This document shows positions 1-64,000 of a DNA stretch of 64,000 nucleotides, piece after piece. The notes under the pieces are model-generated. The model was not told the origin of the DNA. It saw only the letters and a list, made by a program, of their open reading frames with translations, and searched no databases. The DNA is taken from IMG/VR virus record IMGVR_UViG_3300031758_000036, positions 1 through 64,000 of that record; one strand, written 5' to 3'. Source of the DNA: a virus. Both the position numbers and the translations under genes were made by a program. The stretch's first letter is position 1; the number at the start of each line of letters is the position of its first letter.

Positions 1-123
1 CCTACTGTTATTACTGCTCTTCGTGAAGTCATCAACCAACTCCAACAATGTTCTGCTACTCATCCTGCCTTTATTTCTTGTCCTGATTTATTAGAATTAT
101 GTGAGGAGATTGAAAAGTTGTGA
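1..123 (+). CDS. Partial small hypothetical protein, paralog of 872..1045
   Basis: Frame 1 reads PTVITALREVINQLQQCSATHPAFISCPDLLELCEEIEKL*, similar to ALRELVNQLQQ...CYDILEIAKELENV of 872..1045. Confidence 0.6.
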   Translation, partial: PTVITALREVINQLQQCSATHPAFISCPDLLELCEEIEKL

Positions 124-187
124 ATAACAATTGGAAAACCAACGGAACATCTGACCAGCATTGTGACATCCAGAGGTTTGTAAGAGT

Positions 188-406
188 ATGAAATACAACA
201 GACCCATGAATGTCTTTGAGAAACTCCAAGCAGGTTGGTGGTGGACAGGACAAATCTTTTCAGAATGGTGTTATACTATGACAAATGATGAATGCTGGGA
301 GTTCTTCAGCTATCTTCAAACTGATTATGTGAAATATGAAGAGGATATGTATTATGAGAATGGTGCCCGACGAACTGGCACAGGGGTACTCCAAAGTCCC
401 CGGTAA
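188..406 (+). CDS. Hypothetical phage protein
   Basis: 72-aa ORF in a tightly packed + strand cluster. Confidence 0.55.
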   Translation: MKYNRPMNVFEKLQAGWWWTGQIFSEWCYTMTNDECWEFFSYLQTDYVKYEEDMYYENGARRTGTGVLQSPR

Positions 407-439
407 TGCCTTATTATACTCTCGTAGATAAAGAAACCG

Positions 440-637
440 ATGCCTACTCCTAAAGAAACATACGAATATGTTGAACAACTGATTGATAAAGAACTCACTA
501 AAACACTCAAAGAACTTAGCAAATGGGGTGAAGAAACTGACCCATTTGTAGATAAAAAGAAACAAGAACTCAAAGAACTTTACAAACACTTGGAGAATAT
601 CCAACAAATGAAATCTTCTTATCTTTGGGGACGATGA
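440..637 (+). CDS. Hypothetical phage protein
   Basis: 65-aa ORF, helical, co-oriented with neighbours. Confidence 0.6.
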   Translation: MPTPKETYEYVEQLIDKELTKTLKELSKWGEETDPFVDKKKQELKELYKHLENIQQMKSSYLWGR

Positions 638-678
638 CCCTTACAATCCTTATAATACACGCATAAGCAACCAAACCG

Positions 679-870
679 ATGACTGAATTCTCTCAAAAAC
701 GATTTGTTGATTTGGGACAAGCTCTTTATACTGAATGGTTGAAGTCCGCAACTGGTCTTCAAAATATCACAGAGCAAGAACGACGGAAATTATTCAAATT
801 CGCAGCACAGACTGCCTTTGAGGCAGTAGAAGAGTTTGCTGATGTGTTTCGTAATCAGGAGGATAACTGA
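679..870 (+). CDS. Hypothetical phage protein
   Basis: 63-aa ORF abutting the next gene. Confidence 0.6.
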   Translation: MTEFSQKRFVDLGQALYTEWLKSATGLQNITEQERRKLFKFAAQTAFEAVEEFADVFRNQEDN

Positions 871-871
871 A

Positions 872-1045
872 ATGACTAACCTTTCTCCCAAAGCAAAGGC
901 AATTATAGAGGCATATGAAACTACTTATACTGAAAGCGGTTTAGTTGCTGCTCTCCGTGAGTTAGTCAATCAACTTCAACAATCTCCTGGTGTTTTGATG
1001 TGCTATGATATTCTTGAGATTGCTAAAGAATTGGAGAATGTATGA
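872..1045 (+). CDS. Hypothetical phage protein
   Basis: ATG at 872 after GGAGG; stop overlaps the next start (ATGA). Confidence 0.65.
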   Translation: MTNLSPKAKAIIEAYETTYTESGLVAALRELVNQLQQSPGVLMCYDILEIAKELENV

Positions 1046-1620
1046 TGACTGAAATTCAAAAAGTAAAAGCAGAAATTAAAATGCTTGAAAAGAAGCTCTC
1101 ATTCTTGGAAGAACTGGAAAAAACAAAATCACCAGTAGAAGAAGCATTCAAAGACTGGTGGGGACAGTATCCTGAGACTGGAAATTGGGACAGCACCGAT
1201 GACGCAAGGTGGCTAGGCTTTCGTGCAGGTTATCATCTTGCCTACCAGGAAAAGATCGCAGAGTGGGAGCCAACTCCACAAACCCCAAGCGAAATAGAAC
1301 AAGGATTGAAAAATGCTTTTAAAACAGCAAAAGAAAACGGAGTATTTGACGACTCGATATCCGACACAAAGCAACGTATTTTACACCAAAGCAAGCAAGT
1401 AGCAGCCTACATGGAGAAACAGAGCCAACCGTTTTGGAGTCGTATTGGCGGCAATACTGGACCTTACGATCTGGGACCAGCAGAAATTGCAAACATCTTG
1501 AATTTAATCGCAGATGAAGTTGAACATCGTGGTGAAATTGATTATGACCGCGACCCAGGTGAAACCGCTGAATGGCTGAGACATGAAGCGGAAAAGGCTG
1601 TGTTGAGCATTGAGTCATGA
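1042..1620 (+). CDS. Hypothetical phage protein
   Basis: 192-aa ORF, translationally coupled on both sides. Confidence 0.7.
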   Translation: MMTEIQKVKAEIKMLEKKLSFLEELEKTKSPVEEAFKDWWGQYPETGNWDSTDDARWLGFRAGYHLAYQEKIAEWEPTPQTPSEIEQGLKNAFKTAKENGVFDDSISDTKQRILHQSKQVAAYMEKQSQPFWSRIGGNTGPYDLGPAEIANILNLIADEVEHRGEIDYDRDPGETAEWLRHEAEKAVLSIES

Positions 1621-2282
1621 AGTTTTTAATCGAACCACTGCTTACACCAGAGCAGTGTATTGACGCGCTGCGTGCTTTGAATGATGTAAATGCTGATTGG
1701 CGGCCCGGTACTGATACCGCCGGTTGGTACGCCAAAACCGTTAAGCGAAATCGGCAACTACATCCAGATAGTCACATAAGAAAACGTCTAGCATTAAACA
1801 TTGAAAAGTGCTTGTTGGCGGATCCATTGCTGCAGGCTGCTGCATTTCCACGTTCTGTTCACAATATCCTGTTCAATCGTTACGGCATTGACGAGGGCTA
1901 CGGCAGTCACGTAGACAATCCATGGATGGCTGGTAATCGCTCTGACCTGTCGTTTACGTTAGCACTAAGTAATCCTGATGATTATGAAGGCGGTGCTCTG
2001 GTTCTGGAATCACCAACCGGTGAAGAATCTTTCCGCCCGAAACAAGGCCATGCCTTGATATACCCCAGTACGATGTTACATCGAGTGGAACCAGTCACAG
2101 CCGGTGAACGATTCGCAGCGGTTGGTTGGATTGAAAGTCATATTCGCCACGCAGATCAACGTGAACTGCTGTTCGAATTAGATACAGCTCGACGGGTATC
2201 ATTTGAACGCAATGGCAAGGATCGGGTATTTGATCTAATTACTCGCAGCTACAGTAACCTGCTGCGCCGTTGGGATAGCTGA
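1617..2282 (+). CDS. PKHD-type Fe(II)/2-oxoglutarate hydroxylase (PiuC/YbiX-like)
   Basis: FNRY..YGSHVDN (HxD), RSDLSFTL, YEGGAL, YPSTMLHRVEPVTAGER..VGW and C-terminal NLLRRW. Confidence 0.9.
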   Translation: MKFLIEPLLTPEQCIDALRALNDVNADWRPGTDTAGWYAKTVKRNRQLHPDSHIRKRLALNIEKCLLADPLLQAAAFPRSVHNILFNRYGIDEGYGSHVDNPWMAGNRSDLSFTLALSNPDDYEGGALVLESPTGEESFRPKQGHALIYPSTMLHRVEPVTAGERFAAVGWIESHIRHADQRELLFELDTARRVSFERNGKDRVFDLITRSYSNLLRRWDS

Positions 2283-2287
2283 TCGGT

Positions 2288-2485
2288 ATGTCAAAAAAGA
2301 AAAGATGGCTTTATTATCTTTATTGCGCACTTGGACAGAAATCACATCCAAGTTGCAATAAAACTGCCGATCGCGTTGCTTTTATTCGTCTGGTAATAAC
2401 CACGCAAATCATGGTCACCAATATCTTCATAATGACTGGCGTTGTTGTCAACATCCTGTCAATCATTCACCATTGGTCTAATTAG
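2288..2485 (+). CDS. Small predicted membrane protein
   Basis: ALGQK...ADRVAFIR followed by a hydrophobic stretch. Confidence 0.6.
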   Translation: MSKKKRWLYYLYCALGQKSHPSCNKTADRVAFIRLVITTQIMVTNIFIMTGVVVNILSIIHHWSN

Positions 2486-2547
2486 ATACTGGTGAGACGT
2501 TGGCCTTGACAGGTCTGCTAAGATATGTCGGGCACAACAAATTTCCA

Positions 2548-2916
2548 GTGCCTTCATCGATTACATCAGTGGACCACAATCTGCACACCATTAAAATCAC
2601 TGGTCATTTGACCTTTGACTCCAAACACAAAAGTTTTCGTGCTGCCTTTCGGGATTTTACAGAAAATCCAAACAATGAAGGTATCCAACTGCAGATCACA
2701 GATATGTTGAACACTGATCTGCCTTCCTTGGAAATTGGGGCCAAAATATCCATCTCCAGGATCATCGAAAGTGTAACTGATACACGTTTTGCACAAGTTG
2801 ATAAGTCAAAACCACAAGTGGTCAGAAACACTGTGGAAAACGTTATTCCGATCCGTAAAGAGCTTAAAACACGGCAAACTGCCGACGAAAACAGTAGTGA
2901 TCTTTGCTTTTACTGA
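2548..2916 (+). CDS. Hypothetical protein
   Basis: ORF 2500..2916; GTG at 2548 is a plausible start. Confidence 0.55.
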   Translation: MPSSITSVDHNLHTIKITGHLTFDSKHKSFRAAFRDFTENPNNEGIQLQITDMLNTDLPSLEIGAKISISRIIESVTDTRFAQVDKSKPQVVRNTVENVIPIRKELKTRQTADENSSDLCFY

Positions 2917-2918
2917 TC

Positions 2919-3275
2919 ATGAGTTACGACATTTACCTGTGTGACCCCGTAACTGGTGAAACCATTGTTTTGGATGAGCCCCACTTCCTCAGGGGTGGCA
3001 CCTACGCAACTGATGGCTCCCTTGAGATGCACCTGAATGTGACGTATAACTACCGCAAAGCATTCACCAAGACATTGGGTGAAAAAGGCATTCGTACTAT
3101 TTACGGCATCTCAGCCGCTGATACCATCCCACTGTTCGATAAAGCTATCGATAAATTGGCCGATGATAAAACTGATTACTACTGGGATCCAACCGAAGGA
3201 AATGCTAAAGCGGCCTTGATCCAACTAAGGGCTCTTGCTAAGATGCGTCCTGATGGCATTTGGAAAGGTGACTAA
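2919..3275 (+). CDS. Conserved-looking hypothetical phage protein
   Basis: MSYDIYL...NVTYNY...YWDPTEGNAKAAL...RPDGIW. Confidence 0.75.
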   Translation: MSYDIYLCDPVTGETIVLDEPHFLRGGTYATDGSLEMHLNVTYNYRKAFTKTLGEKGIRTIYGISAADTIPLFDKAIDKLADDKTDYYWDPTEGNAKAALIQLRALAKMRPDGIWKGD

Positions 3276-3553
3276 TGGACAGTATCCGCTCCCTGTATGT
3301 CGAGATGCTGGAGGAACTGGAGGTCTTCAGCTCTGACGATCAATACAGCCTGGACCTGCAAAGGCGTGCTGCAGCGGCCCTAGAGCATGCTGACAGCACC
3401 AAGCAGCCATGGCCAATCCAACTGCCCGCTCAACCGCCCCTAGAGGCCTGGATGGAAGTTGCTAAAAACCGCGAAGCCTCATTGACCTATTTGAAGGATG
3501 CTGGCATTCTGGGTGCTGATGGGGAGCTTGTTCCTCATCTGCGACCTGACTAA
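3275..3553 (+). CDS. Hypothetical protein
   Basis: Coupled ORF (TAATG). Confidence 0.65.
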   Translation: MDSIRSLYVEMLEELEVFSSDDQYSLDLQRRAAAALEHADSTKQPWPIQLPAQPPLEAWMEVAKNREASLTYLKDAGILGADGELVPHLRPD

Positions 3554-3747
3554 TGACTCAGCCCGATCCACTGCCCCAAAACCTGACGGCAGATCAATGG
3601 CAGCGCCTTCTGGTGTCTGCCATTTATTTGTTGCAAAATTCCTCTGATCCTGCAACCGATCTAAAATACAGCCGCTGGTTAGTTGACCAATGGCAACTTG
3701 ATCAGCAACGCATTATCCATCAACAAAATGAACAAATCAACAACTGA
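3553..3747 (+). CDS. Hypothetical protein
   Basis: Coupled ORF (TAATG). Confidence 0.55.
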   Translation: MTQPDPLPQNLTADQWQRLLVSAIYLLQNSSDPATDLKYSRWLVDQWQLDQQRIIHQQNEQINN

Positions 3748-3907
3748 ACCGTGTCGTTTTAATCCAATGGCACAGCAATATATTGGCGCTCCAATCGGAA
3801 TGTTTCACTGCCCATTATGTGGCGAAATGGTACTGGCTGGCATGCCACACCCAGATTACAGCGCATGGGATTTGATTGATGCCGATAAACAGGGGGTAAA
3901 TTCATGA
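3728..3907 (+). CDS. Small CxxC zinc-ribbon-like protein
   Basis: MFHCPLCGEMVLAGMPHPDY. Confidence 0.6.
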   Translation: MNKSTTEPCRFNPMAQQYIGAPIGMFHCPLCGEMVLAGMPHPDYSAWDLIDADKQGVNS

Positions 3908-4083
3908 AACCCAAACTCCGAGTAATTTTGGAAAATGCTATCGAAGAAGGTGTTCGATATGGTTACCGTCGTGCTCATAAGCATGTGGCTGAACCAACTG
4001 AAGAATCAATCATCGAAGCAATTGAAGATGCTGTAATGTCCAGTATTACTGAATACTTTTCATTTGAGGATACGGACTTCTGA
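3904..4083 (+). CDS. Small hypothetical protein (59 aa, not in ORF track)
   Basis: MKPKLRVILENAIEEGVRYGYRRAHKH...; ATGA overlap with the previous stop. Confidence 0.7.
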   Translation: MKPKLRVILENAIEEGVRYGYRRAHKHVAEPTEESIIEAIEDAVMSSITEYFSFEDTDF

Positions 4084-4502
4084 TGACCGAAGCAGAACAC
4101 GCCCATTGCTTAGCATATGCACTCAGAAATGTACTGAGCTACCCAGACAGCCAAAATGCCCTGGAATTGGCTCAAAAGACTTTAATCGCTTATTTCAGTA
4201 CACCACACCCTGAACTGAACAATGTTAATCATTCCAACTTCCCAGGTTGAAGAGTGGGAAGCAGAGTACAATCGCTTACAACTGAATAAGCAAATCTCAT
4301 TAGTCTCATTTTTGACTCATTGTGCAGCTACCTGGGGTTACGGCCAAGGCCTGACGGCAATGAACAATTTATTTAACATTGACCCCGAATGGCAATAAAA
4401 CTTCATTACACCTTAGTAACTTAGACAATACCGAAAACACTATTCAGATCACTTGACCCCTTTTCATTTGGCTGTAGCATATGTACGACAACAGCTCCAC
4501 CA

Positions 4503-4766
4503 ATGGAAATCAGTCTTAATCCCGATCATCATCCCATCATGCAATTGAAGGATGATTTGGAAAATTTCCTAGAAGCAATAGACCCACATCCGGGTAGCGA
4601 GTTATTCGTTACTGGTCACAGATTTATCCATCAGCTATCAGAGTTACATGATTTGTATGTGATGGAATATCACATCGAATACATCGAATCATGTTGGCAA
4701 ATACCCGAATTCATCAATCCAAACCCCAATCAATCAAAGAAAGAAAGTGGACAAAGAAAGAAATAG
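4503..4766 (+). CDS. Hypothetical protein
   Basis: 87-aa ORF preceded by a promoter-like TTGACC-N16-TAGCAT. Confidence 0.55.
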   Translation: MEISLNPDHHPIMQLKDDLENFLEAIDPHPGSELFVTGHRFIHQLSELHDLYVMEYHIEYIESCWQIPEFINPNPNQSKKESGQRKK

Positions 4767-4792
4767 ATAAATATTATCTATAGAGTATATAT

Positions 4793-5036
4793 TATATTAT
4801 CTATAGATAAAAGTTATAGAAGTAACTATTGGTTTAACCCCTCTTAATTCTTTTACTACTACTACACCGACATGACGAGGAGTGAATTACATAGAATCAT
4901 TTACGTCAGTAAATGGTTTTATGTAATTCAGCTCCGAAGGAATGTCACTTGAGTACGTAGACCGCAAGGGATCGGCTTTATTATTGCAAGTCTCAAGCGT
5001 AAGTACCTTAATGTTATTTTATCTATAGATAATATA
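4793..5036. repeat. Non-coding element bounded by 20-bp perfect inverted repeats, with an internal 22-bp hairpin
   Basis: TATATTATCTATAGATAAAA at 4793-4812 and its exact reverse complement at 5017-5036; hairpin at 4883-4930. Confidence 0.8.
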
Positions 5037-5091
5037 TAATCTATATAGTGTTATATTATTTATGCTATGGGGGAAGCTACCTCTGATCGCC

Positions 5092-5295
5092 ATGTCCACT
5101 GAACAATCAATGCCTACGGTTGCTGATGCCACCACAGCGCTGAAACAACTGCAATCAGACCTGTTGGAACTGATTGCTAACTATGAAAACCATTATGGCG
5201 TTTGCATCAACACCATCGATGTGAATCACCTGATAGCTATCGGCTACCCACGACGTACTGCCAGGGTATTGCTGACTGCTGAATTGATGGTTTGA
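5092..5295 (+). CDS. Hypothetical protein
   Basis: ORF 5062..5295; likely start MSTEQ. Confidence 0.55.
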   Translation: MSTEQSMPTVADATTALKQLQSDLLELIANYENHYGVCINTIDVNHLIAIGYPRRTARVLLTAELMV

Positions 5296-5581
5296 TCCTG
5301 GGGCTCGTCAGCGCTATCTAGGGGGCCCTGGAAGGTGCTTGTGGGGGCATTCAGGTGTACTGACACCGGAGGGGTTGTTTCAGGCCCCTTGCGGGCGATT
5401 TAAACGCCATGTTTCACTTCGTTGGCTGGTATCGCAATTTTCACGTTTTTTGATATTTCCTGAAAATTGAAAATTGTTACAAATTATACAGTCTCACCTG
5501 TCTCAAATCAGTCTCAAATCAGACTGGGCCTGGTTTTGACCTATTTATAGGTACCGTATTTTTGAGAAAATTTTTGCTGTT

Positions 5582-5974
5582 TTATGATCTTATTAATTGA
5601 CCGTCACTATAACCATTCTGGTACAATGGACACATTGACATGTATTGCCATATCAGTGTTCTGATACGTTGTACCTCCATTTGTGGTGTGTAATTATTAT
5701 TTCCTTTTGCCTGTTCCCACTCTAAAACATCCGCTTTGGTAAGTACTCTACCACTAGACTCATTGTTCAGATCACTCAGTTTAGTTTGAGCAGTCTCAAA
5801 TTGATCAATTAAGTCTAGGACACTAAAGACAGCATCACTAGAGATAGCACCGAGATCATTCATAGATACGGTGATTTGGTCAATTTGATAACTACCTATT
5901 GTCAGACCGCTAGCAATAAGTAGCCGAACTTGATCACCTTGTGACCAGCCATAGGTAGTATTTAAAGTCGCCAT
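5582..5974 (-). CDS. Putative structural protein (head-tail adaptor-like)
   Basis: 130 aa with LTKADVLEW; preceded on the minus strand by the late-promoter-like GGAACCATA motif. Confidence 0.45.
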   Translation of the reverse strand: MATLNTTYGWSQGDQVRLLIASGLTIGSYQIDQITVSMNDLGAISSDAVFSVLDLIDQFETAQTKLSDLNNESSGRVLTKADVLEWEQAKGNNNYTPQMEVQRIRTLIWQYMSMCPLYQNGYSDGQLIRS

Positions 5975-6046
5975 TTCCAGTGAAGTGTTGATACTTTATG
6001 GTTCCATTGGTGTTAGACTGGGTGAATAATATACCTTATAATATAT

Positions 6047-6268
6047 ATGGTAACAGCAAAGAAGTTTATCGAGTGCAATGTTGAGCTGGCACTGAGGGAT
6101 GCGATGGCGTTATGGTTGGCTATTGATTCTCAAGATGAGATTGCAGTGAGACAGTTATTACGGGAATTTGAGGCGTCTTATCCTGTTGGATATGGTAAGC
6201 AAGTAACTGTAAAAACACTGGCATTATTGTCGCCGGCCGACAAGGAATGGCTGCGTGAATTGTATTAG
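6047..6268 (+). CDS. Hypothetical protein
   Basis: 73-aa ORF preceded by TAGACT/TATAAT. Confidence 0.55.
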   Translation: MVTAKKFIECNVELALRDAMALWLAIDSQDEIAVRQLLREFEASYPVGYGKQVTVKTLALLSPADKEWLRELY

Positions 6269-6376
6269 CGTGAACATAATTCCTTGAGTTTCTTAATGAA
6301 ACCTAGAAAGTGCGTTTTTTTCTGTTTTGTAACAACGTGAACATAAATCGCTGAGTTTCTTAATGAAACCTAGAAA
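6269..6376. repeat. 41-bp imperfect direct repeat, two copies
   Basis: CGTGAACATAA...TGAGTTTCTTAATGAAACCTAGAAA at 6269-6309 and 6336-6376. Confidence 0.85.
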
Positions 6377-6545
6377 AACCCTGAAGCGCATGGGAGTGTT
6401 AAGAAATGTTACAGATGGCTGGGATCCGGAGCGGGTGCGCCGGCGTGGCGCGATCGTGAACGCCCAACGGGCGGTCGCCCACGATCACCATCTACGCTGT
6501 GTGGGGATCAAAACGCCATAACACTAGCATTATACTAATGACAAT

Positions 6546-6569
6546 AAAAAACGCCCCAAGATGAGGCGC
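6546..6569 (-). terminator. Rho-independent terminator
   Basis: GCGCC stem-loop followed by a T-run on the minus strand, downstream of the PcfJ-like gene. Confidence 0.6.
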
Positions 6570-6588
6570 TTGAGTGTAGTTAATCGCT

Positions 6589-8313
6589 TCAGGCTGGCGT
6601 TAGCTGTTGCAGGGCCATTCCGAACGCTTCGGTGTACTGACTCTTTTCAGTATCGCTAAGCCGGCGGTTGCATGTGTCGGCAATCTGATCCACATTCAGG
6701 CTGCCATTGCTGAGCTTCAGTTGAATGGTGAAACGCGGGACATTATCAATCATTGCCAGAACGATAAAGTGCGTTTTACTTTTGATTCCCTTCCGGTAGG
6801 TATCTGCATTCCCCACACAATTCCGAACTGCCCGCCCCCACGCGGCAAGTTGATGGACATCTTGTGGCTGAAAAAACGACCACCGTTGCCCAGATAGATC
6901 CACCCGAACCGGCTCTGGAAAGAGATCCTGGTGCAATCTTTCATTAGGCGTAGACAGTTTGAAGCATTCTGCTGAAACGTAATCATGGAACTCCGTAATG
7001 CGCCAGCGGTTCGGTTTAGCAAGTTCGAGCGGTTGGTTTTCATCGTAGTTGCCGGTTTTCTTGGTTTGAGCGTAGTGAAGTTGATCGAGCATGCCAAGAG
7101 TATCTTCCAGTTCTCGCATGCGGCCAGTGGTCAGGCCAGTGGTGGAACTTCTGTCGTAATCAACCTTGCGGGGATTACCTGCCCATTCTTCCGTTAATTT
7201 GGCGACTTCTTTCTCCATGATTTGAATGAAAGAAGCTATTGGCGTGTTGTTGCGGATCCAGTCTTTGGTGGCTTTGCTTGCATCTGGGCCACGTTCGATG
7301 TGAGTTGTAAGGTTGTAAACTTGCTGGCAATGGTCTAGCGTCGCATCAGGATAGAATTGCAGAAAGTCAGTGAGCACATTGAATTTGTGACAGAAAGCCG
7401 CCCAAGGCCGTTTGACTGCTTGACGAGAATCGTTACCTGGATCCAGATAGACTTTCAAGCATTCGTCGAATGCCTTGTTAAGTTCTTTCCTGAAGAAAGG
7501 TGTATCCAGAGCTGACTTAGCCTTTTCACACTTGTGGCGCAGTAGCCAGTTAGTTGCTATTTCATTAAAACTGCGATCGTCGTCATTCTCAAGATCCGGC
7601 CAGAAGCAACGGCGAATGTCATTGTTTTCTTTAATACGCGTAAACATACCACCTTCATCATTCCATTGTCCCAGACTTGTCCTTAGGAGTCGTTTCCAAT
7701 CCTGATAGCGTTGGCGCTTATGGTAGTCAGTCCTGCCCCAACCTTTCAGTAGGTTCTCACCGGGAATTGCGTCAAAGCCTTTCAGAATGAGATCAGTGGT
7801 GACATGCACGGTGTGTTCGATCATCCCAAGGCGACCGTACTTTCTTTCAGCAGTGACACAAACGTCTGCAAGTCTAAGTACTTCAGAGTGTTTTTTCTTC
7901 CACCCAACTGAAGACTGCAGGATGCCACCAGCTCGCTGTACTGTTGCCGGAGTGTTTTTGTAAGCAATAGTGCAGCCAAACAGGTAATCCTTAGGATTCT
8001 GTTTCAGGTAGTTCGGATGCCAAAACCACAGCGCAGTCCAGACCGAAGACTTATGAACCAGAAGCCCAAAGCCCTTTTCATTGTTAATGGTCATTGCCCG
8101 ATCTTTTTCTGTTTCTTCGTTGATGCTGGTGGCGTAAGCCTTCTGTTCTTCTGTTGTAAACAGCTCAACAGGAAACAGGCCCTCGGGAACACCCAGCGAC
8201 ATACGCGGCGAACCGTCAGCCTTCTCTTTCTTGGCGGCCCGGATGATAGGCTTCAGCGCGGGGTCGTATTCTGCGACCTTGGCGGCCAGGGTGTGGGGGA
8301 GCTGGAAGTGCAT
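6589..8313 (-). CDS. PcfJ-like domain protein
   Basis: C-terminal L..WG..VRNCVG...Y...I......IVL....PRFTIQL......QI...CNR pattern; own promoter TTGCGC-N17-TACATT. Confidence 0.75.
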   Translation of the reverse strand: MHFQLPHTLAAKVAEYDPALKPIIRAAKKEKADGSPRMSLGVPEGLFPVELFTTEEQKAYATSINEETEKDRAMTINNEKGFGLLVHKSSVWTALWFWHPNYLKQNPKDYLFGCTIAYKNTPATVQRAGGILQSSVGWKKKHSEVLRLADVCVTAERKYGRLGMIEHTVHVTTDLILKGFDAIPGENLLKGWGRTDYHKRQRYQDWKRLLRTSLGQWNDEGGMFTRIKENNDIRRCFWPDLENDDDRSFNEIATNWLLRHKCEKAKSALDTPFFRKELNKAFDECLKVYLDPGNDSRQAVKRPWAAFCHKFNVLTDFLQFYPDATLDHCQQVYNLTTHIERGPDASKATKDWIRNNTPIASFIQIMEKEVAKLTEEWAGNPRKVDYDRSSTTGLTTGRMRELEDTLGMLDQLHYAQTKKTGNYDENQPLELAKPNRWRITEFHDYVSAECFKLSTPNERLHQDLFPEPVRVDLSGQRWSFFQPQDVHQLAAWGRAVRNCVGNADTYRKGIKSKTHFIVLAMIDNVPRFTIQLKLSNGSLNVDQIADTCNRRLSDTEKSQYTEAFGMALQQLTPA

Positions 8314-8502
8314 GGGTGATTCCCTCTGACTTGTCTAATGTAGCACCCTGGCCTGGCCAGCGCAACGCCCTAACCAGAACAGGATGATGGTTGCAATATA
8401 AGTTAATATAAAGTGGTGAGCGTGACCAACATCTGCCTTCGGCGTTGGTCACGATCTCGCGCCACATCTGCACTGTAATAATTTGTTACAATATAATTAT
8501 TA

Positions 8503-8985
8503 TCAGAACATGCTGCCGATTTCCATATATTGTGGAGTCGGATCATAGTCTTGAATATCTACAACACATTTGCCGTAGTTTTCTATCACATAGGCCAGCC
8601 AACTGGCCAAGTCAGATGCGCTTGTTCCAACCTCTTCATCATCTGAATCGTAGTTGCCTATATTATATTTCAGGCCCCAATCAATGCGATAATTGTCGTC
8701 TATCGAGCCCTTGGTATCGTACCATAGCGGAGTTAATTCATAAGGCAAAATAGCCTGAGAAGCGTCTACCGTAATTTCAGCATTATCAATCGACGGTGAA
8801 TTTAGCAGCGTGCCAATATATTTAAAAAACTGCAGAGGCGTGCCTTCATGATATTCCGTCCGTGATTCCCTTTTTTTAATCTCGCGATTCCACACAACGC
8901 GCATAGTTGACCATTCAACCATACCAGAGGGCTGGGGGCGCGTATCTGTTGCCCAATCGGGCTCAAGCGGGCGAGGGTCGTGCAT
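8503..8985 (-). CDS. Hypothetical early protein
   Basis: 160-aa ORF, leader CAGGGATGAACCCACC-ATG, upstream TATGAT. Confidence 0.7.
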   Translation of the reverse strand: MHDPRPLEPDWATDTRPQPSGMVEWSTMRVVWNREIKKRESRTEYHEGTPLQFFKYIGTLLNSPSIDNAEITVDASQAILPYELTPLWYDTKGSIDDNYRIDWGLKYNIGNYDSDDEEVGTSASDLASWLAYVIENYGKCVVDIQDYDPTPQYMEIGSMF

Positions 8986-9020
8986 GGTGGGTTCATCCCT
9001 GTTGCCCTTAGATCATAGCA

Positions 9021-9044
9021 TAAAAAAGGGGGCCCGGTGGCCCC
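9021..9044 (-). terminator. Rho-independent terminator
   Basis: GGGGCC-ACCG-GGCCCC followed by a T-run on the minus strand. Confidence 0.7.
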
Positions 9045-9053
9045 GTAATGAAA

Positions 9054-9374
9054 CTAATCATAAGCCCAAATCTCTCCCGATTCGGCCCATGGTGGTCGCG
9101 ATAATTTCTGCCATTCCGCTATTTCTGTGAAGTCCAATTGCTCGCCTGATTGTTTTTTAGTTTTCAGAATCTTGTACCTTTCTTTGTATTGATGATACAA
9201 CTGCCAGTCAAAGTTTGACGGCAAAGGTGAGGGCCCATACTTAGCTTTATTGTAAGCCTTCTCAGCCAATGGCAATAATGCTACCGCGCCAAGTGCAACC
9301 AATAAAAAAGGTGATGCTGGCAGGGCTGAGAATGAGCCAGTATTTTCATCGTAAGCCCATTTAATTTCGCTCAT
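9054..9374 (-). CDS. Hypothetical protein with a predicted membrane segment
   Basis: Hydrophobic FLLVALGAVALLPLA; abuts the upstream gene. Confidence 0.65.
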   Translation of the reverse strand: MSEIKWAYDENTGSFSALPASPFLLVALGAVALLPLAEKAYNKAKYGPSPLPSNFDWQLYHQYKERYKILKTKKQSGEQLDFTEIAEWQKLSRPPWAESGEIWAYD

Positions 9375-10082
9375 TTAATTAGCCATCGCATAACGGTTCT
9401 TGCTACGCCCGTGAGCATAGATCACTACGTTAGCAGAATTACCATCGCACAATGAACAAACGGAACATTCTGTTTTGTGGCCACGTTCATCGGACGCCGC
9501 ACAATGAACAGTCCCGACAGGATCAACAGAATCTACAGGTGTGACCAGATAGGTCTTCCAACCGTTAGTAGTTGCTTCCAAATAATCACTAAAACCATCG
9601 CAGGAGGCTTGTGCAATGCCTTTCATATATTGCGCCCACGGTTGACGCCATTGATGAGTGTAGGCTGTATGTGTACGGCTTCTCAGTAGCGGCTCAGTCC
9701 ATACATTAGCGGGTACCATTGCGCCATCGCCAGCAGAACCGATCCGCAGGGCGACATTATCAAATAGGTGCCAATCGTTACCGATGTGAGCATAGTTACC
9801 ACGCTTGTAGCAGTTCCATACACTGAGCGGGCCTTGATACCAGATAACGTAGCAAGTTGCTTCGTTATATCCAGCGTGCGTACAGTTGCCACATACTGAT
9901 CGACCGAGGCCATTTTTAAACGCCTCGTTTGGTTTAACATCTTGGCGCATGATCCACGTTTGAATCATCGCACCGGTTTTACTGTTACTACTGGAATCCT
10001 CAAATCCTGTTGCAATTACAACAATCGGAGCGCCGTCTAAGTTAGACGGACCCTCCCAAATAATGCGGCCGTTGTTGTTCAT
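9375..10082 (-). CDS. Cys-rich phage protein (gp88-like, possible Fe-S/metal binding)
   Basis: IWEGPS.LDG.PIVVIATG, SNSKTGAMIQTWI, VCGNC, CSVCSLC, IYAHG; promoter TTGCAA-N17-TAAATT. Confidence 0.7.
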   Translation of the reverse strand: MNNNGRIIWEGPSNLDGAPIVVIATGFEDSSSNSKTGAMIQTWIMRQDVKPNEAFKNGLGRSVCGNCTHAGYNEATCYVIWYQGPLSVWNCYKRGNYAHIGNDWHLFDNVALRIGSAGDGAMVPANVWTEPLLRSRTHTAYTHQWRQPWAQYMKGIAQASCDGFSDYLEATTNGWKTYLVTPVDSVDPVGTVHCAASDERGHKTECSVCSLCDGNSANVVIYAHGRSKNRYAMAN

Positions 10083-10269
10083 TTGGGTTAGCCCAGTTTT
10101 GGACTCTTCAAATTTAGCACACGATCCGGAAATTTGCAACCGGAAAATCCTGCAGGAAATTATTGACAAAAATTAGAGAAAATTAGCATTGAAATAATTG
10201 TTAACAAATAGCCGAATCGGGCTGCCTTGCGCTAGTATGGTGAGCGTGAATGAACCTGACTTCGTTCAT

Positions 10270-10419
10270 TCACGATCTCTCGCCTGGATCTACTATATTT
10301 ATCTCACACAGAATGCGGTCCTCAAACATAGAATCGCAGAGGTCCGTAGCCTCATCAGCCGAAGCATACGGACCATATACGTTGCCGTCCTCATCAGTAA
10401 CAACGTAGAACTGCGTCAT
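10270..10419 (-). CDS. Small acidic protein (49 aa, not in ORF track)
   Basis: MTQFYVVTDEDGNVYGPYASADEA...PGERS*; starts next to the previous stop and its TGA lies inside the repeat at 10240-10279. Confidence 0.65.
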   Translation of the reverse strand: MTQFYVVTDEDGNVYGPYASADEATDLCDSMFEDRILCEINIVDPGERS

Positions 10420-10761
10420 TTATCCATATACAATTTCCTTAAAACAAGCTACTTGGATAATAGCATCAGCAGCATATCCGTCAATATACCCATAATCATT
10501 TTCCTTAATTGCTGCCATTATATCGGCGCGAATATTATCAGAAATTTCAACTCTATTTTCAGTAATAAGTGCAATAGCACGCTCGGCATCTGACTTACAG
10601 ACTGTATGAATTTCAGCCCCCTCTTCACAAGAAAGGGAATAGATCTCGCTGACAGCATCATACTCTGCCTCGTCAACCCAGTAACCGATAGCATAGCCGG
10701 CGGTGTCGAAGATGTCAGCGAAGTCGTCGCTTGTTAGGTTGAAATTAATTGTAATTTGCAT
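10420..10761 (-). CDS. Hypothetical acidic phage protein
   Basis: IGYW...ID..AADAIIQVACFKEIVYG; GGAGG RBS. Confidence 0.75.
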   Translation of the reverse strand: MQITINFNLTSDDFADIFDTAGYAIGYWVDEAEYDAVSEIYSLSCEEGAEIHTVCKSDAERAIALITENRVEISDNIRADIMAAIKENDYGYIDGYAADAIIQVACFKEIVYG

Positions 10762-10764
10762 GGC

Positions 10765-10950
10765 TCAAACCTCCATCAGATCGGCGTAACCGGCATCCAG
10801 AGCATCCTCAAGCTCGGTTACTAGGCCATCAAAGTCTTCACTGGCTGGCAGAACTGTAATCAGAACGTCTACCAAACCACCGTATTCCTCGCGCAAACTA
10901 TTCAGGTAGTCTGCGCGATCGATGAAGCCGTTGTCGGTGTAAACAGTCAT
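10765..10950 (-). CDS. Small acidic hypothetical protein
   Basis: MTVYTDNGFIDRADYL...EDFDGLVTELED; promoter TTGCCA-N17-TATCAT. Confidence 0.7.
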   Translation of the reverse strand: MTVYTDNGFIDRADYLNSLREEYGGLVDVLITVLPASEDFDGLVTELEDALDAGYADLMEV

Positions 10951-11062
10951 GGGTGAACCCGGTTGACTCCCTAATGATAGCACTGCTGGCAAATGTTGGC
11001 AAGCCTGGCTCCGGCGCGTTGCGAATTGTGACCGTGAGCAGCAACCGTAGGGCCGCTCACGG

Positions 11063-11350
11063 TCACGCGTCTTCTGGCTTCAGTTCAGTGATCTGGCCGT
11101 CAACCTTGATGCGGAACACGCGGCGAGCATCGAAACTGCGCCATTGACCCAACTTGATATCCATGATCTTGAAGTTGTTAAGCTTCGTGACAGGATCCTT
11201 AATCGGGTGGCCAGTGCCCAGTACTTGACCCTTGTGCAGCGGATTGAACGTCAGTTGACGCTCGCTGCCATCGGCCTTGATGAAATTGACAGAAACCAAG
11301 TGGGAGCCGGCTTCTGAAATTTTTGCGCGGATAACTTCGTGGTTAGACAT
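11063..11350 (-). CDS. WYL-like / SH3 beta-barrel phage protein
   Basis: VSVNFIKADGSERQL...MDIKLGQWRSF; stop codon supplied by the repeat arm. Confidence 0.75.
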   Translation of the reverse strand: MSNHEVIRAKISEAGSHLVSVNFIKADGSERQLTFNPLHKGQVLGTGHPIKDPVTKLNNFKIMDIKLGQWRSFDARRVFRIKVDGQITELKPEDA

Positions 11351-11480
11351 GGGTGGTTCCCTGTTCTGGAAAAATCCTAGCACAGATCGGGCCGGGTGCG
11401 GACGCGAGCTGATCGTGAGCAATGACCGTAGGGCCGCTCACGCTCACGGTGTGTTATCATTCAATCAGGAGGGAAGACCC

Positions 11481-11639
11481 ATGTCAGTCACTGAATCTTT
11501 CGAACGCTTCCTTGCTCTGGAGGAACAATCCCTGGAGCGCATCGAGACCCTGCTGGCCAGCATCCGTGAGGATATTGCCTGGCTGGAAGCCCTGGATGCC
11601 GATGAACAGGCGCTGGAGGTGACATGTAACGAGGTGTGA
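11481..11639 (+). CDS. Small acidic coiled-coil protein (inverted cassette)
   Basis: AGGAGG RBS, extended -10 TGnTATCAT, TGA inside the left arm of repeat 11636-11674. Confidence 0.75.
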   Translation: MSVTESFERFLALEEQSLERIETLLASIREDIAWLEALDADEQALEVTCNEV

Positions 11640-11678
11640 CCGTGATCAATGACCGTAGGGCCGCTCACGCTCACCATT

Positions 11679-11885
11679 TCACCTAACGGAAAAATCCAAT
11701 GAACGCCACCGAATTGAACGCCAAAGCTCAAGAATTGCTGGACGCGATCTGGGGACCGATCTCGGAATTTCAAGCCATGCGTAACGACTCTGGCCCCGTT
11801 TCCTGGGATGCAGCCAGTGAGGCCCGTAACTGGCTTGATAAGCTTTGTGAAATCGAGTACGTGCTAGAGTCTTGATCGTGAACAA
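11679..11885 (-). CDS. Possible small basic protein
   Basis: ORF fills the space between two repeats, but the start lies in a repeat and there is no clear RBS. Confidence 0.35.
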   Translation of the reverse strand: MFTIKTLARTRFHKAYQASYGPHWLHPRKRGQSRYAWLEIPRSVPRSRPAILELWRSIRWRSLDFSVR

Positions 11886-11906
11886 TGACCGGAGGGCCGC
11901 TCACGC

Positions 11907-12179
11907 TCACTCGTAATCGCGTCGCCGCGTGCTATCCCATTCAGCCTGCTCGCAACGGGCAGTGTGCCACAGGTCGCGTAAATCGTAGGCGAACAGATTT
12001 AGAATTTCGTAGGTGACGCATTGCAGCCCCTCTTGGATGCATTCGCTGTCAACGTCATCTAGGACACTAAACACCCAGGCTGCATCAATCTCAGTGAGAT
12101 CGCTGGGAATGTCAAAGTCGGACAGGTCGTCTAGATGGGCCCACAGGGGGCTGAGATCGACTGCAGTGGCTGTGGTCAT
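11907..12179 (-). CDS. Acidic hypothetical early protein
   Basis: GGAG RBS, TTGCGC-N17-TATGCT promoter, stop in the repeat arm. Confidence 0.75.
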   Translation of the reverse strand: MTTATAVDLSPLWAHLDDLSDFDIPSDLTEIDAAWVFSVLDDVDSECIQEGLQCVTYEILNLFAYDLRDLWHTARCEQAEWDSTRRRDYE

Positions 12180-12277
12180 TGGATTGGCTCCATTGGATGT
12201 GACTAGCATAGCCTGTTTGGCGGCCAGGCGCAAGTGCTGTAACTGATCGTGATCAATGACCGTAGGGCCGTTCACGC

Positions 12278-12517
12278 TCATGCCTTGGAGCGTAGCACCG
12301 GCTGGCTGTAGGTGTCAACAACCAGCTCCAACCACTGCCGCGCAACGGTTCCGGCTTTGCAGATGTCGCGAGCCAGGAGCACGGTCTCACGTGAGACCGT
12401 ATCGGCAGTGCCGCTGATGAGAGCCCAGGCATCGGCCCAGGTGGTAGGGGTGGCCTGCAGGACCTCATAAGCCTGCAGGATTTCAGCCTTGGTGGAGCGG
12501 GAAGTGATCTGAGCCAT
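12278..12517 (-). CDS. Hypothetical early protein
   Basis: MAQITSRSTKAEILQAY; stop in the repeat arm. Confidence 0.75.
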   Translation of the reverse strand: MAQITSRSTKAEILQAYEVLQATPTTWADAWALISGTADTVSRETVLLARDICKAGTVARQWLELVVDTYSQPVLRSKA

Positions 12518-12583
12518 GATGGGTAGTCCCTGTTGGATGGTGAGCGTGATCAATGACCGTAGGGCCGTTCGCGATCACAATTC

Positions 12584-12627
12584 GGAAAATTCCTGGGGAA
12601 AATTCCTGGGGAAATTCCTGGGAATTT
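12584..12627. repeat. Short tandem repeat of about 12-13 bp, three copies
   Basis: (GGAAAATTCCTGG)-type units. Confidence 0.8.
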
Positions 12628-12899
12628 CAGTAGCGGATTTCTCCGGGCAGAACGGGACGCAAGTTCAGCGGCTCACGGGCGGATTCATAGCAGTCCAACT
12701 CGGTCTTCAATTGCCTGGCTTTCTCCCGCATCAGCGCGACATCGGCAAGCGGTGCGCGGTTCACTAGAACCTCCCCTTCAAACAGGGTATCATTCAGTAA
12801 TCCGACCTTGGCGATAGCATCCTCGATTGCCAGCCAGGCTTCGTCAAAGGCCTGACTGTAGGCGGCGGTGGCGTGAGCGGGGCAGAGTGTGGCTGTCAT
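12627..12899 (-). CDS. Hypothetical early protein
   Basis: GGGAG RBS, TTGACA-N16-TAGACT promoter. Confidence 0.7.
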   Translation of the reverse strand: MTATLCPAHATAAYSQAFDEAWLAIEDAIAKVGLLNDTLFEGEVLVNRAPLADVALMREKARQLKTELDCYESAREPLNLRPVLPGEIRY

Positions 12900-12990
12900 G
12901 GTGGGTTCTCCCGGTAACTTGGTCAGTCTACAGGATGGTGGGCAGATGTCAACGGGTGAGCGTGATCAATGACCGCAGGGCCGTTCGCGA

Positions 12991-13404
12991 TCACGCTGCG
13001 AGCCGCTCTGCCTGCTGCAGGAACCAGTTATCGGCATCTAAGCGCATCGGCCACTCCTCAGAGCCCTCCCAAGGCGCCGTGGTGGTATGCCACTCCTAAT
13101 CAGTCTGGGAGATGCCCTCACCCGGCACGAAGGCCCGTAGCAGGGCGTTCAGGCGGCTCTTAGTGGTGGATGTGCGGTACCCGCAATCAAACAGGGAGAT
13201 CCTCATGATGCCGGGTTCGACAAGTCCGATCCGATGGCCGTGCAGCAGGATCTCAACGTGCCGATGGTGGCTGAGGGTGCCACCGATGCCGTGGTGTTTA
13301 ACGGTGACTTCGGTGTTGCCGCACTTGAGCAGTCGGCCGGCCTTGTGGGAGTCGCTCAGGGCGGAACGGATGGCTTGGATCATCCGGGCTTCAGTCTTGC
13401 GCAT
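12991..13404 (-). pseudogene. Phage early protein interrupted by an in-frame TAG at 13096-13098
   Basis: MRKTE...LHGHRI...TTKSRLNALL...ISQTD*EWHTT...RLAA*; frame stays open for 34 more sense codons to a TGA in the repeat arm; promoter TTGACA-N18-TAGTCT. Confidence 0.6.
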
Positions 13405-13748
13405 GGGGGTGTTCCCTCTGGGGTTAACAGGAGACTAGCGTGGATTGAATCGAGGTGTCAACAGGATGGCGATCGTGAGCATTGACCGTAGGGCCGTTCG
13501 CGATCACGGTTTGCCCCTGAAGGCGAAAATTTGGACCTCGCTGGTTCGGCGCTCCGGAACGGCATGATCGTGAAGTCCCTGAATTACTAAATCCGGCCAG
13601 ATCGCCGCCCTGAGCTGCAATGTGAGCGTGAAAACAATCGACCGCAGGGCCGTTCGCGATCACGGTTCCTGATTAGCTGGTGAGCGGTGCTTGCAGGATG
13701 AGCGTGAACAGCCCCTGTCACCCGCCCACCCGCCCCACGATCACAATT

Positions 13749-13806
13749 CGTAACATAAGGATTACTGATGTTACAATTCCGCAACATAAGAGTTGCTGAT
13801 GTTACA
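13749..13806. promoter_or_regulatory. Two palindromic operator-like sites, 31 bp apart
   Basis: ATAAGGATTACTGAT at 13755 and ATAAGAGTTGCTGAT at 13786, each followed by GTTACA. Confidence 0.6.
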
Positions 13807-13862
13807 GTGCTGTCGCGGATTGTGACATAACGGTAGCGTTATGGTGCTATGGCGTTTGCATT

Positions 13863-13887
13863 AAAAAGGCCCTGAGATTTCAGGGCC
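13863..13887 (-). terminator. Rho-independent terminator
   Basis: GGCCCTGA stem-loop followed by a T-run on the minus strand. Confidence 0.7.
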
Positions 13888-13897
13888 ATTCTTGTCG

Positions 13898-14236
13898 TTA
13901 ATTCTCGCTGATTAGGTACCGGCAAAAATATAGAGAATCCTCGGGGATCTCGTTATTTTCTGGGACGTTCTCGATTGAACACCACTTGGTGCCGTCTGAT
14001 TCCTCACTCCTCCAGGTGGAAGGGGCGAAGTCAATGCAGGCAAGATCCTCTCGGATCAGTTGCATCAATTCAGTCCGATTGACGCACCAATGAAGCCAGG
14101 CCTCGATATTCCGTCCGCTTGGTGATACCTCGGCACGAATGTACCAGTCGGTATCGATCGAGCAGTAGCTGAGGGCGTTCTCCAACATCTTGCCGTCAAT
14201 CAGTGTCGCCTTGGCGGTGGTCGGTGCTGCGATCAT
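13898..14236 (-). CDS. Hypothetical early protein
   Basis: 112-aa ORF, leader GGAATCATCCAA-ATG. Confidence 0.7.
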   Translation of the reverse strand: MIAAPTTAKATLIDGKMLENALSYCSIDTDWYIRAEVSPSGRNIEAWLHWCVNRTELMQLIREDLACIDFAPSTWRSEESDGTKWCSIENVPENNEIPEDSLYFCRYLISEN

Positions 14237-14290
14237 TTGGATGATTCCAGAAAGTAAGAAAGGGGGGGACCCTTAAGGGTCCCCTGTTGC

Positions 14291-14581
14291 TCACTGCCAG
14301 TCGCGCCAGGCTTCGTGATTCATTTGCCAGAGCAGGTCGCCGATGGCGCCTGTCTTCAGGAAGTCGAACCACTGGGTTTTGCAGGCGTATTCTGCGCGGC
14401 CCATCAGGCCGGGCAGGTCGCTGAGGTCAGCCAGCAGCAGCGGCGGCAGTCCGGCATCGTAGCCGGCTACAACAGCATCCTGCCGGAGGTCCAGGGCAGC
14501 CCAGAGCAGGGCGACAAGGGCGGAGCGACCGTCATCACGGGCGGCCTTGAAGGCGTACCGGACGGTGTTAGCGATGGTCAT
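14291..14581 (-). CDS. Hypothetical early protein
   Basis: 96-aa ORF, leader GGAATCATCCTTC-ATG, hairpin downstream at about 14265-14284. Confidence 0.7.
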   Translation of the reverse strand: MTIANTVRYAFKAARDDGRSALVALLWAALDLRQDAVVAGYDAGLPPLLLADLSDLPGLMGRAEYACKTQWFDFLKTGAIGDLLWQMNHEAWRDWQ

Positions 14582-14719
14582 GAAGGATGATTCCGTTGTT
14601 AAGGTGCGTGCGATCGGTTTCCCTCTCGCATGCCTGTATCCTAGCGCCCGTGCCCGCCGATCGGGGCCATTGTGAAGGATTGCAACAATGATCTTTCCTT
14701 ATCAGTCGCTGCGCGACAG

Positions 14720-14813
14720 ATCAGCAACCCTGATCGATCAGCACCGCTGATGTCACAAGCGTGTAACATCAGCATCGCTTATGTTACAAATCCGACACAT
14801 TAGCATTGCTGAT
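14720..14813. promoter_or_regulatory. Array of palindromic operator-like sites ATYAGC-N3-SCTKAT
   Basis: Copies at 14720, 14737, 14768 and 14799; the last three are spaced exactly 31 bp apart. Confidence 0.65.
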
Positions 14814-15065
14814 GTGTGATCGTGGGGGTTATGGCGTACGGGTGTGGCGCCACGATCACGATGCGGTGCTGCGCTCCTGCCTGAGCCTGTCACTGGGCCT
14901 CCAGCAAGAGCTGGCGGCGACTAAATTCCACCGAGTTGCCGGCGGATTCGCCAGGTACCCCCACCCCGATTTTCGGATTCTCTCCTCTAGGTTATCCCCC
15001 CGCAAAATTTTTCAAAAAATTTGAATTGGGACACTAAGCAATAAACCAGTCTTACAGCGGTACAG

Positions 15066-15248
15066 ATGATTCATCCAGAGTTACCGGAGGGAATCAAGGG
15101 TATTTTAGAGGAGTTACAGCATTCCAGTATCAGTTTAGTATGGTGTAAGGGGTGTGGGTGTAACAGACCAGTGAACAGTAAGTATGTGGAATACCTTGGT
15201 GATGGTATTGAGGGGTGTCGATTTTGCCAATCGGAGTATTATAAATAG
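15066..15248 (+). CDS. Small zinc-binding protein
   Basis: CKGC...CRFC motifs. Confidence 0.6.
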   Translation: MIHPELPEGIKGILEELQHSSISLVWCKGCGCNRPVNSKYVEYLGDGIEGCRFCQSEYYK

Positions 15249-15295
15249 TGTATCAGTGGATGTGGGAAGTATAATGTATTGCGCACAGGGATGAA

Positions 15296-15805
15296 GTGAG
15301 TAATTCTCCATTATTACCATATTATAATGGATTAATATTAAGTCGTAGTGGGCAGACGGTCAGTGTTGTGGATGGCAGGATAGAAGCGGATACCAGCAGT
15401 GGGAGTAAATATTTAGTAAAGGTATTTGTATCACAAGGTGCTGAGATTGTCAATATACCAAAGGAAGTAGAATTAGGGCAGGAGATACCTGGAGCGAGTG
15501 GATATGCGTACAGTTATAAGGGATATGCGCTGAGTGTTTCAGTTGTAAGCAGTGGATTTGAGTTAGATGCCAGTATTGGATTACAGGGTAATGTAAGTGG
15601 ATTAACGTTTAGCGATATTACGGGTCATCCGGGGTATCTCAAGAATGGGGTCAGGGGAGACATTTTACTGGGTTTAGATAAGGTGAATCATTATCAGATT
15701 ATAAATACTGGTGGAGTATATAATGGTGTTGGAATTGACGAGTTAATATATAATGAAATAAGTGGAGTACCGATCAGGCTGAGTGTTGGCGGGGTGTATA
15801 TATAA
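15296..15805 (+). CDS. Putative head-closure/neck protein
   Basis: Beta-rich 169 aa at the start of the late cluster; function inferred from position. Confidence 0.45.
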   Translation: MSNSPLLPYYNGLILSRSGQTVSVVDGRIEADTSSGSKYLVKVFVSQGAEIVNIPKEVELGQEIPGASGYAYSYKGYALSVSVVSSGFELDASIGLQGNVSGLTFSDITGHPGYLKNGVRGDILLGLDKVNHYQIINTGGVYNGVGIDELIYNEISGVPIRLSVGGVYI

Positions 15806-16299
15806 TGGGTGTTAAAATAAGTGGTGGTGGTTATAAGGCACCAAAATTAAAGTCATATCGTACCAGTGTAGATTTAAGTATTGATTTAGATATTAAGATA
15901 AAGATGCCATCTGATGGTGCATCGATTATAACGGATAAGATTGATGAGGCAACGAATTTAGCGTTAAATATCATATCATCAGAGATTGGTGGATATTTAA
16001 ATGATGCGATATCATCAAGTATATGGGGTGGTAGTGATCCAGATATTGTTGATAGCGGTAAATTACGTAATTCGTTAACGGTTACCAGGAGTGGATCCAG
16101 TATTATTATCAGTTATGACGAACCGTATGCGAAGTTAATACATTATGGTGGATATATTGTACCATATGGTAATGAGAGTGCTGCCAGGAAGTACATTGAA
16201 GGTAAGCCATGGGTGGAATCAATTATATTTGGCAATGGTCCGATTGCTGGATATGATTACCAGGAGGCATACAACAGGGCGATAGCAGCAATTCGATAG
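15805..16299 (+). CDS. Tail completion protein (HK97 gp10-like)
   Basis: IVDSGKLRNSL...YDEPYAKLIHYGG...KPW. Confidence 0.75.
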   Translation: MGVKISGGGYKAPKLKSYRTSVDLSIDLDIKIKMPSDGASIITDKIDEATNLALNIISSEIGGYLNDAISSSIWGGSDPDIVDSGKLRNSLTVTRSGSSIIISYDEPYAKLIHYGGYIVPYGNESAARKYIEGKPWVESIIFGNGPIAGYDYQEAYNRAIAAIR

Positions 16300-16355
16300 A
16301 GTGGTTATAAAAATGGTAAACTGACGAGTGATTGTTTTCAGTTTGGATTCAAGAT

Positions 16356-16928
16356 ATGGGTAAGTTACCGTTTGTTGTTGCTCCTCGGTTGCAGCCAATT
16401 ATTGAACGTATTGGTACGCAGGAGTCGGGTATTATTGAAATTGAACGAAGGGGATATTTAACGAGTGGTGAGAAAAATTTTGTGCAACAAATTGTCCAAC
16501 AAGATAGGGGTACATTAAAATTAATTGATTTAGCGCGTAAGGTATCGCGAGATAAGGGTTATGATTTACAGCGAGCATATGAATTAATTGTATCAGCGAT
16601 TACTGGTACTGATAAGACGGAAGAAGCGGAGGTTATTGAAAGCGAATATTCGGAGAACATCCAGGAGGCAATCAAGGAGATCACGATTTCCAAATCGAGG
16701 GAGGACTTAGTAATGGCGGCATGTTTAATTACGAATCGGATTGATTCTGAATTTGACATAAATGACATTATGCAAATCCATCCTGATATTGTTAGCGAAT
16801 TAGCGCAACTATATCGAGATGAGGAGATGAAATCAATTGAACGTTTACAAGAGTCAGGAGATGAGCAAAAGGAGGAGCCAAAGATTGAGCAAATCGAAAA
16901 AAAGCGCAGGGCTCCGAAGGGGATCTAA
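16356..16928 (+). CDS. Tail assembly chaperone (G)
   Basis: Ends just after the slippery heptamer A AAA AAG at 16898-16904. Confidence 0.7.
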   Translation: MGKLPFVVAPRLQPIIERIGTQESGIIEIERRGYLTSGEKNFVQQIVQQDRGTLKLIDLARKVSRDKGYDLQRAYELIVSAITGTDKTEEAEVIESEYSENIQEAIKEITISKSREDLVMAACLITNRIDSEFDINDIMQIHPDIVSELAQLYRDEEMKSIERLQESGDEQKEEPKIEQIEKKRRAPKGI

Positions 16929-17536
16929 TACCGTTTGATGATTATTACTGGTTACTGAAGAGAGAATTTCCTGGAGATAGGGAGTTCTCTATTGATAATT
17001 ATTGGTTATTACCGTATGAGTACATTATAGGAGCGGTAATAGCAAGTAGTGAGTTAAGGATGCAAAGATTGCATGAATATGAAAGGCCGATATCGATGTT
17101 AGCGGCGCAACAAGCAGAGATGAATAGGGACAAGAAAAGACGTAGAAAGCCATATGACTTAACTGATTTTTATATTTATATAAACGAAAGTCAAAATGAC
17201 TTACCTGATGGCGTTTATGGAGCATGTGCCGGTCGGTTAATTGCATTAAGCAAATATCCAAGTTGGGCGTTATTCTGTTATAATGATTTAAAGGTAAATG
17301 CGAAGGATTATACGGCACCTGAGGATAAGAATGTTGCGTTACTGTCAAGTGATGCTATTATTTTAGCGCCAAGGATACAGGATGATGTGTGCACTGGGAT
17401 GTTAATTGCATTACGAAGTGCATCGAATCAAATTGTAGAGTTTACTGACCTGCAGGGTGATACCATCAGGTTACTGATGCCTGAATTAAAGGGACAAGCA
17501 GTTGCGGATGAAGATGTGGAGCTCAGAATTGTCTAG
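16904..17536 (+). CDS. Tail assembly chaperone -1 frameshift extension (T part of GT)
   Basis: The -1 frame is open from the slippery site (AQGSEGDLIPFDDYYW...) through ORF 17060..17536. Confidence 0.75.
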   Translation, partial: AQGSEGDLIPFDDYYWLLKREFPGDREFSIDNYWLLPYEYIIGAVIASSELRMQRLHEYERPISMLAAQQAEMNRDKKRRRKPYDLTDFYIYINESQNDLPDGVYGACAGRLIALSKYPSWALFCYNDLKVNAKDYTAPEDKNVALLSSDAIILAPRIQDDVCTGMLIALRSASNQIVEFTDLQGDTIRLLMPELKGQAVADEDVELRIV

Positions 17537-17542
17537 CAAACA

Positions 17543-17965
17543 TTAAGCAACACTTAAATCTGTATCATTTGATACAGTTTTTGTTTTTATTAATGATTGA
17601 TGATCATTGTTCAGCCATTGTTTGATGCGCCATTCAGCATTTGCATCATAAAAAGACTGTTCTCGATACCATTCAACCCAATCGCGAGATGCTTTTGAGT
17701 GATTGCATGATACACATGCTGGTGTTACGTTATTTGTACGATCTGTTCCGCCTTTTGACTTTGGCCTGATGTGATCAATCGTTAAGCTAAGGTCATCAAT
17801 TGGAGGCTTACCGCAGTAAGCGCAACAATAATTCCATGCTTGTTTAACCGATTCTCGCCATTGCCTACGTGCTTCTTTGCGTGTCAAGGCGGACATATTG
17901 GATAAATAATCAGAAGAATGCTCGTACAAGGGGTAAATATCCCCAGCGGTCCATGGACCTAGCAT
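17543..17965 (-). CDS. HNH endonuclease
   Basis: CAYCG...LTIDHIRPKSKGG...NVTPACVSCNHSK. Confidence 0.9.
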   Translation of the reverse strand: MLGPWTAGDIYPLYEHSSDYLSNMSALTRKEARRQWRESVKQAWNYCCAYCGKPPIDDLSLTIDHIRPKSKGGTDRTNNVTPACVSCNHSKASRDWVEWYREQSFYDANAEWRIKQWLNNDHQSLIKTKTVSNDTDLSVA

Positions 17966-18082
17966 GTGATTATTTATTTGTATGGTTTTGGATGTTATAG
18001 CCAGTCAATCGAACCAAGGGGAGCTTAAAGATAGCCATATCTTGGTGTTAGAATGTTGACATATGTTTCCCATTTGGAGCAG

Positions 18083-18337
18083 TTAGTTCAACCAGGGCGC
18101 GTATTCTCCATCGACATATTGGTCTGCTTTTTTCTGCTTGCGAGCTAATCGTTCTTCAAGCTTTTTCTTCCTGGTTCTTGTCAATTCAAGTCGTTCGCGC
18201 CATTCTTCAGTTTTTTCTTTACTTATAGTTTTGATTGAGGCGGTAGCGGGTGGCAAGCCGTGTCCATTATGATGAACAGTGACTTTTTCCCTGTCGAATT
18301 CCATCTTTTTCACGGTGACTACAAGACAGTTTGCCAT
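18083..18337 (-). CDS. Hypothetical basic protein
   Basis: 84-aa ORF co-oriented with the HNH gene. Confidence 0.55.
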   Translation of the reverse strand: MANCLVVTVKKMEFDREKVTVHHNGHGLPPATASIKTISKEKTEEWRERLELTRTRKKKLEERLARKQKKADQYVDGEYAPWLN

Positions 18338-18377
18338 TCAGGCAACCTAAGGTCGGATTGTTTCTAATATTTCAACA

Positions 18378-18827
18378 GTGCCGCAACAATTAGTCACATC
18401 ACCTGAGGTCATTTATGACACCTTGACCGGTGATGCGACTTTTATGAATTACGTTGGCAGTTATATATTTGCTGATGGTGCAACCGTTCTCGACAGTATC
18501 AGTGTTCTCAGTCCTGGGCAAGATTTGCCTCAACTGAAGTCAATTACTGGTATGGAGGTAGTAATACATGATATTGGCCAAATTAACAGGATTGATTATA
18601 TCAGTGATGCATCTTCAAGTTTAGTAACATGGCGAATTTATCTAATTGCATGGCCGCCGGCCAATGGCGCCACATTAACTGCAGCAATGCGAAGGATCAT
18701 AGAACGCTTCAGTGGTGCTCGATCAATTGTTATTCCGATTGACCAGATTGATGTTGTTGGGCAGCAACTTGGCGCAGTAACACAAATATTAATAACGATA
18801 CCGGAATCATCTATTGTGATTCCATAA
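18378..18827 (+). CDS. Putative tail terminator protein
   Basis: Size and position upstream of the tail tube gene; IYDTLTGD N-terminus. Confidence 0.6.
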   Translation: MPQQLVTSPEVIYDTLTGDATFMNYVGSYIFADGATVLDSISVLSPGQDLPQLKSITGMEVVIHDIGQINRIDYISDASSSLVTWRIYLIAWPPANGATLTAAMRRIIERFSGARSIVIPIDQIDVVGQQLGAVTQILITIPESSIVIP

Positions 18828-18971
18828 TTTAAGGCAATTATTAGTGTTCCATTTCCTAGACAAAACCAGTCATATTTCCAGTTAAAGTAAATATTTTTGG
18901 AATTCTAGGGTAACGGGGAAATACTGCCCCGGAATTGTCCCTTCGTCCCGGATGATCTCCGGCAGGACCCA

Positions 18972-19583
18972 TTGGCCAACTATAGCGCGGCTTTTGGCTA
19001 CGATGTCTATATCGTGCCCATCAGCCTGAACTCTGTTGATACTGGATTCACCGGCATTACTACTGGTATTGGTGCCAGTGGTGGTTTCATCAATCTTGGT
19101 ACTTCGAATGCCAATGTGCTGTCGACCAGCAGCACTGTTGCTTACAGCAATGGTATTTTCACGGTTGAAGGTACGGCATTTGCGATGGACGGTACCGATG
19201 ACATCGCTCGTCTGTATGGCCTGACCAATGCGGCCCTGGAGACTGATACGAACTCCGAGGACATTGTTACTTACGACTCGGAGACCAAGGGCTTCAACGT
19301 CAGTATTGCTACTTCCAAGACTTGGAGTGTGTCGCTTTCTGGAGTGGCTGACTTCAAGGATGCTGGTTATCAGATCCTGCGTCTGACTGAGCAGAATACG
19401 GTGGCTGATGGCCTGCGTGTGAAGTTCGTCCGTCGTGGCCCTACAGGCACCGATGAGACGGTGTATGGCTATGGCACCCTGAATGGCTACACGGAGAGCA
19501 TTGAGGCCGGTTCTATCGTGTCCTGGGAGGCTACTGTCCAGGGTTATGGTCCGTATCGTATTGATATTGACGCCAACGCCTGA
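18972..19583 (+). CDS. Major tail (tube) protein
   Basis: TSKTWSVSLSG...YTESIEAGSIVSWEATVQGYG; C-rich codon usage like the capsid gene; followed by a terminator. Confidence 0.85.
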   Translation: MANYSAAFGYDVYIVPISLNSVDTGFTGITTGIGASGGFINLGTSNANVLSTSSTVAYSNGIFTVEGTAFAMDGTDDIARLYGLTNAALETDTNSEDIVTYDSETKGFNVSIATSKTWSVSLSGVADFKDAGYQILRLTEQNTVADGLRVKFVRRGPTGTDETVYGYGTLNGYTESIEAGSIVSWEATVQGYGPYRIDIDANA

Positions 19584-19604
19584 TTGTTTGCGGCAGTTAA
19601 TAGT

Positions 19605-19627
19605 GCCCCCGAAATGGGGGCTTTTTT
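19605..19627 (+). terminator. Rho-independent terminator
   Basis: GCCCCC-GAAAT-GGGGGC-TTTTTT. Confidence 0.85.
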
Positions 19628-19696
19628 ATTGGCAATATATCAGATTACAAGTGACAGCATATCGGCACCATAAACATAGGATACGTCTGCTGACGA

Positions 19697-22600
19697 ATGG
19701 CCGGAAAGGAATCGTTAAAGTTTGAAATTGACGTAGCGTTGGCTCCTGGTGCCAAGAGTGCATTCGTCAATCAGTTTAACACCCTGGGAGCGGAAGGTCA
19801 GCAAAATTTAATAAAACAATTCGAGAAATCGCAACTAAAACAAGAGATCATATTTGATCCCGTTTTTGAAGGCACTGACGTTAATAAAGTATTTAAAGGG
19901 TGGAGTGCTACTTTAAAGGAGGCGGGGTCTTTCGTTGATGTACTAAACAACAAGGCCGCTCAACTTGACAAGACGCAGGGAGGTAGTCTTACCAATTTAC
20001 GCCAACTTGTCAACTACTACAAGCAGCAAAGAGATTATCTAAACCCCATCCAGGTTGGCATAGACGGAATCGCCAGTAAGTCAAGGAAAATCAACCCGGA
20101 GTGGGCGGCTGCAAACGAAAAAGTACAGCAATTTAGTCGTCAATTAGCAATTGCTGGGGCATCTAATTTCTGGGAAAAGATCAAGGCTGAGTTAAACCTG
20201 GGGCCGTTATTGGCAGCAGGTAAAGCAGTCAACGAACTTGTTAATACATTTCAAAGTTTATCAATTATTGCTGGCCAAGTATTGGCCCCGATCAATACTT
20301 TAATCGATACACTGGGTCGCGTCCAACAGGTTGGTTTGCTTTTTGAAAGTATCGGACAGGGCCCTGCTGATGTTGCAAAAGTATTTGCAGATTCAAGCAA
20401 AATAGCATTAACCTATGGTACCAGTCTGAATGCAGTCAGGGATGGTTTCTCTCAATTAACGCCAACAGTCTTAGCGGCCGGCGGTACTCTCGATGATGTT
20501 TCAAATATTCTAGATGCATTGTCTAGTCGTTTTGCTGTTTTCGGTCTCAGTGCCGAAAAATCAAAACGTGTAATGAATGGTATCATCCAAGCCTTTGGTA
20601 AGGGTAAGTTGATGGCTGAGGAATTAACTCAGCAAATCAGTGAGGCAGATCCTGCGTTCAGGACCGACTTGGCTGGTGCTTTAAATATAACCGTAGCCGA
20701 GTTGGGAGAGGTTGTCAAGGCTGGTCAAATCACCAGCGATGTATTGATCGAAATATTGCCAAAAATAAAGAAGACATCTTCTACATTTGGTGAGCTTGGT
20801 GACAGCGCATTACAGGCATCTATTGCGCTGCTGCAAGGCAAAGTTACAGTTGAACAGCTCAAAAATCAAATTGACACGTTAAATCAATTAAATCTTGAGA
20901 ATCTGGCTGGCTTGTTTAAGCCATTACTGGCTTCATTCTTGGGTATACAAGCAGCACTGACTGATTTTACTACGGATTTACTAAAATTAGAGGCCACCAG
21001 ATTTATAATTGACATATTTAATTCACTTGCTATTATTATTACCGCTACGATTGCAGTAATCACTAAGTTAATTACAGCAATTGGGCAGTTGTTGAATCCA
21101 ATCTTTGGAATAGTGAATGCCATCGATTCGTTCGCACAAAGCTTAATTGGCATTAAGCCAATCGTTACAATAATAGCCGCTTTGCTTATTTCTGGTTTAG
21201 TGCAGTCGCTAGTGGCCACGGTTGGAAGTTTTAGCAAGGTAACAGCAGCCATTAACCTGTTTGGCGGCGTTTTAAGTGGCACCTTTAGTGGCGCTGCTGG
21301 CACGTTCAAGGCTGGAGCTGGAGCCATTAGGGCTGGCCTGGACGGGATCCGCACTGCTGCATCGAACGTTGGTCCTGCTATTTTGGGATTCGCCAACAAT
21401 TTAGCTGGGATAAACACAAAACAATTGCAAGCAGATGCCGCTGCCAGGGCTTATCGTCAATCATTAAGTTATCTGCCGGGATCATTAGTGAATGCAGCAG
21501 TCGCTGGCCAGCAACTGGGGCAAGCTAGTGCTGGTCTGGCGGCTGGAACTACAGGGGCAGCAGCAGGCGCTCAAAAACTCGCAAATGGCTCTAATACAAT
21601 GGCCAATGCTGCCAACGCAGCGGCAGCAGGTACCAACGCTTTTGCTAACGCCAGCGGCAGGCTGTATACTTCTACTGTAGTGCTGGCAGTGGCCGCCGTC
21701 GCGGCCGCTGCAGCATGGGTCGTTTATAATCGAAGAACGAAAGATGCCAAAGCAGAAAGCGAAACATTAGATGCTGCGCTTAAAAATATCAAGACTTCGC
21801 TGCTCGGTACTGAGACTGCTTATAGTAAATCGGCAGTTGCAGTTGACAACTACGCTGAAAAACTAAGTGCAGCTAAAGTAGTCGCAGATGATTTTTTTGC
21901 CAGCATTATCGCCGGATCAAAAACTGGACAAATTTTAGACGAAAGTAACGAAGATACAATTGTAGCCATATCTGAAGCTCTGCGAGTGGTAAATAAAGCA
22001 TTAGCGGACACTGAACCTGTGGCAAAAAAAGCAGAGCAAGCTATAAAGGCATACAATTCTGAAACCGCGAGTTCAGAGCAAACTGCGCTTGTAGTTGCAC
22101 AAGCAAAAGCAACGGTTCAATCATACGATGCGATTATTGCGTCCGCCAAGAAGCTAAGAGATGCTCTGGATAAAAAGGCAAAAACAAGCGGCAACGGTCT
22201 AACAGAGGAGGAGCGAAGAGAGCTTCTTCTTTTTAACGCTGTCATAGATAACACAATTAGGAAGCGCAAAGAACTCATAGAGTTAGCGAAATCAAAAAAT
22301 ATTCCCCTTGGTATTGACATAACTGGCGTAGATCTTGCCATTAATTCAACAGAAGAATTAAAAGCACAACTGAAATCTTTTAAGGAGATTGAAGCTAACG
22401 CCAAAATAGGTACTAAAGGCTATGAACAAGTACAGCAGGACATAAAAGGTATCGAGGGTATACTTAAAGCCCTTGAAACCAACTTTACTGAACTAAAAAT
22501 CAAGGTTCGCTTCGAAGAAGACAAAGCCAGTCTTGAGGGTGCAATTAATTATGCTAGTGCATTATTAGACAACTATAAGGCACAACAAGGCTACAAGCAG

Positions 22601-24415
22601 GCTGGTTTTGACTTATCAAGGAGCGAAGCAGAGTATAGGGTAAAAACAGCAGAAACGGAACTGGCTGCGCTAAAAGACAGAAAGGCCAGCACCGGTGCAA
22701 TCAAAGCAAAAGAAGATGAAATTGCACTTTTAAAGCAGGGCGTTATCGGGATAGAGAAGACAGCAATACAGGCTAGGATTACAGGCCTTGCGAGTGCACA
22801 AGCCCAAGAAAGGCAAATATTACTAGTCAAGCAACAGCAACAACAATTGGAAGCACAGGCTGCCGTAGCGCAAGCGCAGCGTATAGCAGCAGAATCTAGA
22901 TTAGCTGTATTAAAGGCAGAACAAAATCTGCTTAGCGCAGCATCAAAGGGAGCAACGCTACAAGAATTAACAAGTCTTTATGAGATTGTTGAAAAAACGA
23001 AAGAACAGGTTGCTATTAGCGATAGACTAGTCGCAGTTGAAAAGAATCGCCAAGCCAACCTTAGCGCAGTCCAGGCACTTGAACAATCAACATTAGACTA
23101 TAAACAAAAGACAGAAAAATCCACATTAGATGCGCAAGCCGCTCAATTGGGACTGAATACAGCAGTCAAAGATGGCGTAGCACCCGCGCAAAATATAGCA
23201 AATAGCTTCGACCAAATGGGAGCCAATGCAACCCAGTCCTCTGCTGAGATCAGAGGCAGCACTGCCGGAATTTCAGAATCGTATTCATCAGTAATAGGTG
23301 CAGTTGATATCTTGAATTCGAGTATAGATGATACTGGTGTTTCCGCCGCAGGAGCCGCCAGCCAAGTGAGTACTGCAACTAGTGCAATAACGGGAGCCCT
23401 AAATGGAGCAGGATCCTCTGCTACTGGGCTAGAAGGTAAGATTGATGATGTCGGTAATTCCATCCAAGCAACAGGGAGCAAGACAAGAGATTTAAATGCT
23501 AATTTATCCGCTGCACCAAAAGATGCTTATAATGAAATTACAAATCAGCTAGAGGCTGCTAACACAGCAGTTGGAGGCATTAGCGCCGATTTAGGCGCGG
23601 CAGGATCAGCGGCTGGTGGATTTAGCAGTAAAGTCAGTCCAATTGCGAGTAATCTATCTGATGCTTCGCAAGCTTCGGCTGGATTAAGTGGAAATATTTC
23701 AAAAATTCCAACCAGTACATTGAATAATATCGAGACTTCGTTCGCTGGTGCGGCAAAATCCGCAAGTTTGATCGCTAGCGCTGACGTTGCTGGCTCCGTA
23801 TCTGGTGCTCAAGCTCCTGCTAATAGCTTTGCCAATAGCATGGATGAGGCTAACAATGCTGTTCAGGGTGTTTCGGATAAACTGAAATCGCTTAATGGTA
23901 CTACGATTACAGTTAATGTTGATGTGCGCGGAGGATTGCCTGGCTACTGGACTGGTGGTCCAATTTCTGGCAATACTTTGGCCAGGGTTAACGAACTTGG
24001 CAAGGAGGCATTCCTGTCGGCCAGCGGTCGACTTTCGATGATTAATCGACCGGCTAACAGTACCTGGAGAGCCCCTAGTTCCGGTACGATTATACCTGCA
24101 CATCTTACTTCACTGCTAAACATCCCCAGGGGCGGCGTCAGCCTGCCTTCAGGTGCCTCTTCCAGGTTCCACAAGGCCACCCGAGGTAGCAATGGCGGTC
24201 GTAGCCTGGAAAGGGCAATTACCAGCGCTCTGAGGGGCTCCAGCGGAGCTGCTAGCAACGGCTACGAGGCTCGTTCTCAGGCAGCTCAAGCCGCGCAACT
24301 TGGTCGATTAACGTCAGCTATAAACGAACTGACACGCAAAAACTGGAATGTGGATGTGAAAGTCAGGAATACTGGAAATGCAGCCTATCTGGATGCGCTT
24401 AACCAGAGATTGTAA
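19697..24415 (+). CDS. Tail tape measure protein
   Basis: 1572 aa, Ala-rich helical; tape-measure motif QAFGKGKLMAEELTQQISE; C-terminal GG..VNELGKEAF. Confidence 0.92.
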   Translation: MAGKESLKFEIDVALAPGAKSAFVNQFNTLGAEGQQNLIKQFEKSQLKQEIIFDPVFEGTDVNKVFKGWSATLKEAGSFVDVLNNKAAQLDKTQGGSLTNLRQLVNYYKQQRDYLNPIQVGIDGIASKSRKINPEWAAANEKVQQFSRQLAIAGASNFWEKIKAELNLGPLLAAGKAVNELVNTFQSLSIIAGQVLAPINTLIDTLGRVQQVGLLFESIGQGPADVAKVFADSSKIALTYGTSLNAVRDGFSQLTPTVLAAGGTLDDVSNILDALSSRFAVFGLSAEKSKRVMNGIIQAFGKGKLMAEELTQQISEADPAFRTDLAGALNITVAELGEVVKAGQITSDVLIEILPKIKKTSSTFGELGDSALQASIALLQGKVTVEQLKNQIDTLNQLNLENLAGLFKPLLASFLGIQAALTDFTTDLLKLEATRFIIDIFNSLAIIITATIAVITKLITAIGQLLNPIFGIVNAIDSFAQSLIGIKPIVTIIAALLISGLVQSLVATVGSFSKVTAAINLFGGVLSGTFSGAAGTFKAGAGAIRAGLDGIRTAASNVGPAILGFANNLAGINTKQLQADAAARAYRQSLSYLPGSLVNAAVAGQQLGQASAGLAAGTTGAAAGAQKLANGSNTMANAANAAAAGTNAFANASGRLYTSTVVLAVAAVAAAAAWVVYNRRTKDAKAESETLDAALKNIKTSLLGTETAYSKSAVAVDNYAEKLSAAKVVADDFFASIIAGSKTGQILDESNEDTIVAISEALRVVNKALADTEPVAKKAEQAIKAYNSETASSEQTALVVAQAKATVQSYDAIIASAKKLRDALDKKAKTSGNGLTEEERRELLLFNAVIDNTIRKRKELIELAKSKNIPLGIDITGVDLAINSTEELKAQLKSFKEIEANAKIGTKGYEQVQQDIKGIEGILKALETNFTELKIKVRFEEDKASLEGAINYASALLDNYKAQQGYKQAGFDLSRSEAEYRVKTAETELAALKDRKASTGAIKAKEDEIALLKQGVIGIEKTAIQARITGLASAQAQERQILLVKQQQQQLEAQAAVAQAQRIAAESRLAVLKAEQNLLSAASKGATLQELTSLYEIVEKTKEQVAISDRLVAVEKNRQANLSAVQALEQSTLDYKQKTEKSTLDAQAAQLGLNTAVKDGVAPAQNIANSFDQMGANATQSSAEIRGSTAGISESYSSVIGAVDILNSSIDDTGVSAAGAASQVSTATSAITGALNGAGSSATGLEGKIDDVGNSIQATGSKTRDLNANLSAAPKDAYNEITNQLEAANTAVGGISADLGAAGSAAGGFSSKVSPIASNLSDASQASAGLSGNISKIPTSTLNNIETSFAGAAKSASLIASADVAGSVSGAQAPANSFANSMDEANNAVQGVSDKLKSLNGTTITVNVDVRGGLPGYWTGGPISGNTLARVNELGKEAFLSASGRLSMINRPANSTWRAPSSGTIIPAHLTSLLNIPRGGVSLPSGASSRFHKATRGSNGGRSLERAITSALRGSSGAASNGYEARSQAAQAAQLGRLTSAINELTRKNWNVDVKVRNTGNAAYLDALNQRL

Positions 24416-25176
24416 TGAGTGTAACAATTGGAAGTGTAACACTGAATACATTAACGGCGCAACCATTTGGTTACGACGAATCAGATACCAGTCGCGGTCA
24501 AACTGCTCGCAGGTTTGCAATTAGTGGTCTGGTCTCCCCTTCCGAATGGCTTGATTTATTAGACGAATACGATAATTGGCGTAATTCACGAATTGACGAT
24601 GAAGATCCTGCAATTTCTGCCGTCATTGGCACAACTGTAAATTTTAGCGGAACAGGCCCTGGGTCTCAGTCTTGGTCATCTGTGCAGTGTTGGTTTACTG
24701 CAGCGCCAAGCGCTGAACAACGTGGAGCCTGGTTGGCTGTTAACGTAGAGTTAGTTTCTGCAGTCGAAGCTTTACAGGTTTTACTTAAGCAACAAGAGGC
24801 AGAGACAGGCGGTGGAGGAGGTGGATCCACCTTAACGCCAGATTTTGGTACATTTGTGATCGGAGGCACGACATTAACATTAACAAAACCCCCAGATTCA
24901 TATGGGGCTGGTCCAGCCTTGGACTTGACAATAGGTGGAACTCATTACGTTTCAGGTACATTGACTGTTGTCATAAATAAAGATATAGAAGGTACCACAA
25001 ATCTTACTGGGTGGAATAACATAAAATCATGGTACGAAGCCACGATAACTACGACTCCATCCAGTGGTAGTTACTTTCCGGTCAGCGTTCCCAGTGCAAC
25101 TGCTGAACGTGTATTGATTGACGGAACACCAACTGATATATATACCGTTTCGGTTGTACTGGTGCAGGTAATTTAA
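24415..25176 (+). CDS. Putative distal tail protein
   Basis: Immediately after the tape measure gene; beta-rich with an internal duplication. Confidence 0.55.
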   Translation: MSVTIGSVTLNTLTAQPFGYDESDTSRGQTARRFAISGLVSPSEWLDLLDEYDNWRNSRIDDEDPAISAVIGTTVNFSGTGPGSQSWSSVQCWFTAAPSAEQRGAWLAVNVELVSAVEALQVLLKQQEAETGGGGGGSTLTPDFGTFVIGGTTLTLTKPPDSYGAGPALDLTIGGTHYVSGTLTVVINKDIEGTTNLTGWNNIKSWYEATITTTPSSGSYFPVSVPSATAERVLIDGTPTDIYTVSVVLVQVI

Positions 25177-25177
25177 G

Positions 25178-27487
25178 ATGGTACTTGATATTCGCGCACA
25201 AATCAATTGCAGCCTTGGTGATTTAATTGATGCCAGCATAAGCGATGACTATATTCAACAGAATGGATTGATAACAACTCAAGGGAGTTGCACGATAGAA
25301 GGCACGATTACACCGTCAATTGGAGAAATTGTAACATTTAGTTATACAAAAAACGGTCAGACTTATGATATTCCGCGTACATTACGCGTACTCAGCAGTT
25401 TCACCGATCCGTATCGCAATACTAGTAAAATTCAACTAGGCTGTAAATTTACATACCTTAATGACCTAAAAGAACCAGTTCGATGGGATGCCTTTTCCGA
25501 CCCGCAAAATAGCAATTACACTAGTTCTGATACGGAGATTGTAGTTATACCTATTTGGGCAAAATCAATAGCTCAGAGGTGCCTAGATGGGCTTGGTATA
25601 ACCCTGGCAGCAGGAAGCAATCTTAGTGTTTTGACAAATAGTTTTAGTATTAAGACATTTGACTACAGTTCTGGTTATGTGAATATATTAAACAATCTAC
25701 TGGTATCCGAGTCATATTGCGGATATTTAAACACTGACGAAAACTTAGTATTGTTTCCGATTCAGGTAGGTGGCGGAAGCGGTCCTTACATTGACGAAGA
25801 TAAGATGGTCGATGCTAGACCTGTAAATGTTGGAGATATACCGGCTGACGCTGTTTTCGTTTCCTATAGTACATTGGTATTAAAAAATGCAGGAGAAGAG
25901 CCAGATCCGCCGGATCCAGATGATCCCCCGCCGGACCCAGATGATCCACCGGCTCCAAACCAAATAACACCACCGCCACCAAATCCTGATATTGACCCGG
26001 ATACCGGCTTGCCTATTGATCCGCCAGTTCCAGGTGATCCGGATTATCCGGATTATGCGGCTGCAAAAGACGAATATCAGAAATGGTTGGAGTATTTTTT
26101 ACGTTTCAGGGAGGAAGAAGGCGGCCCTTCTTTCGCTGTACTTACTTACAAGGAGGATACAGTGAGTCCGACTGGTGAAACTACAACAGCAAAACTTACT
26201 GCGACCGTAGTCCATAATCCTGTAACAATTACGCGCTCTACTTACGAAGCAGTTGCAGTTCTGAATACTGAAGACGAATCGATTTCCCTTGAGGAAGAGA
26301 GGCTTGTGGCCGAAAGCACTGTGTCATCAAATATTTGTGGTATTATCGGTGCGGGTTATTACCAAGGTGTACTTGATGCTGCGTATGAGGCTAACCCCGA
26401 ATTCACCTCTCTGTACATCAGAGACTTCAATCTACTTGGCCAGTCTAATGTTTACATATTTAAGGAAATATTTTACTATGGCTGGGGTACCAGGACTATA
26501 GAATCTAAATACATAAGTGCGCTGCAAGTTGCCGCTGAAATGAACATGAAATGGGCATTCGTATTTGCGGGACCTGATGGCGAACTATACCTTTCATATG
26601 TGGGATTTTCCGGGTATTTGTTGTCAGAGCAGACAATAACTGATGAACAGAAAATTGAGGATTTCGCGTCAAATGTTACTTATTACTACAGATTATGGCA
26701 TCAAACTCTAGCCGGCCAGATAGCGACCGCCACCGCATCAGATGATGACAAAATAGAGAATACCCAGGCTGCTCGCAGTTATTTTGATGCTATCGCCAGA
26801 CAAGGGCTAGTCTTTGATTATTCGACAAGTAGCCTTTCGTTTAGCAAAGGCAATCCCACCAGGCCTGCTAAAGAAAAACTAGTTCTAGAGCAATATGTAG
26901 ATAAATCAGCAAATAAGATAATTACAAAGTCTGTCACGGATACTTCCAGTATTTTTCCTGAAGGCATTATTCCAGGGACGACACCTACGCCTACACCTAC
27001 GCCTACACCTACGCCTACGCCTACGCCTACGCCTACGCCTACTGGTGGTGATCAGCAAAGTGGCTCCGCAGATATAAAGAAAAACGACCAGAGAACTGAA
27101 AGCCAATCTAGGCTGGAATTTGTTGATGGCAACATTCAGGCAACCAGAAGGATAGAGTATCGGTTGCCTTATGCTCCAGACGATAGGTTTTTAAAGACTA
27201 CCGACGACAAATACTTTGCCATCCGGTCTGACGCGCCTCAAAAAGCGAATAAATACGGCAAAATTCAAAATGCATTGGTTTTCGGTAACAGAGCTGGGAT
27301 GAATGTAACAACAGTGCCGGAACTTTTGCCAAATCAGCCGTTTGCACCTATCGTGATTGAAGCAGGCGGCTTTGCTGCTATGTTCAGGACAAATGGTACT
27401 AGTTGGGCTCTCGATTCAACTGGCATCTTAGTAAGCACTGATGGATTGTTTTGTGGGGGAGTTGGGACTGTTTACCCAACTCCTTAA
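25178..27487 (+). CDS. Putative baseplate hub / tail tip protein
   Basis: 769 aa with Pro/Asp-rich and (TP)n linkers; function inferred from position. Confidence 0.55.
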   Translation: MVLDIRAQINCSLGDLIDASISDDYIQQNGLITTQGSCTIEGTITPSIGEIVTFSYTKNGQTYDIPRTLRVLSSFTDPYRNTSKIQLGCKFTYLNDLKEPVRWDAFSDPQNSNYTSSDTEIVVIPIWAKSIAQRCLDGLGITLAAGSNLSVLTNSFSIKTFDYSSGYVNILNNLLVSESYCGYLNTDENLVLFPIQVGGGSGPYIDEDKMVDARPVNVGDIPADAVFVSYSTLVLKNAGEEPDPPDPDDPPPDPDDPPAPNQITPPPPNPDIDPDTGLPIDPPVPGDPDYPDYAAAKDEYQKWLEYFLRFREEEGGPSFAVLTYKEDTVSPTGETTTAKLTATVVHNPVTITRSTYEAVAVLNTEDESISLEEERLVAESTVSSNICGIIGAGYYQGVLDAAYEANPEFTSLYIRDFNLLGQSNVYIFKEIFYYGWGTRTIESKYISALQVAAEMNMKWAFVFAGPDGELYLSYVGFSGYLLSEQTITDEQKIEDFASNVTYYYRLWHQTLAGQIATATASDDDKIENTQAARSYFDAIARQGLVFDYSTSSLSFSKGNPTRPAKEKLVLEQYVDKSANKIITKSVTDTSSIFPEGIIPGTTPTPTPTPTPTPTPTPTPTPTGGDQQSGSADIKKNDQRTESQSRLEFVDGNIQATRRIEYRLPYAPDDRFLKTTDDKYFAIRSDAPQKANKYGKIQNALVFGNRAGMNVTTVPELLPNQPFAPIVIEAGGFAAMFRTNGTSWALDSTGILVSTDGLFCGGVGTVYPTP
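26981..27043 (+). repeat. Hexanucleotide tandem repeat encoding (TP)n
   Basis: About ten (ACRCCT) units. Confidence 0.9.
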
Positions 27488-27524
27488 TCCAGCACCTTTA
27501 TTCTAGTTCTTAAGGGCTCAAGGC

Positions 27525-28688
27525 ATGGCACCACCTAGCGAAACTCCTGTACCCTGGTTCCCTGTAGTTCAAGGTATAGTGTCACTCGGTGAAATTCCCG
27601 AGGTTGTCGACGGGCAAATTACGGTCGAGCATCTTGTCCCAGTTTGGAATCAAGTAACAACGACTTCATCTAAAACTAGGACAATAATTGAGGTAAAGGT
27701 TTATCGTTATTCGCTTAACCTGTTAACAGAAATAGCCCCCATACCATCTCACACTGAACTGGTTGTCCAAAGTATTAATACAATTAATCCGGACATTGTT
27801 TTAGTGCAGGTCGCTATTGCTGATCCGACGATAGAATCTGGGTCGCTTGCTATAGATGTTCCCGTTACAGAGGTAACCATTAATACTTCGACAGTTATTC
27901 ATGCCGGCGATGTGAGCGTCGTTTATGTAGATTCAATAATGAATATTGATATTCAAATACCAACCATAAGCGTAACCGCAAACTTAGCACCTGTTGTCTG
28001 GCATCTTGACGGAGTAAATAATTCAACCTCTACTTCTTCTAGCGGCGCCTACGCCGTCTCCGCTACATTTTACGGAACGGCTGCTTTGTCTACAACAAGA
28101 TCGAAGTATGGCGCATCTTCTGTGTATTTTTCACAGGAACAAATTGCTTTTTTTGAAGTTCCGGATCCCAGTATTTCTCGCTTAGTATTTGTTCCTGATA
28201 TTCAATTAGGCAGTGAGGATTGGTGTATTGAATTCTGGTGGTTTGCAGCAAGCCCCGACTCTACGGCTTACACCACTATCTATACTATAAAGAATGATGC
28301 AATTTATGGAGAACTTGCTAGCTTAGATGTCGATTTTACTGACAACAGAATATCACAATGGTGGACCGGAGGTATTGGATTTAATCTTGATGAGTCACTA
28401 AATCCATTAATATTCACAAGAAATCAATGGAATCACGTAGCATGGTACAGAATCGGCAACTCCTACTACCTGGCATTGAATGGTGTAGTTGAAAGTGACA
28501 ATGTTCGCGGCCCAGTGAATCCATCTGATCCGATACTTAATATTGAAGATATTTTACATACAGTTGGTGAATTTGATGGTCTTGGTTATTATACTATGCC
28601 TGATGATTATGTTGATGAAATAAGGATTTCCTATGGAACGTCTCCATACACTGCGTCCAACTTCATCCCACCTTCCTCTCAATTCTAG
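27525..28688 (+). CDS. Tail protein with a C-terminal LamG/ConA-like domain
   Basis: HLDG...SKYGASS...DWCIEFW...NQWNHVA...YVDEIRIS..YTASNFIPP. Confidence 0.8.
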   Translation: MAPPSETPVPWFPVVQGIVSLGEIPEVVDGQITVEHLVPVWNQVTTTSSKTRTIIEVKVYRYSLNLLTEIAPIPSHTELVVQSINTINPDIVLVQVAIADPTIESGSLAIDVPVTEVTINTSTVIHAGDVSVVYVDSIMNIDIQIPTISVTANLAPVVWHLDGVNNSTSTSSSGAYAVSATFYGTAALSTTRSKYGASSVYFSQEQIAFFEVPDPSISRLVFVPDIQLGSEDWCIEFWWFAASPDSTAYTTIYTIKNDAIYGELASLDVDFTDNRISQWWTGGIGFNLDESLNPLIFTRNQWNHVAWYRIGNSYYLALNGVVESDNVRGPVNPSDPILNIEDILHTVGEFDGLGYYTMPDDYVDEIRISYGTSPYTASNFIPPSSQF

Positions 28689-28724
28689 TTAAACTTGGAA
28701 TTATAGATAAGTCTCCTTTTAACA

Positions 28725-29153
28725 ATGGCTGTTGTTTCTGTTTATAACCATACGGCCCTTCGCTTTATCAATGGGTCGAATAGCCCCACTGATACTTATA
28801 AATTAATGCTGTGCACTAGCAGTACCTTTGATGCTACGAATACGACACTTGCTGGTATAACAAAAACCGAAGTGGCAACGGGGAACGGCTATGTCGCGAC
28901 CGGCAAAGCTTTGACAAATACTGCAGTCGCTACTGTTACTACAAATGATGCAAAATTTAGTGCAGATAATGTAGAGTGGCTTGTTAATACGGCATCAATA
29001 TCAGCCAACAGCGCGATTCTGTACAATGATACGGATGCTGATGATCCCCCTGTTTTTCATATTGACTTTGGTGGGACCAGAACCGTATTACCGGGAAATA
29101 CGTTTGGTATTATCTGGAGTGCTGATGGCGTTTATAAGTTTAATATTACCTAA
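28725..29153 (+). CDS. Minor tail/structural protein
   Basis: DTYKLML...EVATGNGY..GKAL...AILYNDT...IDFGG. Confidence 0.7.
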   Translation: MAVVSVYNHTALRFINGSNSPTDTYKLMLCTSSTFDATNTTLAGITKTEVATGNGYVATGKALTNTAVATVTTNDAKFSADNVEWLVNTASISANSAILYNDTDADDPPVFHIDFGGTRTVLPGNTFGIIWSADGVYKFNIT

Positions 29154-29206
29154 TTATTGGAACCATATCAGGGAGCGAATAGCCTTACCTCAATCACCTT
29201 TGTGTC

Positions 29207-29611
29207 ATGGCGCAATCGACTATCATTAGCACAAAGGAACTTCAGCGGCAGGCCGAGTTATGCTTTGAGGGCGAGACATTAAAGGTAATGCTGGCGAGTG
29301 TGGGTGCTACTGGTTACACAGAAGAAAGTACAGTAGCTAACTGGCAGTCTGTTGAAGTGACTGGGCTGGGATACACTCGCTTTAGTACTGTTATTGGAAC
29401 TGGTTCGTATAGCAATTCTCTTGCTGCATATACCTTACCTTCTATTGACGCAGTATTTACTGCCGGTGGTACAGGGTGGGGATACGATCGGATCATTATT
29501 TATATCGATGGTGCGACTTATCCTCATAGTATAATTGCAGAAAATCCTACAGTTTTCCTGCAGTCTGGTCAAACGCAGACTTATCGGTTGGCCCTTCGCC
29601 AGGATGACTGA
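29207..29611 (+). CDS. Minor tail/structural protein
   Basis: LKVML...EVTGLGYTR; resembles the preceding gene. Confidence 0.65.
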   Translation: MAQSTIISTKELQRQAELCFEGETLKVMLASVGATGYTEESTVANWQSVEVTGLGYTRFSTVIGTGSYSNSLAAYTLPSIDAVFTAGGTGWGYDRIIIYIDGATYPHSIIAENPTVFLQSGQTQTYRLALRQDD

Positions 29612-31443
29612 TGGGCTTAAAATTAAACCTAATTATAGATTACGGAAATCTTGTTCAAACCATAAGAAACATTGTTGAAGCAAACCGCAAGAAATTACTT
29701 GAGCAGGATAGGAAACGACAGATCAAAGAGGATATAAAGAGCAAAGAGCAGGAGCAGGCAAACTTTGGTGGCCCGCAGCCGCGAAATTCAGCATCTCCCG
29801 GTTTTCCGGAGAGCGAGAAAACTCCAAGAACAACATATGAGCCTTGGGATACAACATCTGAAACTAAGAATTACCGCGAAACTTTAGCAGAAGCGAAAGA
29901 AAATGAACGCCGCAAATCAAAAGAAAAGGACGAAAAGTACAGAGCAAATAAACCTGGAAGCTTTCCTGATAAAAGTAAGCCAAAATTAGGACACTTTTGG
30001 GCTTTCAAAGATTATAAATTCCAAGAATCTGGTCCCAAAGTTCTGGGTGAAAGTAGTGGTGGCCTTGGGGAGAGTGGCTACGCAATACTTCTGCCAGAGA
30101 TTAGCGGTGGAAATACAACAATACAAAAGACTAATCTTGTCACAGGAACTGGTGGCAAATGGGATGAATTTGGAGGCGATTCTTTTAGCGCTGAATTCGT
30201 AACTACTACCGACTTTGAGTCAGTATTCGACGAAATCACTCTATACATAACTGATTTTGATACATGCGAAATAGTGTGTCCGAAGGAACGTTGGCAGACC
30301 GGCTATGTAACGACATCCTCTCTGTTAAATGTTCAGGAGGCTGTAGAGCATTTAGCCATTCCCGTTGGAGATGGCAAGTTTATACTAATTACAGCCGAAA
30401 AATATGTATATTGGCAATTTAATACTATCTGGACAGGTGGGAAGAAGATGTATGCTGGAGACGGCAGTTGCGAAAGTTTTGGACAGGGTAGTTGTCCTGG
30501 AGGCTGGAACCCAATCTCCTTTCCGGGCAACCCGAACTTATGTCCATCAGAAATCTTACATATTGTAACGTTCGTTGGCGGCTGGGCTGATACGAACTGC
30601 GAGACGATATACAGGTATTGGGGACCGTATGAAGCAACATATGGCTTCGTCTCTAGAAGTTATGTAACTGACACTCGTAGAATATTCTCCGCTTATATTT
30701 GCAGCGATAGTAACAGAAGGGAGATCGATATACCTGAAAAATTGCAAGATTTCCTTGATATTCAATTTGATGAAGCCGTTGCCGATTATCCGCCTCCTTA
30801 TGAAATTGGCTTCAACTATACTTACGAGCACAGTGAAAAAATTTACAGGGACATTGGCAGCCACGACCTAAATAGCGGTTATGTCCCACCTGCAAACGGC
30901 AACCCCGGATACCAAATTGACATCTCAAAAGGCTTGTGGACTGATAATTTTCTTGAAGGGTACACACCAGAGGTATTTAAGTGGATAAACAATAAAATTA
31001 ACTTTGTAGATGGAGGTAAAATCAAAGAATTTACAAATAAAAAGCAGATCATACTGGATGCTTCGAGGCCAGATACTGCTTATGGACACATTTTAAAATA
31101 TATCGATGATGAAACCGGCGATGTTGATTACCCATATGCCAGTTACCTATATAATAATTTTACAAATTTTCTGTATGCCACAATTCCTGCAGATAAAACG
31201 CCTTCCTGGGACATGTGGAGAGAAGGCTATGCAGGTGAGAAACCCAAAAGCGAACTCACTGCGACCCTCAGATTGAGGGCCAATCGTGACAAGGCTGAAG
31301 GTGATTACAATGACTACGATTCAGAATTAAAATATTACGGCAAAGAAGATATACTTGGAGTGGTTTGGGACTGGGATGACCCAAAATACTGTAAAGAAAT
31401 GTGCATTGCGCTAGGCTTTAGTGGTGGCGATTTGACTATATAA
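29611..31443 (+). CDS. Hypothetical virion-associated protein
   Basis: 610-aa ORF coupled to the tail genes. Confidence 0.6.
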   Translation: MGLKLNLIIDYGNLVQTIRNIVEANRKKLLEQDRKRQIKEDIKSKEQEQANFGGPQPRNSASPGFPESEKTPRTTYEPWDTTSETKNYRETLAEAKENERRKSKEKDEKYRANKPGSFPDKSKPKLGHFWAFKDYKFQESGPKVLGESSGGLGESGYAILLPEISGGNTTIQKTNLVTGTGGKWDEFGGDSFSAEFVTTTDFESVFDEITLYITDFDTCEIVCPKERWQTGYVTTSSLLNVQEAVEHLAIPVGDGKFILITAEKYVYWQFNTIWTGGKKMYAGDGSCESFGQGSCPGGWNPISFPGNPNLCPSEILHIVTFVGGWADTNCETIYRYWGPYEATYGFVSRSYVTDTRRIFSAYICSDSNRREIDIPEKLQDFLDIQFDEAVADYPPPYEIGFNYTYEHSEKIYRDIGSHDLNSGYVPPANGNPGYQIDISKGLWTDNFLEGYTPEVFKWINNKINFVDGGKIKEFTNKKQIILDASRPDTAYGHILKYIDDETGDVDYPYASYLYNNFTNFLYATIPADKTPSWDMWREGYAGEKPKSELTATLRLRANRDKAEGDYNDYDSELKYYGKEDILGVVWDWDDPKYCKEMCIALGFSGGDLTI

Positions 31444-31655
31444 ATATATGCTTCGGCACCATAGTATCAGAGCTTTAGAATACAAAAGTGCAAGACGAAG
31501 AGAAGCCTGATCTATTAACAAAAATGCAGATGGCAGTTAGTGTGAATCGCCATTCAATGTTACGTAAAAGCGCTGACAAAAAGCTAGTTAACGATGCGAT
31601 ATACGGCAAGTGAATTTGGCATACTAACGCGCCCTTAGGCGTGATGCCTGCAGAC

Positions 31656-32393
31656 ATGTCCGACGAAAATCAATCCGCACTTGAGATGGGTGCGACCAGC
31701 TCTGGAGAACGCAATATTCCAGATCCAGGTGATAACCGCAGTTATTCTGAAGAAGAAGTCCAAAACTTGCTGAAAGCTCTGAAATCGGAGCGCGAAGCTC
31801 GTAAAGTATACGAGAAAGAGGTAAAAGAAAAAGCAGCAATGCTTGAAAAATTTGCCGATATTCAGCCTGAAGAATATCGTAAATTACAAGAAGAAGTTGC
31901 CACTTCCGCAAGGGAGAAGGCCGCAGTAGAGGAACGGACTGCATTGCTGGAGGAGAAGTATGGCTCCCAGGCTGCAGAAGCAGCTAAGGCGCGAGATTCT
32001 GCTAATCGCGAACTGCAAGAATTCCGCAAGCGTTATGCGCTTGAAAAGGTATTCTTTGCTGCAGGCGGTCGGACTGATTCCGCTGATGGCGTATCTTTCT
32101 TTGATATGCTAGCAAATCAAATTGGTGCTCAATTCCGACTTGAAGTTGATGGCAGTATTACTGTAGTCGACAATGCTGGTGATCCTGTGTTGGATAAAGA
32201 ATCTGGCCGCCGATTGAACCCTGAAGATTACTTAGGTCAGTTCAAGACGCACCCGATTTATGGTACCTTCTTCAAAGGTAACAAAGGTTCTGGTGCTGGT
32301 ATTGGCTATGGCGGCACCGATACTGTTGGCATGACTGGTGAAGATTTGCACGCTCTCAGTCGTGATGAATTGTTCCAGCGTGCATTTGGCTGA
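31656..32393 (+). CDS. Capsid scaffolding protein
   Basis: Coiled coil (LKALKSERE), Gly-rich C-terminus, directly upstream of the capsid gene. Confidence 0.8.
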   Translation: MSDENQSALEMGATSSGERNIPDPGDNRSYSEEEVQNLLKALKSEREARKVYEKEVKEKAAMLEKFADIQPEEYRKLQEEVATSAREKAAVEERTALLEEKYGSQAAEAAKARDSANRELQEFRKRYALEKVFFAAGGRTDSADGVSFFDMLANQIGAQFRLEVDGSITVVDNAGDPVLDKESGRRLNPEDYLGQFKTHPIYGTFFKGNKGSGAGIGYGGTDTVGMTGEDLHALSRDELFQRAFG

Positions 32394-32419
32394 CAATAAT
32401 TAAGCCATTATATACGAAA

Positions 32420-32443
32420 GCCGGCCCATTGGGTCGGTTTTTA
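32420..32443 (+). terminator. Rho-independent terminator
   Basis: GCCGGCCC-ATT-GGGTCGGT-TTTT. Confidence 0.65.
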
Positions 32444-32589
32444 TTGCATTTTTGGAATCATAAGTTTGAGTACCCAGCCCTGAATTGGTTGAGATGACCG
32501 ATCGGGGAGGGTCTAGCGCCAATGGATGAGACATCCAATCAGGCGATTTACCTTTCCTGTTCATTGTTCATCTATCCCTTTTAGGAATC

Positions 32590-33489
32590 ATGGCCTTAAC
32601 TCTTGCTGAAGCTAAGAAGCATTCTAGCAACCCCCAGGAGCTTGCAATCGTTACCGAGCTTGCTGCTGGTCCCCTGCTGCAAAACCTGCCGTTCCGTGAA
32701 GTCCAAGGCAACGGTCTGTTCTGGAAGCGTGAGGAGTCCCTTGGTGATGTGGGCTTCCGTACGTTCAACGCTGGCTACACCGAAAGCTATGCCACCGTCA
32801 AGCAGCACAGCGAAGCGCTGAAACTGTTCGGTGGTGACATCAAGGTTGACCGCGCTATCGTCGACCTGGAGGGCCCCGAGGCCCGCGCTTACCAGATCCA
32901 GTCCAAGACCCGCGCAATGCGCCTGGCTTTTGAAGGCCTGTTCATCAACGGTGACTCCAATACCACCGGCGCTGAATTCGATGGTCTGGCTGTGCGCCTG
33001 CCTGATGGTTCCAGCCAGTATATCGCGAACGCTGGTGCTCCTGCTGCCCTGGATACCGGCGCCCTGGACGAAGCTATTGATGCTGTGGACGCCCAAGGCG
33101 GCCAGAAGTATCTGGTTATGTCCAAGTCGGCCCGTCGTCATCTGAGCAAGGTGGCTCGCGCCAATGGTCAAATCGACATCGAGCGCAACGATTTCGGTTA
33201 CCAGCAACTGTTCTACGGTGGCATTCCGGTGCTTGAGCTGGACCGCGACCATCAGAACGTGGCCATCCTGGATAGCGATCCTACTGATCAATCGATCTAT
33301 GTGGTTGCTTTCGGCAATGACCTGCTGACCGGTCTGCAGAACGGTGGCCCTCAGGTGCGTGACCTGGGTGAAGCAACCGATTCGCCGGTCCTGGTGACCC
33401 GCGTTGAATGGTACTGCGGGGTGGCTTTGATAAATGGCCGAGCTGCTGCACGTCTCGCCAACGTCAACGCAACTGCTGCTATCGCCTGA
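32590..33489 (+). CDS. Major capsid protein (HK97 fold)
   Basis: LQNLPF, FGGDIKVDR, FINGDS..EFDGL, TRVEWYCGVA....AAARL; followed by a terminator. Confidence 0.92.
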   Translation: MALTLAEAKKHSSNPQELAIVTELAAGPLLQNLPFREVQGNGLFWKREESLGDVGFRTFNAGYTESYATVKQHSEALKLFGGDIKVDRAIVDLEGPEARAYQIQSKTRAMRLAFEGLFINGDSNTTGAEFDGLAVRLPDGSSQYIANAGAPAALDTGALDEAIDAVDAQGGQKYLVMSKSARRHLSKVARANGQIDIERNDFGYQQLFYGGIPVLELDRDHQNVAILDSDPTDQSIYVVAFGNDLLTGLQNGGPQVRDLGEATDSPVLVTRVEWYCGVALINGRAAARLANVNATAAIA

Positions 33490-33517
33490 TAAACCCAGTC
33501 TGGGACAGCGATCTAAC

Positions 33518-33541
33518 GAGCCCTTCGGGGCTCTTTTTTTT
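33518..33541 (+). terminator. Rho-independent terminator
   Basis: GAGCCC-TTCG-GGGCTC-TTTTTTTT. Confidence 0.92.
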
Positions 33542-33602
33542 GACTAGTGGCAATGATGAATAAATATTGGTATCATGTGGATGCGTCACTGCCATCAGCC
33601 AG

Positions 33603-34151
33603 ATGAGACCCCTTCCCGCATTGCCTCACATTAGTGTATTAAATGAATATCTTGAGATTGATCCAGCCATACCCGCTGGATTAAGGTGGAAGACGAGGGC
33701 TTCAAAAAATACACGCATCGGATCACCAGCGGGCAGAAAGCATTCCAATGGCTACTGGGAAGTTAGGCTCCAGGGTGTGCTGTACAAAAGCTCAAGGATA
33801 ATATATAAAATTTATAACAATGGAGAAGATCCTGGCCTGTTCGAGATAGATCACATTGACAGGAACAAGGACAATAATGCTGGATGGAATCTTGTGCTTG
33901 CAACAAGAGCAGAACAGGCTCGAAATAAGACGGTTACGTCCAAGGCTGGTTTCAGGCATGTGGCTTTTGATGCTCGCACTCGCAGGTCTTCTGCTCCATG
34001 GATGAGTACAGTCTCATTTAGGGTTGATGGCGTCAGGAAAGCCAAATTCCTAGGCTATTTCTTAAATCCATACGAAGCGGCAATTGCAGCTATCGTTTAT
34101 AAACGTGAAAATGGTATCAGGTATGAATATGCTCCTGGAGGAGCGGTCTAG
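33603..34151 (+). CDS. Free-standing HNH homing endonuclease with an AP2-like C-terminus
   Basis: AG..NGYW...RIIY...EIDHIDRNKDNN..NL...Q..N; GFRHV...W...KFLGYF....EAA. Confidence 0.85.
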   Translation: MRPLPALPHISVLNEYLEIDPAIPAGLRWKTRASKNTRIGSPAGRKHSNGYWEVRLQGVLYKSSRIIYKIYNNGEDPGLFEIDHIDRNKDNNAGWNLVLATRAEQARNKTVTSKAGFRHVAFDARTRRSSAPWMSTVSFRVDGVRKAKFLGYFLNPYEAAIAAIVYKRENGIRYEYAPGGAV

Positions 34152-34218
34152 AACTTGGCAAACTAGGAATCATCACGTATTTCCGTCTACGGAAAACTAA
34201 TGGGATTGAAGTGCCTCA

Positions 34219-35058
34219 GTGATTTTATCGTCTTCTGATATCTTCAGGATTTTATCCAGCGATCCGGTAATACGGGTATCTGCGCGTGTAAAGATTGTAG
34301 ATACCAGGCCACCGATTGAGACTGCCGATAGCACTGTAATCTATATTGCAAAATATCCGATCGTTTCTGATTTCCAGGCAGTATGGACTGTTTGGATTGC
34401 TGATAATTCTAACGAACCGCTTGATTTAATACTAGCACAACTCAAGCGTTTACTGCCTGGTTTTCAAATAACAGATAACGGTATTATTGTAAAAGCAACT
34501 GTTACAGAATTAAAATCAGCAAATACCGAGACAGCTCCTGTTATACCGGCTAAACAAGACCAGGGCCTGCTCAGCTCTTTACAAGCAAAATTTGATGAGC
34601 TAAAGCAGTCAATAGAAGACCGAATGCTGCTGGTTGGCCCCGGCAGGGCTGGCAAAGAAGGTATTCCTGGTCGCGATGGTGCAAATGGCAGCGATGGCAA
34701 AGACGGGAGAGACGGGAAGGATCTAATAGCCACTGACGCTGAGCTAGATGACCTGAAAGATGTATTCACGACTGATGCGCAACGCGGTCAATTTTTAATG
34801 TTTGATGGCGCCTCATGGGTTGCCAGGTTTGTACCGCAAATCATCAGAGCTAGTGGTGGCGGTGGTGGCGGTGGAACAGGTGGCGGTATCGAAGAAGCGC
34901 CACTTGATGGTAACTATTATGTCAGACAAAATGGTCAATGGGTCAACCTAGTTGATGCATTGGCTGATCTTGGCAATATCGATGCTGGCGACTTCACGAC
35001 TGGTGTTGCTGATACAAATAATTCCAGTCAATTTGATGGTGGGGACTTCAGTCCATAA
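34219..35058 (+). CDS. Structural protein with a short collagen-like segment
   Basis: GRDGANGSDGKDGRDG, LDDLKDV and EAPLDGNYYVRQNGQW motifs. Confidence 0.7.
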   Translation: MILSSSDIFRILSSDPVIRVSARVKIVDTRPPIETADSTVIYIAKYPIVSDFQAVWTVWIADNSNEPLDLILAQLKRLLPGFQITDNGIIVKATVTELKSANTETAPVIPAKQDQGLLSSLQAKFDELKQSIEDRMLLVGPGRAGKEGIPGRDGANGSDGKDGRDGKDLIATDAELDDLKDVFTTDAQRGQFLMFDGASWVARFVPQIIRASGGGGGGGTGGGIEEAPLDGNYYVRQNGQWVNLVDALADLGNIDAGDFTTGVADTNNSSQFDGGDFSP

Positions 35059-35087
35059 CAGGAAAACTAATCTGATTCACAAAAAAT

Positions 35088-37751
35088 ATGACCACACCTT
35101 CGCCCAGGAATCCAATCAGAATTGCCCGTGGTCTGTATGCAGATCTACTGGCTTCTGTAGCTGATCTGGGTGAAGGCGAGATTTGTTTTGCACAAGATCA
35201 GGATACGTTATATGTAAAAGAGAATGGTGTACTGACGCTGGTTTCTGGTGGCGTCAGCTCTACGCTGGTCAGGGAGATTGCTGGCATTGATCAAACTGGC
35301 GAACCGATGGGTCACGCCAATCGTTCGGACAGTGGTATTTCTTTTGATAGCGGTTCACGTATATTTACGATTGAACCTGTTACTGCATCGTTTGATGTAT
35401 GGTGCCGTGGGATCAAGTATACATACGTCAGTGCGCAATCGATAACGATTCCCGATACGACCGGCCTGTATTATGTATATTTTGACGAAGACGGTGATCT
35501 GCAGTACCAGACATCGTTCTTTGATCTGGAATATCAGGCACCCACTGCTTATATTTACTGGAATGCGGATACAAATCAAGCAGTGTATTTTGGCGATGAG
35601 CGTCATGGCATTGTGCTTGATTGGCAGACGCATGAATACCTGCACAGGACACGTGGTGCTGCGTTTGCAAGAGGTCTGGAGCTAGTCGCCTATACAGTAC
35701 TTGGCGGCGGTGCCGTAAATACAGATGCGCAAGTCAGCCTAGAAAACGGTGTATTCTTTGACGAAGATATCCAAGTAGATATTATTCACTCTGCCGACCC
35801 CGTCGCCAATACGTGGCAGCAGGACTTGCAGGGACCTGGACTGATTCCTGTTTTATGGAGAAATGCTACTTCGTGGACACTTGATGCCGCTTCAGAATAT
35901 CCCCTGAAAGCCGGCACTCTCAGGCCGCAATATAACCTAGAAGGAATTGGCGGATCATGGAGCACGGTCGATGCCGATAGTGGTAAGTATATTTGCGTAT
36001 TTCTTATTGCAACAAACAATTTAAATCATCCAGTTGTCTCTATTCTTGGCCAGACGCAACATAATAATATAGCCAGTGCGCAAACCGAGACTTGGTCTAC
36101 GCTTGATTTAACTGGATTCCCTTCGCTTGAATTCAGACCGCTGTACCAACTGATTTATCAGTGTGGTGCATATGGTAACGCAATATCTGCACGGCTCAGG
36201 GGTGTATCTGATCTCAGGTATACGCAAGCAGGCATCTCGATTACCGGCCAGGTGGGCGCCACTGGCCCCGTGGGGGCCACTGGTGCTATTGGCGCTACTG
36301 GTGCCACTGGTATTGGCGAAACGGGCCCTACGGGCGTCGAGGGCCCCACTGGCGTTACTGGGCCGGTTGGTCCGACTGGCCCTATTGGCATTACGGGTCC
36401 AACGGGCGTTGAGGGGCCTACGGGTGCCAGCGGTCCGACTGGTCCGACTGGACCGATTGGCATTACGGGCGCGACGGGCGTGGTTGGTCCTAGCGGACCT
36501 ACGGGACCTACGGGACCAATTGGCATTACAGGTGCCACAGGTGTAGTTGGCCCAAGTGGACCCACTGGCCCGACCGGCCCAACTGGTCCGATTGGTATAA
36601 CTGGGGCTACTGGCGTTGTTGGTGTTAGTGGCGCTACTGGTATCGAAGGACCGTCTGGACCGACTGGTCCGACTGGACCCATTGGGCCTACTGGTCCGAT
36701 TGGTATAACTGGGGCCACCGGCGTTGACGGTCCAACTGGCCCAAGTGGACCGACTGGCCCGATTGGTTCAACCGGACCCACTGGTGTTGCTGGTATCAGT
36801 GCAAGCGGCCGTATTTGGTACTTTGCGCAGACTGCTTCTGATATTAGTGGCTACGAAACATTGCAACCCGATTCTCCTGATTCGGCTCCTCAGGATGACA
36901 TGACAGCAGTCACCACCAGTTCCAGCGGCGAGGTTCTGATAAATGAATTCGTCACCGCTGTCGGCGACCCTGATCTCGAAGAACTGCCAACTGGTGAATA
37001 TGAAATTCGTTTCTGGAGTTATGTGTCCAGTAATGATGGCGACACGCGGCTAGTGTTCCGTGTTTATAAGCGTGCAACGAGCGGTACTGAAACGCAACTA
37101 TTCTATTTGGATTCGCCGGAAATTAACGCAACTGCAGCAAGTTATTACAATCAACTCCTGGTTAATACTCAACCAAATGTAATTGATCCGACTGATCGTA
37201 TTGTAACAAAAGTATACGCAAAGACCACCAGTAGTAACAATATTACCGCGCACTTTGTGCATTCTGGTACGACGCCCAGCTCCTGGAGAACTGCTATTAC
37301 GTTGGGCTATGTTGGCCCCCAGGGTGCCACCGGTCCAACTGGTGTTCAGGGTCCAACTGGTCCGATTGGTATTACTGGAGCTACCGGCCCGGATGGTTCA
37401 ACTGGTCCCACCGGTGCAGATGGTCCCACTGGCCCCAGCGGGGTCATTGGGGTTTCTGGCGCCACTGGCGTTGTCGGAGTAACCGGCGCTACTGGCGTCG
37501 TAGGTGTTACTGGTGCGACTGGCGTTGTCGGTGAAACCGGTGCAACTGGCGTCGTTGGTATTACTGGCGCCACGGGCGTTGGTGGCGTTACAGGTGCAAC
37601 TGGTCCGATTGGCATTACAGGCCCCAGCGGTGTCATAGCAGATGGCGACAAAGGAGATATAACTATTTCTGGTAATGGTACACTGTTAAAAGTTAACCCG
37701 GTCGTCTACGGCCGAGTCCTCGCTGCCCAGTACGGCGCAGCAATGCCCTGA
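35088..37751 (+). CDS. Collagen-like fibre protein
   Basis: Long (GXT)n runs (GPT/GAT/GIT); N-terminal LGEGEICF fibre motif. Confidence 0.85.
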
Positions 37752-37769
37752 CGTTCGCTTTTACCTCTC

Positions 37770-38222
37770 ATGGCCGCCAACACTTCCCCCATCTGGACGC
37801 TGACCCCCAACGTCTCGGGCGTTGACATTGCAACAACAGCCGCAAACGTCAATACCACTGCTCCTGGCACCATCGGAACCAACTGCTTCCTAGCGTTCAC
37901 CTCCGGCGCCGACGGCTCCTACCTACAAAAGGTTCGCTTCTCCTTTGTCTCAACCACCAGTGTAATCTCCAGCGTTGCCACAACGCTTCAGGTTTACGTA
38001 TCTACCATCAACACTGGCGCAACATCTGCGGCCAACACCGATCTAATCGTGAACGTACAGGCCGCATCGCAAGCAATTCCAAACACATCAACAGCACCTT
38101 ATGTAATCGAGATTCCCCTTAACTACGCAATCCCAGCCGCCAGGTATATTCTAGTCACACAATCTGTTGCTCAAACCACCAATTCTAACTGGCAAGCAAT
38201 GGTGATCGGAGGTAACTACTAA
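37770..38222 (+). CDS. Fibre-associated structural protein
   Basis: MAANTSPIW...VIGGNY, Thr-rich. Confidence 0.65.
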   Translation: MAANTSPIWTLTPNVSGVDIATTAANVNTTAPGTIGTNCFLAFTSGADGSYLQKVRFSFVSTTSVISSVATTLQVYVSTINTGATSAANTDLIVNVQAASQAIPNTSTAPYVIEIPLNYAIPAARYILVTQSVAQTTNSNWQAMVIGGNY

Positions 38223-39139
38223 TGCTTAATCTATTCAACATCCCAAAACCGCAAAACGGTTTTGTTAGCGTATTTCCTGGTTTTGCAAACCCCAACCTTC
38301 AGTTTATTGCCTGGGAAAAGCCCGCTGGCATAGGCACGATCCGCATCATTTGTATTGGTGGAGGTGGAGGTGGCGGTGGCGGTTTTCCAGCGGCTACAGG
38401 AAACCGTGGCGGCGGTGGCGGTGGCGGTTGTGGTGGATTTACAACAGTAGAAATCCCTGCGGCTTTTTTGCCTGATGTCCTGTACGTTATGGCGGGTATT
38501 GGTGGCAACGGCGGCGCTTCTTCTACTACGGTTGGGACAGTAGGAACCAATGGCGTTGTGTCTACGGTTGCAACCTCACCAATGAATGGGGCAATTGTCT
38601 GCAGTGCTAATCCAGGGACTGGTGCTACACCAGCGGCCACAGCAACAACTGTTGGAGGTGCAGGAAGTTCCGCCTCTGTGACCAGTCTCTTTACCTGTAG
38701 GCTTGCTGGATTGGGAACTATCTTTACTTACGGTGGGCAAAATGGCGGCGCAGGCGGCGCAGTTGCTGGTGGAGCTGGTGGCACAATCGCTTACCCCACA
38801 ACTGGATTGTGGTTGTCCGCTGGCGCAGGCGGCGGCGGCGGCGCAGGCGGCGCAGGTGGTAATATCACAAACCCCGGTTTTAACCTTTTTACAACTTTGT
38901 CAGGAGGAGCCGGCGGCGCAACTCCGGGCAACGGCTCTCCAGGAGTTGAATTGCAAACTCCGCTGATCGCCAGCGGCGGATCAGGCGGCGGTGCCAACAG
39001 CGGCAACGGTCGCGGCGGCGATGGTGGCAACGGCGGCTTCGGCTCTGGTGGCGGAGGTGGCGGTGCAGGTGGCACCACAGGCGGTGGTGGTGCCGGCGGT
39101 AACGGCGGCCCCGGCCTGGTGCTGATCTACTCCTGGTAG
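38222..39139 (+). CDS. Glycine-rich fibre-associated protein
   Basis: W.KPAG....IICIGGGGGGG...GGNGGPGLVLIYSW. Confidence 0.8.
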   Translation: MLNLFNIPKPQNGFVSVFPGFANPNLQFIAWEKPAGIGTIRIICIGGGGGGGGGFPAATGNRGGGGGGGCGGFTTVEIPAAFLPDVLYVMAGIGGNGGASSTTVGTVGTNGVVSTVATSPMNGAIVCSANPGTGATPAATATTVGGAGSSASVTSLFTCRLAGLGTIFTYGGQNGGAGGAVAGGAGGTIAYPTTGLWLSAGAGGGGGAGGAGGNITNPGFNLFTTLSGGAGGATPGNGSPGVELQTPLIASGGSGGGANSGNGRGGDGGNGGFGSGGGGGGAGGTTGGGGAGGNGGPGLVLIYSW

Positions 39140-39192
39140 CACAGATCTAATGTACTCATGATCATATTCATGCCCATCAACAGGCATGTCTG

Positions 39193-40830
39193 ATGACCGC
39201 TATACTGCAAATAGACTCAAGCCCATACATGCGCCTGCATCTGGTCGGCATATTCCATACGCAGCACAAGGCGTCGTTTAGCCACTGCGCATTCACCGGG
39301 AAGGCATTACGCTTTCCAAAGATGATGCAGAAGTATGGATATCATATTATTGAATACAGCAACGAAGGATCCGAAAGCACGGCAGATGAGAAGGTCGTAA
39401 TTCTGGATAATGCCCAATTCGAGAATCTGTATGGATCTCGCAAGAAGTCCGATTTCTTTGGTGATAATGCAACAATCGGCAGCGATGGTCACAGGCTGTT
39501 TGAAGAGAAGCTAGTGGTTGAGATGCAGAAACGCATCCAGCCCGGTGACATCGTGTGCCATCCTTTTGGTCACGCTCACCAAATCCTGATGTCCGTATTC
39601 AGTAATAATCGCCATGTCGAGACGGGCATTGGTTATCCGACATTGATGCCTGACAGTTTCAGGATATTTGAAAGCTATGCCTGGATGCACTACCACCAGG
39701 GTAAAGAAGGCCGGAATGGACGTAACTATGAATGGGTAGTACCAAATTATTATGACCTGGATGATTGGAAGCCGAAATACAAGCATGGCGAGTATCTGGC
39801 GTTCCTGGGACGGATTACTTCACTGAAGGGTATTGACACCATCAGGGCAATTGCCGACTACAGTGAATACCCAATCGTCCTGCACGGCCAAGGTGATCCA
39901 TCGCAATGGCAGCATCCGATGATCGAGTATCGGGGGCCAATCAGCGGACGCAAGCGAAGCGAGTTCCTGGGTGGTGCCAGGGCGCTACTTGCTCCTACGG
40001 TGTTCACTGAACCGTTCTGTGGAATGGCAGTGGAGGCAATGCTGTGTGGTACGCCGGTGATTTCTGTCAACTACGGGGCCATGACCGAAACCGTGCAACC
40101 TGGCATGGGCTTCCGTTGTCATACACTACAGGATTGGCTTGATGCTATTGATGATGTTGGAACGCTTAATCGAACATTTATTGCAAAAACAGCCCGCGCT
40201 AAGTATAGCCTAGAGGCTTGCGGTGCTAAATATGACAAGATATTCAAACAACTGAGTGACCTGGATAAGCGGGGCTGGTACGAAGTTGATCGAATTAACT
40301 TCTATCAGATCGAGGCTGAAGAAGGTCCATTTGCTAAGCGATTGGCGGAATGGATCGATTCGATGTACGAACCAATGGAAGTCCTGGATGTTGGCTGCGG
40401 TCCTGGTATCTATGTTGACGCATTGGTGGAACAAGGTATTGCCGCTGTTGGTATTGACATTGATCCCAGGATTAAAAACAAAGATTATATCGTTCAAGAG
40501 TCATTATTTGATACCAAACGCAGTTCCGAGCTGGTGCTTTGTCTGGAGGTGGCGGAACACATTGATCCGAAGTTATCTGATGATATCGTATCCAGTATTG
40601 TCGGTACCATTAGACCTGGTGGAACTTTGATCTGGTCAGCGGCACATCCAGGACAAGGTGGCATTGGTCATATCAATTGTCAGCCAAAAGAATACTGGGA
40701 AGACCTGTTCTTGTCCAGTGGGCTTGTTCGAAATCTGACGGAAGAAGAAGTAATGGTCAATCACATTAAATCCGGTTACCACATGGGATGGTTTATTCAA
40801 AATGGTATGATCTTCACAAAGCCAAAGTAG
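39193..40830 (+). CDS. GT-B (GT4-like) glycosyltransferase fused to a class I SAM methyltransferase
   Basis: FLGRITSLKG, EPFCGMAVEAMLCGTPVI; VLDVGCGPG, LCLEVAEH, HINCQ. Confidence 0.9.
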   Translation: MTAILQIDSSPYMRLHLVGIFHTQHKASFSHCAFTGKALRFPKMMQKYGYHIIEYSNEGSESTADEKVVILDNAQFENLYGSRKKSDFFGDNATIGSDGHRLFEEKLVVEMQKRIQPGDIVCHPFGHAHQILMSVFSNNRHVETGIGYPTLMPDSFRIFESYAWMHYHQGKEGRNGRNYEWVVPNYYDLDDWKPKYKHGEYLAFLGRITSLKGIDTIRAIADYSEYPIVLHGQGDPSQWQHPMIEYRGPISGRKRSEFLGGARALLAPTVFTEPFCGMAVEAMLCGTPVISVNYGAMTETVQPGMGFRCHTLQDWLDAIDDVGTLNRTFIAKTARAKYSLEACGAKYDKIFKQLSDLDKRGWYEVDRINFYQIEAEEGPFAKRLAEWIDSMYEPMEVLDVGCGPGIYVDALVEQGIAAVGIDIDPRIKNKDYIVQESLFDTKRSSELVLCLEVAEHIDPKLSDDIVSSIVGTIRPGGTLIWSAAHPGQGGIGHINCQPKEYWEDLFLSSGLVRNLTEEEVMVNHIKSGYHMGWFIQNGMIFTKPK

Positions 40831-40907
40831 CCAATTGGCAAACTAGGTCTAACTGATGGCGCCTTTTGGGTAACGCGCTACCTTGGACTTTGGTATAAGC
40901 GATCCAG

Positions 40908-41180
40908 ATGCCCGATCCAGCTCCGATTGTTAACAGCACAGTGCTAGAAGTAGTACTGAATGTTACATCGGCAGGAAATGTTAATGTAAGTACTGTCGTA
41001 CAACAGGCGGCATCAAGTGTCGTAACCGCTGGCGATATAGATATCATTGAATTACAACCCGAATCAGTAACAGAAACTTTGGCAGTTGATGGGGCTAATC
41101 CACAGGGTAGTCCTGCGACATTGGTAACAATGTCTGTACAATCCAATGTACTGACGCTGGTGCCTACACAGTTGGTGTAA
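40908..41180 (+). CDS. Small protein, partial paralog of the N-terminus of 41601..43949
   Basis: TVVQQ...GDIDIIELQ versus TVIQQ...GDAQIIELQ. Confidence 0.55.
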   Translation: MPDPAPIVNSTVLEVVLNVTSAGNVNVSTVVQQAASSVVTAGDIDIIELQPESVTETLAVDGANPQGSPATLVTMSVQSNVLTLVPTQLV

Positions 41181-41284
41181 GACTTTTGACAGCACTGTGA
41201 TAACTGCAGTCATCAGCAATCACGTTCATTTGAGCATATACGATAATAGTCAATTGGCAAACTAGATCTAGCTGATTACATCCG

Positions 41285-41608
41285 TTGGATCCAGCACAAT
41301 TATCTATTACAATCCACCAACGTGCAACGTTCCGCCAGCAATTTACGCTGCCGTTTGATTGTACTGGACATACTGTAATTGCTCAAGTCTGGAAAGAAAA
41401 GCGTCGCAGTTTGCTTTTTCAATTTACCGTTGAATGGGTAGATCAATCTGAAGGTAGCTTTTATTTAGTTGCTGACTACGAAGACACCACAAAGATGACG
41501 AAAGATGGTGTGTGGGACCTGATGGTTGTGTATCCAAATACTGAAAGATTTTATTGGGTAGAAGGCGCTGCTGTTATTGATTTTGGCATAAGCGATCCAG
41601 ATGCCTAA
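41285..41608 (+). CDS. Baseplate/fibre adaptor-like small structural protein
   Basis: ITIHQRATF...AQV...GVWDL......YWVEG. Confidence 0.7.
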
Positions 41609-43949
41609 TCCTGTTATTAATACAGTAATACAGCAGGTATCTTTCACCGCTACGCCGATCGGCGATGCGCAGATTATTGAATTACAGGCTTCTCCTGATA
41701 CGGAAGTTGTAACAGTTGGCGTAGTTGGACCCCAGGGACCTCCGGGAGTCACTGGACCGGCTGGTGTGACGGGAGCATCGGGCCCAGTCGGGGCAACAGG
41801 CGCTGCGGGCCCTCAAGGGGATCCGGGTGGGGCTACTGGCGCTACTGGAATTACTGGAGCTACTGGAGCTACTGGGGCCGCTGGGCCTGGTGGAGAACAG
41901 GGAGCGACTGGTTCCTCCGGTCAGATGGGGGCCACGGGGCTGACTGGAGCAACTGGTGCAATTGGCATTACTGGAGCGACTGGAATAATTGGTCAAACCG
42001 GTGTCACTGGTGCTACAGGCGCCGGCGGGGCAACTGGCCCAATCGGGGCAACGGGGGCGGGAACTCCCGGAGCAGATGGGGCAACGGGAGCTATCGGCGT
42101 GACTGGCCCTACTGGACCGACTGGTTTAGCGGGTTCTCAGGGTGCAACTGGTTCTTCTGGTGTTAACGGCGCCACTGGCGCTACTGGCATTGGTACTACT
42201 GGCGCAACAGGGGCCAGTGGGATCGCCGGGGGTACCGGTTCGACTGGTGCAACTGGGATCATTGGCACAACGGGCGCAACAGGCGCAACTGGTGTTGGTG
42301 TTACTGGTGCAACCGGTGCCACAGGCGCGGCGGGTACGGCTGGAGCAGCCGGGGAGACTGGTGCGACTGGGGTCGGAACAACTGGTGCCACTGGTGCAAC
42401 AGGGGCGGCCGGTACCGCAGGAGAGACGGGGGCGACGGGTGTCGGAGTAACTGGTGCTACCGGTGCTACTGGGGGAACTGGTGCCACTGGTACCACAGGG
42501 GTCACAGGGGCAACTGGTGCCGATGGTGCTACGGGCGCTGGCTCCACAGGCGCGACAGGCGCAATTGGAGCAACTGGCCCTGTTGGGGCAACTGGTGCTG
42601 GTGTTACTGGTGCTACTGGTGTACAGGGCTCAACGGGAGATATTGGCGCTACAGGACTAACCGGAGCAACGGGTACTGCTGGGGTAACTGGTGCTACTGG
42701 TGTTGCAGGGATTGACGGTGCTACTGGTGCGATCGGAGCAACTGGTGTTACTGGCTCTGTTGGCGTCACAGGGGCGACTGGTGTTGGCGCGGCTGGACCC
42801 ACCGGTGCTACTGGCGCGGTGGGCGAAGTGGGAGCCACCGGGGCCGGCGTAAGCGGAGCTACGGGTGCGACAGGTCCCGCTGGTCTGCCTGGTCCCAATG
42901 TTGCTGCTTATAAAAATGCAACTCAAGCCATTGGCACCACTGCTTCGCTGGTTGAATTTCAAGCAGAAAGATACGATACCGATAGTGTTTTCCTGAATAG
43001 CAGATTTACGCCGAACACTTCGGGCTATTATTTGATAACGACAACGCTGCGATATAGCGCAACAACAGGACACGCGCTGCGTTTAATGTTGTACAAGAAT
43101 GATGCTTTTCTGTACTACATTGGCGGGAGCGCTTACAGCTCTAGTAGTGCTAACTTAATTGCAATCGGCTCTGCCAGTATCTATTTAAACGGCGCGGGTG
43201 ACTATATTGAGATATGGGCTGAAACATCTACGGGCACTGTTACGTTGTTGCATGCAACGGCGGACCTTAGCAATCTTCAGATAACAGCAAACGCTGGCCC
43301 AGTTGGTTCCACTGGCGCCAGTGGTGCAAACGGATCACTGGGTGCAACTGGAGCAACAGGCGCGGGAGTCACCGGTGCTACTGGTGCAAGTGGTGGGCCT
43401 GGAGCGACGGGAGTTGATGGTGCAACAGGTGCAACAGGTGCTGGAGTAACTGGAGCAACGGGTGTCGCTGGACCCACTGGAGTACAGGGCTCAACTGGCG
43501 CCACCGGTGCTGGTGCGACTGGTGCAACCGGTCCAATAGGCGCTACTGGCCCTGCTGGCGGTGGGGGATCTGCTGTTGCTCGCCTGCAAGAAACACAAAC
43601 AGCGTCTTCACTTGCCAGTGGATCATCTGCTGATTTGTTATTTATTGCTTTAAATAAAATTGGCACGTTTGTTTCAGTAACAGTGTCAAACCCCGCATGG
43701 GTACGATTCTACTGCACTTCTTCCAGCAGGACAAGTGATGCTTCTAGATTAGTTGGAGTAGATCCCACTCCAGGATCTGGTGTATTACTGGAAGTGCTGA
43801 CGACCAGTGTCGATCAGGTCGTCAATATTACCCCAGCAACTGAGTATTATAATGGTGACTCTCCACTTGATAGCAAAGTATATGTTGCAGTGAAAAACCT
43901 AGGGGGCGCTACTGCTAGTATTTCTGTTACAGTAACGGCTATCGCTTGA
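41601..43949 (+). CDS. Collagen-like fibre protein with an internal C1q-like domain
   Basis: (GAT)n runs; [13 protein letters not shown]...[13 protein letters not shown]. Confidence 0.85.
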
Positions 43950-43994
43950 TGGCTTTTCGTTTCCAGGAAAACTATTAACGACTTAGTCGACAAG

Positions 43995-44828
43995 ATGGCA
44001 TACACTTTATATTATTCATACGGACCAGCCGTTGCCAGTATCAATAATCTTTGGGCTGTACAGGATTATCATTTTGGCACGTTTCTGCCTACGCGTGGCT
44101 GGGATGTGTATACGCAAACCGGGGTTCTGTACGGTCAAGTTGACGCAAATTATTACTGGTATCACAAAGATTTTGCGACCCTTACGGGTGATACAATATC
44201 TGAACATACATTGTGGCAGTTCTCAAAAGGTTCTAACAATGATGGGCTTATGTTTGACACTTCAAACAGCATACCCAATTATACCACTGGGCCTGTTCAA
44301 GCTAATTGGGATGGCAGGAAACAATTTTATGCTGATACCAACTGGACTGGAGCCACCACCAGTGCTCAATGGTGGGTCAATACCGATGGTTCCTGGTTTG
44401 TTATAAGCAATGGAAAACTCTGGGCCTTCGAAATGCCACCGGGTGGTTATGTCAACAGAGCAACCATGACGTTGGCCTCTACCTTGAGTGGTCCAACTAG
44501 GATGGTTTGGTTCCCAGATGGCGGTTATGCATATCTGACAACAACTACCGGTCAGCAATCTAGTATTGTGAGCGGTCTAGTCAAAACGGGTACGATTCTC
44601 ACCAGGGCTAGTGATCTTGTCGCACTTGCCGATGCAACCGGTGGTCTTCTTTACTGGATTGGAAGTCCTGCTGATATATTACAAAAATGGCACAGCGGCA
44701 CTAATCTTTTAATGAGTACCGCAGTTACTGTAACACAAATTGGCAGTAATTTTTATTTTGATACTGGTGGATCAAGCGAATATGGCCTTCTGTTTAATGT
44801 AGGAACAACGGAACCTAGCATTCCTTGA
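43995..44828 (+). CDS. Hypothetical structural protein
   Basis: 277 aa, aromatic/Thr-rich, with the late motif upstream. Confidence 0.6.
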   Translation: MAYTLYYSYGPAVASINNLWAVQDYHFGTFLPTRGWDVYTQTGVLYGQVDANYYWYHKDFATLTGDTISEHTLWQFSKGSNNDGLMFDTSNSIPNYTTGPVQANWDGRKQFYADTNWTGATTSAQWWVNTDGSWFVISNGKLWAFEMPPGGYVNRATMTLASTLSGPTRMVWFPDGGYAYLTTTTGQQSSIVSGLVKTGTILTRASDLVALADATGGLLYWIGSPADILQKWHSGTNLLMSTAVTVTQIGSNFYFDTGGSSEYGLLFNVGTTEPSIP

Positions 44829-44829
44829 C

Positions 44830-45021
44830 ATGCCTAGTTTGACTATTCCCACCGGCAGCGTAGACACCAACCTCGGTGGCGATTTTGATCTCAGTATTAA
44901 CTATAGACTTGAAATTACATACGCCTATCTTCCTATAATAGATGATATTGTTGGCGTATCCGGGAAGAAATTATCAACAAGGCCAGCTAGCGGTATGCTA
45001 TATCCACGAAAAGTGGCTTAA
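44830..45021 (+). CDS. Small hypothetical protein
   Basis: 63-aa ORF ending RPASGMLYPR. Confidence 0.55.
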   Translation: MPSLTIPTGSVDTNLGGDFDLSINYRLEITYAYLPIIDDIVGVSGKKLSTRPASGMLYPRKVA

Positions 45022-45092
45022 GTTATAGGAAGCATAGTTACAGAATCGCGCCACTACTCTACGGGGCGGATTCGTTCACCAGGAGAATTCTA

Positions 45093-45452
45093 ATGGCTCA
45101 ACGTTCTGAAGGCGTATTCCCTAGGGAAAAGTTTGACCTTGATGATGCAATGGAAGTGCAGTGGGATAATACGACCACTTCGCCTGTTCCCCTTAATAGC
45201 GTGAACACCTGGAGGATCATTGTTCTGGGTGCTACGGGCCTCGGTACGGGTGGTGAGGGCGGCTACGTCCGCGTCAGCACTGGCGGCGAACTGACTGATT
45301 TCTACGCCGAGGATATTGATCCCAATGGTGTTGGCATTGCCCATTTCCGTGGTTCCAGCATCCAGGAAGGCCAAAACGGCACCTGGTTTGATTACTACAA
45401 CGGTGCAAGTGCTGATGCTGTTTACCTGGATGCCGTCGACAACGTCGGCTAA
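45093..45452 (+). CDS. Putative capsid decoration protein, paralog 1
   Basis: GVFPREKFDLDDAMEV...DAVDNVG; AGGAG RBS. Confidence 0.6.
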   Translation: MAQRSEGVFPREKFDLDDAMEVQWDNTTTSPVPLNSVNTWRIIVLGATGLGTGGEGGYVRVSTGGELTDFYAEDIDPNGVGIAHFRGSSIQEGQNGTWFDYYNGASADAVYLDAVDNVG

Positions 45453-45531
45453 ATAGGTAATCTATTTCAGGAATCGCGCCACTACTCTACGGGGCGGATT
45501 CTGTTAACCCTAGCCAATTTGGAGAATTACA

Positions 45532-45882
45532 ATGGCTGCTCGTTCTACTGGTGTATTTCCTCGCGAGAAGTTTGACCTTGATGATGCAATGGAGGTCACC
45601 GCTACTGCCTCTGCTGCACCCATTAGCCTGAAGACCATCGGCACTATTCGCGTGGTTGTGCTTGGCGCTGGTGGTATTGACAACGCTGGCACCAACAAGA
45701 TCACCGTCAATGTTGGCGGCAAATCTGTGGTGTTCAATGCAAACGATCTGGATGTCAATGGCGTGGGCATTGCCCACCTCCGTGGCACCCTTTGTGACGC
45801 CAACAACAACGTTGATTACGACCTGGGCGGCACTGCTACCCTGGACGCTTGCTACATCGACGCGGTTGACAACGTCGGCTGA
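45532..45882 (+). CDS. Putative capsid decoration protein, paralog 2
   Basis: Same termini as paralog 1; C-rich codon usage; terminator downstream. Confidence 0.6.
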   Translation: MAARSTGVFPREKFDLDDAMEVTATASAAPISLKTIGTIRVVVLGAGGIDNAGTNKITVNVGGKSVVFNANDLDVNGVGIAHLRGTLCDANNNVDYDLGGTATLDACYIDAVDNVG

Positions 45883-45904
45883 GTTAATCGCTTGGAATAA
45901 TAAG

Positions 45905-45928
45905 GGGTGACTTCAGTCGCCCTTTTTT
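45905..45928 (+). terminator. Rho-independent terminator
   Basis: GGGTGAC-TTCA-GTCGCCC-TTTTT. Confidence 0.8.
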
Positions 45929-45931
45929 ATT

Positions 45932-46285
45932 ATGTATATTCAGGACGCCCCGGTTTATTTCACGAAAGGTGATAAGCGTAAACCCGTATACCATAGTGTC
46001 CTAGCACGTGAGCTGCTGGCTGCTGGTTGGCAGCAGGAGGGTGTAACTCCCGCACCGGAGCCCGTGGCTGTCGAACCTGTGGAGGCCGCCCCAGAAGCAG
46101 AACAGCCCTCGCAGTCAGAAGAGGAGACTGATCCCGAACCGGAACCCGAGGTGGCTGTTGTCGATTTGGACAGCATGACGAAGAATCAACTGGTTGCTTT
46201 TGCAGAAGCAAGCAACATTGAATTCAAGTCAACTGTGACAAAGTCTGAACTGCTTCAACTCTGCAAGGACTCTGTAAATGATTGA
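45932..46285 (+). CDS. Protein with a C-terminal HeH/LEM (Rho-N-like) motif
   Basis: LDSMTKNQLVAFA....I......TKSELL after a Pro/Glu linker. Confidence 0.7.
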   Translation: MYIQDAPVYFTKGDKRKPVYHSVLARELLAAGWQQEGVTPAPEPVAVEPVEAAPEAEQPSQSEEETDPEPEPEVAVVDLDSMTKNQLVAFAEASNIEFKSTVTKSELLQLCKDSVND

Positions 46286-46463
46286 ATTCACTTACAGTGA
46301 AGGCCCACGAATCCTGGAAGACGGCACAAATCTGGACAAAGATATTATTGCTGCTCATCCGCGAATCCAACGTCGCAGCATTACTGATCCTGTCAGTGAC
46401 GGCAGCCTGGGCCCTCCTGGGTACCAACCAGGACAGAAAAACCTTGATGGAACTGACCTCTAG
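46278..46463 (+). CDS. Small hypothetical protein
   Basis: 61-aa ORF overlapping the previous stop. Confidence 0.55.
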   Translation: MIEFTYSEGPRILEDGTNLDKDIIAAHPRIQRRSITDPVSDGSLGPPGYQPGQKNLDGTDL

Positions 46464-46505
46464 GTTAAGCAAAGTTCAGGAATCCTAGATAAACGAATTA
46501 TCATC

Positions 46506-46601
46506 ATGGCGCTGCCGCTTATTATTGCGAAGCAAATGGGTGGCAAGAAACCCGCCAAGAAGGGTGGTAAGTCGAAACCAAAAGGATCCGGTAAACGCTG
46601 A
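46506..46601 (+). CDS. Very small Lys/Gly-rich peptide (not in ORF track)
   Basis: MALPLIIAKQMGGKKPAKKGGKSKPKGSGKR*; stop overlaps the next ATG. Confidence 0.5.
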   Translation: MALPLIIAKQMGGKKPAKKGGKSKPKGSGKR

Positions 46602-46897
46602 TGGCAGCCAAGAAGCGCAGTACTGCTGAATTCTATGCCAACAATCCAGAGGCATATAAAAAGAAATTAGCTTACGACAAGAAGCGTAATGCAAAGCCTG
46701 ATCGCAAAGATTACCGCGCTGAGTTAGCACGTGAGCGCAGGGCCCGTGGCATCATGGGCAAAGGTGGCCCCGACGTAAGTCACACAGCAGACGGTAAATT
46801 TAAGCTAGAAAATCCTAAAGCTAATCGTGCCAGGAATGGGCATGGCGACAACAAGCGCCTTGCCCCCGGCAAAGGTACTAAAAAGTCAAAACGCTAA
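46601..46897 (+). CDS. Basic protein with a degenerate HNH-like motif
   Basis: GGPDVSH...ENPKANRARNG. Confidence 0.65.
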   Translation: MAAKKRSTAEFYANNPEAYKKKLAYDKKRNAKPDRKDYRAELARERRARGIMGKGGPDVSHTADGKFKLENPKANRARNGHGDNKRLAPGKGTKKSKR

Positions 46898-46904
46898 AAT
46901 CATC

Positions 46905-47069
46905 ATGGCAAAACGTCCAGGATTGTACGAAAACATTCGTCGCAAACGTGAGCGAATCGAAGATGGTAGCGAGGAGCGCATGCGTAAGCCTGGCGCCAAA
47001 GGTGCCCCAAGTGCTGCTGATTTCCGCAATGCCGCAAAGACAGCAAAAAAGAAGAAAAAAATAAACTGA
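46905..47069 (+). CDS. Small basic phage protein
   Basis: MAKRPGLYENIRRKRERI...MRKPGAKGAP..ADF. Confidence 0.7.
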   Translation: MAKRPGLYENIRRKRERIEDGSEERMRKPGAKGAPSAADFRNAAKTAKKKKKIN

Positions 47070-47130
47070 CATATTTGCTATTTGGAAACAGCAAATAACA
47101 GGCACACTATACCAGAGTTGTGCATGACAG

Positions 47131-47319
47131 ATGACTGCTATTGTCGCATACATTATTGCAAATGGTCCCGAAATTCTCGGTGTGTTATTTGCCATTCACG
47201 CAGCAGCACTTGCTTTCGTCAACCTGACGCCTACGCCGAAAGATAACGAAGTTGTCGCAAAGTATTACCGGGTGCTTGAAATCCTGGCTGGTATCGTAAC
47301 TAAATTCTCAAAGGACTGA
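47131..47319 (+). CDS. Putative holin
   Basis: Hydrophobic helix plus NLTPTPKDN, near the endolysin. Confidence 0.6.
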   Translation: MTAIVAYIIANGPEILGVLFAIHAAALAFVNLTPTPKDNEVVAKYYRVLEILAGIVTKFSKD

Positions 47320-47342
47320 ATACATCGGATACACGTTTACTA

Positions 47343-47612
47343 TTGCGTTTTTCTACGCGTAGCGAACGGGAAGAAGTTGAGCGTTTAATCGCAAGGGCTA
47401 AGTTTTATAGAACCCTGAGCCAACGGATGGCCTTGGAGATCGCCAGGGTTAAGGCTGAAATGGAGAAGGCTGATCCGCCAGCACAGCCAACGATAATTGA
47501 TCATCCAATAGATGACACCTTACAGACGGGTGACTCCAGGCTTCTTGGTGGAGGCATGAGTATACATGCTCCATATAGGAAAACTGAAAACATGGCTGAT
47601 CCATGGAAATGA
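47343..47612 (+). CDS. Hypothetical protein
   Basis: 89-aa ORF in the lysis cluster. Confidence 0.5.
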   Translation: MRFSTRSEREEVERLIARAKFYRTLSQRMALEIARVKAEMEKADPPAQPTIIDHPIDDTLQTGDSRLLGGGMSIHAPYRKTENMADPWK

Positions 47613-47899
47613 GCGTTCCGGACTCTTCTGTATCTCATGTAGAGATATATCACAAGCTTGGAACGCTTGAAGGTAAATTAGATGCGCTAATTACACGCAC
47701 TACTGAATACAGGACTGATCTGCAGACTGCTTTTGACCGTTTAGCAGTAATTGAAAATAGATTAGCGTGGGTAATGGGAGCCGCCGTTGTTATCAGTGCC
47801 CTTGTACCTATCATGATTAATGTTATCAGCAGTAGCTTCCACATGAAGATTGAACCGCATCAACAGGAAAGCAATATTGAATCAACTAGAAACATTTAA
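47609..47899 (+). CDS. Coiled-coil plus transmembrane lysis-associated protein
   Basis: LGTLEGKLD...RL..IE followed by a hydrophobic segment. Confidence 0.6.
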   Translation: MSVPDSSVSHVEIYHKLGTLEGKLDALITRTTEYRTDLQTAFDRLAVIENRLAWVMGAAVVISALVPIMINVISSSFHMKIEPHQQESNIESTRNI

Positions 47900-47918
47900 G
47901 GTACACTAACACGCACGA

Positions 47919-49055
47919 ATGTTGCGTATGTCTTATATCACATGGGGAGAAATTGCACGCCTTGCTGGACAGGCTGGCGCGAAGTATCCCGAATTATGCG
48001 CGGCACAATGGGCTCTGGAAAGCGCTTGGGGTACGGCAGTTAGCGGTAAGAATAATTTCTTCGGCATCAAAGGTAAGGGCACGCAAGTAAAAACAACTGA
48101 GTATGTCAACGGTATCGAAATGACCGTTGTTGACGAGTTTATGGATTTCAATAGTCCAGAAGATTGCGTTAAATATTTGATTGACAGATGGTATAAGGAT
48201 TTCAAAGATTACAAAGGTGTGAACCATGCTACCAGCAGGAACGAAGCAGCAAAGATGCTAGTAGCAGAGAACTATGCTACCGATCCAAATTATGCAAAAA
48301 AGTTAATTGACATCATGGATAAAAATAGTGTACTAAAAGATATTAAGGTGCAGCCAGATAAGGTAATCAGCCTCAGGGAGGCAGCGCGATGGTATGCAAA
48401 CCTGGAGCATCAGAATAAAGCTCTAGACAACTTGCAGGCAACACTGACTCCAGAACAGTTGCTTACTTTTGCGCAAGAGTTCAGGGCAGGAACTGTTCAA
48501 GCTAAACCCAAGTTCCCTTTGTCTGTGCCATACTTCTATCAACGTGACAGCAAAACTGGTCACGGTGAAAGATCTTGCCAGTCATCTGCCCTGGCAATGG
48601 CTATCAAATATTTGAATCCAAAATTAATCACAGATGATGATGACTACTTAAACCTTGTGTTCAGGTATGGCGATACCGTTGCTCAGTCAGCTCATCAAAA
48701 AGCCCTTGATAATTTAGGGCTAAAACATAAATTTGCGATGAATGGTTCAGAGAAGGAGCTTATCCGTATTCTTGATTTAGGGTATCCCGTACCGATTGGA
48801 ATTCTGCACAAGGGTTCAATTCAGAATCCTAGTGGTGGAGGTCACTGGATTACTGTAACTGGATATGATTCTGAGTTTTTCTATGTACATGATCCGTTCG
48901 GTGAGTTGGACTTGGTTAATGGTGGTTACCCGCTGGCTGGCCCGACTAATGGCAAACAGCAAAAATACAGCCGTAAAAATTTATTAAAAAGATGGCTTAT
49001 TAGTAACACTTCAGATGGATGGTACTGGGATCTGAGTGCCAATAGTAAGCAATGA
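47919..49055 (+). CDS. Endolysin: GH73 glucosaminidase plus C39-like peptidase
   Basis: AQWALESAWG, NNFFGIKG, YATDPNY; VPYFYQRD, CQSS, GGGHW, VHDPFGE. Confidence 0.9.
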   Translation: MLRMSYITWGEIARLAGQAGAKYPELCAAQWALESAWGTAVSGKNNFFGIKGKGTQVKTTEYVNGIEMTVVDEFMDFNSPEDCVKYLIDRWYKDFKDYKGVNHATSRNEAAKMLVAENYATDPNYAKKLIDIMDKNSVLKDIKVQPDKVISLREAARWYANLEHQNKALDNLQATLTPEQLLTFAQEFRAGTVQAKPKFPLSVPYFYQRDSKTGHGERSCQSSALAMAIKYLNPKLITDDDDYLNLVFRYGDTVAQSAHQKALDNLGLKHKFAMNGSEKELIRILDLGYPVPIGILHKGSIQNPSGGGHWITVTGYDSEFFYVHDPFGELDLVNGGYPLAGPTNGKQQKYSRKNLLKRWLISNTSDGWYWDLSANSKQ

Positions 49056-49267
49056 AACGTCAATCAATCCTGCCATTTTTACCTGGATACATGTTCGATG
49101 GGGATCGTCTAGTATCCACTGGTACAGCCCTGCCTCCGACACAGCACATTCACCCAGAGACGGGTGAGATACTATATTATGTCCGTCCCATCTTCAGGTA
49201 TGGCGGATCATATGTTGGTATGTATATCAGGCACAAGGGAATCGTAGACTGGCTTAATAATAATTAG
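49052..49267 (+). CDS. Hypothetical protein
   Basis: 71-aa ORF coupled to the endolysin. Confidence 0.5.
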   Translation: MKRQSILPFLPGYMFDGDRLVSTGTALPPTQHIHPETGEILYYVRPIFRYGGSYVGMYIRHKGIVDWLNNN

Positions 49268-49728
49268 TCGTCGAGATCAATCGGCTCATCATCTTCCATC
49301 TCATCATCTGAATCCGCTGCCATATAGGACAGCCCAGGGATGCTTTCGACGATGGCCCTCATGTAGTCATGAATGCGGTCTTTGTCCCATTCGCATTCGT
49401 GATATAGTTTTGTGCTAAGCTCGTTCAATGCTAGAGAATGATTGGTGGTCCATGATTTATTAAATAATGCATCTTCTTTTACCTTGGTGACACTCATCAG
49501 TATTTCCAATTCGTTATTAAGTGATTTCTGGTCTATTACCATCTCAGCGTGGCCAACCCGGTCTCTATTCACCAGCCATAGCGACAATTTAAAAACGTTA
49601 GCTACAAATGTTACTAACGAATCAGCGATGTTTGTTTGAATGTCGATAAAAAATGTAAAGATTACCTGTAATCCAAATATCAGGTTTTCACCCATGTCAG
49701 CGATCAATTCAAACAGTATATTTTTCAT
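49264..49728 (-). CDS. Hypothetical protein
   Basis: 154-aa ORF coupled to the helicase. Confidence 0.65.
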   Translation of the reverse strand: MKNILFELIADMGENLIFGLQVIFTFFIDIQTNIADSLVTFVANVFKLSLWLVNRDRVGHAEMVIDQKSLNNELEILMSVTKVKEDALFNKSWTTNHSLALNELSTKLYHECEWDKDRIHDYMRAIVESIPGLSYMAADSDDEMEDDEPIDLDD

Positions 49729-51506
49729 CGCTTGGTCCGGGAGCTTTTGATCACATCAATATTCTGCATGGTATCGTCGTTCTTCAGGCTTGCCGTCTGG
49801 TAATCCAATTGTATTAGCGACATGTCGACAAACCCTTGAACAGTGGTGATTTGTTCATTCGGTGGCGCACCTTCCCAGAAAGCTTGCCTGCCGCGTACCT
49901 TAGAATGCCAAACCTCTAGTTTTCGGTCAGACGGTTCTCCTTCCTTTTGTTTTTGCTTTCGGACGAGCCAGACAACATGGGACACATGCGATAGAGCATC
50001 GGTACCACGTATCTGGTCAAGTTCTGGTGGCTTTGGTTGGGCTTTGACATCATCTTGCTCGCGCTTAATGCCAACCGTATTCATTTGCGCTAACACGAAC
50101 AGATCGATGTCCAGCTCCTTGGCTGCCGTCATTAACTTGTAAGCCCTCTCCTCAAGCATTGCTGCGCCATCCCTGGCGGCATTCTTGTGCCTGGACAGGA
50201 CATGGAAGTGATCCAATACGACAGCCCTCAGCTCTGGGTTCTTCGCTTTCATTGTACGCATTGAATTAACAACGGTATCAACGCAAGCACCCCACGGCGC
50301 TTCAATGATCAGTTTCCCGCCAGATTCTTGATACTTGAATGCCAATGTTCCAAGTAAGTTTGTAACTTTTTCTTTGTCTTCAATACTGGGCACAAGTAGC
50401 TCGCCAACAGTAACGTAACCTATCCTGTCGGTACTTGAACGCCAGTGATATCCATGCTTTGCCAATACCTTTCTGCTGAGTGAGGCAAGCAAACGTGCTT
50501 CTATTTGAGCGTAATCAAGCTCTGCTGATATGAACCCAACTGATAAACCTTTACTACATAACGCTGTTGCTATTTGGCAGCCCAGAGCAGTTTTCCCAAC
50601 ACTGGTCCTGGCAGCCAGGGTGAACAAGCGGCCGCCACAAGCTTGGTTCATCCTAGGGAAGGAAACGCCGCCCTCAATGTCCAGGTCGATTGCGTCTATG
50701 CCCGTAGATGCAGGCCTGTTCACCTCAGAGTAATTCATTACCCTATCGATCCAGTTCTGGCGTTGCACACCAGGATCACCAATAATGACATCCAGCAGTC
50801 CGATCGACTGGCCCTGGTTGCCGATGGTGCCACGCATCATTCCGACGCCTTCCATGGCACGTTGTTGCAGGTATTCCAATGCCTCTTCAAGCTTTGTATC
50901 TGCCTTGATGTTTTGCTTGGCATTATGCAATGTCTCTAAGTACAATGCACGCACCCTGACCTGTTTCAGTACGTCAAGAGCTGTATCCCATTCGGTTTTC
51001 ACATCGCCGTATGATTCAAGTACGTCTGGTTCCGAAAGTTCCGTAATGGTCTGATTGAAGTCAATTATGGATACACTTCGTGACGCATTGTTTAAATTAG
51101 TGTAACTTGCAATCAAGGATTCTCTCGATATCAATTGGTTGGATCGCTGTCCGATAAAAGTTAGATCAATTTCCTTTGCGATAGCACGAAATCTATCGTC
51201 GGACCACAGGGACAGTGGGACCAGTTGACCATGACCGATTCCAAAACCAGTCCTGAGTTCACCCCATAGCTCTCTGGCCAGCCCAGCAGGGGACGCCAGG
51301 GTGCGACCAAGGACGATAGCTTCTTGGGTCAGGGTATCCTCCCTGTCCTGAACGCTTGTTGGCTGCAACTTGTCAACAATCCGAGCAACATCCATTGCTC
51401 GTTCGATTGCCGGCTGATTGCAGCCAGTAATCTTTTCTCCATCGGTTTCAAGCAGCCCGAGATCAACTGCCTTTTGCAAGTAGAAGGGTAATGTCACGGC
51501 TATCAA
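49725..51506 (-). CDS. dnaB: DnaB-like replicative helicase
   Basis: STGIDAID, LAARTSVGKT (Walker A), FISAEL, VVLDHF, LAQMN, IRGTDAL. Confidence 0.85.
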   Translation of the reverse strand: MIAVTLPFYLQKAVDLGLLETDGEKITGCNQPAIERAMDVARIVDKLQPTSVQDREDTLTQEAIVLGRTLASPAGLARELWGELRTGFGIGHGQLVPLSLWSDDRFRAIAKEIDLTFIGQRSNQLISRESLIASYTNLNNASRSVSIIDFNQTITELSEPDVLESYGDVKTEWDTALDVLKQVRVRALYLETLHNAKQNIKADTKLEEALEYLQQRAMEGVGMMRGTIGNQGQSIGLLDVIIGDPGVQRQNWIDRVMNYSEVNRPASTGIDAIDLDIEGGVSFPRMNQACGGRLFTLAARTSVGKTALGCQIATALCSKGLSVGFISAELDYAQIEARLLASLSRKVLAKHGYHWRSSTDRIGYVTVGELLVPSIEDKEKVTNLLGTLAFKYQESGGKLIIEAPWGACVDTVVNSMRTMKAKNPELRAVVLDHFHVLSRHKNAARDGAAMLEERAYKLMTAAKELDIDLFVLAQMNTVGIKREQDDVKAQPKPPELDQIRGTDALSHVSHVVWLVRKQKQKEGEPSDRKLEVWHSKVRGRQAFWEGAPPNEQITTVQGFVDMSLIQLDYQTASLKNDDTMQNIDVIKSSRTKR

Positions 51507-52495
51507 CCAATCTCGTCATCATAAATCCAGAAACGCTGTCTGCTTGTTTCTGGTTCTGGTACATCTGTCGGCCATGAACTTAACTGATACTTCATCCTGA
51601 ATCGTGCCGGGTCAAATCCAGCGTTCCTGATTTCCATTTCTGTTTGAGTAATTCTGTCGGTTAATGTGCTTACACTGTCGGGATCATTGCGTGTCATGTT
51701 ATAATACATGTAATGAAGGTTGTCATATTCATCTATTGATTTCCTGAGAGTTGCCGGTATAACAGTTTCGTCTTGTCGATCTTCTTCTTTTACTGCTCGC
51801 GACTTATCGTAGTTTAGCCCTTCGTTGTACAAGTCGTGAACATTTTGATACTTTTTGGTTTGTGGTTGACCAAGTCCAGTTATACTCTGCAGTGTTTTAC
51901 TGGTGTTCTGTTTTGACCAGAATGGTGAATGATCGACCCCTGCTTTTAATACCGCAAAAAAGTTATCGTAATCATGCGGCGTAACGCCAAGAGCGGATAT
52001 ATGCAAATCAACGGCTTTCAGTAATTGAGCGCTGAGGCGATTGATCTTGGAGTAGTTAGCTGGCCGATACTTATTCCACGCATCTGTCGCATCATCAAAA
52101 TAGTTGATAACTTCCTTGGGCTTGCGCTCCTTCTTGACAGGTTCCTCGTAGGGGCCAAGTAAAGACTCTTCTACTATACGCCTGGATTCATCATCTATCT
52201 TCCTCAGTTTACGAAGTATCGGCACAGGATCGTGCACTATGATATGCTCAGTAGTTCCAGATATCAAGCCAAGTTCTCTAAGTTCAACCATACAACGGAC
52301 TCTAGTGTTTCTGTGTATGCCTATTCTTCTGTCCAGAACTGATTTATCGATTGGGCCAAATTTAGATTGATTAGCTAAAACAATCCACAGCAACTTACTA
52401 TTTGCGGTTAGATCATCGCAAAGCAATAGTTCGTATGGCGCCTTGGCATAGACCTTGGGCTCCCAGTCAGTGTCTTTAGAGACGGCGATCTTCAC
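51503..52495 (-). CDS. Putative replication initiator (N-terminal winged HTH)
   Basis: YAKAPYELL..DDLTANSKLLW...IGIHRNT....VELRELGLI; upstream of the helicase; GTG start assumed. Confidence 0.65.
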   Translation of the reverse strand: MKIAVSKDTDWEPKVYAKAPYELLLCDDLTANSKLLWIVLANQSKFGPIDKSVLDRRIGIHRNTRVRCMVELRELGLISGTTEHIIVHDPVPILRKLRKIDDESRRIVEESLLGPYEEPVKKERKPKEVINYFDDATDAWNKYRPANYSKINRLSAQLLKAVDLHISALGVTPHDYDNFFAVLKAGVDHSPFWSKQNTSKTLQSITGLGQPQTKKYQNVHDLYNEGLNYDKSRAVKEEDRQDETVIPATLRKSIDEYDNLHYMYYNMTRNDPDSVSTLTDRITQTEMEIRNAGFDPARFRMKYQLSSWPTDVPEPETSRQRFWIYDDEIG

Positions 52496-52561
52496 GGGAC
52501 ATGGGAGGAACGGTCTCACCTTAGCGAGGGCAGCGGTGGTGGCAACCGATACCCGGTTAAC

Positions 52562-52800
52562 TTTTGTTGCAGCAATCTGCTGATTTTTGCAGCGCTCGCA
52601 CTGTTTTGCAGCAAAATCACGCTGCATTTTTGTGCAAGGTCACGCTGCGAAATTCAGCACGCACGCTGCAAAATGCACATCGGTCGGTCCAGGTTACGCT
52701 GCAAAACGCAGCACATAAAAGAGTACTCTTAGCTTTAAGCTAGTTATCTACGGTTTATGGTTTTACTCTCTTAAAAAAAAGAATAATAAAAAACTATGAA
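52562..52800. other. Candidate replication origin: iteron-like repeats plus AT-rich tract
   Basis: YACGCTGC at 52618, 52641, 52662, 52695; inverted TTTTGCAGC at 52585 and 52604; AT-rich 52716-52800. Confidence 0.65.
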
Positions 52801-52843
52801 AAAGAAGGCGCGGTGCGCCAGGAGGTGGTTATGGTGGTTAGGG

Positions 52844-53197
52844 ATGGACCAACCCATCGGAATGAGACGGAAGAAACCCCTGACACCGACAGAGCAGATC
52901 CGGCTCGACGAGGGCTGGGAAGAGATGGGCGAGTCCATTGCCGCGACGATCCTGGTCGGCGGCCGCACCGCCCAATGGGCCTGGGACTTGCTTGGTCCGC
53001 TAGGCTTGTACAAGCGTTGGATGATCGACCTGTGGCTGGAACGGTATCGCCAGGAACACCCAGAGGTCGACCGCCCTGTCGGCGAGAGGGCTGATCAGCT
53101 CAACCTCAAGCGAAAAGCTTCCAAGAGATCTGTTTTCACCAAGAAAGAGCAGATCCAGGAAGCTTTAAAAATGCTTAACGAACGAACTAATCACTAA
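52844..53197 (+). CDS. Hypothetical protein
   Basis: ORF divergent from the initiator gene; start uncertain. Confidence 0.55.
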   Translation: MDQPIGMRRKKPLTPTEQIRLDEGWEEMGESIAATILVGGRTAQWAWDLLGPLGLYKRWMIDLWLERYRQEHPEVDRPVGERADQLNLKRKASKRSVFTKKEQIQEALKMLNERTNH

Positions 53198-53221
53198 ACT
53201 GCGTTATCAAGTAATCCGACC

Positions 53222-53947
53222 ATGCCCGATTCAATCCCTAATCTCGCCGGCATTGCAACCAAAGATCTGGTTGAAACTATTGGCGGCGGTAGTTTTAAGG
53301 CTAGTTACATCAACTGGGCTCGGACCTTTAACCTGCTGCATGAGCATGCACCCGGTTGGTGCCTTGAGATCATGACTGCGCCCGATGGAGGCCAGGTCTT
53401 TCGTGCTCCTGGTAACGGCGGTTACCTGATGCTGCGCTTCGTTCATTTGGACGGGACTGTGCTACCAGAAGTCCCCCAAGCAATCATGGACACCCGTAAC
53501 CAGCCGATTGCTTTCGATAAGATCAGCGCCCGTGATGTGACAGACACTCATCGTCGCGGTGGCTGCATGGCGGCTGCTATGACATTTGGCTTGGCACATG
53601 AGCTGTGGGCCAAGATGCCACTGGAGAGCGGCTACGCGGGCCAGGAGGCTGCTGGGGTAGCAGTGGCGCCACCGGCCTCCACAGGCGCCTCCAAGGCCCC
53701 TCTGCAGGTTGATCCGCAGCCAACCATGGAAGACTTCCTGGAGGCCTGTCTGGGGAAAGGATTGACCACTCTGGCTGCTGACAAATTGATTAATGTGATC
53801 GGTGACAATTATGCAGGCGCGTTGAAGACACTTGCCAGCAAAACGCCTGAATGGATTGCTGAGCAAAACGCTCAAGCCGAACCCGCCCCAAAGCCCGCGA
53901 AGACCACAGCGAAGAAGTCGACGAAACCGGACCCGAGCGACTATTAA
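53222..53947 (+). CDS. Sak/Rad52-like single-strand annealing protein (DUF1071-like)
   Basis: SYINWA, AIMDTRNQPI, ARDVTDTHRR..AAAMTFGLAHELW. Confidence 0.75.
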   Translation: MPDSIPNLAGIATKDLVETIGGGSFKASYINWARTFNLLHEHAPGWCLEIMTAPDGGQVFRAPGNGGYLMLRFVHLDGTVLPEVPQAIMDTRNQPIAFDKISARDVTDTHRRGGCMAAAMTFGLAHELWAKMPLESGYAGQEAAGVAVAPPASTGASKAPLQVDPQPTMEDFLEACLGKGLTTLAADKLINVIGDNYAGALKTLASKTPEWIAEQNAQAEPAPKPAKTTAKKSTKPDPSDY

Positions 53948-54119
53948 ACAAAAATGAATTTCCCAGGCTCCTTGATCCGCAAGATCAACCTGCTGTCCCA
54001 TTTATCGATTGGGCTACGTCCAGGTTTGCTGAGGCTTTCAGCGGAGCTATCATAAGAAACTATGAAGGGCCTGTCTAAGGCCCTTTTATCGTCTAACCTG
54101 AATTGACTTTCAGCAGGCC

Positions 54120-54920
54120 ATGGCTCCCATTATCACAACGGACGAAATCACGTTTTGGATGAATGCAGCGGGAAGCAAGCCAATTCTGTCCAAGGATGAA
54201 GTCTGCTTAATTGCACGTAAGATTCGCTCCTCCGAGCCTGGCAGTTTAGCCTATAAGCGTTGTGTGAATAAATTGGTTGCACACAACCTGAGATTGGTTA
54301 TTCGATCTGTTCATTTGCATATGGGCAGTAAAACACGCAAGAATTGGGGCGGCGTCGAAACACTTGACTTTCTCCAGGCCGGTGCGCTAGGGCTAATCAG
54401 AGCGGCAGAAAAATATGATCCTGAGATGGGATATACGTTTGCTACATACGCAACGTTCTGGATTCGTTCCGCCATTGGTCGATATGGGATTAAGGCATCC
54501 AGCATCTTTCACATACCAGAGAACGCGTGCAGAGATGCTTATGCTTTTGAGAAGCATGGATTTATCAGGAAGAAGTCAAAAGAAGAAAGTATGCATCTGA
54601 CGCAAATGGTGCGTTCGGCACAGTCCGCTATTTCGATTGATGCTCCAATAAGAGAAAACGCCGACATATCCATTGTCGACGCAATTGAAAGCACTTATGC
54701 CCCGCCCCATTCAGGCCAGGGCCGCTTCTCCCCAGAAATGGAGGAAGCTATGAAGATCGCTAATCTGACAGCAGATCAAGTCCTGATTTTGGAATGGACT
54801 TTTATTGATGAAATGAAAGTCAAAGACATTATTAAAATGACGGACATGACCAAGAATCAGGTCTGCCACCTCCGCAAAACCGCTCTGCATAAGCTCAAGT
54901 TAGCAATGGTTGCGGTATAA
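54120..54920 (+). CDS. RpoD-like (group 2 type) sigma factor
   Basis: LVAHNLRLV, DFLQAGALGLIRAAEKYDPEMGYTFATYATFWIRSAI, ISIDAP. Confidence 0.92.
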   Translation: MAPIITTDEITFWMNAAGSKPILSKDEVCLIARKIRSSEPGSLAYKRCVNKLVAHNLRLVIRSVHLHMGSKTRKNWGGVETLDFLQAGALGLIRAAEKYDPEMGYTFATYATFWIRSAIGRYGIKASSIFHIPENACRDAYAFEKHGFIRKKSKEESMHLTQMVRSAQSAISIDAPIRENADISIVDAIESTYAPPHSGQGRFSPEMEEAMKIANLTADQVLILEWTFIDEMKVKDIIKMTDMTKNQVCHLRKTALHKLKLAMVAV

Positions 54921-54945
54921 TGTATTGTAAACCCTAACGGGAACA

Positions 54946-55299
54946 ATGGCTACTATTAGTATTGCAGGTACTGTGACCGGTCGACCCGGAGAGTCTCCTG
55001 TCACCGTAAAAACTTTTGAAAACGGCGATAGCGTTGCTAGCTTCTCTGTGGCAGATCGGGCATATGTCTATTCTAAGCCCGGTTCGGAACGCCAGGGACA
55101 ATTCTATCGTTGTGAAGTGCGTGGTAAGGCCGCTGAAATCGTAATCGAACGCATCAAACGCGGCGACAAGGTCGGCGTGTCTGGGCAGCTCATTCAGCGA
55201 ATGTCTAACGAGAAACTGTTTCTTGATGTAAAAAATGCATCGGTTACGTTCCTTGAAGATAACCCGAATCGACCCCAAGGGGGCGAAGTGCCTTTCTAA
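54946..55299 (+). CDS. ssb: Single-stranded DNA-binding protein
   Basis: VASFSVA, FYRCEVRGKAAE, KRGDKVGVSGQL, C-terminal VPF. Confidence 0.9.
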   Translation: MATISIAGTVTGRPGESPVTVKTFENGDSVASFSVADRAYVYSKPGSERQGQFYRCEVRGKAAEIVIERIKRGDKVGVSGQLIQRMSNEKLFLDVKNASVTFLEDNPNRPQGGEVPF

Positions 55300-55367
55300 G
55301 GCACCCTAGACTTAAACAAGGACGGCCAGGCGCATGCTTGGCCGTTTCTATTCTTGGGTCACGGGCA

Positions 55368-55829
55368 ATGGTGAATTGTTTAAGAATTGACGAGATTGCT
55401 CCAGGTGCGTGCGGTCTTCTGATTGACGAGATGCCGCTCCTAACCGTGTCGCATGTCAAGCCGTACATTGTTGCGGTATTACTGCATAGGGGCGCTGTGC
55501 GGGTTACAGAGGTCACTCCTGGCCTTGTGCCGCACTGCAGCCCGTCAGACCTAAAGGTAGGCGGCTGGGATCCTTTTGAAGAGGATTACTGCGAAGAAAT
55601 TACCAGGATGGAAAAAGTCGTAGAAGACGCTCTTGGTGAGTTCGTTTCAGATGGATTGCTTCGCTATAATGAAGAGCAAGATCTGTGGGTGCTGACTGCT
55701 GATCGTTTGCCGACGATAGTTTCTTGGGTTACCTCCCTTGGCGCAAAGTTGCCCCAGCATCTTTCGCTTGAACTTAGTCGGCAGCAATCAAATCGGATAC
55801 CCGACTATATTGAGTATCATTCGGCTTAA
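55368..55829 (+). CDS. Hypothetical protein
   Basis: 153-aa ORF in the replication cluster. Confidence 0.6.
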   Translation: MVNCLRIDEIAPGACGLLIDEMPLLTVSHVKPYIVAVLLHRGAVRVTEVTPGLVPHCSPSDLKVGGWDPFEEDYCEEITRMEKVVEDALGEFVSDGLLRYNEEQDLWVLTADRLPTIVSWVTSLGAKLPQHLSLELSRQQSNRIPDYIEYHSA

Positions 55830-55837
55830 TTGCGCAA

Positions 55838-56071
55838 ATGACTAAAAGCAGTAAAGGTCAGCTAACGGAAGGTCAAAGATTAGCGCGGCCGCCTTTCCCT
55901 CTTCCTTTGTTTGTAAGAGGAGCAAAAGTACAGGTATACCTGGGTGCTGGCTGGAGCACTGGCAGTGTTGTCAGCAGTCATCAAGACCGGTGTCAAGTAA
56001 CACTGATAACTGGCAATAGGACTATTACCGTTACTGACGCAAGGTCTATTCGTTCTCACCATAATGAGTGA
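55838..56071 (+). CDS. Small SH3/Tudor-like protein
   Basis: GAKVQVY..AGW.TGSVV. Confidence 0.55.
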   Translation: MTKSSKGQLTEGQRLARPPFPLPLFVRGAKVQVYLGAGWSTGSVVSSHQDRCQVTLITGNRTITVTDARSIRSHHNE

Positions 56072-56504
56072 TACTCAACTCAGGATCGCGCATACATGCG
56101 ACTCGATCAAAGACTTACTGTTAGACAAAAATGCTAAATATGGCGATTCGGCACTGAATCCAACAAGGGTGTTCAGCAAGTTAGGGCCAGTCGAACAATT
56201 GTATGTTCGCATTGATGACAAGTTATCGCGAATTTCAAAGGGAGCTGGACTGCTAGCGACTGATGAAGATGTCATTAATGACCTCATTGGTTACTTAGTG
56301 CTGCTAAAAATTGCACTACAGGATGATGCGTTTGCCCGCGTCAAGGGTGAACCATGGGATATTGAAGATGAACAATGGGATGGAACCGATGTTGAGCCAA
56401 TCTCATTTGGGAAGACTCCAATTGCAAGTCATGTCAATGACAGCCCAAGGTTAAATGACACCGATTGGTTTGACATGTATGCAGCAGGAGACAAGTTCGC
56501 CTGA
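56064..56504 (+). CDS. Nucleotide-modification-associated domain protein (DUF1599-like)
   Basis: LLLDKNAKYGDS...VRIDDKLSRI...DLIGYLVL. Confidence 0.75.
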   Translation: MSDTQLRIAHTCDSIKDLLLDKNAKYGDSALNPTRVFSKLGPVEQLYVRIDDKLSRISKGAGLLATDEDVINDLIGYLVLLKIALQDDAFARVKGEPWDIEDEQWDGTDVEPISFGKTPIASHVNDSPRLNDTDWFDMYAAGDKFA

Positions 56505-56859
56505 TTACATACTGGTAATCAAAAGGCCTTTGTTTTCAAAAGCAAGGCCACGGCTTACTAGGACTGGGCACGCATTTATGCCACCGGCATACAAGTTAGC
56601 TCAGGCTGAAATGCGAAAGCAAATTAAAGAGCAATGGACCAAGGGGCCGCTAGAGGGCCCCATTTCATTGTCGATAATGATAAAAGGAGAAGGTCGAGGA
56701 GATACAGACAACATAGCAGGAGCCTTCATGGATACGGCACAAGGGGTTCTATGGTTGGACGACAGGGTAACGGTCATCCCTCAGCTATCTATCTCCTGGC
56801 AGAAGGCCCCCAAGGCGGAATCTGAGTGGATCATCCACATTAGGCACTTGCACGTATAA
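56479..56859 (+). CDS. rusA: RusA-like Holliday junction resolvase
   Basis: KARPR, LEGPI, DTDNIA...D...GVLWLDD. Confidence 0.85.
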   Translation: MQQETSSPDYILVIKRPLFSKARPRLTRTGHAFMPPAYKLAQAEMRKQIKEQWTKGPLEGPISLSIMIKGEGRGDTDNIAGAFMDTAQGVLWLDDRVTVIPQLSISWQKAPKAESEWIIHIRHLHV

Positions 56860-56880
56860 TGTGGATCATGCGTTACACTG

Positions 56881-57732
56881 ATGGCTGCAGTAGCCTACAA
56901 TCAGCCTGATTATCAGTACAGAAGGGAATCGGGAGAAAACCAGAGTTATTTAAAGAATATCCTGGTAAGCCCTGCTCATTACAAAGCTTCAAAGAAAAGG
57001 CGCTTTTTCCCTACCATTAACATGGAAATAGGGTCTGCTTTGCATTGCCTTGTACTGGAGGGTGAGGAAGAATTCAGTAAAAGATATGTAATGAAACCCG
57101 AAGATATTGCCTTAAACACAAAAGAAGGAAAAGAATGGAAAGCAGCGCAAACACATAAAACAATATTGACTAATACTGAAAAAGAACGAGCATGGGATAG
57201 CGTGCATGGAATGGCAAATTCTTTGTCTAAACTTGATTGGTTTAATCAAGATTTGCCAGATTATCGTAAGTACAACGAGTTATCTATTTACTGGGAAGCG
57301 GATGGCATAGAATGCAAAGGCAGGCTTGATCGACTCGTTGATATGGGCGATCATTTACTGGTACTCGATCTGAAGACAACTGATTCTGTCGAATATAATA
57401 CGTTTGTGAAGAAGTTAGTAGGAGGCATGAATTACTTATTCCAATCAGCATGGTATTCAGAGGCGGCGAGCCTGGCGTATGATAAGCCCTGCAAATTTGT
57501 ATTTGCTGCTATCGAAAGAACGGAACCTTGGACGTTGGCTCTGTTTGAGATATCCGACGAGATGATGGAGGAGGGGAACCGGCAGATCAAGCGTGCGCGG
57601 CAACTATTAAAGAAATCCTTAGACACTAAGGAGTGGCCTAGCCCAGATGTGCGTTATAATGTATTGAGCCTGCCAAAGTGGTACCAGTCACCAGTGGCGG
57701 ATTATCATCCAGAATTTGAGGACTTGTTCTGA
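56881..57732 (+). CDS. PD-(D/E)XK exonuclease (RecE/ExoVIII-like)
   Basis: SPAHY, IGSALHCLVLE, CKGRLDRL, LDLKTT, Y..Q.AWY. Confidence 0.88.
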   Translation: MAAVAYNQPDYQYRRESGENQSYLKNILVSPAHYKASKKRRFFPTINMEIGSALHCLVLEGEEEFSKRYVMKPEDIALNTKEGKEWKAAQTHKTILTNTEKERAWDSVHGMANSLSKLDWFNQDLPDYRKYNELSIYWEADGIECKGRLDRLVDMGDHLLVLDLKTTDSVEYNTFVKKLVGGMNYLFQSAWYSEAASLAYDKPCKFVFAAIERTEPWTLALFEISDEMMEEGNRQIKRARQLLKKSLDTKEWPSPDVRYNVLSLPKWYQSPVADYHPEFEDLF

Positions 57733-57935
57733 TGTCACGAAACGATACCAGTACTGGATCTGGTGGAATCGGATTTTGTGGGCTACTAACAGTTTTATTT
57801 GTTGGCCTGAAACTGACCGGATACATTGGCTGGCCTTGGGTTTGGGTCATTTCTCCTTTATGGATCCCGCTAGCCCTTGTTTTGGCACTGGCAGCGATTG
57901 CTGGCATCGTTTATCTGTTTGTTTCTGGTAAATAA
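57732..57935 (+). CDS. Small membrane protein
   Basis: GGIGFCGLLTVLFVGLKLTGYIGWPWVWVISPLW. Confidence 0.8.
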   Translation: MSRNDTSTGSGGIGFCGLLTVLFVGLKLTGYIGWPWVWVISPLWIPLALVLALAAIAGIVYLFVSGK

Positions 57936-57937
57936 TC

Positions 57938-58615
57938 ATGCACGATGCAAAATTAGTTGCTCTTACTCAAGGAGCGGAAGAGCACGCCTTGAAACATGCT
58001 CAAGAAATCATTATGTACGTTGCCCGTGTTAGCAATCCTTCTAATCAGGATAGCAGTAATACTGGGCTGCTGAAATATTGTATCAGGGAAAAGCATTGGT
58101 CAATTTTTGAAATGGCTAATATGGTCCTGGAAATCAACACAACCAGGGCGATTAGTCCACAAATTTTGCGTCATCGTTCTTTTTCGTTTCAGGAATTTTC
58201 GCAACGCTATGCCACTATTGACAGTTTAAGCGCCTCAATTCCATTACCAGATTTGCGGCGACAGGATACCAAAAATCGCCAAGCAAGTCATGATGACCTT
58301 GACGAGGATCTGAAGCGTGATCTTCAAGCTAATATTGATAACCTTTACGAGCACGCAAATGATGTATATCAACTACTGCTTCAGAAGGATGTAGCAAAAG
58401 AGTGCGCGAGGGAAGTCCTGCCGATTGGTTCGCCAACAAGGCTATATATGAATGGCACCCTCAGGAGCTGGATTACATATATTGCGCTCCGAGAAAAAAA
58501 TGGAACACAACTTGAGCATCAAATGATTGCAAAGTCTTGCAAACAAATATTTTGCAAGCATCATCCGATTATTGGCAATGCCCTCGGTGGTGTCGATACG
58601 CCGTGGGAAATCTAA
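57938..58615 (+). CDS. thyX: Flavin-dependent thymidylate synthase
   Basis: ARVSNP, HWSIFE, RHRSFSFQEFSQRY, ECAR.VLP, GTLRSW. Confidence 0.95.
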   Translation: MHDAKLVALTQGAEEHALKHAQEIIMYVARVSNPSNQDSSNTGLLKYCIREKHWSIFEMANMVLEINTTRAISPQILRHRSFSFQEFSQRYATIDSLSASIPLPDLRRQDTKNRQASHDDLDEDLKRDLQANIDNLYEHANDVYQLLLQKDVAKECAREVLPIGSPTRLYMNGTLRSWITYIALREKNGTQLEHQMIAKSCKQIFCKHHPIIGNALGGVDTPWEI

Positions 58616-58631
58616 GTATCAGGGATTGATC

Positions 58632-59270
58632 ATGTCAGAATCTTTGGATCAATCAGGCTGGCCTGAGTCTAAACCAATAAAAGGAGAGGCTGGTCCAATT
58701 TATGGTTTTAGGCGCGGTTATCGTGTCAGCCAGTCCGGTCGACACGAAAACGCCGATCAATACGGTTGCTTCCAGAAGTTCTTATTGCTACAGGGAGGCA
58801 GGACTTTTAAGGCTCTTGAATCGATAACGGGACATGCTGTACCTACCCTATCTAGCTGGTCTGATATATTCAACTGGCAGCGCCGTGCAGCCGCCTATGA
58901 TAAAGATCAATTGGCGATCGTCTGGAAGGAAGCAGAGAAATTCCAAAAAAACTCCCATCGAGACGCAATTGTAGAATTTAGGGAGTCATCTGAGCGTCAA
59001 GCCAGGATGATGGCCAGAGTTTCGGAAGACTTGCTGCGTGTTCTGGGTAAGCGCATAGCAAAGGCCGAGGACGAGGGAGAAGAGGTGCCAATGGCCCTAG
59101 TCTCTGGCCTGCTTAAGGCCGCCGCTAGTATTAGCGAGCAGTCTCGTCAATCCTGGGCCAACTCGCTGGGCATTAATGAAATGCTAGAAATGGTTGATGA
59201 AGAGATGAACAAAGTAAACATTGAAGATGTCACTGATGTCGACGCCTACGAAATTCCAATCGATGAATAA
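58632..59270 (+). CDS. Putative terminase small subunit
   Basis: HTH-like segment then W..RAAAYD and a helical C-terminus; just upstream of the large subunit. Confidence 0.6.
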   Translation: MSESLDQSGWPESKPIKGEAGPIYGFRRGYRVSQSGRHENADQYGCFQKFLLLQGGRTFKALESITGHAVPTLSSWSDIFNWQRRAAAYDKDQLAIVWKEAEKFQKNSHRDAIVEFRESSERQARMMARVSEDLLRVLGKRIAKAEDEGEEVPMALVSGLLKAAASISEQSRQSWANSLGINEMLEMVDEEMNKVNIEDVTDVDAYEIPIDE

Positions 59271-59472
59271 ATTTCCTGATCCAAATTTCCCTCTAATCGT
59301 AACAGAAGAGGAGGATGGCTCGTTTACACTGGAGTGGGATGACCTTCATCCTATTACATCTGTTTTCAATAACTATACGGAGCAAGACTTTATCGACATG
59401 CTGACCGCTGGAGCAATCGATACCCTACAGGACAATGAAGAATTAGATGCATCAAAACAGGTTGAAGACTGA
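59263..59472 (+). CDS. Small acidic hypothetical protein
   Basis: VTEEEDGSFTLEWD; coupled to the terminase gene. Confidence 0.6.
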   Translation: MNKFPDPNFPLIVTEEEDGSFTLEWDDLHPITSVFNNYTEQDFIDMLTAGAIDTLQDNEELDASKQVED

Positions 59473-62006
59473 TGGCTACTAGAGCTGGTAAAATCTTTCT
59501 TGAAAAAGCAGGATCAGACCGCGAAATGGTTCGCGAGCTGCGAAAAGCTAAGACGCAAAGGAAAGAAGGTGGCCAGCAAATAGTACTGCATCAGTTTATC
59601 AAATCGGTATCTCCTAACTATAAATTTTACAAGGTCCACGCAGAATTAACGAAACAACTGCAGCGAATCATTGACGGAAAATGCAAGCGGTTAATTATTC
59701 AAATTCCACCAAGGACTGGTAAAAGTTTTCTGTCCTCTAAGTTATTTCCAGCAGCATATTTACTGGCCCATCCAGATCGATATGCTGGCATCGTCTCCTA
59801 TAGCGCAGAGCTGGCTGAAGGCTTCTCGCGGTCTGCCAGAGATTACTACAGGCAGGCTGGAGGGACATTTGACCCATACAAGCAAGCCGTAAACGATTGG
59901 GGTACCCAAGGCGGTGGCGGGTTATGGGCGTCGGGTGTTGGAGGCGCTATCACCGGCCGCTCAGGCCATTTGCTGATCATTGACGACCCTGTCAAGAACA
60001 GGGAAGACGCTGACAGCCCAAGGGTGATGGAAAAACTATGGGACTGGTACACATCGACTCTTTACACTCGCCTTGAACCAGAAGTCGGATCAATTGTTGT
60101 GATTCAATGCATGACCGGTGATACAAATGTAACCATGAGCGATGGTTCTTGCCGCAGGCTGGATACAATTAGGCCAGGCGATGAAGTCTTGTCATGGAAG
60201 AATGGATCTGCTGTTACTAGAACTGTACTGAATCATAAATGTCAGGGAGAGGACGATGTATTTGAGATAAGAACCGCGAGTAGTAGGGTGAAGGCGAATG
60301 CGAGGCATCCGTTTTTAGTGCAACGCGAAGATGGGGCCCATGAATGGGTCAGGGTTGAGGATTTACGGATTGGCGATTCCCTGGTGGCGTCATCCCGCCT
60401 TGAATTTGACAATCCCGCGCAAGTAACCGAGCAACAGGCTTGGCTTCTTGGTTATATGTTTGGAGATGGCTGGATAACCAGTCGAACCGGTACGCGGCTA
60501 GATGCCAATGGTAAAAGGTATCCAAGATCAGGATTCGTAACATGTGTTGCATGTCCCAAACCAGACGAGGAAAGGGAAAAGATTATGACAGCGTTTCAAT
60601 CGATATGGGGTTTTAGGCCGAAACTGACTCGTTATGGCTACTACAGGACCGAGAGGCAGGAGCCAGGGAAATGGTTCACTGCTTTTGGGCTTACTGGAAC
60701 AGCCAAGACCAAGAGGGTGCCATTGTGGATGTACTCTCAGCCTGCTGAGATTCGCCAAGCCTTTTTATCTGGATATCACGAAGCGGATGGCGCTACATTT
60801 AGTACGGGCAAGGCCGCAGGTAGGTATACGTTTGGCTCATGTAACCCAGATCTGATCAACGATATTAGACAAATAGCAAGGGGATTGGGATATTCAGTCA
60901 CGAATATTAGCGTATATGAAAGCATGATACAAGCTCCCAACAGTCCTGCGCCAGTATTATCTAAAAATTGCAATTTACAATTCAACCCATGGTCAAAAAA
61001 CGAATCAGAATTTCGTACTCATAAAATCAGATCAATTAAAAATATTGGGAGGGAATTAGTATATGACATTCAAGTCGAGGACACCGAATGTTTCATAGCA
61101 GATGGACTAGTGTCTCACAATACTCGCTGGAGCGAAAATGACCTGATTGGCAGGCTGATTGAGTCTGAAATGAACGTATCCGAAAAAGGCAGAGAAAATT
61201 GGACAATACTTGACCTGCCTGCTATATCCGAGGATGCTGGTTCGCGACCGCCACTGCCAGAGCATTGCGATGTTGTACCTGATTGGCGAGAAGAGTCTGG
61301 GCTAGCACTGTGCCCACAGCGATATGGTATAGAAGAATACGAACGCATACGTGAAGCGATAGGCACCAGGGATTTTGCTGCTTTGTATCAGCAGCGACCA
61401 GCACCTGAGGGCGGCAATATGTTTGACCCTAGTTGGTGGCAATACTATGATCACGGCACTGAGCTGCCGGAGTTCCAAAGGTTAATGCTTAGCGTTGACT
61501 GTACTTTTACTAACTCTAGTTCTAGTGACTATGTTGTTGGTAGCGTAGTAGCCCAAGCCGGCAATCGATTTTATGTAATCGATATGGTCAGGGAGAAAAT
61601 GGATATCATTGCAACGATATCAATGATATCAAGAATGTATAACAAACATGCACTTAGCGGCACGATTATTGAACTTGCAGCGTCTGGTTATGCTGCTTAT
61701 CAAATGCTAAGCAAAAAAGTGCCAGGTTTAATTGGTTTCAAGCCAGAGAAATCAAAAACAGCTCGCGCTGCTGGTATCGTCCCAATAATCGAAGCAGGTA
61801 ATGTGTATTTACCAACAAGCGCACCTTGGCTAGATGCCTTTGTGAATGAATTCAGCCTATTCCCAGCAGCAAAGAACGATGACATCGTCGACTCTGTTGG
61901 CATGGCTATTAATTACATGTCTCAAAGATCGGCTCCCGTGATGACAGAAGTTAGCTGGGGCCGTGGAACAACTTTACCCTATAATTATAATAACAGTGTA
62001 ATCTAA
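59472..62006 (+). CDS. terL: Terminase large subunit containing an intein
   Basis: IPPRTGKS (Walker A), LIIDDPVK (Walker B), ALYQQRP, SVDCTF, NDDIVDS. Confidence 0.95.
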   Translation: MATRAGKIFLEKAGSDREMVRELRKAKTQRKEGGQQIVLHQFIKSVSPNYKFYKVHAELTKQLQRIIDGKCKRLIIQIPPRTGKSFLSSKLFPAAYLLAHPDRYAGIVSYSAELAEGFSRSARDYYRQAGGTFDPYKQAVNDWGTQGGGGLWASGVGGAITGRSGHLLIIDDPVKNREDADSPRVMEKLWDWYTSTLYTRLEPEVGSIVVIQCMTGDTNVTMSDGSCRRLDTIRPGDEVLSWKNGSAVTRTVLNHKCQGEDDVFEIRTASSRVKANARHPFLVQREDGAHEWVRVEDLRIGDSLVASSRLEFDNPAQVTEQQAWLLGYMFGDGWITSRTGTRLDANGKRYPRSGFVTCVACPKPDEEREKIMTAFQSIWGFRPKLTRYGYYRTERQEPGKWFTAFGLTGTAKTKRVPLWMYSQPAEIRQAFLSGYHEADGATFSTGKAAGRYTFGSCNPDLINDIRQIARGLGYSVTNISVYESMIQAPNSPAPVLSKNCNLQFNPWSKNESEFRTHKIRSIKNIGRELVYDIQVEDTECFIADGLVSHNTRWSENDLIGRLIESEMNVSEKGRENWTILDLPAISEDAGSRPPLPEHCDVVPDWREESGLALCPQRYGIEEYERIREAIGTRDFAALYQQRPAPEGGNMFDPSWWQYYDHGTELPEFQRLMLSVDCTFTNSSSSDYVVGSVVAQAGNRFYVIDMVREKMDIIATISMISRMYNKHALSGTIIELAASGYAAYQMLSKKVPGLIGFKPEKSKTARAAGIVPIIEAGNVYLPTSAPWLDAFVNEFSLFPAAKNDDIVDSVGMAINYMSQRSAPVMTEVSWGRGTTLPYNYNNSVI
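60108..61121 (+). mobile_element. Intein with a LAGLIDADG homing endonuclease (338 aa)
   Basis: IQ|CMTGDT start, block B ANARHPF, LLGYMFGDG and FLSGYHEADG, end VYDIQV..FIADGLVSHN|TRW. Confidence 0.95.
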
Positions 62007-62636
62007 ATGTCAAGAAAATCGCTAGATTTCAAGCTAACGCCACAACAGCAGAAAATGGCGATAGACAATATCAATTTAGCTCGCCGGGAGGCTTGGCGGG
62101 TGCAAAGAACCACTGGAATTGAATATTCTGTTCTAGAAGGAGCCGCTTTTCTGGGGCTATGTAAGGCGTGCCATCGATTCGACCCCGAATCGGGATATAA
62201 ATTTTCCAGTCTTGCAACTCCAACAATCAGAGGCGAGATATTGCATTGGGTGCGTGATAAAACCTATGCTATGCGTTTATCGCATAAAATGAGAGAGAAT
62301 TGGATAAAAGGAAGGAAGATGCTATTCAATGGCTCTAATGATCTGCAAATAGCAAAAGCATTAGAGATGTCGATCGAAGAATGGCAAGAAACCAGGTCGG
62401 CATGTTCAGGCCCTCCCCTTGAACTGAAAGATCAGGCAATGCCTTCCGATCCGTTGGAGCCCGAGGAAGTTGACTTCAAATGTGATTACAGGTCAAAAGC
62501 AGAGGAAGCAATAGGAATGATGAGCGAAAAAGAACACGATATGCTAATAGCATATTATAAAGGTGACACATCGAAACCACCCATAAGGCAGTTCAAGTAT
62601 CTGTGTGCAAATCTTAAGAATTATAACATTACATGA
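62007..62636 (+). CDS. SigF/FliA-like (group 3) sigma factor
   Basis: NINLARR, LGLCKACHRFDPESGYKFSSLATPTIRGEILHWVRD. Confidence 0.88.
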   Translation: MSRKSLDFKLTPQQQKMAIDNINLARREAWRVQRTTGIEYSVLEGAAFLGLCKACHRFDPESGYKFSSLATPTIRGEILHWVRDKTYAMRLSHKMRENWIKGRKMLFNGSNDLQIAKALEMSIEEWQETRSACSGPPLELKDQAMPSDPLEPEEVDFKCDYRSKAEEAIGMMSEKEHDMLIAYYKGDTSKPPIRQFKYLCANLKNYNIT

Positions 62637-62691
62637 AGGCGGTATCCAATCCCTAAGTTGGTGCTAGCCTGAACCAAGAGCCCCGGCACCA

Positions 62692-64000
62692 ATGGGAAAA
62701 GCGACGATAAGTGATTATACCATCAAGACGATCAAAGATATTCCTATTACGTCAATCCTAGAGAAAGAGGGCGTTCTGTGCAAGAAAGTCGGAAGAGAGG
62801 CGGTAACACTATGTCCATGGCATAACGACAAGAATCCATCTTTAACCATAAACGATGAGAAGGGATTTTGTTTTTGCTTTGTTTGTCAAACAGGTAGCGA
62901 TGGTATCGGTTTTATTCAAGAGAAGTTTGGTCTGTCTTTTGCTGATACGATAATCAAGATCGCCAGATCGCACGAAGTAGAAGTAATATATGAGGATCTG
63001 AATCCAGAGCTGGCGGCAGAAGAAGCCAGGCGAAAGGTTGAACTGATAAACCAATTAAATGCCGAGCACGAATCATATAGAAAATTTATCAAAGACCCAA
63101 GAGCACAACGTATCAGGGATTTACTGGATTCCCGTGGTATACAGCCAAGTACCTGTAGGCATTTTGAACTTGGCTATGCCCCGAATGGTTTTTTCGCTGA
63201 TCGCATTACAGTACCTATTCATGACCACAGGGGAACGCTGATCGGCTTCAGTGGCAGAGCGACAAGAGATGAAGTCAAGCCAAAGTATAAAAACTCAGAG
63301 AATGATGATCATTTCGATAAATCAAAAATTGTATTCAATGAGCATCGAGCGTCCCAATATGCAAGAGAAGCAGACAGTCTGATTTTTGTTGAAGGTCATT
63401 TCGATGTAATTGCATTGTGGCAATATGGCATAAAAAACGTGGTAGCCATTCAAGGTACTGCTCCTCCCACGGAATCGACAATCAATAGGCTTGCGCGGCG
63501 TACGAAGCGATTTATTTTATGTTTCGATTCTGATCAAGGTGGATTCAAGGCAACCGAGCAATTCATCAAGGTAGCTGGACCCTTGGCCTGCAGAGGTGAT
63601 CTGACTATTTCTGTAGCAACACTTCCTGATGGAATGGACCCAGATGATTGTATCAATGCGAACATTGATTTGTATTCGGTAATCGAAAATGCAAAGCCAT
63701 GGCTCGACTGGCAACTTGAAACGTGGCTGTCATCAGTAGATAGGACGGACACCGCGCTGTTCACTCAAATAGAATCCAGAACCAGGGCGCTTGTCGAATC
63801 GATACAGTCGCCTGTCTTGAGGCAGTATTATATCGACAAGGCATCACGGATACTTGCTCCTGACGACAAGTCAGCGTTAAAAATTGCTAAGCAATGGGCA
63901 GATAATACTGAAGCGGTCAAATATAAAAAGAAATGGTCAAGACCGACGCCGGTTGAGATTCGTATCTTGGCAGAACGCAGGTTACTTAGACTGTATGTGC
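62692..64000 (+). CDS. dnaG: DnaG-type DNA primase (3' truncated; not in ORF track)
   Basis: CHC2 finger CPWHNDKNPS...CFVC, RITVPI, GFSGR, PKYKNS, VEGHFDV, CFDSDQGG, GMDPDD. Confidence 0.93.
   Translation, partial: MGKATISDYTIKTIKDIPITSILEKEGVLCKKVGREAVTLCPWHNDKNPSLTINDEKGFCFCFVCQTGSDGIGFIQEKFGLSFADTIIKIARSHEVEVIYEDLNPELAAEEARRKVELINQLNAEHESYRKFIKDPRAQRIRDLLDSRGIQPSTCRHFELGYAPNGFFADRITVPIHDHRGTLIGFSGRATRDEVKPKYKNSENDDHFDKSKIVFNEHRASQYAREADSLIFVEGHFDVIALWQYGIKNVVAIQGTAPPTESTINRLARRTKRFILCFDSDQGGFKATEQFIKVAGPLACRGDLTISVATLPDGMDPDDCINANIDLYSVIENAKPWLDWQLETWLSSVDRTDTALFTQIESRTRALVESIQSPVLRQYYIDKASRILAPDDKSALKIAKQWADNTEAVKYKKKWSRPTPVEIRILAERRLLRLYV

Follow-up and report, generated by a model that had tools for sequence, protein, structure and literature searches.

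In integrons, the attC sites are palindromes that lie in one orientation; their fold is strand-specific and leaves some bases unpaired, the apical part varies, and stop codons often fall within them. The early genes of phage T7 are accompanied by RNase III processing sites, which are conserved interrupted hairpins in the sense of the early transcripts, and mycobacteriophages carry stoperators and start-associated sequences as short conserved regulatory repeats in their gene arrays. Halovirus HF2 is likewise reported to have short, conserved and regulatory repeats between its genes (PMC8707807). In T4-type phages, promoter-early stem-loops (PeSLs) have been described (Arbiol et al., 2010, PMC2839356; Comeau et al., 2014, PMC4122927); no dedicated recombinase is known for them, and their exchange is credited to recombination functions that the phage itself supplies.

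Here, we analyzed a window of 64,000 nt (IMG/VR record IMGVR_UViG_3300031758_000036, positions 1 to 64,000) and the complete genome of 85,756 nt (85.8 kb) to which it belongs, that of a siphovirus-type cyanophage of lake cyanobacteria. Both PeSLs and our hairpins are short conserved stem-loop elements between small ORFans in a hyperplastic early region, and in both systems relatives have inserted, deleted or replaced genes, the crossovers falling within the elements. On the other hand, PeSLs belong to T4-type myoviruses, and the repeated unit in our phage is the hairpin alone, the promoter-like sites being cassette-specific and 1-85 nt away. The hairpin also differs in its conserved arm sequences, overlap with stop codons and lack of a U tract, in its constant orientation and preference for folding on one strand, and in the inversion of cassettes seen here. 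PeSL-type linker-mediated modular shuffling is the closest known kind, a parallel that the sequence-only reading of this DNA had drawn and that holds for the crossovers in the elements, the lack of a known dedicated recombinase and the early ORFan region; the hairpin itself is not a member of the PeSL family.

Hairpins and gene cassettes in the cyanophage genome

A relaxed arm search of the whole 85,756-nt genome identified exactly 14 copies of an imperfect palindrome of 39-47 nt with the arms GTGAKCGTG/CACGMTCAC (Table 1), the number given by the sequence-only reading. All of them are confined to positions 6450-14859, with zero copies in the remaining 77 kb, and mononucleotide shuffles of the genome (n = 20) yielded 0-2 relaxed-arm matches versus the 14 real ones. 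The strict arm pattern had 5 matches versus 0 expected; the core pattern (at most 2 mismatches) had 11 versus a mean of 1.44 expected, nine of the 11 inside the array, and the core is present in nine array copies, on the + strand every time. Eight consecutive copies between 11028 and 13507 are 39 nt long, as stated before. Intervals in the dense part, most of which had been put at about 115-475 bp, range from 34 to 474 nt, and the ORFs in them are unrelated as claimed (no protein pair at E<0.1). A rightward late-gene block begins 206 nt beyond copy 14.

Table 1. Positions and properties of hairpin copies, array genes and recombination genes in the window
Feature	Position	Strand	Size	Remarks
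Hairpin 1	6450..6488		39 nt	Family arms, interior its own
Gene O	6589..8313	-	574 aa	PcfJ-like; hairpin-flanked also in related record behind L011
Hairpin 2	8416..8458		43 nt	Extended perfect inner stem replaces usual apical stem
Gene N	8503..8985	-	160 aa	No family
Gene M	9054..9374	-	106 aa	No family
Gene L	9375..10082	-	235 aa	Rich in Cys; closest clusters in Atlas: DUF7227/GP88-like phage proteins
Hairpin 3	10240..10279		40 nt	Inner stem extended; gene K stop inside
Gene K	10270..10419	-	49 aa
Gene J	10420..10761	-	113 aa
Gene I	10765..10950	-	61 aa	Promoter-like site TTGCCA-N17-TATCAT upstream
Hairpin 4	11028..11066		39 nt	12-bp arms perfect; gene H stop inside
Gene H	11063..11350	-	95 aa	phrog_2267; weak WYL_2 match, E 0.027
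Hairpin 5	11409..11447			Flanked by divergent genes H and Hp
Gene Hp	11481..11639	+	52 aa	+ strand cassette
Hairpin 6	11636..11674			Stop of + strand gene Hp in left arm
Gene Gp	11699..11875	+	58 aa	+ strand cassette
Hairpin 7	11872..11910			Convergent genes; Gp stop in left arm, F stop in right arm
Gene F	11907..12179	-	90 aa
Hairpin 8	12243..12281			Gene E stop inside
Gene E	12278..12517	-	79 aa	L140 homologue 54% identical, orientation the same; L092 homologue opposite relative to hairpins
Hairpin 9	12540..12578			22 nt upstream of gene E start
Gene D	12627..12899	-	90 aa	L140 homologue adjoins E
Hairpin 10	12956..12994			3 nt upstream of gene D's promoter-like site TTGACA-N16-TAGACT
ORF	12991..13053	-	20 codons	Ends in hairpin 10; uncertain gene
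Gene C	13096..13404	-	102 aa	Pfam Kyano_Gp96, E 8e-14
Hairpin 11	13469..13507
Hairpin 12	13622..13663		42 nt	114-nt gap to copy 11 without solid gene
Hairpin 13	13698..13744		47 nt	Divergent interior; 34 nt past copy 12
Gene B	13898..14236	-	112 aa	Canonical U-tract terminator next, 13868-13887
Gene A	14291..14581	-	96 aa	Canonical terminator next, 14265-14284
Hairpin 14	14816..14859		44 nt	Own interior; right end of array
Sak-like	53222..53947	+		Candidate single-strand annealing protein; E 1.7e-4; 21.6 bits vs Pfam cut-off 22.3
SSB	54946..55299	+
Exonuclease	56881..57732	+		PD-(D/E)XK, exonuclease VIII-like

The minus strand folds, as described previously, into a stem of approximately 12 bp and a bulge of 3 nt, topped by an apical stem of 4 bp. 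Among 41 distinct copies, the RNA folding energy was lower on the minus strand in 36, paired cells accounted for 85.3% on the minus versus 76.5% on the plus strand, and G.U cells numbered 71 versus 13; the minus-sense fold is better even where only + strand genes flank the hairpin. Orientation relative to the late genes is identical in all 45 copies with readable context, and the cassette genes face both ways. TGA stops lie inside the arms for the minus-strand genes ending at 10270, 11063, 11907, 12278 and 12991 and for the plus-strand gene at 11637, all of which had been predicted, and an additional plus-strand stop was identified at 11873. The ORF ending at 12991 is regarded as uncertain because it has just 20 codons. 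Of 51 hairpins, 2 have a U-rich tail after them on the minus strand and 10 on the plus strand, by which the hairpins were rejected as ordinary terminators; terminators with the canonical U tract come after genes A, B and O, and another lies at 9029-9044. Most cassettes seem to be equipped with a promoter of their own; the promoter-like sites are pattern matches only and showed no enrichment in a simple scan (14 versus 10.7 in shuffles).

Occurrence of the hairpin family in related viruses

The same hairpin family was found in arrays at the equivalent genomic slot of at least nine further contigs, viral or metagenomic. Ten distinct copies are contained in L091-L093, three metagenome contigs that overlap, and among IMG/VR contigs there are 11 in L140 (= L207), 6 in L176 (= L266), 4 in L210, 3 and 2 in L187 and L112, 2 in L204, and one each in L209, L224 and L226. 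The record behind L011 has 3 copies, and the isolate Synechococcus phage S-CRES1 has 2 in its whole genome, which flank a SAM-hydrolase cassette. Homologues of the window genes at 15066-19583 adjoin the array directly on its right side in L140, L176, L187/L112 and L210. E and D are the sole cassettes common to the window and L140, and a gene of 148-151 aa common to L091, L176, L140 and L210 is missing from the window. In species-representative bacterial genomes, the specific hairpin pattern had 0 matches, and the arm-pattern matches listed were all unrelated to the family. The hairpin is a family-wide linker.

Arms are kept across phages whose conserved proteins are merely 25-50% identical, and the interiors are array-specific; in L208 the interior is kept and the arms are swapped for a different, perfectly complementary pair. 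Hairpin structure is maintained while arms or interior can each be replaced. Regarding function, the proposed anti-defence or host-takeover role is suggested by a single cassette of a relative, that of S-CRES1 gp62 (SAM hydrolase per the depositors' annotation); the cassette genes of the window are ORFans with the sole exception of one Kyano_Gp96 family member.

Exchange of cassettes at the hairpins

Three cassette blocks of L140 and L210 are 89.9-93.4% identical and differ in order, the backbone being 75.7-79.9% identical. In these alignments homology begins or ends at hairpins, with two joints resolvable within the right arm, and over all array pairs nine of the 14 assessable block ends lie at most 6 nt from a hairpin edge (our own count). 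Hairpin 1193 of L210 is a hybrid, with the switch between the inner right arm and its last 5 nt. Genes of the E family have the same sense relative to the hairpin in the window and L140 and the opposite sense in L092, the cassette being inverted and the hairpin not, and L187 contains a tandem repeat of a 427-nt cassette-plus-hairpin unit. In L091/L092/L093 (98% identical), all seven in-repeat differences are at positions polymorphic among copies, which we read as exchange between copies. The outer 5 nt of the hairpin track the neighbouring cassette, such that the 148-aa gene has one and the same rare pentamer beside it in L091 as in L176.

Thirteen contig ends of run X4 are located inside hairpin arms at a fixed position 5 nt in, and none of the X4 contigs listed bridges a hairpin; in other runs, contigs end near hairpins and not at this base. 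In one contig of X8, the right half of hairpin 11028 is combined with another left half, and the neighbour is also different. Exact protein copies of A, B, O and a late gene were present on 14-15 contigs, those of H on 7, of D on 5, of E, F, Gp and Hp on 4 each, and of C on 3.

The sequence-only reading had taken the repeats as joints of exchangeable cassettes and proposed to look in relatives for changes of content and order at the repeats. The arrays indeed differ in genes, order and orientation, and homology blocks stop at the hairpins, as in L140 and L210; therefore, shuffling at the repeats is supported. Judged by sequence comparison, these arrays demonstrate that cassettes have been exchanged, reordered, inverted, duplicated and lost at the hairpin, inside a single phage as well as among relatives.

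Relationship to integrons

Similar to integron cassettes, unrelated small genes are divided here by imperfect palindromes in one orientation and are reshuffled, and the site has a strand-specific fold, unpaired bases, a variable apex and, often, stop codons. However, this array is in a lytic-type phage genome without IntI or any tyrosine recombinase, its element of 39-47 nt is shorter than attC, the cassettes are bidirectional with their own promoter-like sites, and the RYYYAAC/GTTRRRY core sites are absent, as already noticed from the sequence. No match to tyrosine recombinases (PF00589), serine recombinases (PF00239) or HUH (Y1) transposases (PF01797) was detected in the whole genome, which extends the earlier failure to recognise a recombinase in the window, and no candidate recombination enzyme was found adjoining the arrays. 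With recombinase matches nil, core sites missing and cassettes that carry their own promoter-like sites, a true integron was rejected.

Possible mechanisms

We consider with moderate confidence that the hairpin is a PeSL-like cassette linker used by general recombination which has an additional role at transcript boundaries. In this S-CBS2/S-CRES-like cyanosiphovirus, the leftward early arm would be a hyperplastic region built of self-contained small-gene cassettes, each with a -10-type promoter-like site and a ribosome-binding site and divided from the next by one conserved element of ~40 nt. Exchange at the common 39-nt sequence would rely on template switching or on general recombination between short homologies, probably carried out by the Sak-like annealing protein, PD-(D/E)XK exonuclease and SSB that the phage itself encodes, whose role at the hairpin we infer. 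The hairpin may have been retained as a boundary element of leftward transcripts (3'-end stabiliser, processing site or attenuator), which would explain the minus-sense fold, the abutment or overlap with stop codons and the absence of a U tract; RNA processing or an RNA 3'-end function as an additional role fits the better minus-strand fold. Several observations run against this explanation. Constant orientation and a minus-sense fold beside + strand genes are not predicted by a purely mRNA-level role, arms are conserved across distant phages while interiors are array-specific, and the X4 ends are at one position whereas homologous exchange should spread across 39 nt. In addition, inversion of a cassette without its hairpin interior requires crossovers in arms of 9-12 nt, a length too short for annealing-protein recombination, and the annealing-protein match is slightly under the Pfam cut-off.

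A dedicated structure- or site-specific system would instead act on a hairpin folded on one DNA strand (minus sense), similar to the attC bottom strand: an unrecognised phage or host enzyme would cut the stem base between arm positions 5 and 6, and cassettes with 5-nt inverted termini would then be relocated, inverted or exchanged for others, with the hairpins as fixed 'docks' on either side. The constant orientation, the strand-specific wobble pairing whatever the gene direction and the breakpoints a few bases inside the arms (the 13 X4 ends and the L210 hybrid) keep such a mechanism in play, and the array-specific interiors with outer 5 nt that go with the neighbouring cassette, the flipped cassette beside an unflipped hairpin and the replaced arms of L208 point in the same direction. 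We nevertheless regard it as unlikely, given the lack of recombinase matches in the complete genome and of a candidate enzyme in the array neighbourhoods; no joints were listed from the reads, the fixed 5|6 position, only partly explained, derives from the assembly graph of one run, and gene-conversion concerted evolution also yields array-specific interiors. It seems quite unlikely that the hairpin is a purely regulatory RNA or DNA element, for example a site of processing by RNase III (as in T7) or otherwise, a stabiliser of mRNA 3' ends, an attenuator or an operator bound by a protein, which would have no share in recombination, with breakpoints there only as viable recombinants must join between genes. 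Its position at gene boundaries next to stops, its best fold in the leftward-transcript sense, its conserved arms, as for a protein or RNase recognition site, and the numerous promoter-like sites in the region would suit such an element, and T7 sites are likewise conserved interrupted hairpins repeated between early genes in the early-transcript sense. However, only ~16 bp are paired here, most cassettes appear to own a promoter, and copies also separate divergent genes (11409) or cluster where there are no genes (13469, 13622 and 13698, with gaps of 114 and 34 nt), places in which a 3'-end element has nothing to end. Moreover, joints were resolved within the hairpin and not just anywhere between genes, and near-identical contigs differ at positions polymorphic among copies. 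The repressor operator array suggested earlier is a poor fit, since a dsDNA operator would require neither an interior that pairs with itself, nor a spacing that varies (38-47 nt), nor wobble pairs specific to one strand; HF2 repeats and stoperators are dsDNA promoter or operator sequences, whereas here hairpin structure is maintained and recombination joints map to it. Finally, a selfish MITE/REP-like miniature element spread by transposition into intergenic sites would account for a short multicopy palindrome with concerted sequence within a genome, but we consider it highly improbable: copies occupy a single region in a single orientation with a fixed relation to stop codons, an HUH transposase match is absent, no family member was among the matches listed from the species-representative bacterial genomes, and the array alignments contained no hairpin-free 'empty' junction between common neighbouring cassettes.

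With the hairpin as a PeSL-like linker, the early genes of these phages are best described as separate hairpin-bounded units; at the hairpins, relatives have exchanged, rearranged, inverted and lost them.

The host genome and the hairpin repeat

The window covers the first 64 kb of an IMG/VR virus record that is 85,756 nt long, has 127-nt direct terminal repeats and is rated complete. It encodes a 1572-aa tape-measure protein, collagen-like fibres, a portal protein, an endolysin, an intein-bearing large terminase, a DnaB-like helicase, a primase and two sigma factors, and only two tRNAs were found at the gathering score (Rfam 15). Gene direction is mostly leftward at 5582-15320 and rightward in the rest of the genome. 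The nearest cultured phages are the Synechococcus siphoviruses S-CRES1, S-CRES2, S-CRES3 and S-CBS2 (38-43% identity in the late gene at 16332-16928, tblastn), and S-EIVl reaches 31% identity in gene O (tblastn). The window stretch is present in public sequencing runs labelled lake water, freshwater and 'fungus' metagenomes, and a megablast search of positions 6000-15000 against phage records gave no match.

The sequence-only reading had described an array of imperfect palindromes between small genes, and this array proved to be real. A relaxed search (arms GTGAKCGTG / CACGMTCAC, up to 2 mismatches overall, inter-arm distance 16-33 nt) returned exactly 14 hits genome-wide, every one within the array, against 0-2 copies in each of 20 shuffled genomes. 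The strict arm pattern gave five matches (0 expected), and the core pattern with up to two mismatches gave 11 (1.44 expected), nine of which were inside the array. Eight consecutive copies are 39 nt long, as had been reported, the range across the family being 38-47 nt, and the core GACCGNAGGGCC is present in nine copies, on the + strand every time. Each arm consists of two direct GTGANC-type hexamers. Their fifth base is unpaired in most copies (alignment columns 5/48 are unpaired in 26 and columns 13/38 in 29 of 41 distinct copies). In place of the usual apical stem, copies 8416 and 10240, named by their start coordinates, have longer inner stems that are perfectly complementary and unrelated in sequence. 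No Rfam 15 family matched the hairpins at E≤1. The exact 16-nt core was also searched for in viral contigs, where its three matches were without arms and were attributed to chance.

Several other repeats were observed in the leftward arm (see table). The sites of the second repeat family flank genes A and B in an inverted arrangement, with 55-nt arms that are 73% complementary, and may serve as operators where the leftward arm begins.

Table. Positions of the hairpins and of other features in the window and in related sequences
Feature	Sequence	Position	Strand	Remark
Hairpin array	window	6450-14859		
Gene P	window	5582-5974	minus	far left of leftward arm
Gene O	window	6589-8313	minus	
Gene E	window	12278-12517	minus	
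50-nt direct repeat	window	6260-6309, 6327-6376		88% identical; immediately left of hairpin 6450
Three tandem short palindromes	window	12584-12628		GGAAA(A)TTCC type; between hairpin 12540 and gene D stop
Second repeat family	window	13750-13806, 14732-14815		palindromic ACATNAG-N5-CTGATGT sites, phased about 31 nt
Canonical U-tract terminator	window	9029-9044		
Sigma-factor-like gene	window	54120-54920		matches PHROG phrog_351
Sigma-factor-like gene	window	62007-62636		second, putative
Large terminase gene	window	59472-62006		split by intein with LAGLIDADG-type domain
Two hairpins	S-CRES1	32280-32319, 32843-32882		in locus L253, 5598-5637 and 6161-6200
Two hairpins	L208	192-234, 611-653		family interior; different, perfectly complementary 11-nt arms
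Three identical hairpins	L187	300-1192		427-nt period

Folding strand and support for the stem

Under the same pairing scheme, the share of paired cells is 85.3% for the minus strand and 76.5% for the plus strand, with 71 and 13 G.U cells, respectively. The RNA folding energy is lower in the minus sense for 36 of 41 distinct copies (means -18.0 vs. -13.5 kcal/mol). The better minus-strand fold was observed in arrays of three different interior types, and also for hairpins that have only + strand genes on both sides. Because common descent and exchange make the copies non-independent, this preference is suggestive rather than a formal test. The orientation of the hairpin relative to the late genes is constant in all 45 copies with readable context, which come from 10 contigs.

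In an alignment of 42 copies, the given structure had no better covariation than shuffles (score 0.060 vs. 0.058), because the arms hardly vary. The stem structure is supported instead by the replaced inner stems, by the arms of the related locus L208 and by the strand asymmetry. The variant L208 arms represent the clearest covariation for the stem.

Genes between the hairpins

As previously noticed from the sequence, TGA stops of genes K, H, F and E and of a 20-codon ORF (minus strand), as well as of Hp (plus strand), lie inside repeat arms; gene Gp on the plus strand likewise stops on an arm-supplied TGA. Hairpin 11872 holds the stops of two convergent genes and hairpin 11409 is located between divergent genes, while hairpins 13469, 13622 and 13698 are separated by gaps of only 114 and 34 nt without a solid gene. 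The dense part of the array has a GC content of 57.4% (genome, 46.9%), and its proteins are mutually unrelated, with no paralogues. A Pfam family above cut-off was found for one of the 10 window cassette proteins (gene C, Kyano_Gp96) and for one of eight cassette proteins of other arrays (DUF7178). No nuclease or recombinase was identified among the cassette and neighbouring proteins by Pfam, PHROGs or a single Atlas search.

Sites that resemble sigma70 promoters or extended -10 elements by pattern match adjoin many hairpins, with genes pointing both ways. The extended -10-like sites (TGnTAnnnT / GCTAnnnT) are on the gene-start side of many hairpins at a variable distance of 1-85 nt and are absent beside many copies. 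Because this distance varies, the predicted promoter would be cassette-specific and outside the repeat. Only 2 of 51 hairpins (minus strand) and 10 of 51 (plus strand) are followed by a U-rich tail, a rarity that rules the hairpin out as the phage's ordinary rho-independent terminator. Canonical U-tract terminators are found after genes A, B and O.

Occurrence of the hairpin in related phages

A pattern scan of JGI metagenomes yielded three overlapping, 98% identical loci (L091-L093) with 10 distinct hairpin copies, and at the DNA level the hairpins alone match the window. Arm-pattern and protein-guided scans of IMG/VR contigs added L140 (= L207) with 11 copies, L176 (= L266) with six, L187/L112 with three and two, L210 with four, L204 with two, and L209, L224 and L226 with one each, the latter two at contig starts. 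The covariance model R1, built from 42 copies along the line suggested by the sequence-only reading, confirmed the metagenome and IMG/VR copies. One 49-nt match of the relaxed finder, in L223, was dropped since R1 did not confirm it. R1 also detected the hairpin in the isolate S-CRES1 (two copies) and around the gene O homologue in the complete record behind locus L011 (three copies), and it gave no match in S-CBS2. In S-CRES1 the two hairpins bracket gp61 and gp62; the stop of gp62, which is annotated by the depositors as a SAM hydrolase and matches Pfam DUF3574, is inside a hairpin. S-CRES2 is 97.8% identical to S-CRES1 across the two-hairpin region.

In L140, L176, L187/L112 and L210 the array is directly left of homologues of the window genes at 15066-19583, and the start of many IMG/VR contigs of relatives coincides with a hairpin or precedes the late genes by a few kb. 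A search for related loci with the single gene O protein found none; with the alignment A1 it found 80 distant loci, with hairpins in L011 only. Homologues of a 148-aa cassette gene gave 42 loci that were searched with R1, and hairpins were found only in L266. Overall, the hairpin was present in 6 of 50, 1 of 80 and 1 of 42 loci in three R1 searches, and it therefore marks a sub-clade.

The specific hairpin pattern had no match in 185,579 species-representative bacterial genomes. A looser arm pattern gave at least 120 stretches in bacterial genomes, and among the matches listed all were chance or unrelated (GC-rich coding DNA, palindromes). Thus, as far as could be seen, the hairpin is not a host repeat. 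Four loci from one Anaerolineae MAG (L304, L329, L341 and L342) carry unrelated GATC-rich palindromes built on repeated GTGATC units, which share the arm motif by composition and do not share the interior. No description of this hairpin family was found in a literature search of main articles, and none of the papers searched mentions S-CRES1.

Shuffling of cassettes at the hairpins

The proposal that the array shuffles its cassettes was supported by comparison of related arrays, which differ in gene content, order and orientation, with the joints at or in hairpins. The window and L140 have only gene E (54% identity) and gene D (36%) in common, and a 148-151-aa gene common to L091, L176, L140 and L210 is missing from the window. 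L210 and L140 are the decisive pair. Their late-gene backbones are 75.7-79.9% identical, and three cassette blocks that are 93.4%, 89.9% and 91.3% identical occur in a different order, with homology beginning or ending at hairpins. Hairpin 1193 of L210 matches one L140 hairpin over its left arm, its interior and the inner part of its right arm, and the last 5 nt together with the next cassette match another; hairpin 818 of L210 has a different interior but the same right arm and adjoining cassette. Taking all pairs of arrays together, nine of the 14 block ends that could be assessed (manual count) are within 6 nt of a hairpin edge, compared with about 1 in 14 expected by chance as estimated from hairpin density; the remaining five fade inside cassettes.

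Inversion and duplication were also observed. Homologues of gene E have one sense relative to the hairpins in the window and L140 and the opposite sense in L092. The three identical hairpins of L187 represent a tandem duplication of one cassette-plus-hairpin unit, and the L112 contig end carries the same 427-nt cassette unit. Gene P has a + strand homologue in four related contigs (L140, L176 and L187/L112), where it separates the array from the late genes; given the different position and strand in the window, it has been relocated and inverted.

Among L091, L092 and L093, all seven in-repeat differences fall on positions where the copies are polymorphic; five of them are G/C changes at one loop position. 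Exchange between copies would produce this pattern. At position 22, the middle of the apical loop, the base switches between G and C in five of eight hairpin comparisons of these loci. Cassettes are also variably present: exact protein copies of genes A, B, O and a late gene were found on 14-15 contigs, those of H on seven, of D on five, of E, F, Gp and Hp on four and of C on three. One form in the 90% cluster of gene C comes from a contig of 89,989 nt, and the gene O of that contig has only 62% identity.

Assembled contigs from public runs

Assembled contigs of public runs were used for the population comparison. In run X4, contigs end at 6454, 8420, 8454, 10244, 10275, 11032, 11062, 11413, 12990, 13702, 13740, 14820 and 14855, that is, exactly 5 nt inside a hairpin arm in all 13 cases. 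Contigs that bridge a hairpin are absent among those listed for X4 and present in other runs, for instance X12 (10641-11517). One X8 contig contains the right half of hairpin 11028 linked to another left half and another neighbour. No joints were found among the run contigs compared with the window. X4 has nearly no cover at 11416-12990 and X11 has uncovered bins; such blanks were not counted as evidence. Depths of contigs for neighbouring segments differ (e.g., 13.4, 29.6, 28.3, 23.5 and 10.2), which is a hint only because depths sum over organisms.

The fixed base of the X4 ends is not accounted for by k-mer repeats within a single genome or by simple variants. Fold-back chimeras would fit fixed ends with a mismatched arm position 5 and fail at hairpin 11028. 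An 'empty site', in which the interior is excised and the outer half-arms are joined, gave no enriched junction motif, misses the X4 ends by 1 nt and was rejected.

Possible mechanisms and comparison with known systems

These data show a conserved hairpin linker between cassettes that have been exchanged, reordered, inverted, duplicated and variably retained, with the joints at or in the hairpin. The genome encodes an SSB, an exonuclease VIII-like PD-(D/E)XK exonuclease and a Sak-like annealing-protein candidate (E 1.7e-4, just below the Pfam cut-off), and these proteins would probably perform the exchange. Annealing-protein/exonuclease systems use homologies of a few tens of bases, so a 39-nt linker is a plausible substrate for them. 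For T4, Arbiol et al. (PMC2839356) argue likewise. The hairpin may have a second role at the RNA level, as a boundary, 3' stabiliser or processing site, since its minus-sense fold matches the leftward transcripts, stops abut it and a U tract is absent.

The array had been called integron-like, and only part of this description holds. The hairpin does resemble attC sites in its one-strand fold, unpaired bases, variable apex, constant orientation and stops within the site, a resemblance that is not proof of single-stranded DNA recombination. Membership fails on the recombinase and on the core sites, leaving an analogy only. An integron has an IntI-type tyrosine recombinase with its array; here the search of the rest of the genome that the earlier reading had called for found no match to PF00589, PF00239 or PF01797 in all 85,756 nt (the PF00589 search was positive in 14 of 14 control genomes), and the hairpin is therefore not part of an integron or HUH element. 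The attC core-site consensus is RYYYAAC / GTTRRRY, whereas all 42 aligned copies end in GTGAKC.../...GMTCAC-type arms, in agreement with the absence noted before. Integron cassettes are promoterless and share a common Pc by attI. Promoter-like pattern matches are found here by many hairpins and for both gene directions. A bolder version would make the hairpins docks of a new integron-like system of lytic cyanophages with a recombinase outside the known families: one strand would fold, an unrecognised structure-specific enzyme would cut the stem base (arm position 5|6), and cassettes bounded by inverted termini of 5 nt and carrying their own TGA would swap or flip among fixed hairpins, also between distant co-infecting phages. 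We consider this unlikely, and rate a dedicated structure-specific mechanism as similarly unlikely.

REP/RAYT and IS200/IS605-type elements have an HUH Y1 transposase and dispersed copies, in contrast to the zero PF01797 matches and single region observed here, and CRISPR arrays have short, unique spacers of similar length, whereas these intervals range from 34 to 1927 nt and hold genes. A double-stranded operator or stoperator requires a fixed duplex geometry and can do without a self-complementary interior; the length variation (38-47 nt), compensating inner stems, L208 arms and strand-specific wobble pairs would argue against such an array. The closest known kind is the promoter-early stem-loop (PeSL) system of T4-type phages, which shares both architecture and evolutionary behaviour with the hairpins: they flank ORFans in a hyperplastic region, and crossovers between relatives lie in the elements (L140 vs. 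L210 and other array pairs). A PeSL is one composite motif of sigma70 early promoter and stem-loop, whereas the hairpin alone is repeated here, and the phage is not of the T4 type, so membership fails. PeSL stem-loops also terminate transcription, and mini-circles form between adjacent PeSLs; the present hairpins seldom have a U-rich tail. Particular to the present system are the sharply defined linker, the conserved arms, the constant orientation, a strand fold that is independent of gene direction, breakpoints a few bases inside the arms and the presence of hairpins in a cultured phage.

Implications

Whether the hairpin is an RNA boundary, a recombination substrate or both, and whether a dedicated enzyme acts on it, can be examined at the bench because the cultured phages S-CRES1 and S-CRES2 carry a two-hairpin cassette. 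R1 and the arm motif provide a searchable marker for a variable pool of early/counter-defence genes in metagenomes. Linker-mediated modular shuffling had so far been reported from T4-type myoviruses; it is now extended to a clade of freshwater/estuarine cyanosiphoviruses, whose linker differs from the PeSL and is sharply defined.

Follow-up and report, generated by a model that had tools for sequence, protein, structure and literature searches.

A co-oriented array of 39-nt imperfect palindromes between small genes of either orientation in a freshwater cyanosiphovirus

The window analyzed here is a stretch of 64,000 nt (positions 1 to 64,000) of IMGVR_UViG_3300031758_000036, a complete virus record of 85,756 bp. 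The virus is a freshwater cyanobacterial virus related to Synechococcus siphovirus S-CBS2, with 66-67% portal-protein identity to S-CBS2 and to the Synechococcus siphoviruses S-CRES1-3. Its genes include those for a 1572-aa tape measure, tail fibres, a large terminase with an intein, a DnaG primase, a DnaB-like helicase, a ligase, a class II ribonucleotide reductase, two sigma-70-like factors and an HNH nuclease. The genome that hosts the array is that of a lytic-type S-CBS2-like cyanosiphovirus. Just upstream of the structural gene block, which starts at 15066, lies an array of about 2.6 kb that is mostly divergent from the block and contains nine copies of a repeat (11028-13663). The G+C content at 12-14 kb, in the region of the array, is 0.57 compared to 0.47 for the genome. 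This 2.6-kb array is a hyperplastic early-gene region, with the following parts.

11028..11066, + strand: repeat R1, the sole copy with fully paired arms; single-stranded DNA fold of -14.6 (top strand) and -16.7 (bottom strand) kcal/mol
11063..11350, - strand: g2, 95 aa, weak WYL_2/Sm-like match (phrog_2267, E 4e-6)
11409..11447, + strand: repeat R2, left boundary of the gA cassette
11452..11460, + strand: extended -10 promoter-like element TGTTATCAT, 4 nt beyond the right arm of R2
11467..11472, + strand: Shine-Dalgarno sequence AGGAGG, 8 nt ahead of the gA ATG (11481)
11481..11639, + strand: gA, 52 aa, acidic; stop codon TGA (11637-11639) in the left arm of R3
11636..11674, + strand: repeat R3, in the array orientation although between two + strand genes
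11699..11875, + strand: gB, 58 aa; stop codon TGA (11873-11875) in the left arm of R4
11872..11910, + strand: repeat R4
11907..12179, - strand: g3, 90 aa; stop codon in the right arm of R4
12233-12228 and 12210-12205, - strand: promoter-like TTGCGC and TATGCT of g3, separated by a 17-nt spacer, read by eye
12243..12281, + strand: repeat R5, a sub-type hybrid with a GTTCAC core and a GCTCAT end
12278..12517, - strand: g4, 79 aa; stop codon in the right arm of R5; 77% identity to a homolog in contig L011
12540..12578, + strand: repeat R6
12627..12899, - strand: g5, 90 aa; own stop codon 49 nt before R6; 59% identity to a homolog in L011
Beginning 3 nt beyond the left arm of R7, - strand: g5 promoter, TTGACA-16-TAGACT
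12956..12994, + strand: repeat R7
13096..13404, - strand: g6, 102 aa, Pfam Kyano_Gp96 (E 8e-14); 71% identity to a homolog in contig L016
13461-13456 and 13437-13432, - strand: promoter-like TTGACA and TAGTCT of g6, separated by an 18-nt spacer, read from the sequence
13469..13507, + strand: repeat R8
13622..13663, + strand: repeat R9, the last copy, 3 nt longer than the others

The repeat is a 39-nt imperfect palindrome, (G)TGAnCGTGAnCAAy(n)GACCGnAGGGCCGyTCrCGnTCAy. The arms, TGAnCGTGA and TCrCGnTCA, are mirror images of each other, and the centre, CAAy(n)GACCGnAGGGCCG, is asymmetric. Searches by pattern and by profile both found nine copies, 9/9 on the same strand; the rest of the 85,756-bp genome has no copy. 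With a 20-mer of the repeat and up to 3 mismatches, 8 matches were obtained compared to 0 in 100 shuffles. A CRISPR-like array was considered and dropped, as the spacers are genes and there is no cas gene; iterons or pac sites were dropped as expressed genes separate the copies. A phage-sigma promoter within the repeat would require a conserved -35/-10-like pair, which is absent, and the spacing of a CRP-type TGTGA-N6-TCACA site is wrong.

Outside the window, relatives were reached by the pattern of the repeat core in IMG/VR and metagenome contigs. As in the window, every copy of an array pointed the same way: 7/7 in L011, L157 and L159, 4/4 in L016, L018, L161, L168 and L169, and 9/9 in L162. 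Single copies were found at the ends of seven further contigs (L010, L013, L019, L155, L156, L158 and L166), and public contigs break at the repeats. The structural module of the window is also present in eight contigs (G001-G005, L019, L156 and L162) with 33-94% protein identity, and the direction of the repeat relative to this module is the same in the window and in 8/8 of them. Most genes of L157 and L159 run in the + direction of the repeat and most of those in the window in the - direction. Because gene direction varies in this way, the polarity of the repeat follows the genome and not transcription.

The 45-nt repeat query produced only partial matches (E = 9) in 50,697 phage records, S-CBS2 and S-CRES3 included, and blastn with 10700-13700 produced zero matches in the same records. 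Among 401 genomes from the phylum of Vulcanococcus genome G006, the repeat was absent save for one chance-like match with 1 mismatch in G006. This absence from the genomes of that phylum and from the phage records marks the repeat as a phage element of an uncultured lineage and not a host repeat. A scan of genome contigs with the pattern returned at least 120 stretches; among the matches listed all were single and almost all came from high-GC, non-cyanobacterial sequences, and they were taken as chance. In viral contigs, the protein encoded at 15296-15802 found no match. Among the papers listed by the literature searches, supplementary files aside, none describes the repeat, and 13-mers of its core occur only in one unrelated preprint.

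Conservation of the repeat is concentrated in its primary sequence. GACCGnAGGGCCG and the half-sites of the arms are near-invariant across deeply diverged phages, and the core is about 85-90% identical between phages with structural proteins that are only 33-60% identical. The middle base of the loop is free (G 23, C 8, T 6 and A 5 among 42 unique copies). The variable arm positions 5 and 36 are paired in 13/42 unique copies and positions 11 and 30 in 7/42, and compensatory changes are absent. As the variable arm positions show no covariation, the sequence and not the pairing appears to be what is conserved. Repeats are more alike within an array than between arrays (0.158 versus 0.213), a difference reached by 0 of 2000 permutations. 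Repeat sub-types go with cassettes: R1-R4 are like those of L162, R6-R9 are like those of L016 and R5 is a hybrid. The array of the window is a mosaic of two repeat sub-types. The R6 sub-type is also present in L016, L162, L168, L010, L013, L019 and L156, with the free loop base as the sole difference. In a near-identical pair of contigs, differences were found at 4/164 repeat positions compared to 23/1003 cassette positions; since the repeats diverged no faster than the cassettes in this pair, ongoing conversion is not evident.

Of eight array proteins scanned, four had no match in Pfam (E ≤ 0.1) or PHROG (E ≤ 0.01), and g6 was the only one above the Pfam cut-off. The initial annotation described one inverted cassette within a minus-strand array, with its own promoter element and ribosome site, and this ORF (11481-11639) with its TGTTATCAT and AGGAGG can be read directly in the sequence. 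It was correct in placing the stop codon in the opposite arm of the repeat, as the TGA at 11637-11639 lies inside GTGA (11636-11639), the first four bases of the left arm of R3, and in stating that both flanking repeats, R2 and R3, keep the array orientation (+ for the repeat family). The number was too low, however: two adjacent cassettes are rightward, for gB (11699-11875) is also on the + strand and has its stop TGA in the left arm of R4.

gA is not a chance ORF, as five database relatives with 69-77% identity are all 52 aa long; 28 of 52 alignment columns are invariant. The seven matches listed for gB are 64-97% identical to it and six of them are 58 aa and one is 59 aa long, although the 97% match, which has no source label, may be the window's own genome or sample. 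Judged by these relatives, gA and gB are small conserved proteins, and their fixed lengths would fit a stop codon that is provided by the conserved repeat arm. Contigs of 2393 nt and of 4261 nt occur among the relatives of gA as well as among those of gB, which makes it probable that the two genes move as a pair. The contigs that encode the relatives (P0002-P0017) reach 78-104 kb. Searches of Pfam, PHROG and Atlas gave no lead for gA and none for gB; scores in the Atlas feature search were ≤0.79 for both. The gA relative P0004 had no match by tblastn in the 50,697 phage records, and the candidate stretches from back-translated searches for gA and gB relatives (A2 and A3 in viral contigs, A2 in metagenome contigs) were all unconfirmed. 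One weak match in the 151 genomes of the Vulcanococcus (G006) family, inside a 619-aa frame (E 4.7e-4), was taken as chance.

The use of a repeat arm as a stop codon is common to both strands. The minus-strand genes g2, g3 and g4 take their stop codon TGA from the strand opposite to TCA in the TCAC or TCAT end of R1, R4 and R5, respectively. In total, 5 of the 7 called cassette genes of the window stop inside an arm, and the 3' end of every gene adjoins or enters a repeat, in both orientations. In the other arrays, ten + oriented ORFs terminate inside the next repeat. Promoter elements adjoin the arms in both directions as well, as in TCAC-ccg-TTGACA-16-TAGACT for g5 and TCAC-N4-TGTTATCAT for gA, and similar arrangements (TCA-N2-7-TTGACA or TCAC-G-TGCTATAnT) are found in other arrays. 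TTGAC occurs within 16 nt outside the right arm in 11/58 unique copies and outside the left arm in 3/58, against a background of 0.017 per 16-nt stretch. The TGnTATCAT of the gA promoter recurs in the promoter of g1 (TTGCCA-17-TATCAT with TG, 11002-10974, minus strand). The conserved 39 nt have no -35/-10 pair; the promoter-like elements are outside the arms and differ between cassettes. A module thus starts directly beside an arm, and its end lies at or inside the following one.

Two genes lack the room for a promoter of their own, as only 24 nt separate R3 from the gB ATG and 22 nt separate R6 from the g4 ATG. Thus gA-R3-gB and g5-R6-g4 look dicistronic and read through the repeat; gB is probably cotranscribed with gA through R3, and g4 with g5 through R6, judging from this spacing. 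Since read-through at R3 and R6 is implied for gB and g4, the repeat is probably not a full terminator. A scan for intrinsic terminators flagged only R9 (minus strand) of the nine copies, and its second match was a partial stem at the right arm of R2. A U-tract after the stem is absent from the nine window copies save R9 on the minus strand. In L157 and L162, T-rich runs follow several copies in the + direction. A search of 10000-15200 against Rfam returned three matches, all below the gathering score and none on a repeat.

As boundaries, the GTGA...TCAC ends behave much as the initial annotation had supposed when it called them junction points that accept DNA in either orientation: they are module boundaries tolerant of either gene orientation in 10 co-oriented arrays with genes on both strands. 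The arms themselves may be the crossover points. Gene content is mosaic across arrays. The window and L011 have only g4 and g5 in common, in swapped order, and the window and L016 have g6 alone in common; the g2 homolog in L162 sits outside the array of that contig. Among 49 inter-repeat intervals there were 20 homologous pairs, 16 with the same and 4 with the opposite orientation relative to the repeat. In a curated set of nine gene families common to non-redundant arrays, three occur in both orientations relative to the repeat. Genes of a 47/48-aa family are + in L157 and L159 and - in L162, with 65% amino acid identity (E 1e-16); the DNA aligns Plus/Minus with 87% identity over 62 nt and the flanking repeats align Plus/Plus. 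The g4 family is + in L159 and - in the window, L011, L162 and L168; the DNA match is 88% over 59 nt on the minus strand, and window g4 is 36% identical to the gene of L159. A third family, named for its conserved FWAD motif, is - in L011 and + in L169 (33% identity, E 2e-12).

L159 and L162 have the 47/48-aa and g4 families in the same left-to-right order, with the intervening repeats unturned. The cassettes were thus flipped or inserted singly and not by inversion of a block. Curated cassette genes with independent support number 8 in the + and 13 in the - orientation relative to the repeat, while the orientation of the unsupported small ORFs is our own reading. At the level of sequence, these comparisons establish that content, order and gene orientation vary between phages while the polarity of the linker is fixed.

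The genome was searched in six frames for enzymes that might move the cassettes. Phage_integrase (PF00589), Resolvase and Y1_Tnp (PF01797) domains were absent; as a control, PF00589 was matched in 14/14 genomes. A RecE-type exonuclease VIII is encoded at 56881-57729 (phrog_412, E 2e-58; DUF3799, E 6e-27). The match of 53222-53944 to a Sak-like annealase is marginal (E 1.7e-4) and falls just short of the Pfam cut-off.

Our reading of the array, which we hold to have an even chance of being right, is that the repeats are PeSL-like linkers with mirror-image arms that bound promoter-plus-gene modules, and that these modules are shuffled by recombination. The 39-nt repeat would be the linker between modules, each consisting of a small ORF with its ribosome site and a 5' leader or promoter. 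Modules would be exchanged, reordered and lost through homologous recombination between the ~40-bp linkers, most likely driven by the RecE-like exonuclease of the phage and the putative annealase. PeSL-mediated shuffling has been described in T4-type phages (PMC2839356, PMC4122927), where the proposed exchange needs no more than the recombination system of the phage itself and a homology of about 50 bp (PMC2839356). Each module would lie between inverted copies of ~10 nt, formed by the right arm of the repeat before it and the left arm of the repeat after it, and rare recombination or template switching in these arms could flip or insert a module and leave the asymmetric core unturned. Flipping or insertion at the level of the arms would be the origin of the rightward gA and gB. 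The hairpin probably also acts as a 3' structure, an attenuator or stabiliser, of transcripts from either strand. Several points weigh on this reading. No recombinant junction, circle or minority orientation was seen, with runs X4, X7 and X10 represented by contigs that end at the repeats. Because R3 is unturned between two + strand genes, a single arm-to-arm inversion of gA-gB is insufficient and separate events or a later repeat insertion are needed. In addition, arms of ~10 nt are short for annealase-driven recombination, which counts against it. The core is more conserved than would be necessary for a passive substrate of recombination, which suggests a sequence-specific factor outside this explanation.

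Such a factor is the centre of a real if unlikely alternative, in which a dedicated and as yet unrecognised protein (a new kind of recombinase or nuclease, or a regulator, of the phage or the host) binds or cuts the repeat, and cassette capture, excision and insertion either way are catalysed at a site of fixed polarity, possibly the folded bottom strand, in the manner of an integron without IntI. The near-invariance of GACCGnAGGGCCG and the half-sites with one free loop base, the lack of covariation and the polarity fixed relative to the structural module in the window and eight relatives are what a protein site would predict. Folding adds to this. A hairpin is predicted on both strands, with recurrent mismatches at positions 5-36 and 11-30, and the bottom strand folds better in 38/49 copies with RNA parameters and 39/49 with DNA parameters compared to 146/245 shuffles, a modest asymmetry among copies that are related and not independent. 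A position that is A/C in the top strand forms a G:T pair in the bottom strand, and both features resemble the strand bias of attC sites as described in PMC5027507. The same source reports that recombination of the other strand of a palindromic single-stranded site would insert a cassette reversed. Against a dedicated protein, six-frame searches gave neither a tyrosine or serine recombinase nor a Y1 transposase, no conserved candidate gene specific to the repeat-bearing phages was identified, and the R boxes of attC (RYYYAAC/GTTRRRY) are absent. A related proposal, which we consider doubtful, makes the 39-nt element the site of an integrase-less, integron-like cassette system; the mirror arms would be the crossovers and the asymmetric core, read on one strand, would be locked to the polarity of the genome, with capture, excision and insertion of promoter-bearing cassettes either way carried out by an unrecognised protein or by the phage annealase on folded single strands. 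That the repeat acts mainly in RNA, as an attenuator, a stabilising hairpin at 3' ends or a processing site of the RNase III/E type between cistrons of early transcripts, with shuffling as a by-product of 40-bp repeats, is rather unlikely in our judgement. Gene 3' ends do adjoin or enter repeats in both orientations, the palindromic arms permit a hairpin in transcripts of both strands, and gA-R3-gB and g5-R6-g4 look like dicistronic units that are split by a repeat. The recurrent unpaired positions in a long stem may resemble the RNase III sites of phage T7, and the minus-strand RNA, which corresponds to most genes of the window, is the more stable. However, compensatory changes and Rfam matches are lacking, folding z-scores are unremarkable (-1.5 to +0.6) for 8/9 copies on the + strand, only 1/9 copies is terminator-like, and repeat polarity in L157 and L159 compared to the window does not follow transcription.

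The initial annotation had preferred a role in DNA over one in termination or processing. Three gene families in both orientations and arms without covariation support the first half of that statement; the opposition between the two roles did not hold, as T4-type PeSLs combine both (PMC2839356), and the data would also fit an added RNA role for the 39-nt repeat, as a processing site or a hairpin at 3' ends. We regard as very improbable that the repeat is a small mobile element of the MITE, REP or PATE type that was inserted strand-specifically between existing genes, with gene orientation never changed. Such an element would explain why R3 lies in standard polarity between two co-oriented + strand genes, and why an interval of L159 holds two genes with no repeat between them when L162 has only one of the two; the imperfect palindrome is also of REP-like size. 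Yet a stretch of 2.6 kb in the 85.8-kb genome contains 9/9 copies, a Y1 transposase is absent, the 401 genomes of the G006 phylum have only the one chance-like match, and the genome-contig matches listed were single and almost all from high-GC, non-cyanobacterial sequences. ORFs need the TGA of the arm as a stop codon and the relatives of gA are equal in length, which indicates that gene ends and repeat are co-adapted, and homologous cassettes are flipped between unturned repeats.

The linkers of our preferred reading are best compared to PeSLs. In both systems a repeated intergenic motif is concentrated among the small ORFan early genes of a hyperplastic region, modules are self-expressed because a stem-loop-forming sequence comes together with a sigma-70-type promoter that serves the following gene, and relatives differ by insertion, deletion or replacement of modules at the motifs; a dedicated recombinase is known in neither. 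The conserved motif of PeSLs includes a consensus sigma-70 promoter preceded by AT-rich sequence, the stem-loops vary and have been shown to terminate, and recombination between neighbouring motifs yields mini-circles (PMC2839356, PMC4122927). In contrast, what is conserved here is a 39-nt imperfect palindrome whose asymmetric core is invariant; promoters are outside the repeat and variable, and 2/8 cassettes of the window have none. The repeat has one polarity relative to the genome with genes either way, and the carrier is a cyanosiphovirus and not a T4-like myovirus. The array works like a PeSL array, yet it is outside the strict PeSL family because the promoter is not the conserved part and the phage is not T4-like.

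Morons of lambdoid phages are independent promoter-gene(-terminator) units that lie between genes in either orientation, are solitary and have no shared conserved repeat. The units described here are likewise promoter-gene units in either orientation, but a shared conserved repeat bounds them. REP/BIME elements with RAYT transposases and IS200/IS605-derived palindromes are intergenic imperfect palindromes of ~35-40 nt with strand-specific polarity that can stabilise upstream mRNA. The 39-nt repeat is similar in size, palindromy, intergenic position and strand-specific polarity, but there is no Y1 transposase and the copies are in one array and not dispersed. The array also resembles integrons in that co-oriented imperfect-palindrome sites lie between cassettes of one gene each, stop codons fall inside these sites or close to them, a G:T pair and unpaired positions may favour the bottom strand, and the array has one polarity relative to the genome, features of attC arrays in PMC5027507 and PMC11023631. 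However, there is no IntI or tyrosine recombinase here, and in the aligned copies the ends are (G)TGA...TCA(C) and not AAC/GTT R boxes, whereas attC boxes have the form GTTRRRY ... RYYYAAC with conserved AAC/GTT triplets (PMC5027507). The sequence of the site is conserved here and the structure in attC (PMC5027507, PMC11023631), and the cassettes of the array have their own promoters, with about 4 in 10 of the supported ones in the + orientation. The array is not an integron and not a REP/RAYT system.

A comparable block is found at the corresponding position in S-CRES3 (OQ587941.1; locus L180), where small minus-strand genes lie upstream of the structural genes. It contains four copies of a TTGACC...TACTA-type promoter with a GC-rich hairpin in the spacer. 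The repeated promoter and hairpin make the S-CRES3 block PeSL-like, although the sequence of its repeat is unrelated to the 39-nt element.

Accessory early genes of phages, which often serve host takeover or anti-defence, turn over fast, and the mechanism is largely unclear beyond the T4-type PeSLs. The 39-nt repeat array would be a second linker system, unrelated in sequence and found in a different type of phage and host, with three traits not seen in PeSLs: an almost invariant core, a polarity fixed to the backbone, and cassettes flipped singly between unturned repeats. The 39-mer can be used as a handle to fish accessory-gene arrays from freshwater viromes and to seek the factor that reads the repeat. 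It is also a handle to test whether short mirror-image arms suffice for orientation-free gene capture.

The region of gA and gB is also represented in run X4, where a contig of 589 nt covers 11288-11876 with 0 differences. The word depth of the gA-gB contig in this run was 4.6 compared to 22 and 40 for its backbone neighbours, values that are depths and not copy numbers. There is a hint here that only some of the genomes with the backbone of the window carry the gA-gB cassettes.

In the contigs that match the window in sequencing run X4, word depth, which is not a copy number, varied strongly along the cassette array and its surroundings. It was 22 over positions 10000-11203, 4.6 over 11288-11876, 6.5 over 11906-12247 and 40 over 12528-14855 (within the stretch 10000-15200). 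These strong differences along the array are compatible with a population that has a common backbone and differs in its cassettes. Directly after the repeat copy R6, between that copy and the stop codon of the minus-strand cassette gene g5, lie 3.1 tandem copies of GGAAAATTCCTGG (12584-12622).

Repeats next to small genes were also seen in related phages. In the isolate Synechococcus phage S-CRES3 (OQ587941.1), a promoter-like unit is repeated in four copies over positions 4348-5984. On the reverse strand each unit reads TTGACC, a GC-rich hairpin and TACTA, and the units sit between the small minus-strand genes gp64-gp70. Compared with the promoter-early stem-loop (PeSL) cassettes of T4-type phages, these promoter-hairpin units form a PeSL-like arrangement, here in an isolate related to the phage of the window. 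One gene of the related contig L011, which has a seven-copy repeat array, was as follows.

L011 1765-2259, plus strand: cysteine-rich open reading frame, predicted to encode a membrane helix; it starts from TTGACA-17-TACACT immediately after a repeat.

This frame continues uninterrupted across a degenerate copy of the repeat at roughly 2003-2047.

The interval that separates the array from the structural genes of the window holds palindromes that resemble operators, of the TGTAACATnAGnAnTnCTGATGTTACA type, in two sets at 13743-13806 and 14732-14815. They are arranged as 31-nt tandem units and also recur as inverted copies about 940 nt apart. The sets enclose two genes, and a third gene opens the rightward block.

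13898-14236, minus strand: first enclosed gene.
14291-14581, minus strand: second enclosed gene.
15066-15248, rightward: 60-aa zinc-ribbon protein (CxxC...CxxC).

The palindrome sets may serve as the region that controls the divergent early and late units. The zinc-ribbon protein had no PHROG match; in seven related contigs (G001, G003, G004, G005, L019, L156 and L162) its gene has the cassette array on one side and the structural genes on the other.

Elsewhere in the window, the phage carries the following genes.

6589-8313, minus strand: 574-aa protein whose C-terminal domain is PcfJ-like (E = 1.4e-5, at the Pfam cut-off).
54120-54917 and 62007-62633: two phage-encoded sigma-70-like factors.
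59472-62006: large terminase, split by an intein that contains a LAGLIDADG-like domain.

Other known members of the PcfJ-like family come from conjugative plasmids. In the complete genome record (G000), the 'direct terminal repeat' measures exactly 127 bp. Instead of a physical repeat at the genome ends, this length could reflect an overlap left by the assembler in a circular assembly.

Follow-up and report, generated by a model that had tools for sequence, protein, structure and literature searches.

What are the short, regularly spaced palindromes that stand on both sides of two small genes at the end of a cassette array in a cyanophage, and do they control the cassette, move it, or do neither? 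Cassette arrays of small uncharacterised genes are a store of phages' fastest-evolving host-interaction genes, and the regulation or movement of single cassettes is poorly understood outside T4-type phages. The locus considered here, in a 64,000-nt stretch of a complete 85.7-kb phage genome (the window, in what follows), offers a concrete and testable case in a freshwater cyanophage lineage: a defined motif with 13 sites in two genomes and an exact 31-bp period, linked to one small protein family. Our full-text literature search brought up two reports on stem-loop cassettes of T4-type phages (PMC2839356, PMC4122927), compared below, and nothing that describes an array of this kind, or the sites themselves, in a cyanophage. 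A preliminary description of the window had pointed to seemingly mirror-image ends around the two genes and had offered three readings of them: an attI- or res-like crossover site, transposon-like ends, or paired operators for DNA looping.

Phased palindromes occur at a single locus

Six sites at the locus carry ACATNAG-N5-CTNATGT, the core of a 25-bp palindrome, with starts at 13753, 13784, 14718, 14735, 14766 and 14797. The left cluster consists of L1 (13750-13774, core 13753-13771) and L2 (13781-13805, core 13784-13802), which read ATAAG-N5-CTGAT from 13755 and 13786. The right cluster has ATYAG-N5-CTKAT sites at 14737, 14768 and 14799, within R1 (14735-14753, two mismatches in the outer left half), R2 (14763-14787, a perfect 25-bp palindrome frame with its core at 14766-14784) and R3 (14797-14815, adjoining the right hairpin arm); they are preceded by R0 (14720-14734), a short core ATCAG-N5-CTGAT. 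All of these are present where the preliminary description had placed them, as is the spacing of about three helical turns: start-to-start distances are 31 bp on the left and 17, 31 and 31 bp on the right. A degenerate third left site (13822-13846, CATAACG..CGTTATG with a 6-nt spacer) lies 41 rather than 31 bp from L2, shifted by a 10-bp insertion. The outer half-site may resemble the arms of chromosome-dimer-resolution sites.

Several scans agree that these sites belong to this locus only. The sequence ACATNAGNNNNNCTNATGT occurs exactly at 13753, 13784, 14766 and 14797 and is found in none of 100 dinucleotide-preserving shuffles. With up to two mismatches it has six matches in the window (expected 2.70), namely the four exact copies, 14735 and 53520, the last of which is probably a chance match. 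Across the 85,756-bp record, the 25-mer form with up to three mismatches is found at 13750, 13781 and 14763 only, with no match for the reversed control. A weight-matrix scan of the genome ranks the six locus sites at the top (18.0-31.2), followed by runners-up at 17.5 and 15.4, with maxima of 9.5-16.1 in five shuffles; since the matrix was trained on the locus sites themselves, these figures demonstrate the absence of other sites and nothing more. The genome-wide motif scan finds no site beyond the locus.

The mirror-image appearance of the two ends is only partly borne out. The likeness of one cluster to the reverse complement of the other is real, but it arises mostly because each site is itself palindromic. 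Direct alignment of 13750-13802 with 14763-14815 gives 79% identity, against 72-73% for inverted pairs. When the 13 sites of the two phages are all read in the sense of the genes, 10 have AT at spacer positions 3-4 and none has it at positions 2-3; this asymmetry covers the clusters at both ends, which therefore point in the same direction.

The sites flank one cassette of a hairpin-bounded array

Between the clusters are two genes on the minus strand; as first described, this unit occupies the end of the cassette array and adjoins structural genes. Gene A (14291-14581) encodes an all-helical protein of 96 aa with a pI of 4.83, has a GC content of 64.9%, and is the gene that constantly accompanies the sites in both phages that have them. 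Upstream of it, a conserved region on the minus strand (14582-14715) holds a -10-like TAGGAT at 14643-14638, assigned by eye from an alignment and not by a program, and a conserved downstream GCATGCGAG block. Gene B (13898-14236) encodes an acidic protein of 112 aa (pI 4.36) with one known homologue. Each gene is followed on the minus strand by an intrinsic-terminator-like hairpin, with a T-rich tail 3' of gene A (14265-14284) and a T-run 3' of gene B (13868-13887). Canonical terminators after each gene distinguish this cassette from the others in the array.

Searches with the two proteins gave little to suggest a function. Pfam and PHROG searches with the gene A product found no match. Foldseek with its structural model returned nothing informative (best E-value 0.95), VIA gave an uninformative best Z of 5.8 covering residues 1-51 only, and the sole row from a profile search against PDB sequences was a calcium uniporter at chance level; no DNA-binding fold was recognisable in the Pfam, PHROG, Foldseek and VIA searches. 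A homodimer prediction scored 0.01 (mark 0.42), which is uninformative either way. Two sub-family scans of viral contigs found no gene A loci, a metagenome scan with the A alignment found three weak partial loci only, which were set aside, and tblastn with A and with a distant relative had no match among cultured phages or plasmids. The closest homologues of A are encoded on contigs of 32.5 and 5.8 kb, and that of B on one of 5.5 kb. Gene B likewise had no match in a scan of viral contigs, its AF2 model is poor (pLDDT 52.4), and protein-atlas look-ups for both proteins gave nothing usable.

Both ends of the unit are marked by divergent repeats, again where the preliminary description had put them, and both are degenerate members of a 44-nt hairpin-repeat family whose arms (D1/D3/D5) they have in common. 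In the left hairpin (13698-13744) a C-rich stretch, G-rich on the minus strand, stands in place of the canonical loop and the 3' arm is CACGATCAC. The right hairpin (14816-14859) reads GTGATCGTGG...CCACGATCAC, and its initial 12 nt (14816-14827) are the exact reverse complement of 13733-13744. Folding gives -24.0 kcal/mol for 14812-14863 on the plus strand and -18.2 kcal/mol for 13696-13748 on the minus strand. The family has 11 copies between 11023 and 14859, the other nine being canonical repeats (11023-13663) that bound the array's other cassettes. Each repeat is a conserved 44-nt sequence with an imperfect stem and without a T-run, and pairing holds in 89.4% of cells across 18 copies from four phages, compared with 28-42% when the partner is slid. 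Because such hairpins bound every cassette of the array, those that flank the gene A/B unit are not special to it.

The repeats partition small, GC-rich, self-promoted genes, and the array has a GC content of 56.5% compared with 46.9% for the genome. Promoter-like sites lie directly 3' of several hairpins, two of them from the promoter scan (12952-12925 and 11002-10974) and others seen by eye, and two cassettes are in opposite orientation. No 31-mer of 10400-15200 occurs twice in the genome. Two short DNA repeats hinted at a gene A paralogue at 10765-11022, which BLASTP did not confirm (E 0.24). The direction of transcription and the GC skew switch at this locus, and an AT-rich tract lies near the sites at about 15000-15030.

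The sites accompany gene A in a related phage

Outside the source phage, a single viral contig carries the two-site or 25-mer pattern, and it belongs to a related 62-kb phage. The motif is conserved there, with seven sites that all lie in the first 1212 nt and keep the 31-bp period in each of three clusters. The order is hairpin, two sites, promoter, A1, terminator, three sites, hairpin, A2, terminator and at least two further sites, so that the sites bracket two tandem homologues of gene A; gene B is missing from this module. In the two phages together, all seven adjacent pairs of full sites are exactly 31 bp apart. Only one indel separates the site arrangements, the 10-bp insertion (one helical turn) that displaces the third left site; apart from it, this site and the first member of the relative's three-site cluster align. 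Half-site consensus and exact period are retained in all five clusters, while spacers and linkers are variable. The counterpart of R0 in the relative's A2 copy is ATAAG-N5-CTTAT, with both halves changed.

The surroundings of the sites are also shared. For all three A genes, a conserved -10-like hexamer (TAGGAT or TATGAT) is preceded by a cluster, the block at about 14666-14706 is nearly identical in the A2 copy, the terminator arrangement after gene A recurs 3' of both A homologues, and the left hairpin is homologous to the relative's G-rich segment and hairpin 3' of sites. Distances are less constant: the clusters are about 500, 650 and 1000 bp apart, and the distance from upstream cluster to -10 is unequal among the A copies. 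As only two genomes have the sites, their conservation rests on a single independent comparison. The strict form of the 25-mer pattern has six matches in 185,579 species genomes, none of them cyanobacterial, and other viral contigs with similar palindrome arrays have no neighbouring protein family in common with this phage.

Cassette content differs among three related contigs that carry the same hairpin repeat. In the third relative, the hairpin array joins the homologous intergenic region directly, without gene A or sites, as would fit a self-contained accessory unit. The preliminary description had raised inversion or loss of 13745-14815 in reads. Three metagenome runs contain the region, and their contigs include no alternative joint, inversion or deletion, though contigs hide rare forms; the one run with raw reads had none on the region. 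In all three runs the public contigs break at the hairpins, and one public contig is exactly 13740-14820 with a depth of 29.8, compared with 17.8 and 12.5 for its neighbours.

Discussion

We favour the view, to which we give roughly an even chance, that the palindromes are operator-type sites for a dimeric protein that would bind cooperatively on one face of the DNA and form a loop or a roadblock. Palindromes of 19-25 bp would suit a sequence-specific dimeric (or higher-order) DNA-binding protein, and because 31 bp is about three helical turns, proteins bound at neighbouring sites would share one DNA face and could bind cooperatively. The cassette has the order hairpin, sites, promoter, gene A, terminator, (gene B, terminator), sites, hairpin, and the two clusters together may keep it under tight, separate control. 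Such control might occur by two mechanisms: the 0.5-1 kb between the clusters could be looped out, or the clusters could act as a roadblock against transcription arriving from neighbouring cassettes of either orientation, while the cassette's own terminators would halt outgoing transcription. Since the downstream clusters lie 3' of terminators, where there is no promoter on which a simple operator could act, the loop or roadblock is purely inferential. Of the three readings first offered, paired looping operators is thus the one that fits the findings best, but no binding protein was found to go with it.

Which protein might bind is a more tentative matter. Gene A's own product is a possible candidate, if not a probable one: it is co-inherited with the sites, yet it is acidic, as is its whole family (pI about 4.6-5.0 for most members), and this counts against it. 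A host factor, imported together with a GC-rich, host-like gene, seems somewhat doubtful, and we would say the same of another phage protein. The only HTH-like protein of the phage (genome 78701-79099) falls below Pfam cut-offs and its gene has no site nearby, which tells against the operator reading. Identifying the binder would show either that phage accessory cassettes can carry insulating control of their own or that clusters of sites aid cassette movement, and it would give the gene A protein family its first function.

Movement is the alternative that survives best, although we consider it unlikely. Here a protein would bridge the clusters and bring the flanking hairpin repeats together in a synapsis of cassette ends, and the cassette would be excised, duplicated or moved by way of the phage's homologous-recombination genes or a host site-specific recombinase. 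In both phages the sites do adjoin the hairpin repeats at either end of the cassette, the A module is tandemly duplicated in the 62-kb relative, and the module present in two relatives is missing at the same place in the third. Among the phage's products are a Sak-type annealing protein, a PD-(D/E)XK nuclease, RusA and SSB, and recombination that yields mini-circles is reported for the PeSL (promoter-early stem-loop) elements of T4-type phages (PMC2839356). The contig breaks at hairpins, the distinct depth of the 13740-14820 contig and the lack of a repeated 31-mer point the same way, but co-occurring relatives with common hairpin sequences could explain the breaks and depth differences equally well. 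Against movement, scanned ORF translations across the whole phage contain no integrase, resolvase or transposase domain, the end sites are direct and not inverted, the contigs hold no rearranged form (rare ones would be hidden), and elsewhere in the array cassettes differ between relatives although they have no such sites. The lack of these domains, the direct orientation and the lack of rearranged contigs, together with the generic nature of the hairpins, speak against an attI- or res-like crossover site and against transposon-like ends.

A particular form of this idea can be sketched, and we think it distinctly improbable: a small protein, perhaps that of gene A, would bridge the clusters and so make the unit a recombinase-free, self-mobilising 'selfish cassette' riding on a PeSL-like array. 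Once the hairpins were synapsed, general recombination by the Sak-type annealase, the PD-(D/E)XK nuclease and RusA might preferentially excise, duplicate or transfer this cassette. Sites abutting hairpins in two phages, the tandem duplication and the presence/absence polymorphism permit such a scheme; they do not demonstrate it.

Equally improbable in our judgement is that the sites are promoter elements, or that they act as hairpins (10-bp stem, 5-nt loop) in RNA or single-stranded DNA. The plus strand of L1 has GTAACA-N16-TACAAT, preceded by a TG, and 13750-13777 appears in the promoter scan for that strand (9/12 matches, with TG); the phage also has two sigma-70-family proteins. Against this, fewer than half of the 13 sites have a -10-like hexamer, and the relative does not conserve it. 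A stem of 7-10 bp is possible at every site, but its fifth position is mismatched in 5 of the 13. At that position the 26 half-sites of the two phages have C 16, A 7, T 3 and G 0 times, and such independent variation of the halves agrees better with half-sites recognised as double strands than with selection for a hairpin. Lying upstream of the -10 and downstream of terminators, the sites are probably untranscribed in the gene direction, and an Rfam search of 10300-15400 at E up to 1 gave no family, two chance-level rows aside.

It is very unlikely that the sites serve the phage as origin iterons, as a partition centromere or for packaging (pac). Phased repeats around a small gene resemble iteron and centromere layouts, and the AT-rich tract and the switch of transcription direction and GC skew could be read in the same sense. 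But no ParA/ParM/TubZ-type NTPase, ParB or initiator stands beside the sites, the phage as a whole yielded neither ParB nor an initiator, and the genes for replication (49-64 kb) and for the small and large terminase subunits (58527-62006) lie elsewhere. The module's absence from the homologous position in the third relative means that it is not an essential backbone site there and, together with the lack of a recombinase, ParB or initiator, disfavours the ori, pac, centromere and transposon-end readings alike. Least probable of all is a functionless remnant, a set of short tandem repeats spread by duplication of the A cassette and slowly decaying, for which one can cite the mere two carrier genomes and the degenerate sites (R0, R1, the third left site and the relative's first upstream site), but which sits poorly with the retention of half-site consensus and 31-bp period in five clusters despite divergence of the A proteins to 45-63% identity, with invariant half-sites between variable spacers and linkers, and with a sole indel whose 10 bp keep the helical phase.

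Comparison with known systems

The array as a whole is most reminiscent of the PeSL cassettes in the hyperplastic regions of T4-type myoviruses (Arbiol et al. 2010, PMC2839356; Comeau et al. 2014, PMC4122927), for which terminator activity and mini-circles have been demonstrated (PMC2839356). Both systems have stem-loop repeats between small, mostly uncharacterised genes in a variable region beside conserved virion genes, sigma-70-like promoters 3' of several stem-loops, and cassette content that varies between relatives. Our carrier differs in being a cyanobacterial siphovirus-like phage rather than a T4-type myovirus, and its repeat in being a conserved 44-nt sequence whose stem is imperfect and which lacks a T-run; extra phased palindromes inside a cassette are not mentioned in the portions of PMC2839356 and PMC4122927 that we consulted.

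A small-gene array split by imperfect hairpin-forming repeats, with a special module at its end and two cassettes in opposite orientation, also recalls integron attI/attC systems. Yet no IntI-type tyrosine recombinase is found in the scanned ORFs of the 85.7-kb genome, and unlike integron cassettes, which are promoterless and served by one common promoter, several cassettes here have promoter-like sequences of their own and two are inverted. The hairpin arms (GTGANCGNGA) do not seem to match attC core sites. With transposon ends and res sites the locus shares several phased sites at each end of a discrete segment and, outside them, a 12-nt perfect inverted repeat (13733-13744 / 14816-14827), but no transposase or resolvase domain was found in genes A and B or elsewhere in the scanned phage ORFs, the sites are direct, and the inverted repeat is made of halves of the neighbouring array hairpins, common to every cassette.

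In the P1 plasmid replicon, sets of iterons flank the initiator gene, and repeated putative binding sites on both sides of a small gene have a similar look; an iteron-like layout would suggest autoregulation plus a second control cluster. Unlike that replicon, gene A encodes an acidic protein of 96 aa in which nothing resembles an initiator, a relative does without the module, and the replication genes are 35-50 kb away. Paired operator clusters with cooperative binding and DNA looping are familiar from lac, gal, deo and lambda OL-OR. Unlike those, one cluster here lies beyond terminators, the whole unit is an optional cassette, the sites are long (25 bp) with an unusual period (31 bp), and no repressor was found. 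What the locus has in common with them is palindromic sites, two clusters hundreds of bp apart that flank a gene, and helical phasing within the clusters.

Results

Every element listed in the preliminary description is present in the sequence; the finding is real, and the structure is richer than was seen there. Two clusters of palindromic sites bracket a pair of small genes, with L1 (13750..13774) and L2 (13781..13805) spaced by 31 bp on the left, and R0, R1, R2 and R3 (frames starting at 14718, 14735, 14766 and 14797) spaced by 17, 31 and 31 bp on the right. The core ACATNAG-N5-CTNATGT has exact matches at 13753, 13784, 14766 and 14797 (0 in 100 shuffles), the site at 14735 fits it with two mismatches, and 14720-14734 has a short core; every core is enclosed by a 25-bp palindrome, GTAACATNAG-N5-CTNATGTTAC. 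When all 85.7 kb were scanned with a weight matrix, the six locus sites came out on top and no other stood clearly above shuffled sequence. There is also a degenerate seventh site at ~13822-13846. The six locus sites and seven in a related phage give thirteen sites for comparison. The half-sites of the long palindromes vary independently, and the fifth base of the half-site (n=26) is C in 16, A in 7, T in 3 and G in none.

The two ends had been called mirror images, which holds for the order of elements (hairpin outside, sites inside, at both ends) but not for the sites themselves. All 13 sites have a 5-nt spacer that, in gene orientation, approximates C-R-A-T-S: its AT occupies positions 3-4 in 10 of the 13 and never positions 2-3, in upstream and downstream clusters alike. 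Two-site units align better directly (79% identity) than inverted (72-73%). The reverse-complement likeness reported earlier arises because each site is a palindrome.

In gene direction, on the minus strand, the cassette (the unit between two boundary hairpins) begins with a hairpin (14859-14816), followed by R3, R2, R1 and R0, a conserved upstream block with a -10-like TAGGAT (14643-14638), gene A (96 aa, 14581-14291), a terminator-like hairpin (14284-14265), gene B (112 aa, 14236-13898), a second terminator-like hairpin (13887-13868), the degenerate site, L2, L1 and a degenerate hairpin (13744-13698). Its canonical terminators set it apart from the other cassettes of the array. Separating the left sites from the hairpin arm (~13712-13736), the minus strand has a conserved G-rich run of four G-tracts with 1-nt loops; it is G-quadruplex-like and conserved in part in the related phage.

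The divergent repeats noted at 13698-13744 and 14816-14859 do exist and fold, but they are generic hairpins of the array rather than special to this cassette: both have arms in common with a 44-nt partly palindromic repeat found in nine copies between 11023 and 13663 and nowhere else in the genome. Across 18 copies from four phages, 89.4% of cells in the proposed repeat stem are paired versus 28-42% in slid controls, while covariation in these copies is no better than in shuffles. Arm types differ within most hairpins at 11404-13663 (GTGAGCG.. versus GTGATCG..), leaving one stem position, position 5, unpaired in 14 of the 18. Arm types at 11404-12281 are arranged in reverse of those at 12535-13663 with loop orientation constant, an arrangement that looks like arm swapping by recombination. 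Each hairpin is itself palindromic, so any cassette automatically has inverted half-hairpins at its borders; 13733-13744/14816-14827, a perfect 12-nt inverted repeat, is one instance. Over 11023-14859, ~11 such hairpins separate small GC-rich genes, mostly on the minus strand (two cassettes, ~11277-11639 and ~11699-11875, are on the plus strand). Several genes have promoter-like sequences of their own, and sigma-70-like promoters follow several hairpins, two from a promoter scan and others read by eye. GC content is 56.5% in the array, 46.9% in the genome and 64.9% in gene A.

The window makes up the first 64 kb of a record that totals 85,756 bp, is classed complete and has a 127-bp overlap common to both ends. 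Among its products are a tail tube protein, a tape-measure protein of 1572 aa and collagen-like tail fibres, together with a DnaB-like helicase, primase, Sak-type annealing protein, PD-(D/E)XK nuclease, RusA and SSB. Cultured phages gave a single nucleotide match, to the capsid gene of Synechococcus phage S-CRES3 (73.6%), and one cassette gene matches the cyanomyovirus family Kyano_Gp96. We read this phage as a lytic-looking cyanobacterial siphovirus. It also carries two sigma-70-family proteins (54120-54920 and 62007-62636), four scattered HNH endonuclease genes (17543-17965 and 33567-34151; genome positions 77504-78160 and 83864-84364) and, in the large terminase gene (59472-62006), an intein that separates the ATPase part from the nuclease part and matches Intein_splicing, Hint and, weakly, LAGLIDADG. 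Where the rightward structural operon begins (15001-17000), GC is low (39%) and GC skew very high (0.33-0.44).

A related 62-kb viral contig (classed 77% complete) has the same anatomy, with two tandem gene A homologues, A1 and A2, and no gene B in the module. Its order is hairpin, two sites, promoter region with TATGAT, A1, terminator, three sites, G-rich segment and hairpin, short ATAAG-N5-CTTAT core, conserved block with TAGGAT, A2, terminator, at least two sites and the contig end. All seven sites fall within the first 1212 nt of the contig, and every cluster keeps the 31-bp spacing. The left cluster of the present phage aligns with the relative's three-site cluster, with a 10-bp insertion between its first and second sites, and the short core beside the conserved block has changed on both halves (ATCAG/CTGAT here, ATAAG/CTTAT in the relative). 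Upstream of gene A, a ~40-nt block (14666-14706) that includes a pair of degenerate outer half-sites 11 bp apart is almost unchanged at the A2 copy (5870-5910 of the relative), although the proteins share only 63% identity. The hairpin array, with other cassettes, occurs in two more viral contigs. Eight other, unrelated viral contigs carry intergenic arrays of very similar palindromes, CAT[A/T]AG-N5-CT[A/T]ATG, repeating every 22-29 bp; in two contigs the array is followed, ~250-600 nt downstream, by a 182-183-aa protein whose N-terminal part includes an HTH-like stretch. These two proteins are weakly alike (E 0.002), and neither has a homologue in the phage studied here.

Runs that contain the stretch carry the metagenome labels lake water, freshwater and 'fungus'. 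In all three runs with the region, public contigs break inside hairpins. One contig runs from exactly 13740 to 14820 and has depth 29.8, compared with 17.8 and 12.5 for its neighbours, and in another run 12528-14855 has depth 40.2 versus flanks at 22.1 and 20.7. Since no 31-mer of 10400-15200 recurs anywhere in this genome, the breaks would stem from branching between variants that occur together, or from hairpin sequences that relatives share. They fit modular cassette content and do not show that the A/B cassette moves. No joints were reported in the contigs of these runs, where rare forms would not be visible, and none of the reads in the raw-read run fell on the region. In runs X3 and X5 the block 12528-14855 has ~1.3-2.4x the depth of the flanking phage backbone, and the cassettes at 11288-12247 about a quarter of that depth, so cassettes differ in abundance within one sample.

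Discussion

We think it most likely that a dimeric protein with sequence specificity recognises the sites, which it would bind cooperatively along one face of the DNA. This is suggested by independently varying half-sites, an exact three-turn period and one indel that keeps phase, and by sites found only around one gene family and conserved while the A proteins diverged to 45-63% identity. The gene A product is a natural candidate for the binder, because it is co-inherited with the sites. Gene A has seven close homologues, and profile search yields 18 representative proteins; no representative passed the curated Pfam cut-off, and PHROG gave weak matches for one 278-aa member only, all to families of unknown function. 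The model is all-helical (pLDDT 78.6, pTM 0.47), and structural searches with it returned no informative match. The product is acidic (pI 4.83), like most of the family, which lowers the idea without excluding it, as acidic proteins can bind DNA. A weak HTH protein (genome 78701-79099) is 75% identical in the relative, but the rest of the genome is free of sites. The binder may also come from the host, as gene A seems to have been acquired from a GC-rich source; in species genomes the strict motif had six matches, none cyanobacterial.

Several other readings fare less well. That the sites serve recombination has low odds, and the proposal of transposon ends or a res/attI site is opposed by the wrong site orientation and the lack of an enzyme: ORF translations scanned across the whole genome contained no integrase, transposase, resolvase or ParB domains (23, 40, 79 and 11 proteins). 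Selection for a hairpin is made less likely by the 5 of 13 sites whose stem is mismatched at position five, and no known RNA family was found at the locus. A promoter reading fits only one or two sites. An origin or centromere is unlikely, with no adjacent initiator or partition NTPase and replication genes 35-50 kb off. The module is also missing at the same junction in one array contig, where the last hairpin directly joins the homologous intergenic region ahead of the structural gene block and neither gene A nor sites occur, although that contig is classed only 43% complete and that phage could have A in another place. Nor is a packaging site likely, given small and large terminase genes at 58527-62006.

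If a dimeric protein does bind the 31-bp-spaced sites, then one cluster upstream of the promoter and another beyond the terminators, both inside the boundaries, could act as two roadblocks or form a loop, and in either case the cassette would be isolated from transcription by neighbours of either orientation. The locus is best filed as an operator-bracketed, insulated accessory cassette within a PeSL-like hairpin array of a cyanophage. In T4-type phages, promoter-early stem-loop (PeSL) elements are described as placing a stem-loop and early promoter upstream of ORFans in hyperplastic regions (PMC2839356, PMC4122927); the array here has the same layout, in a siphovirus-type cyanophage.
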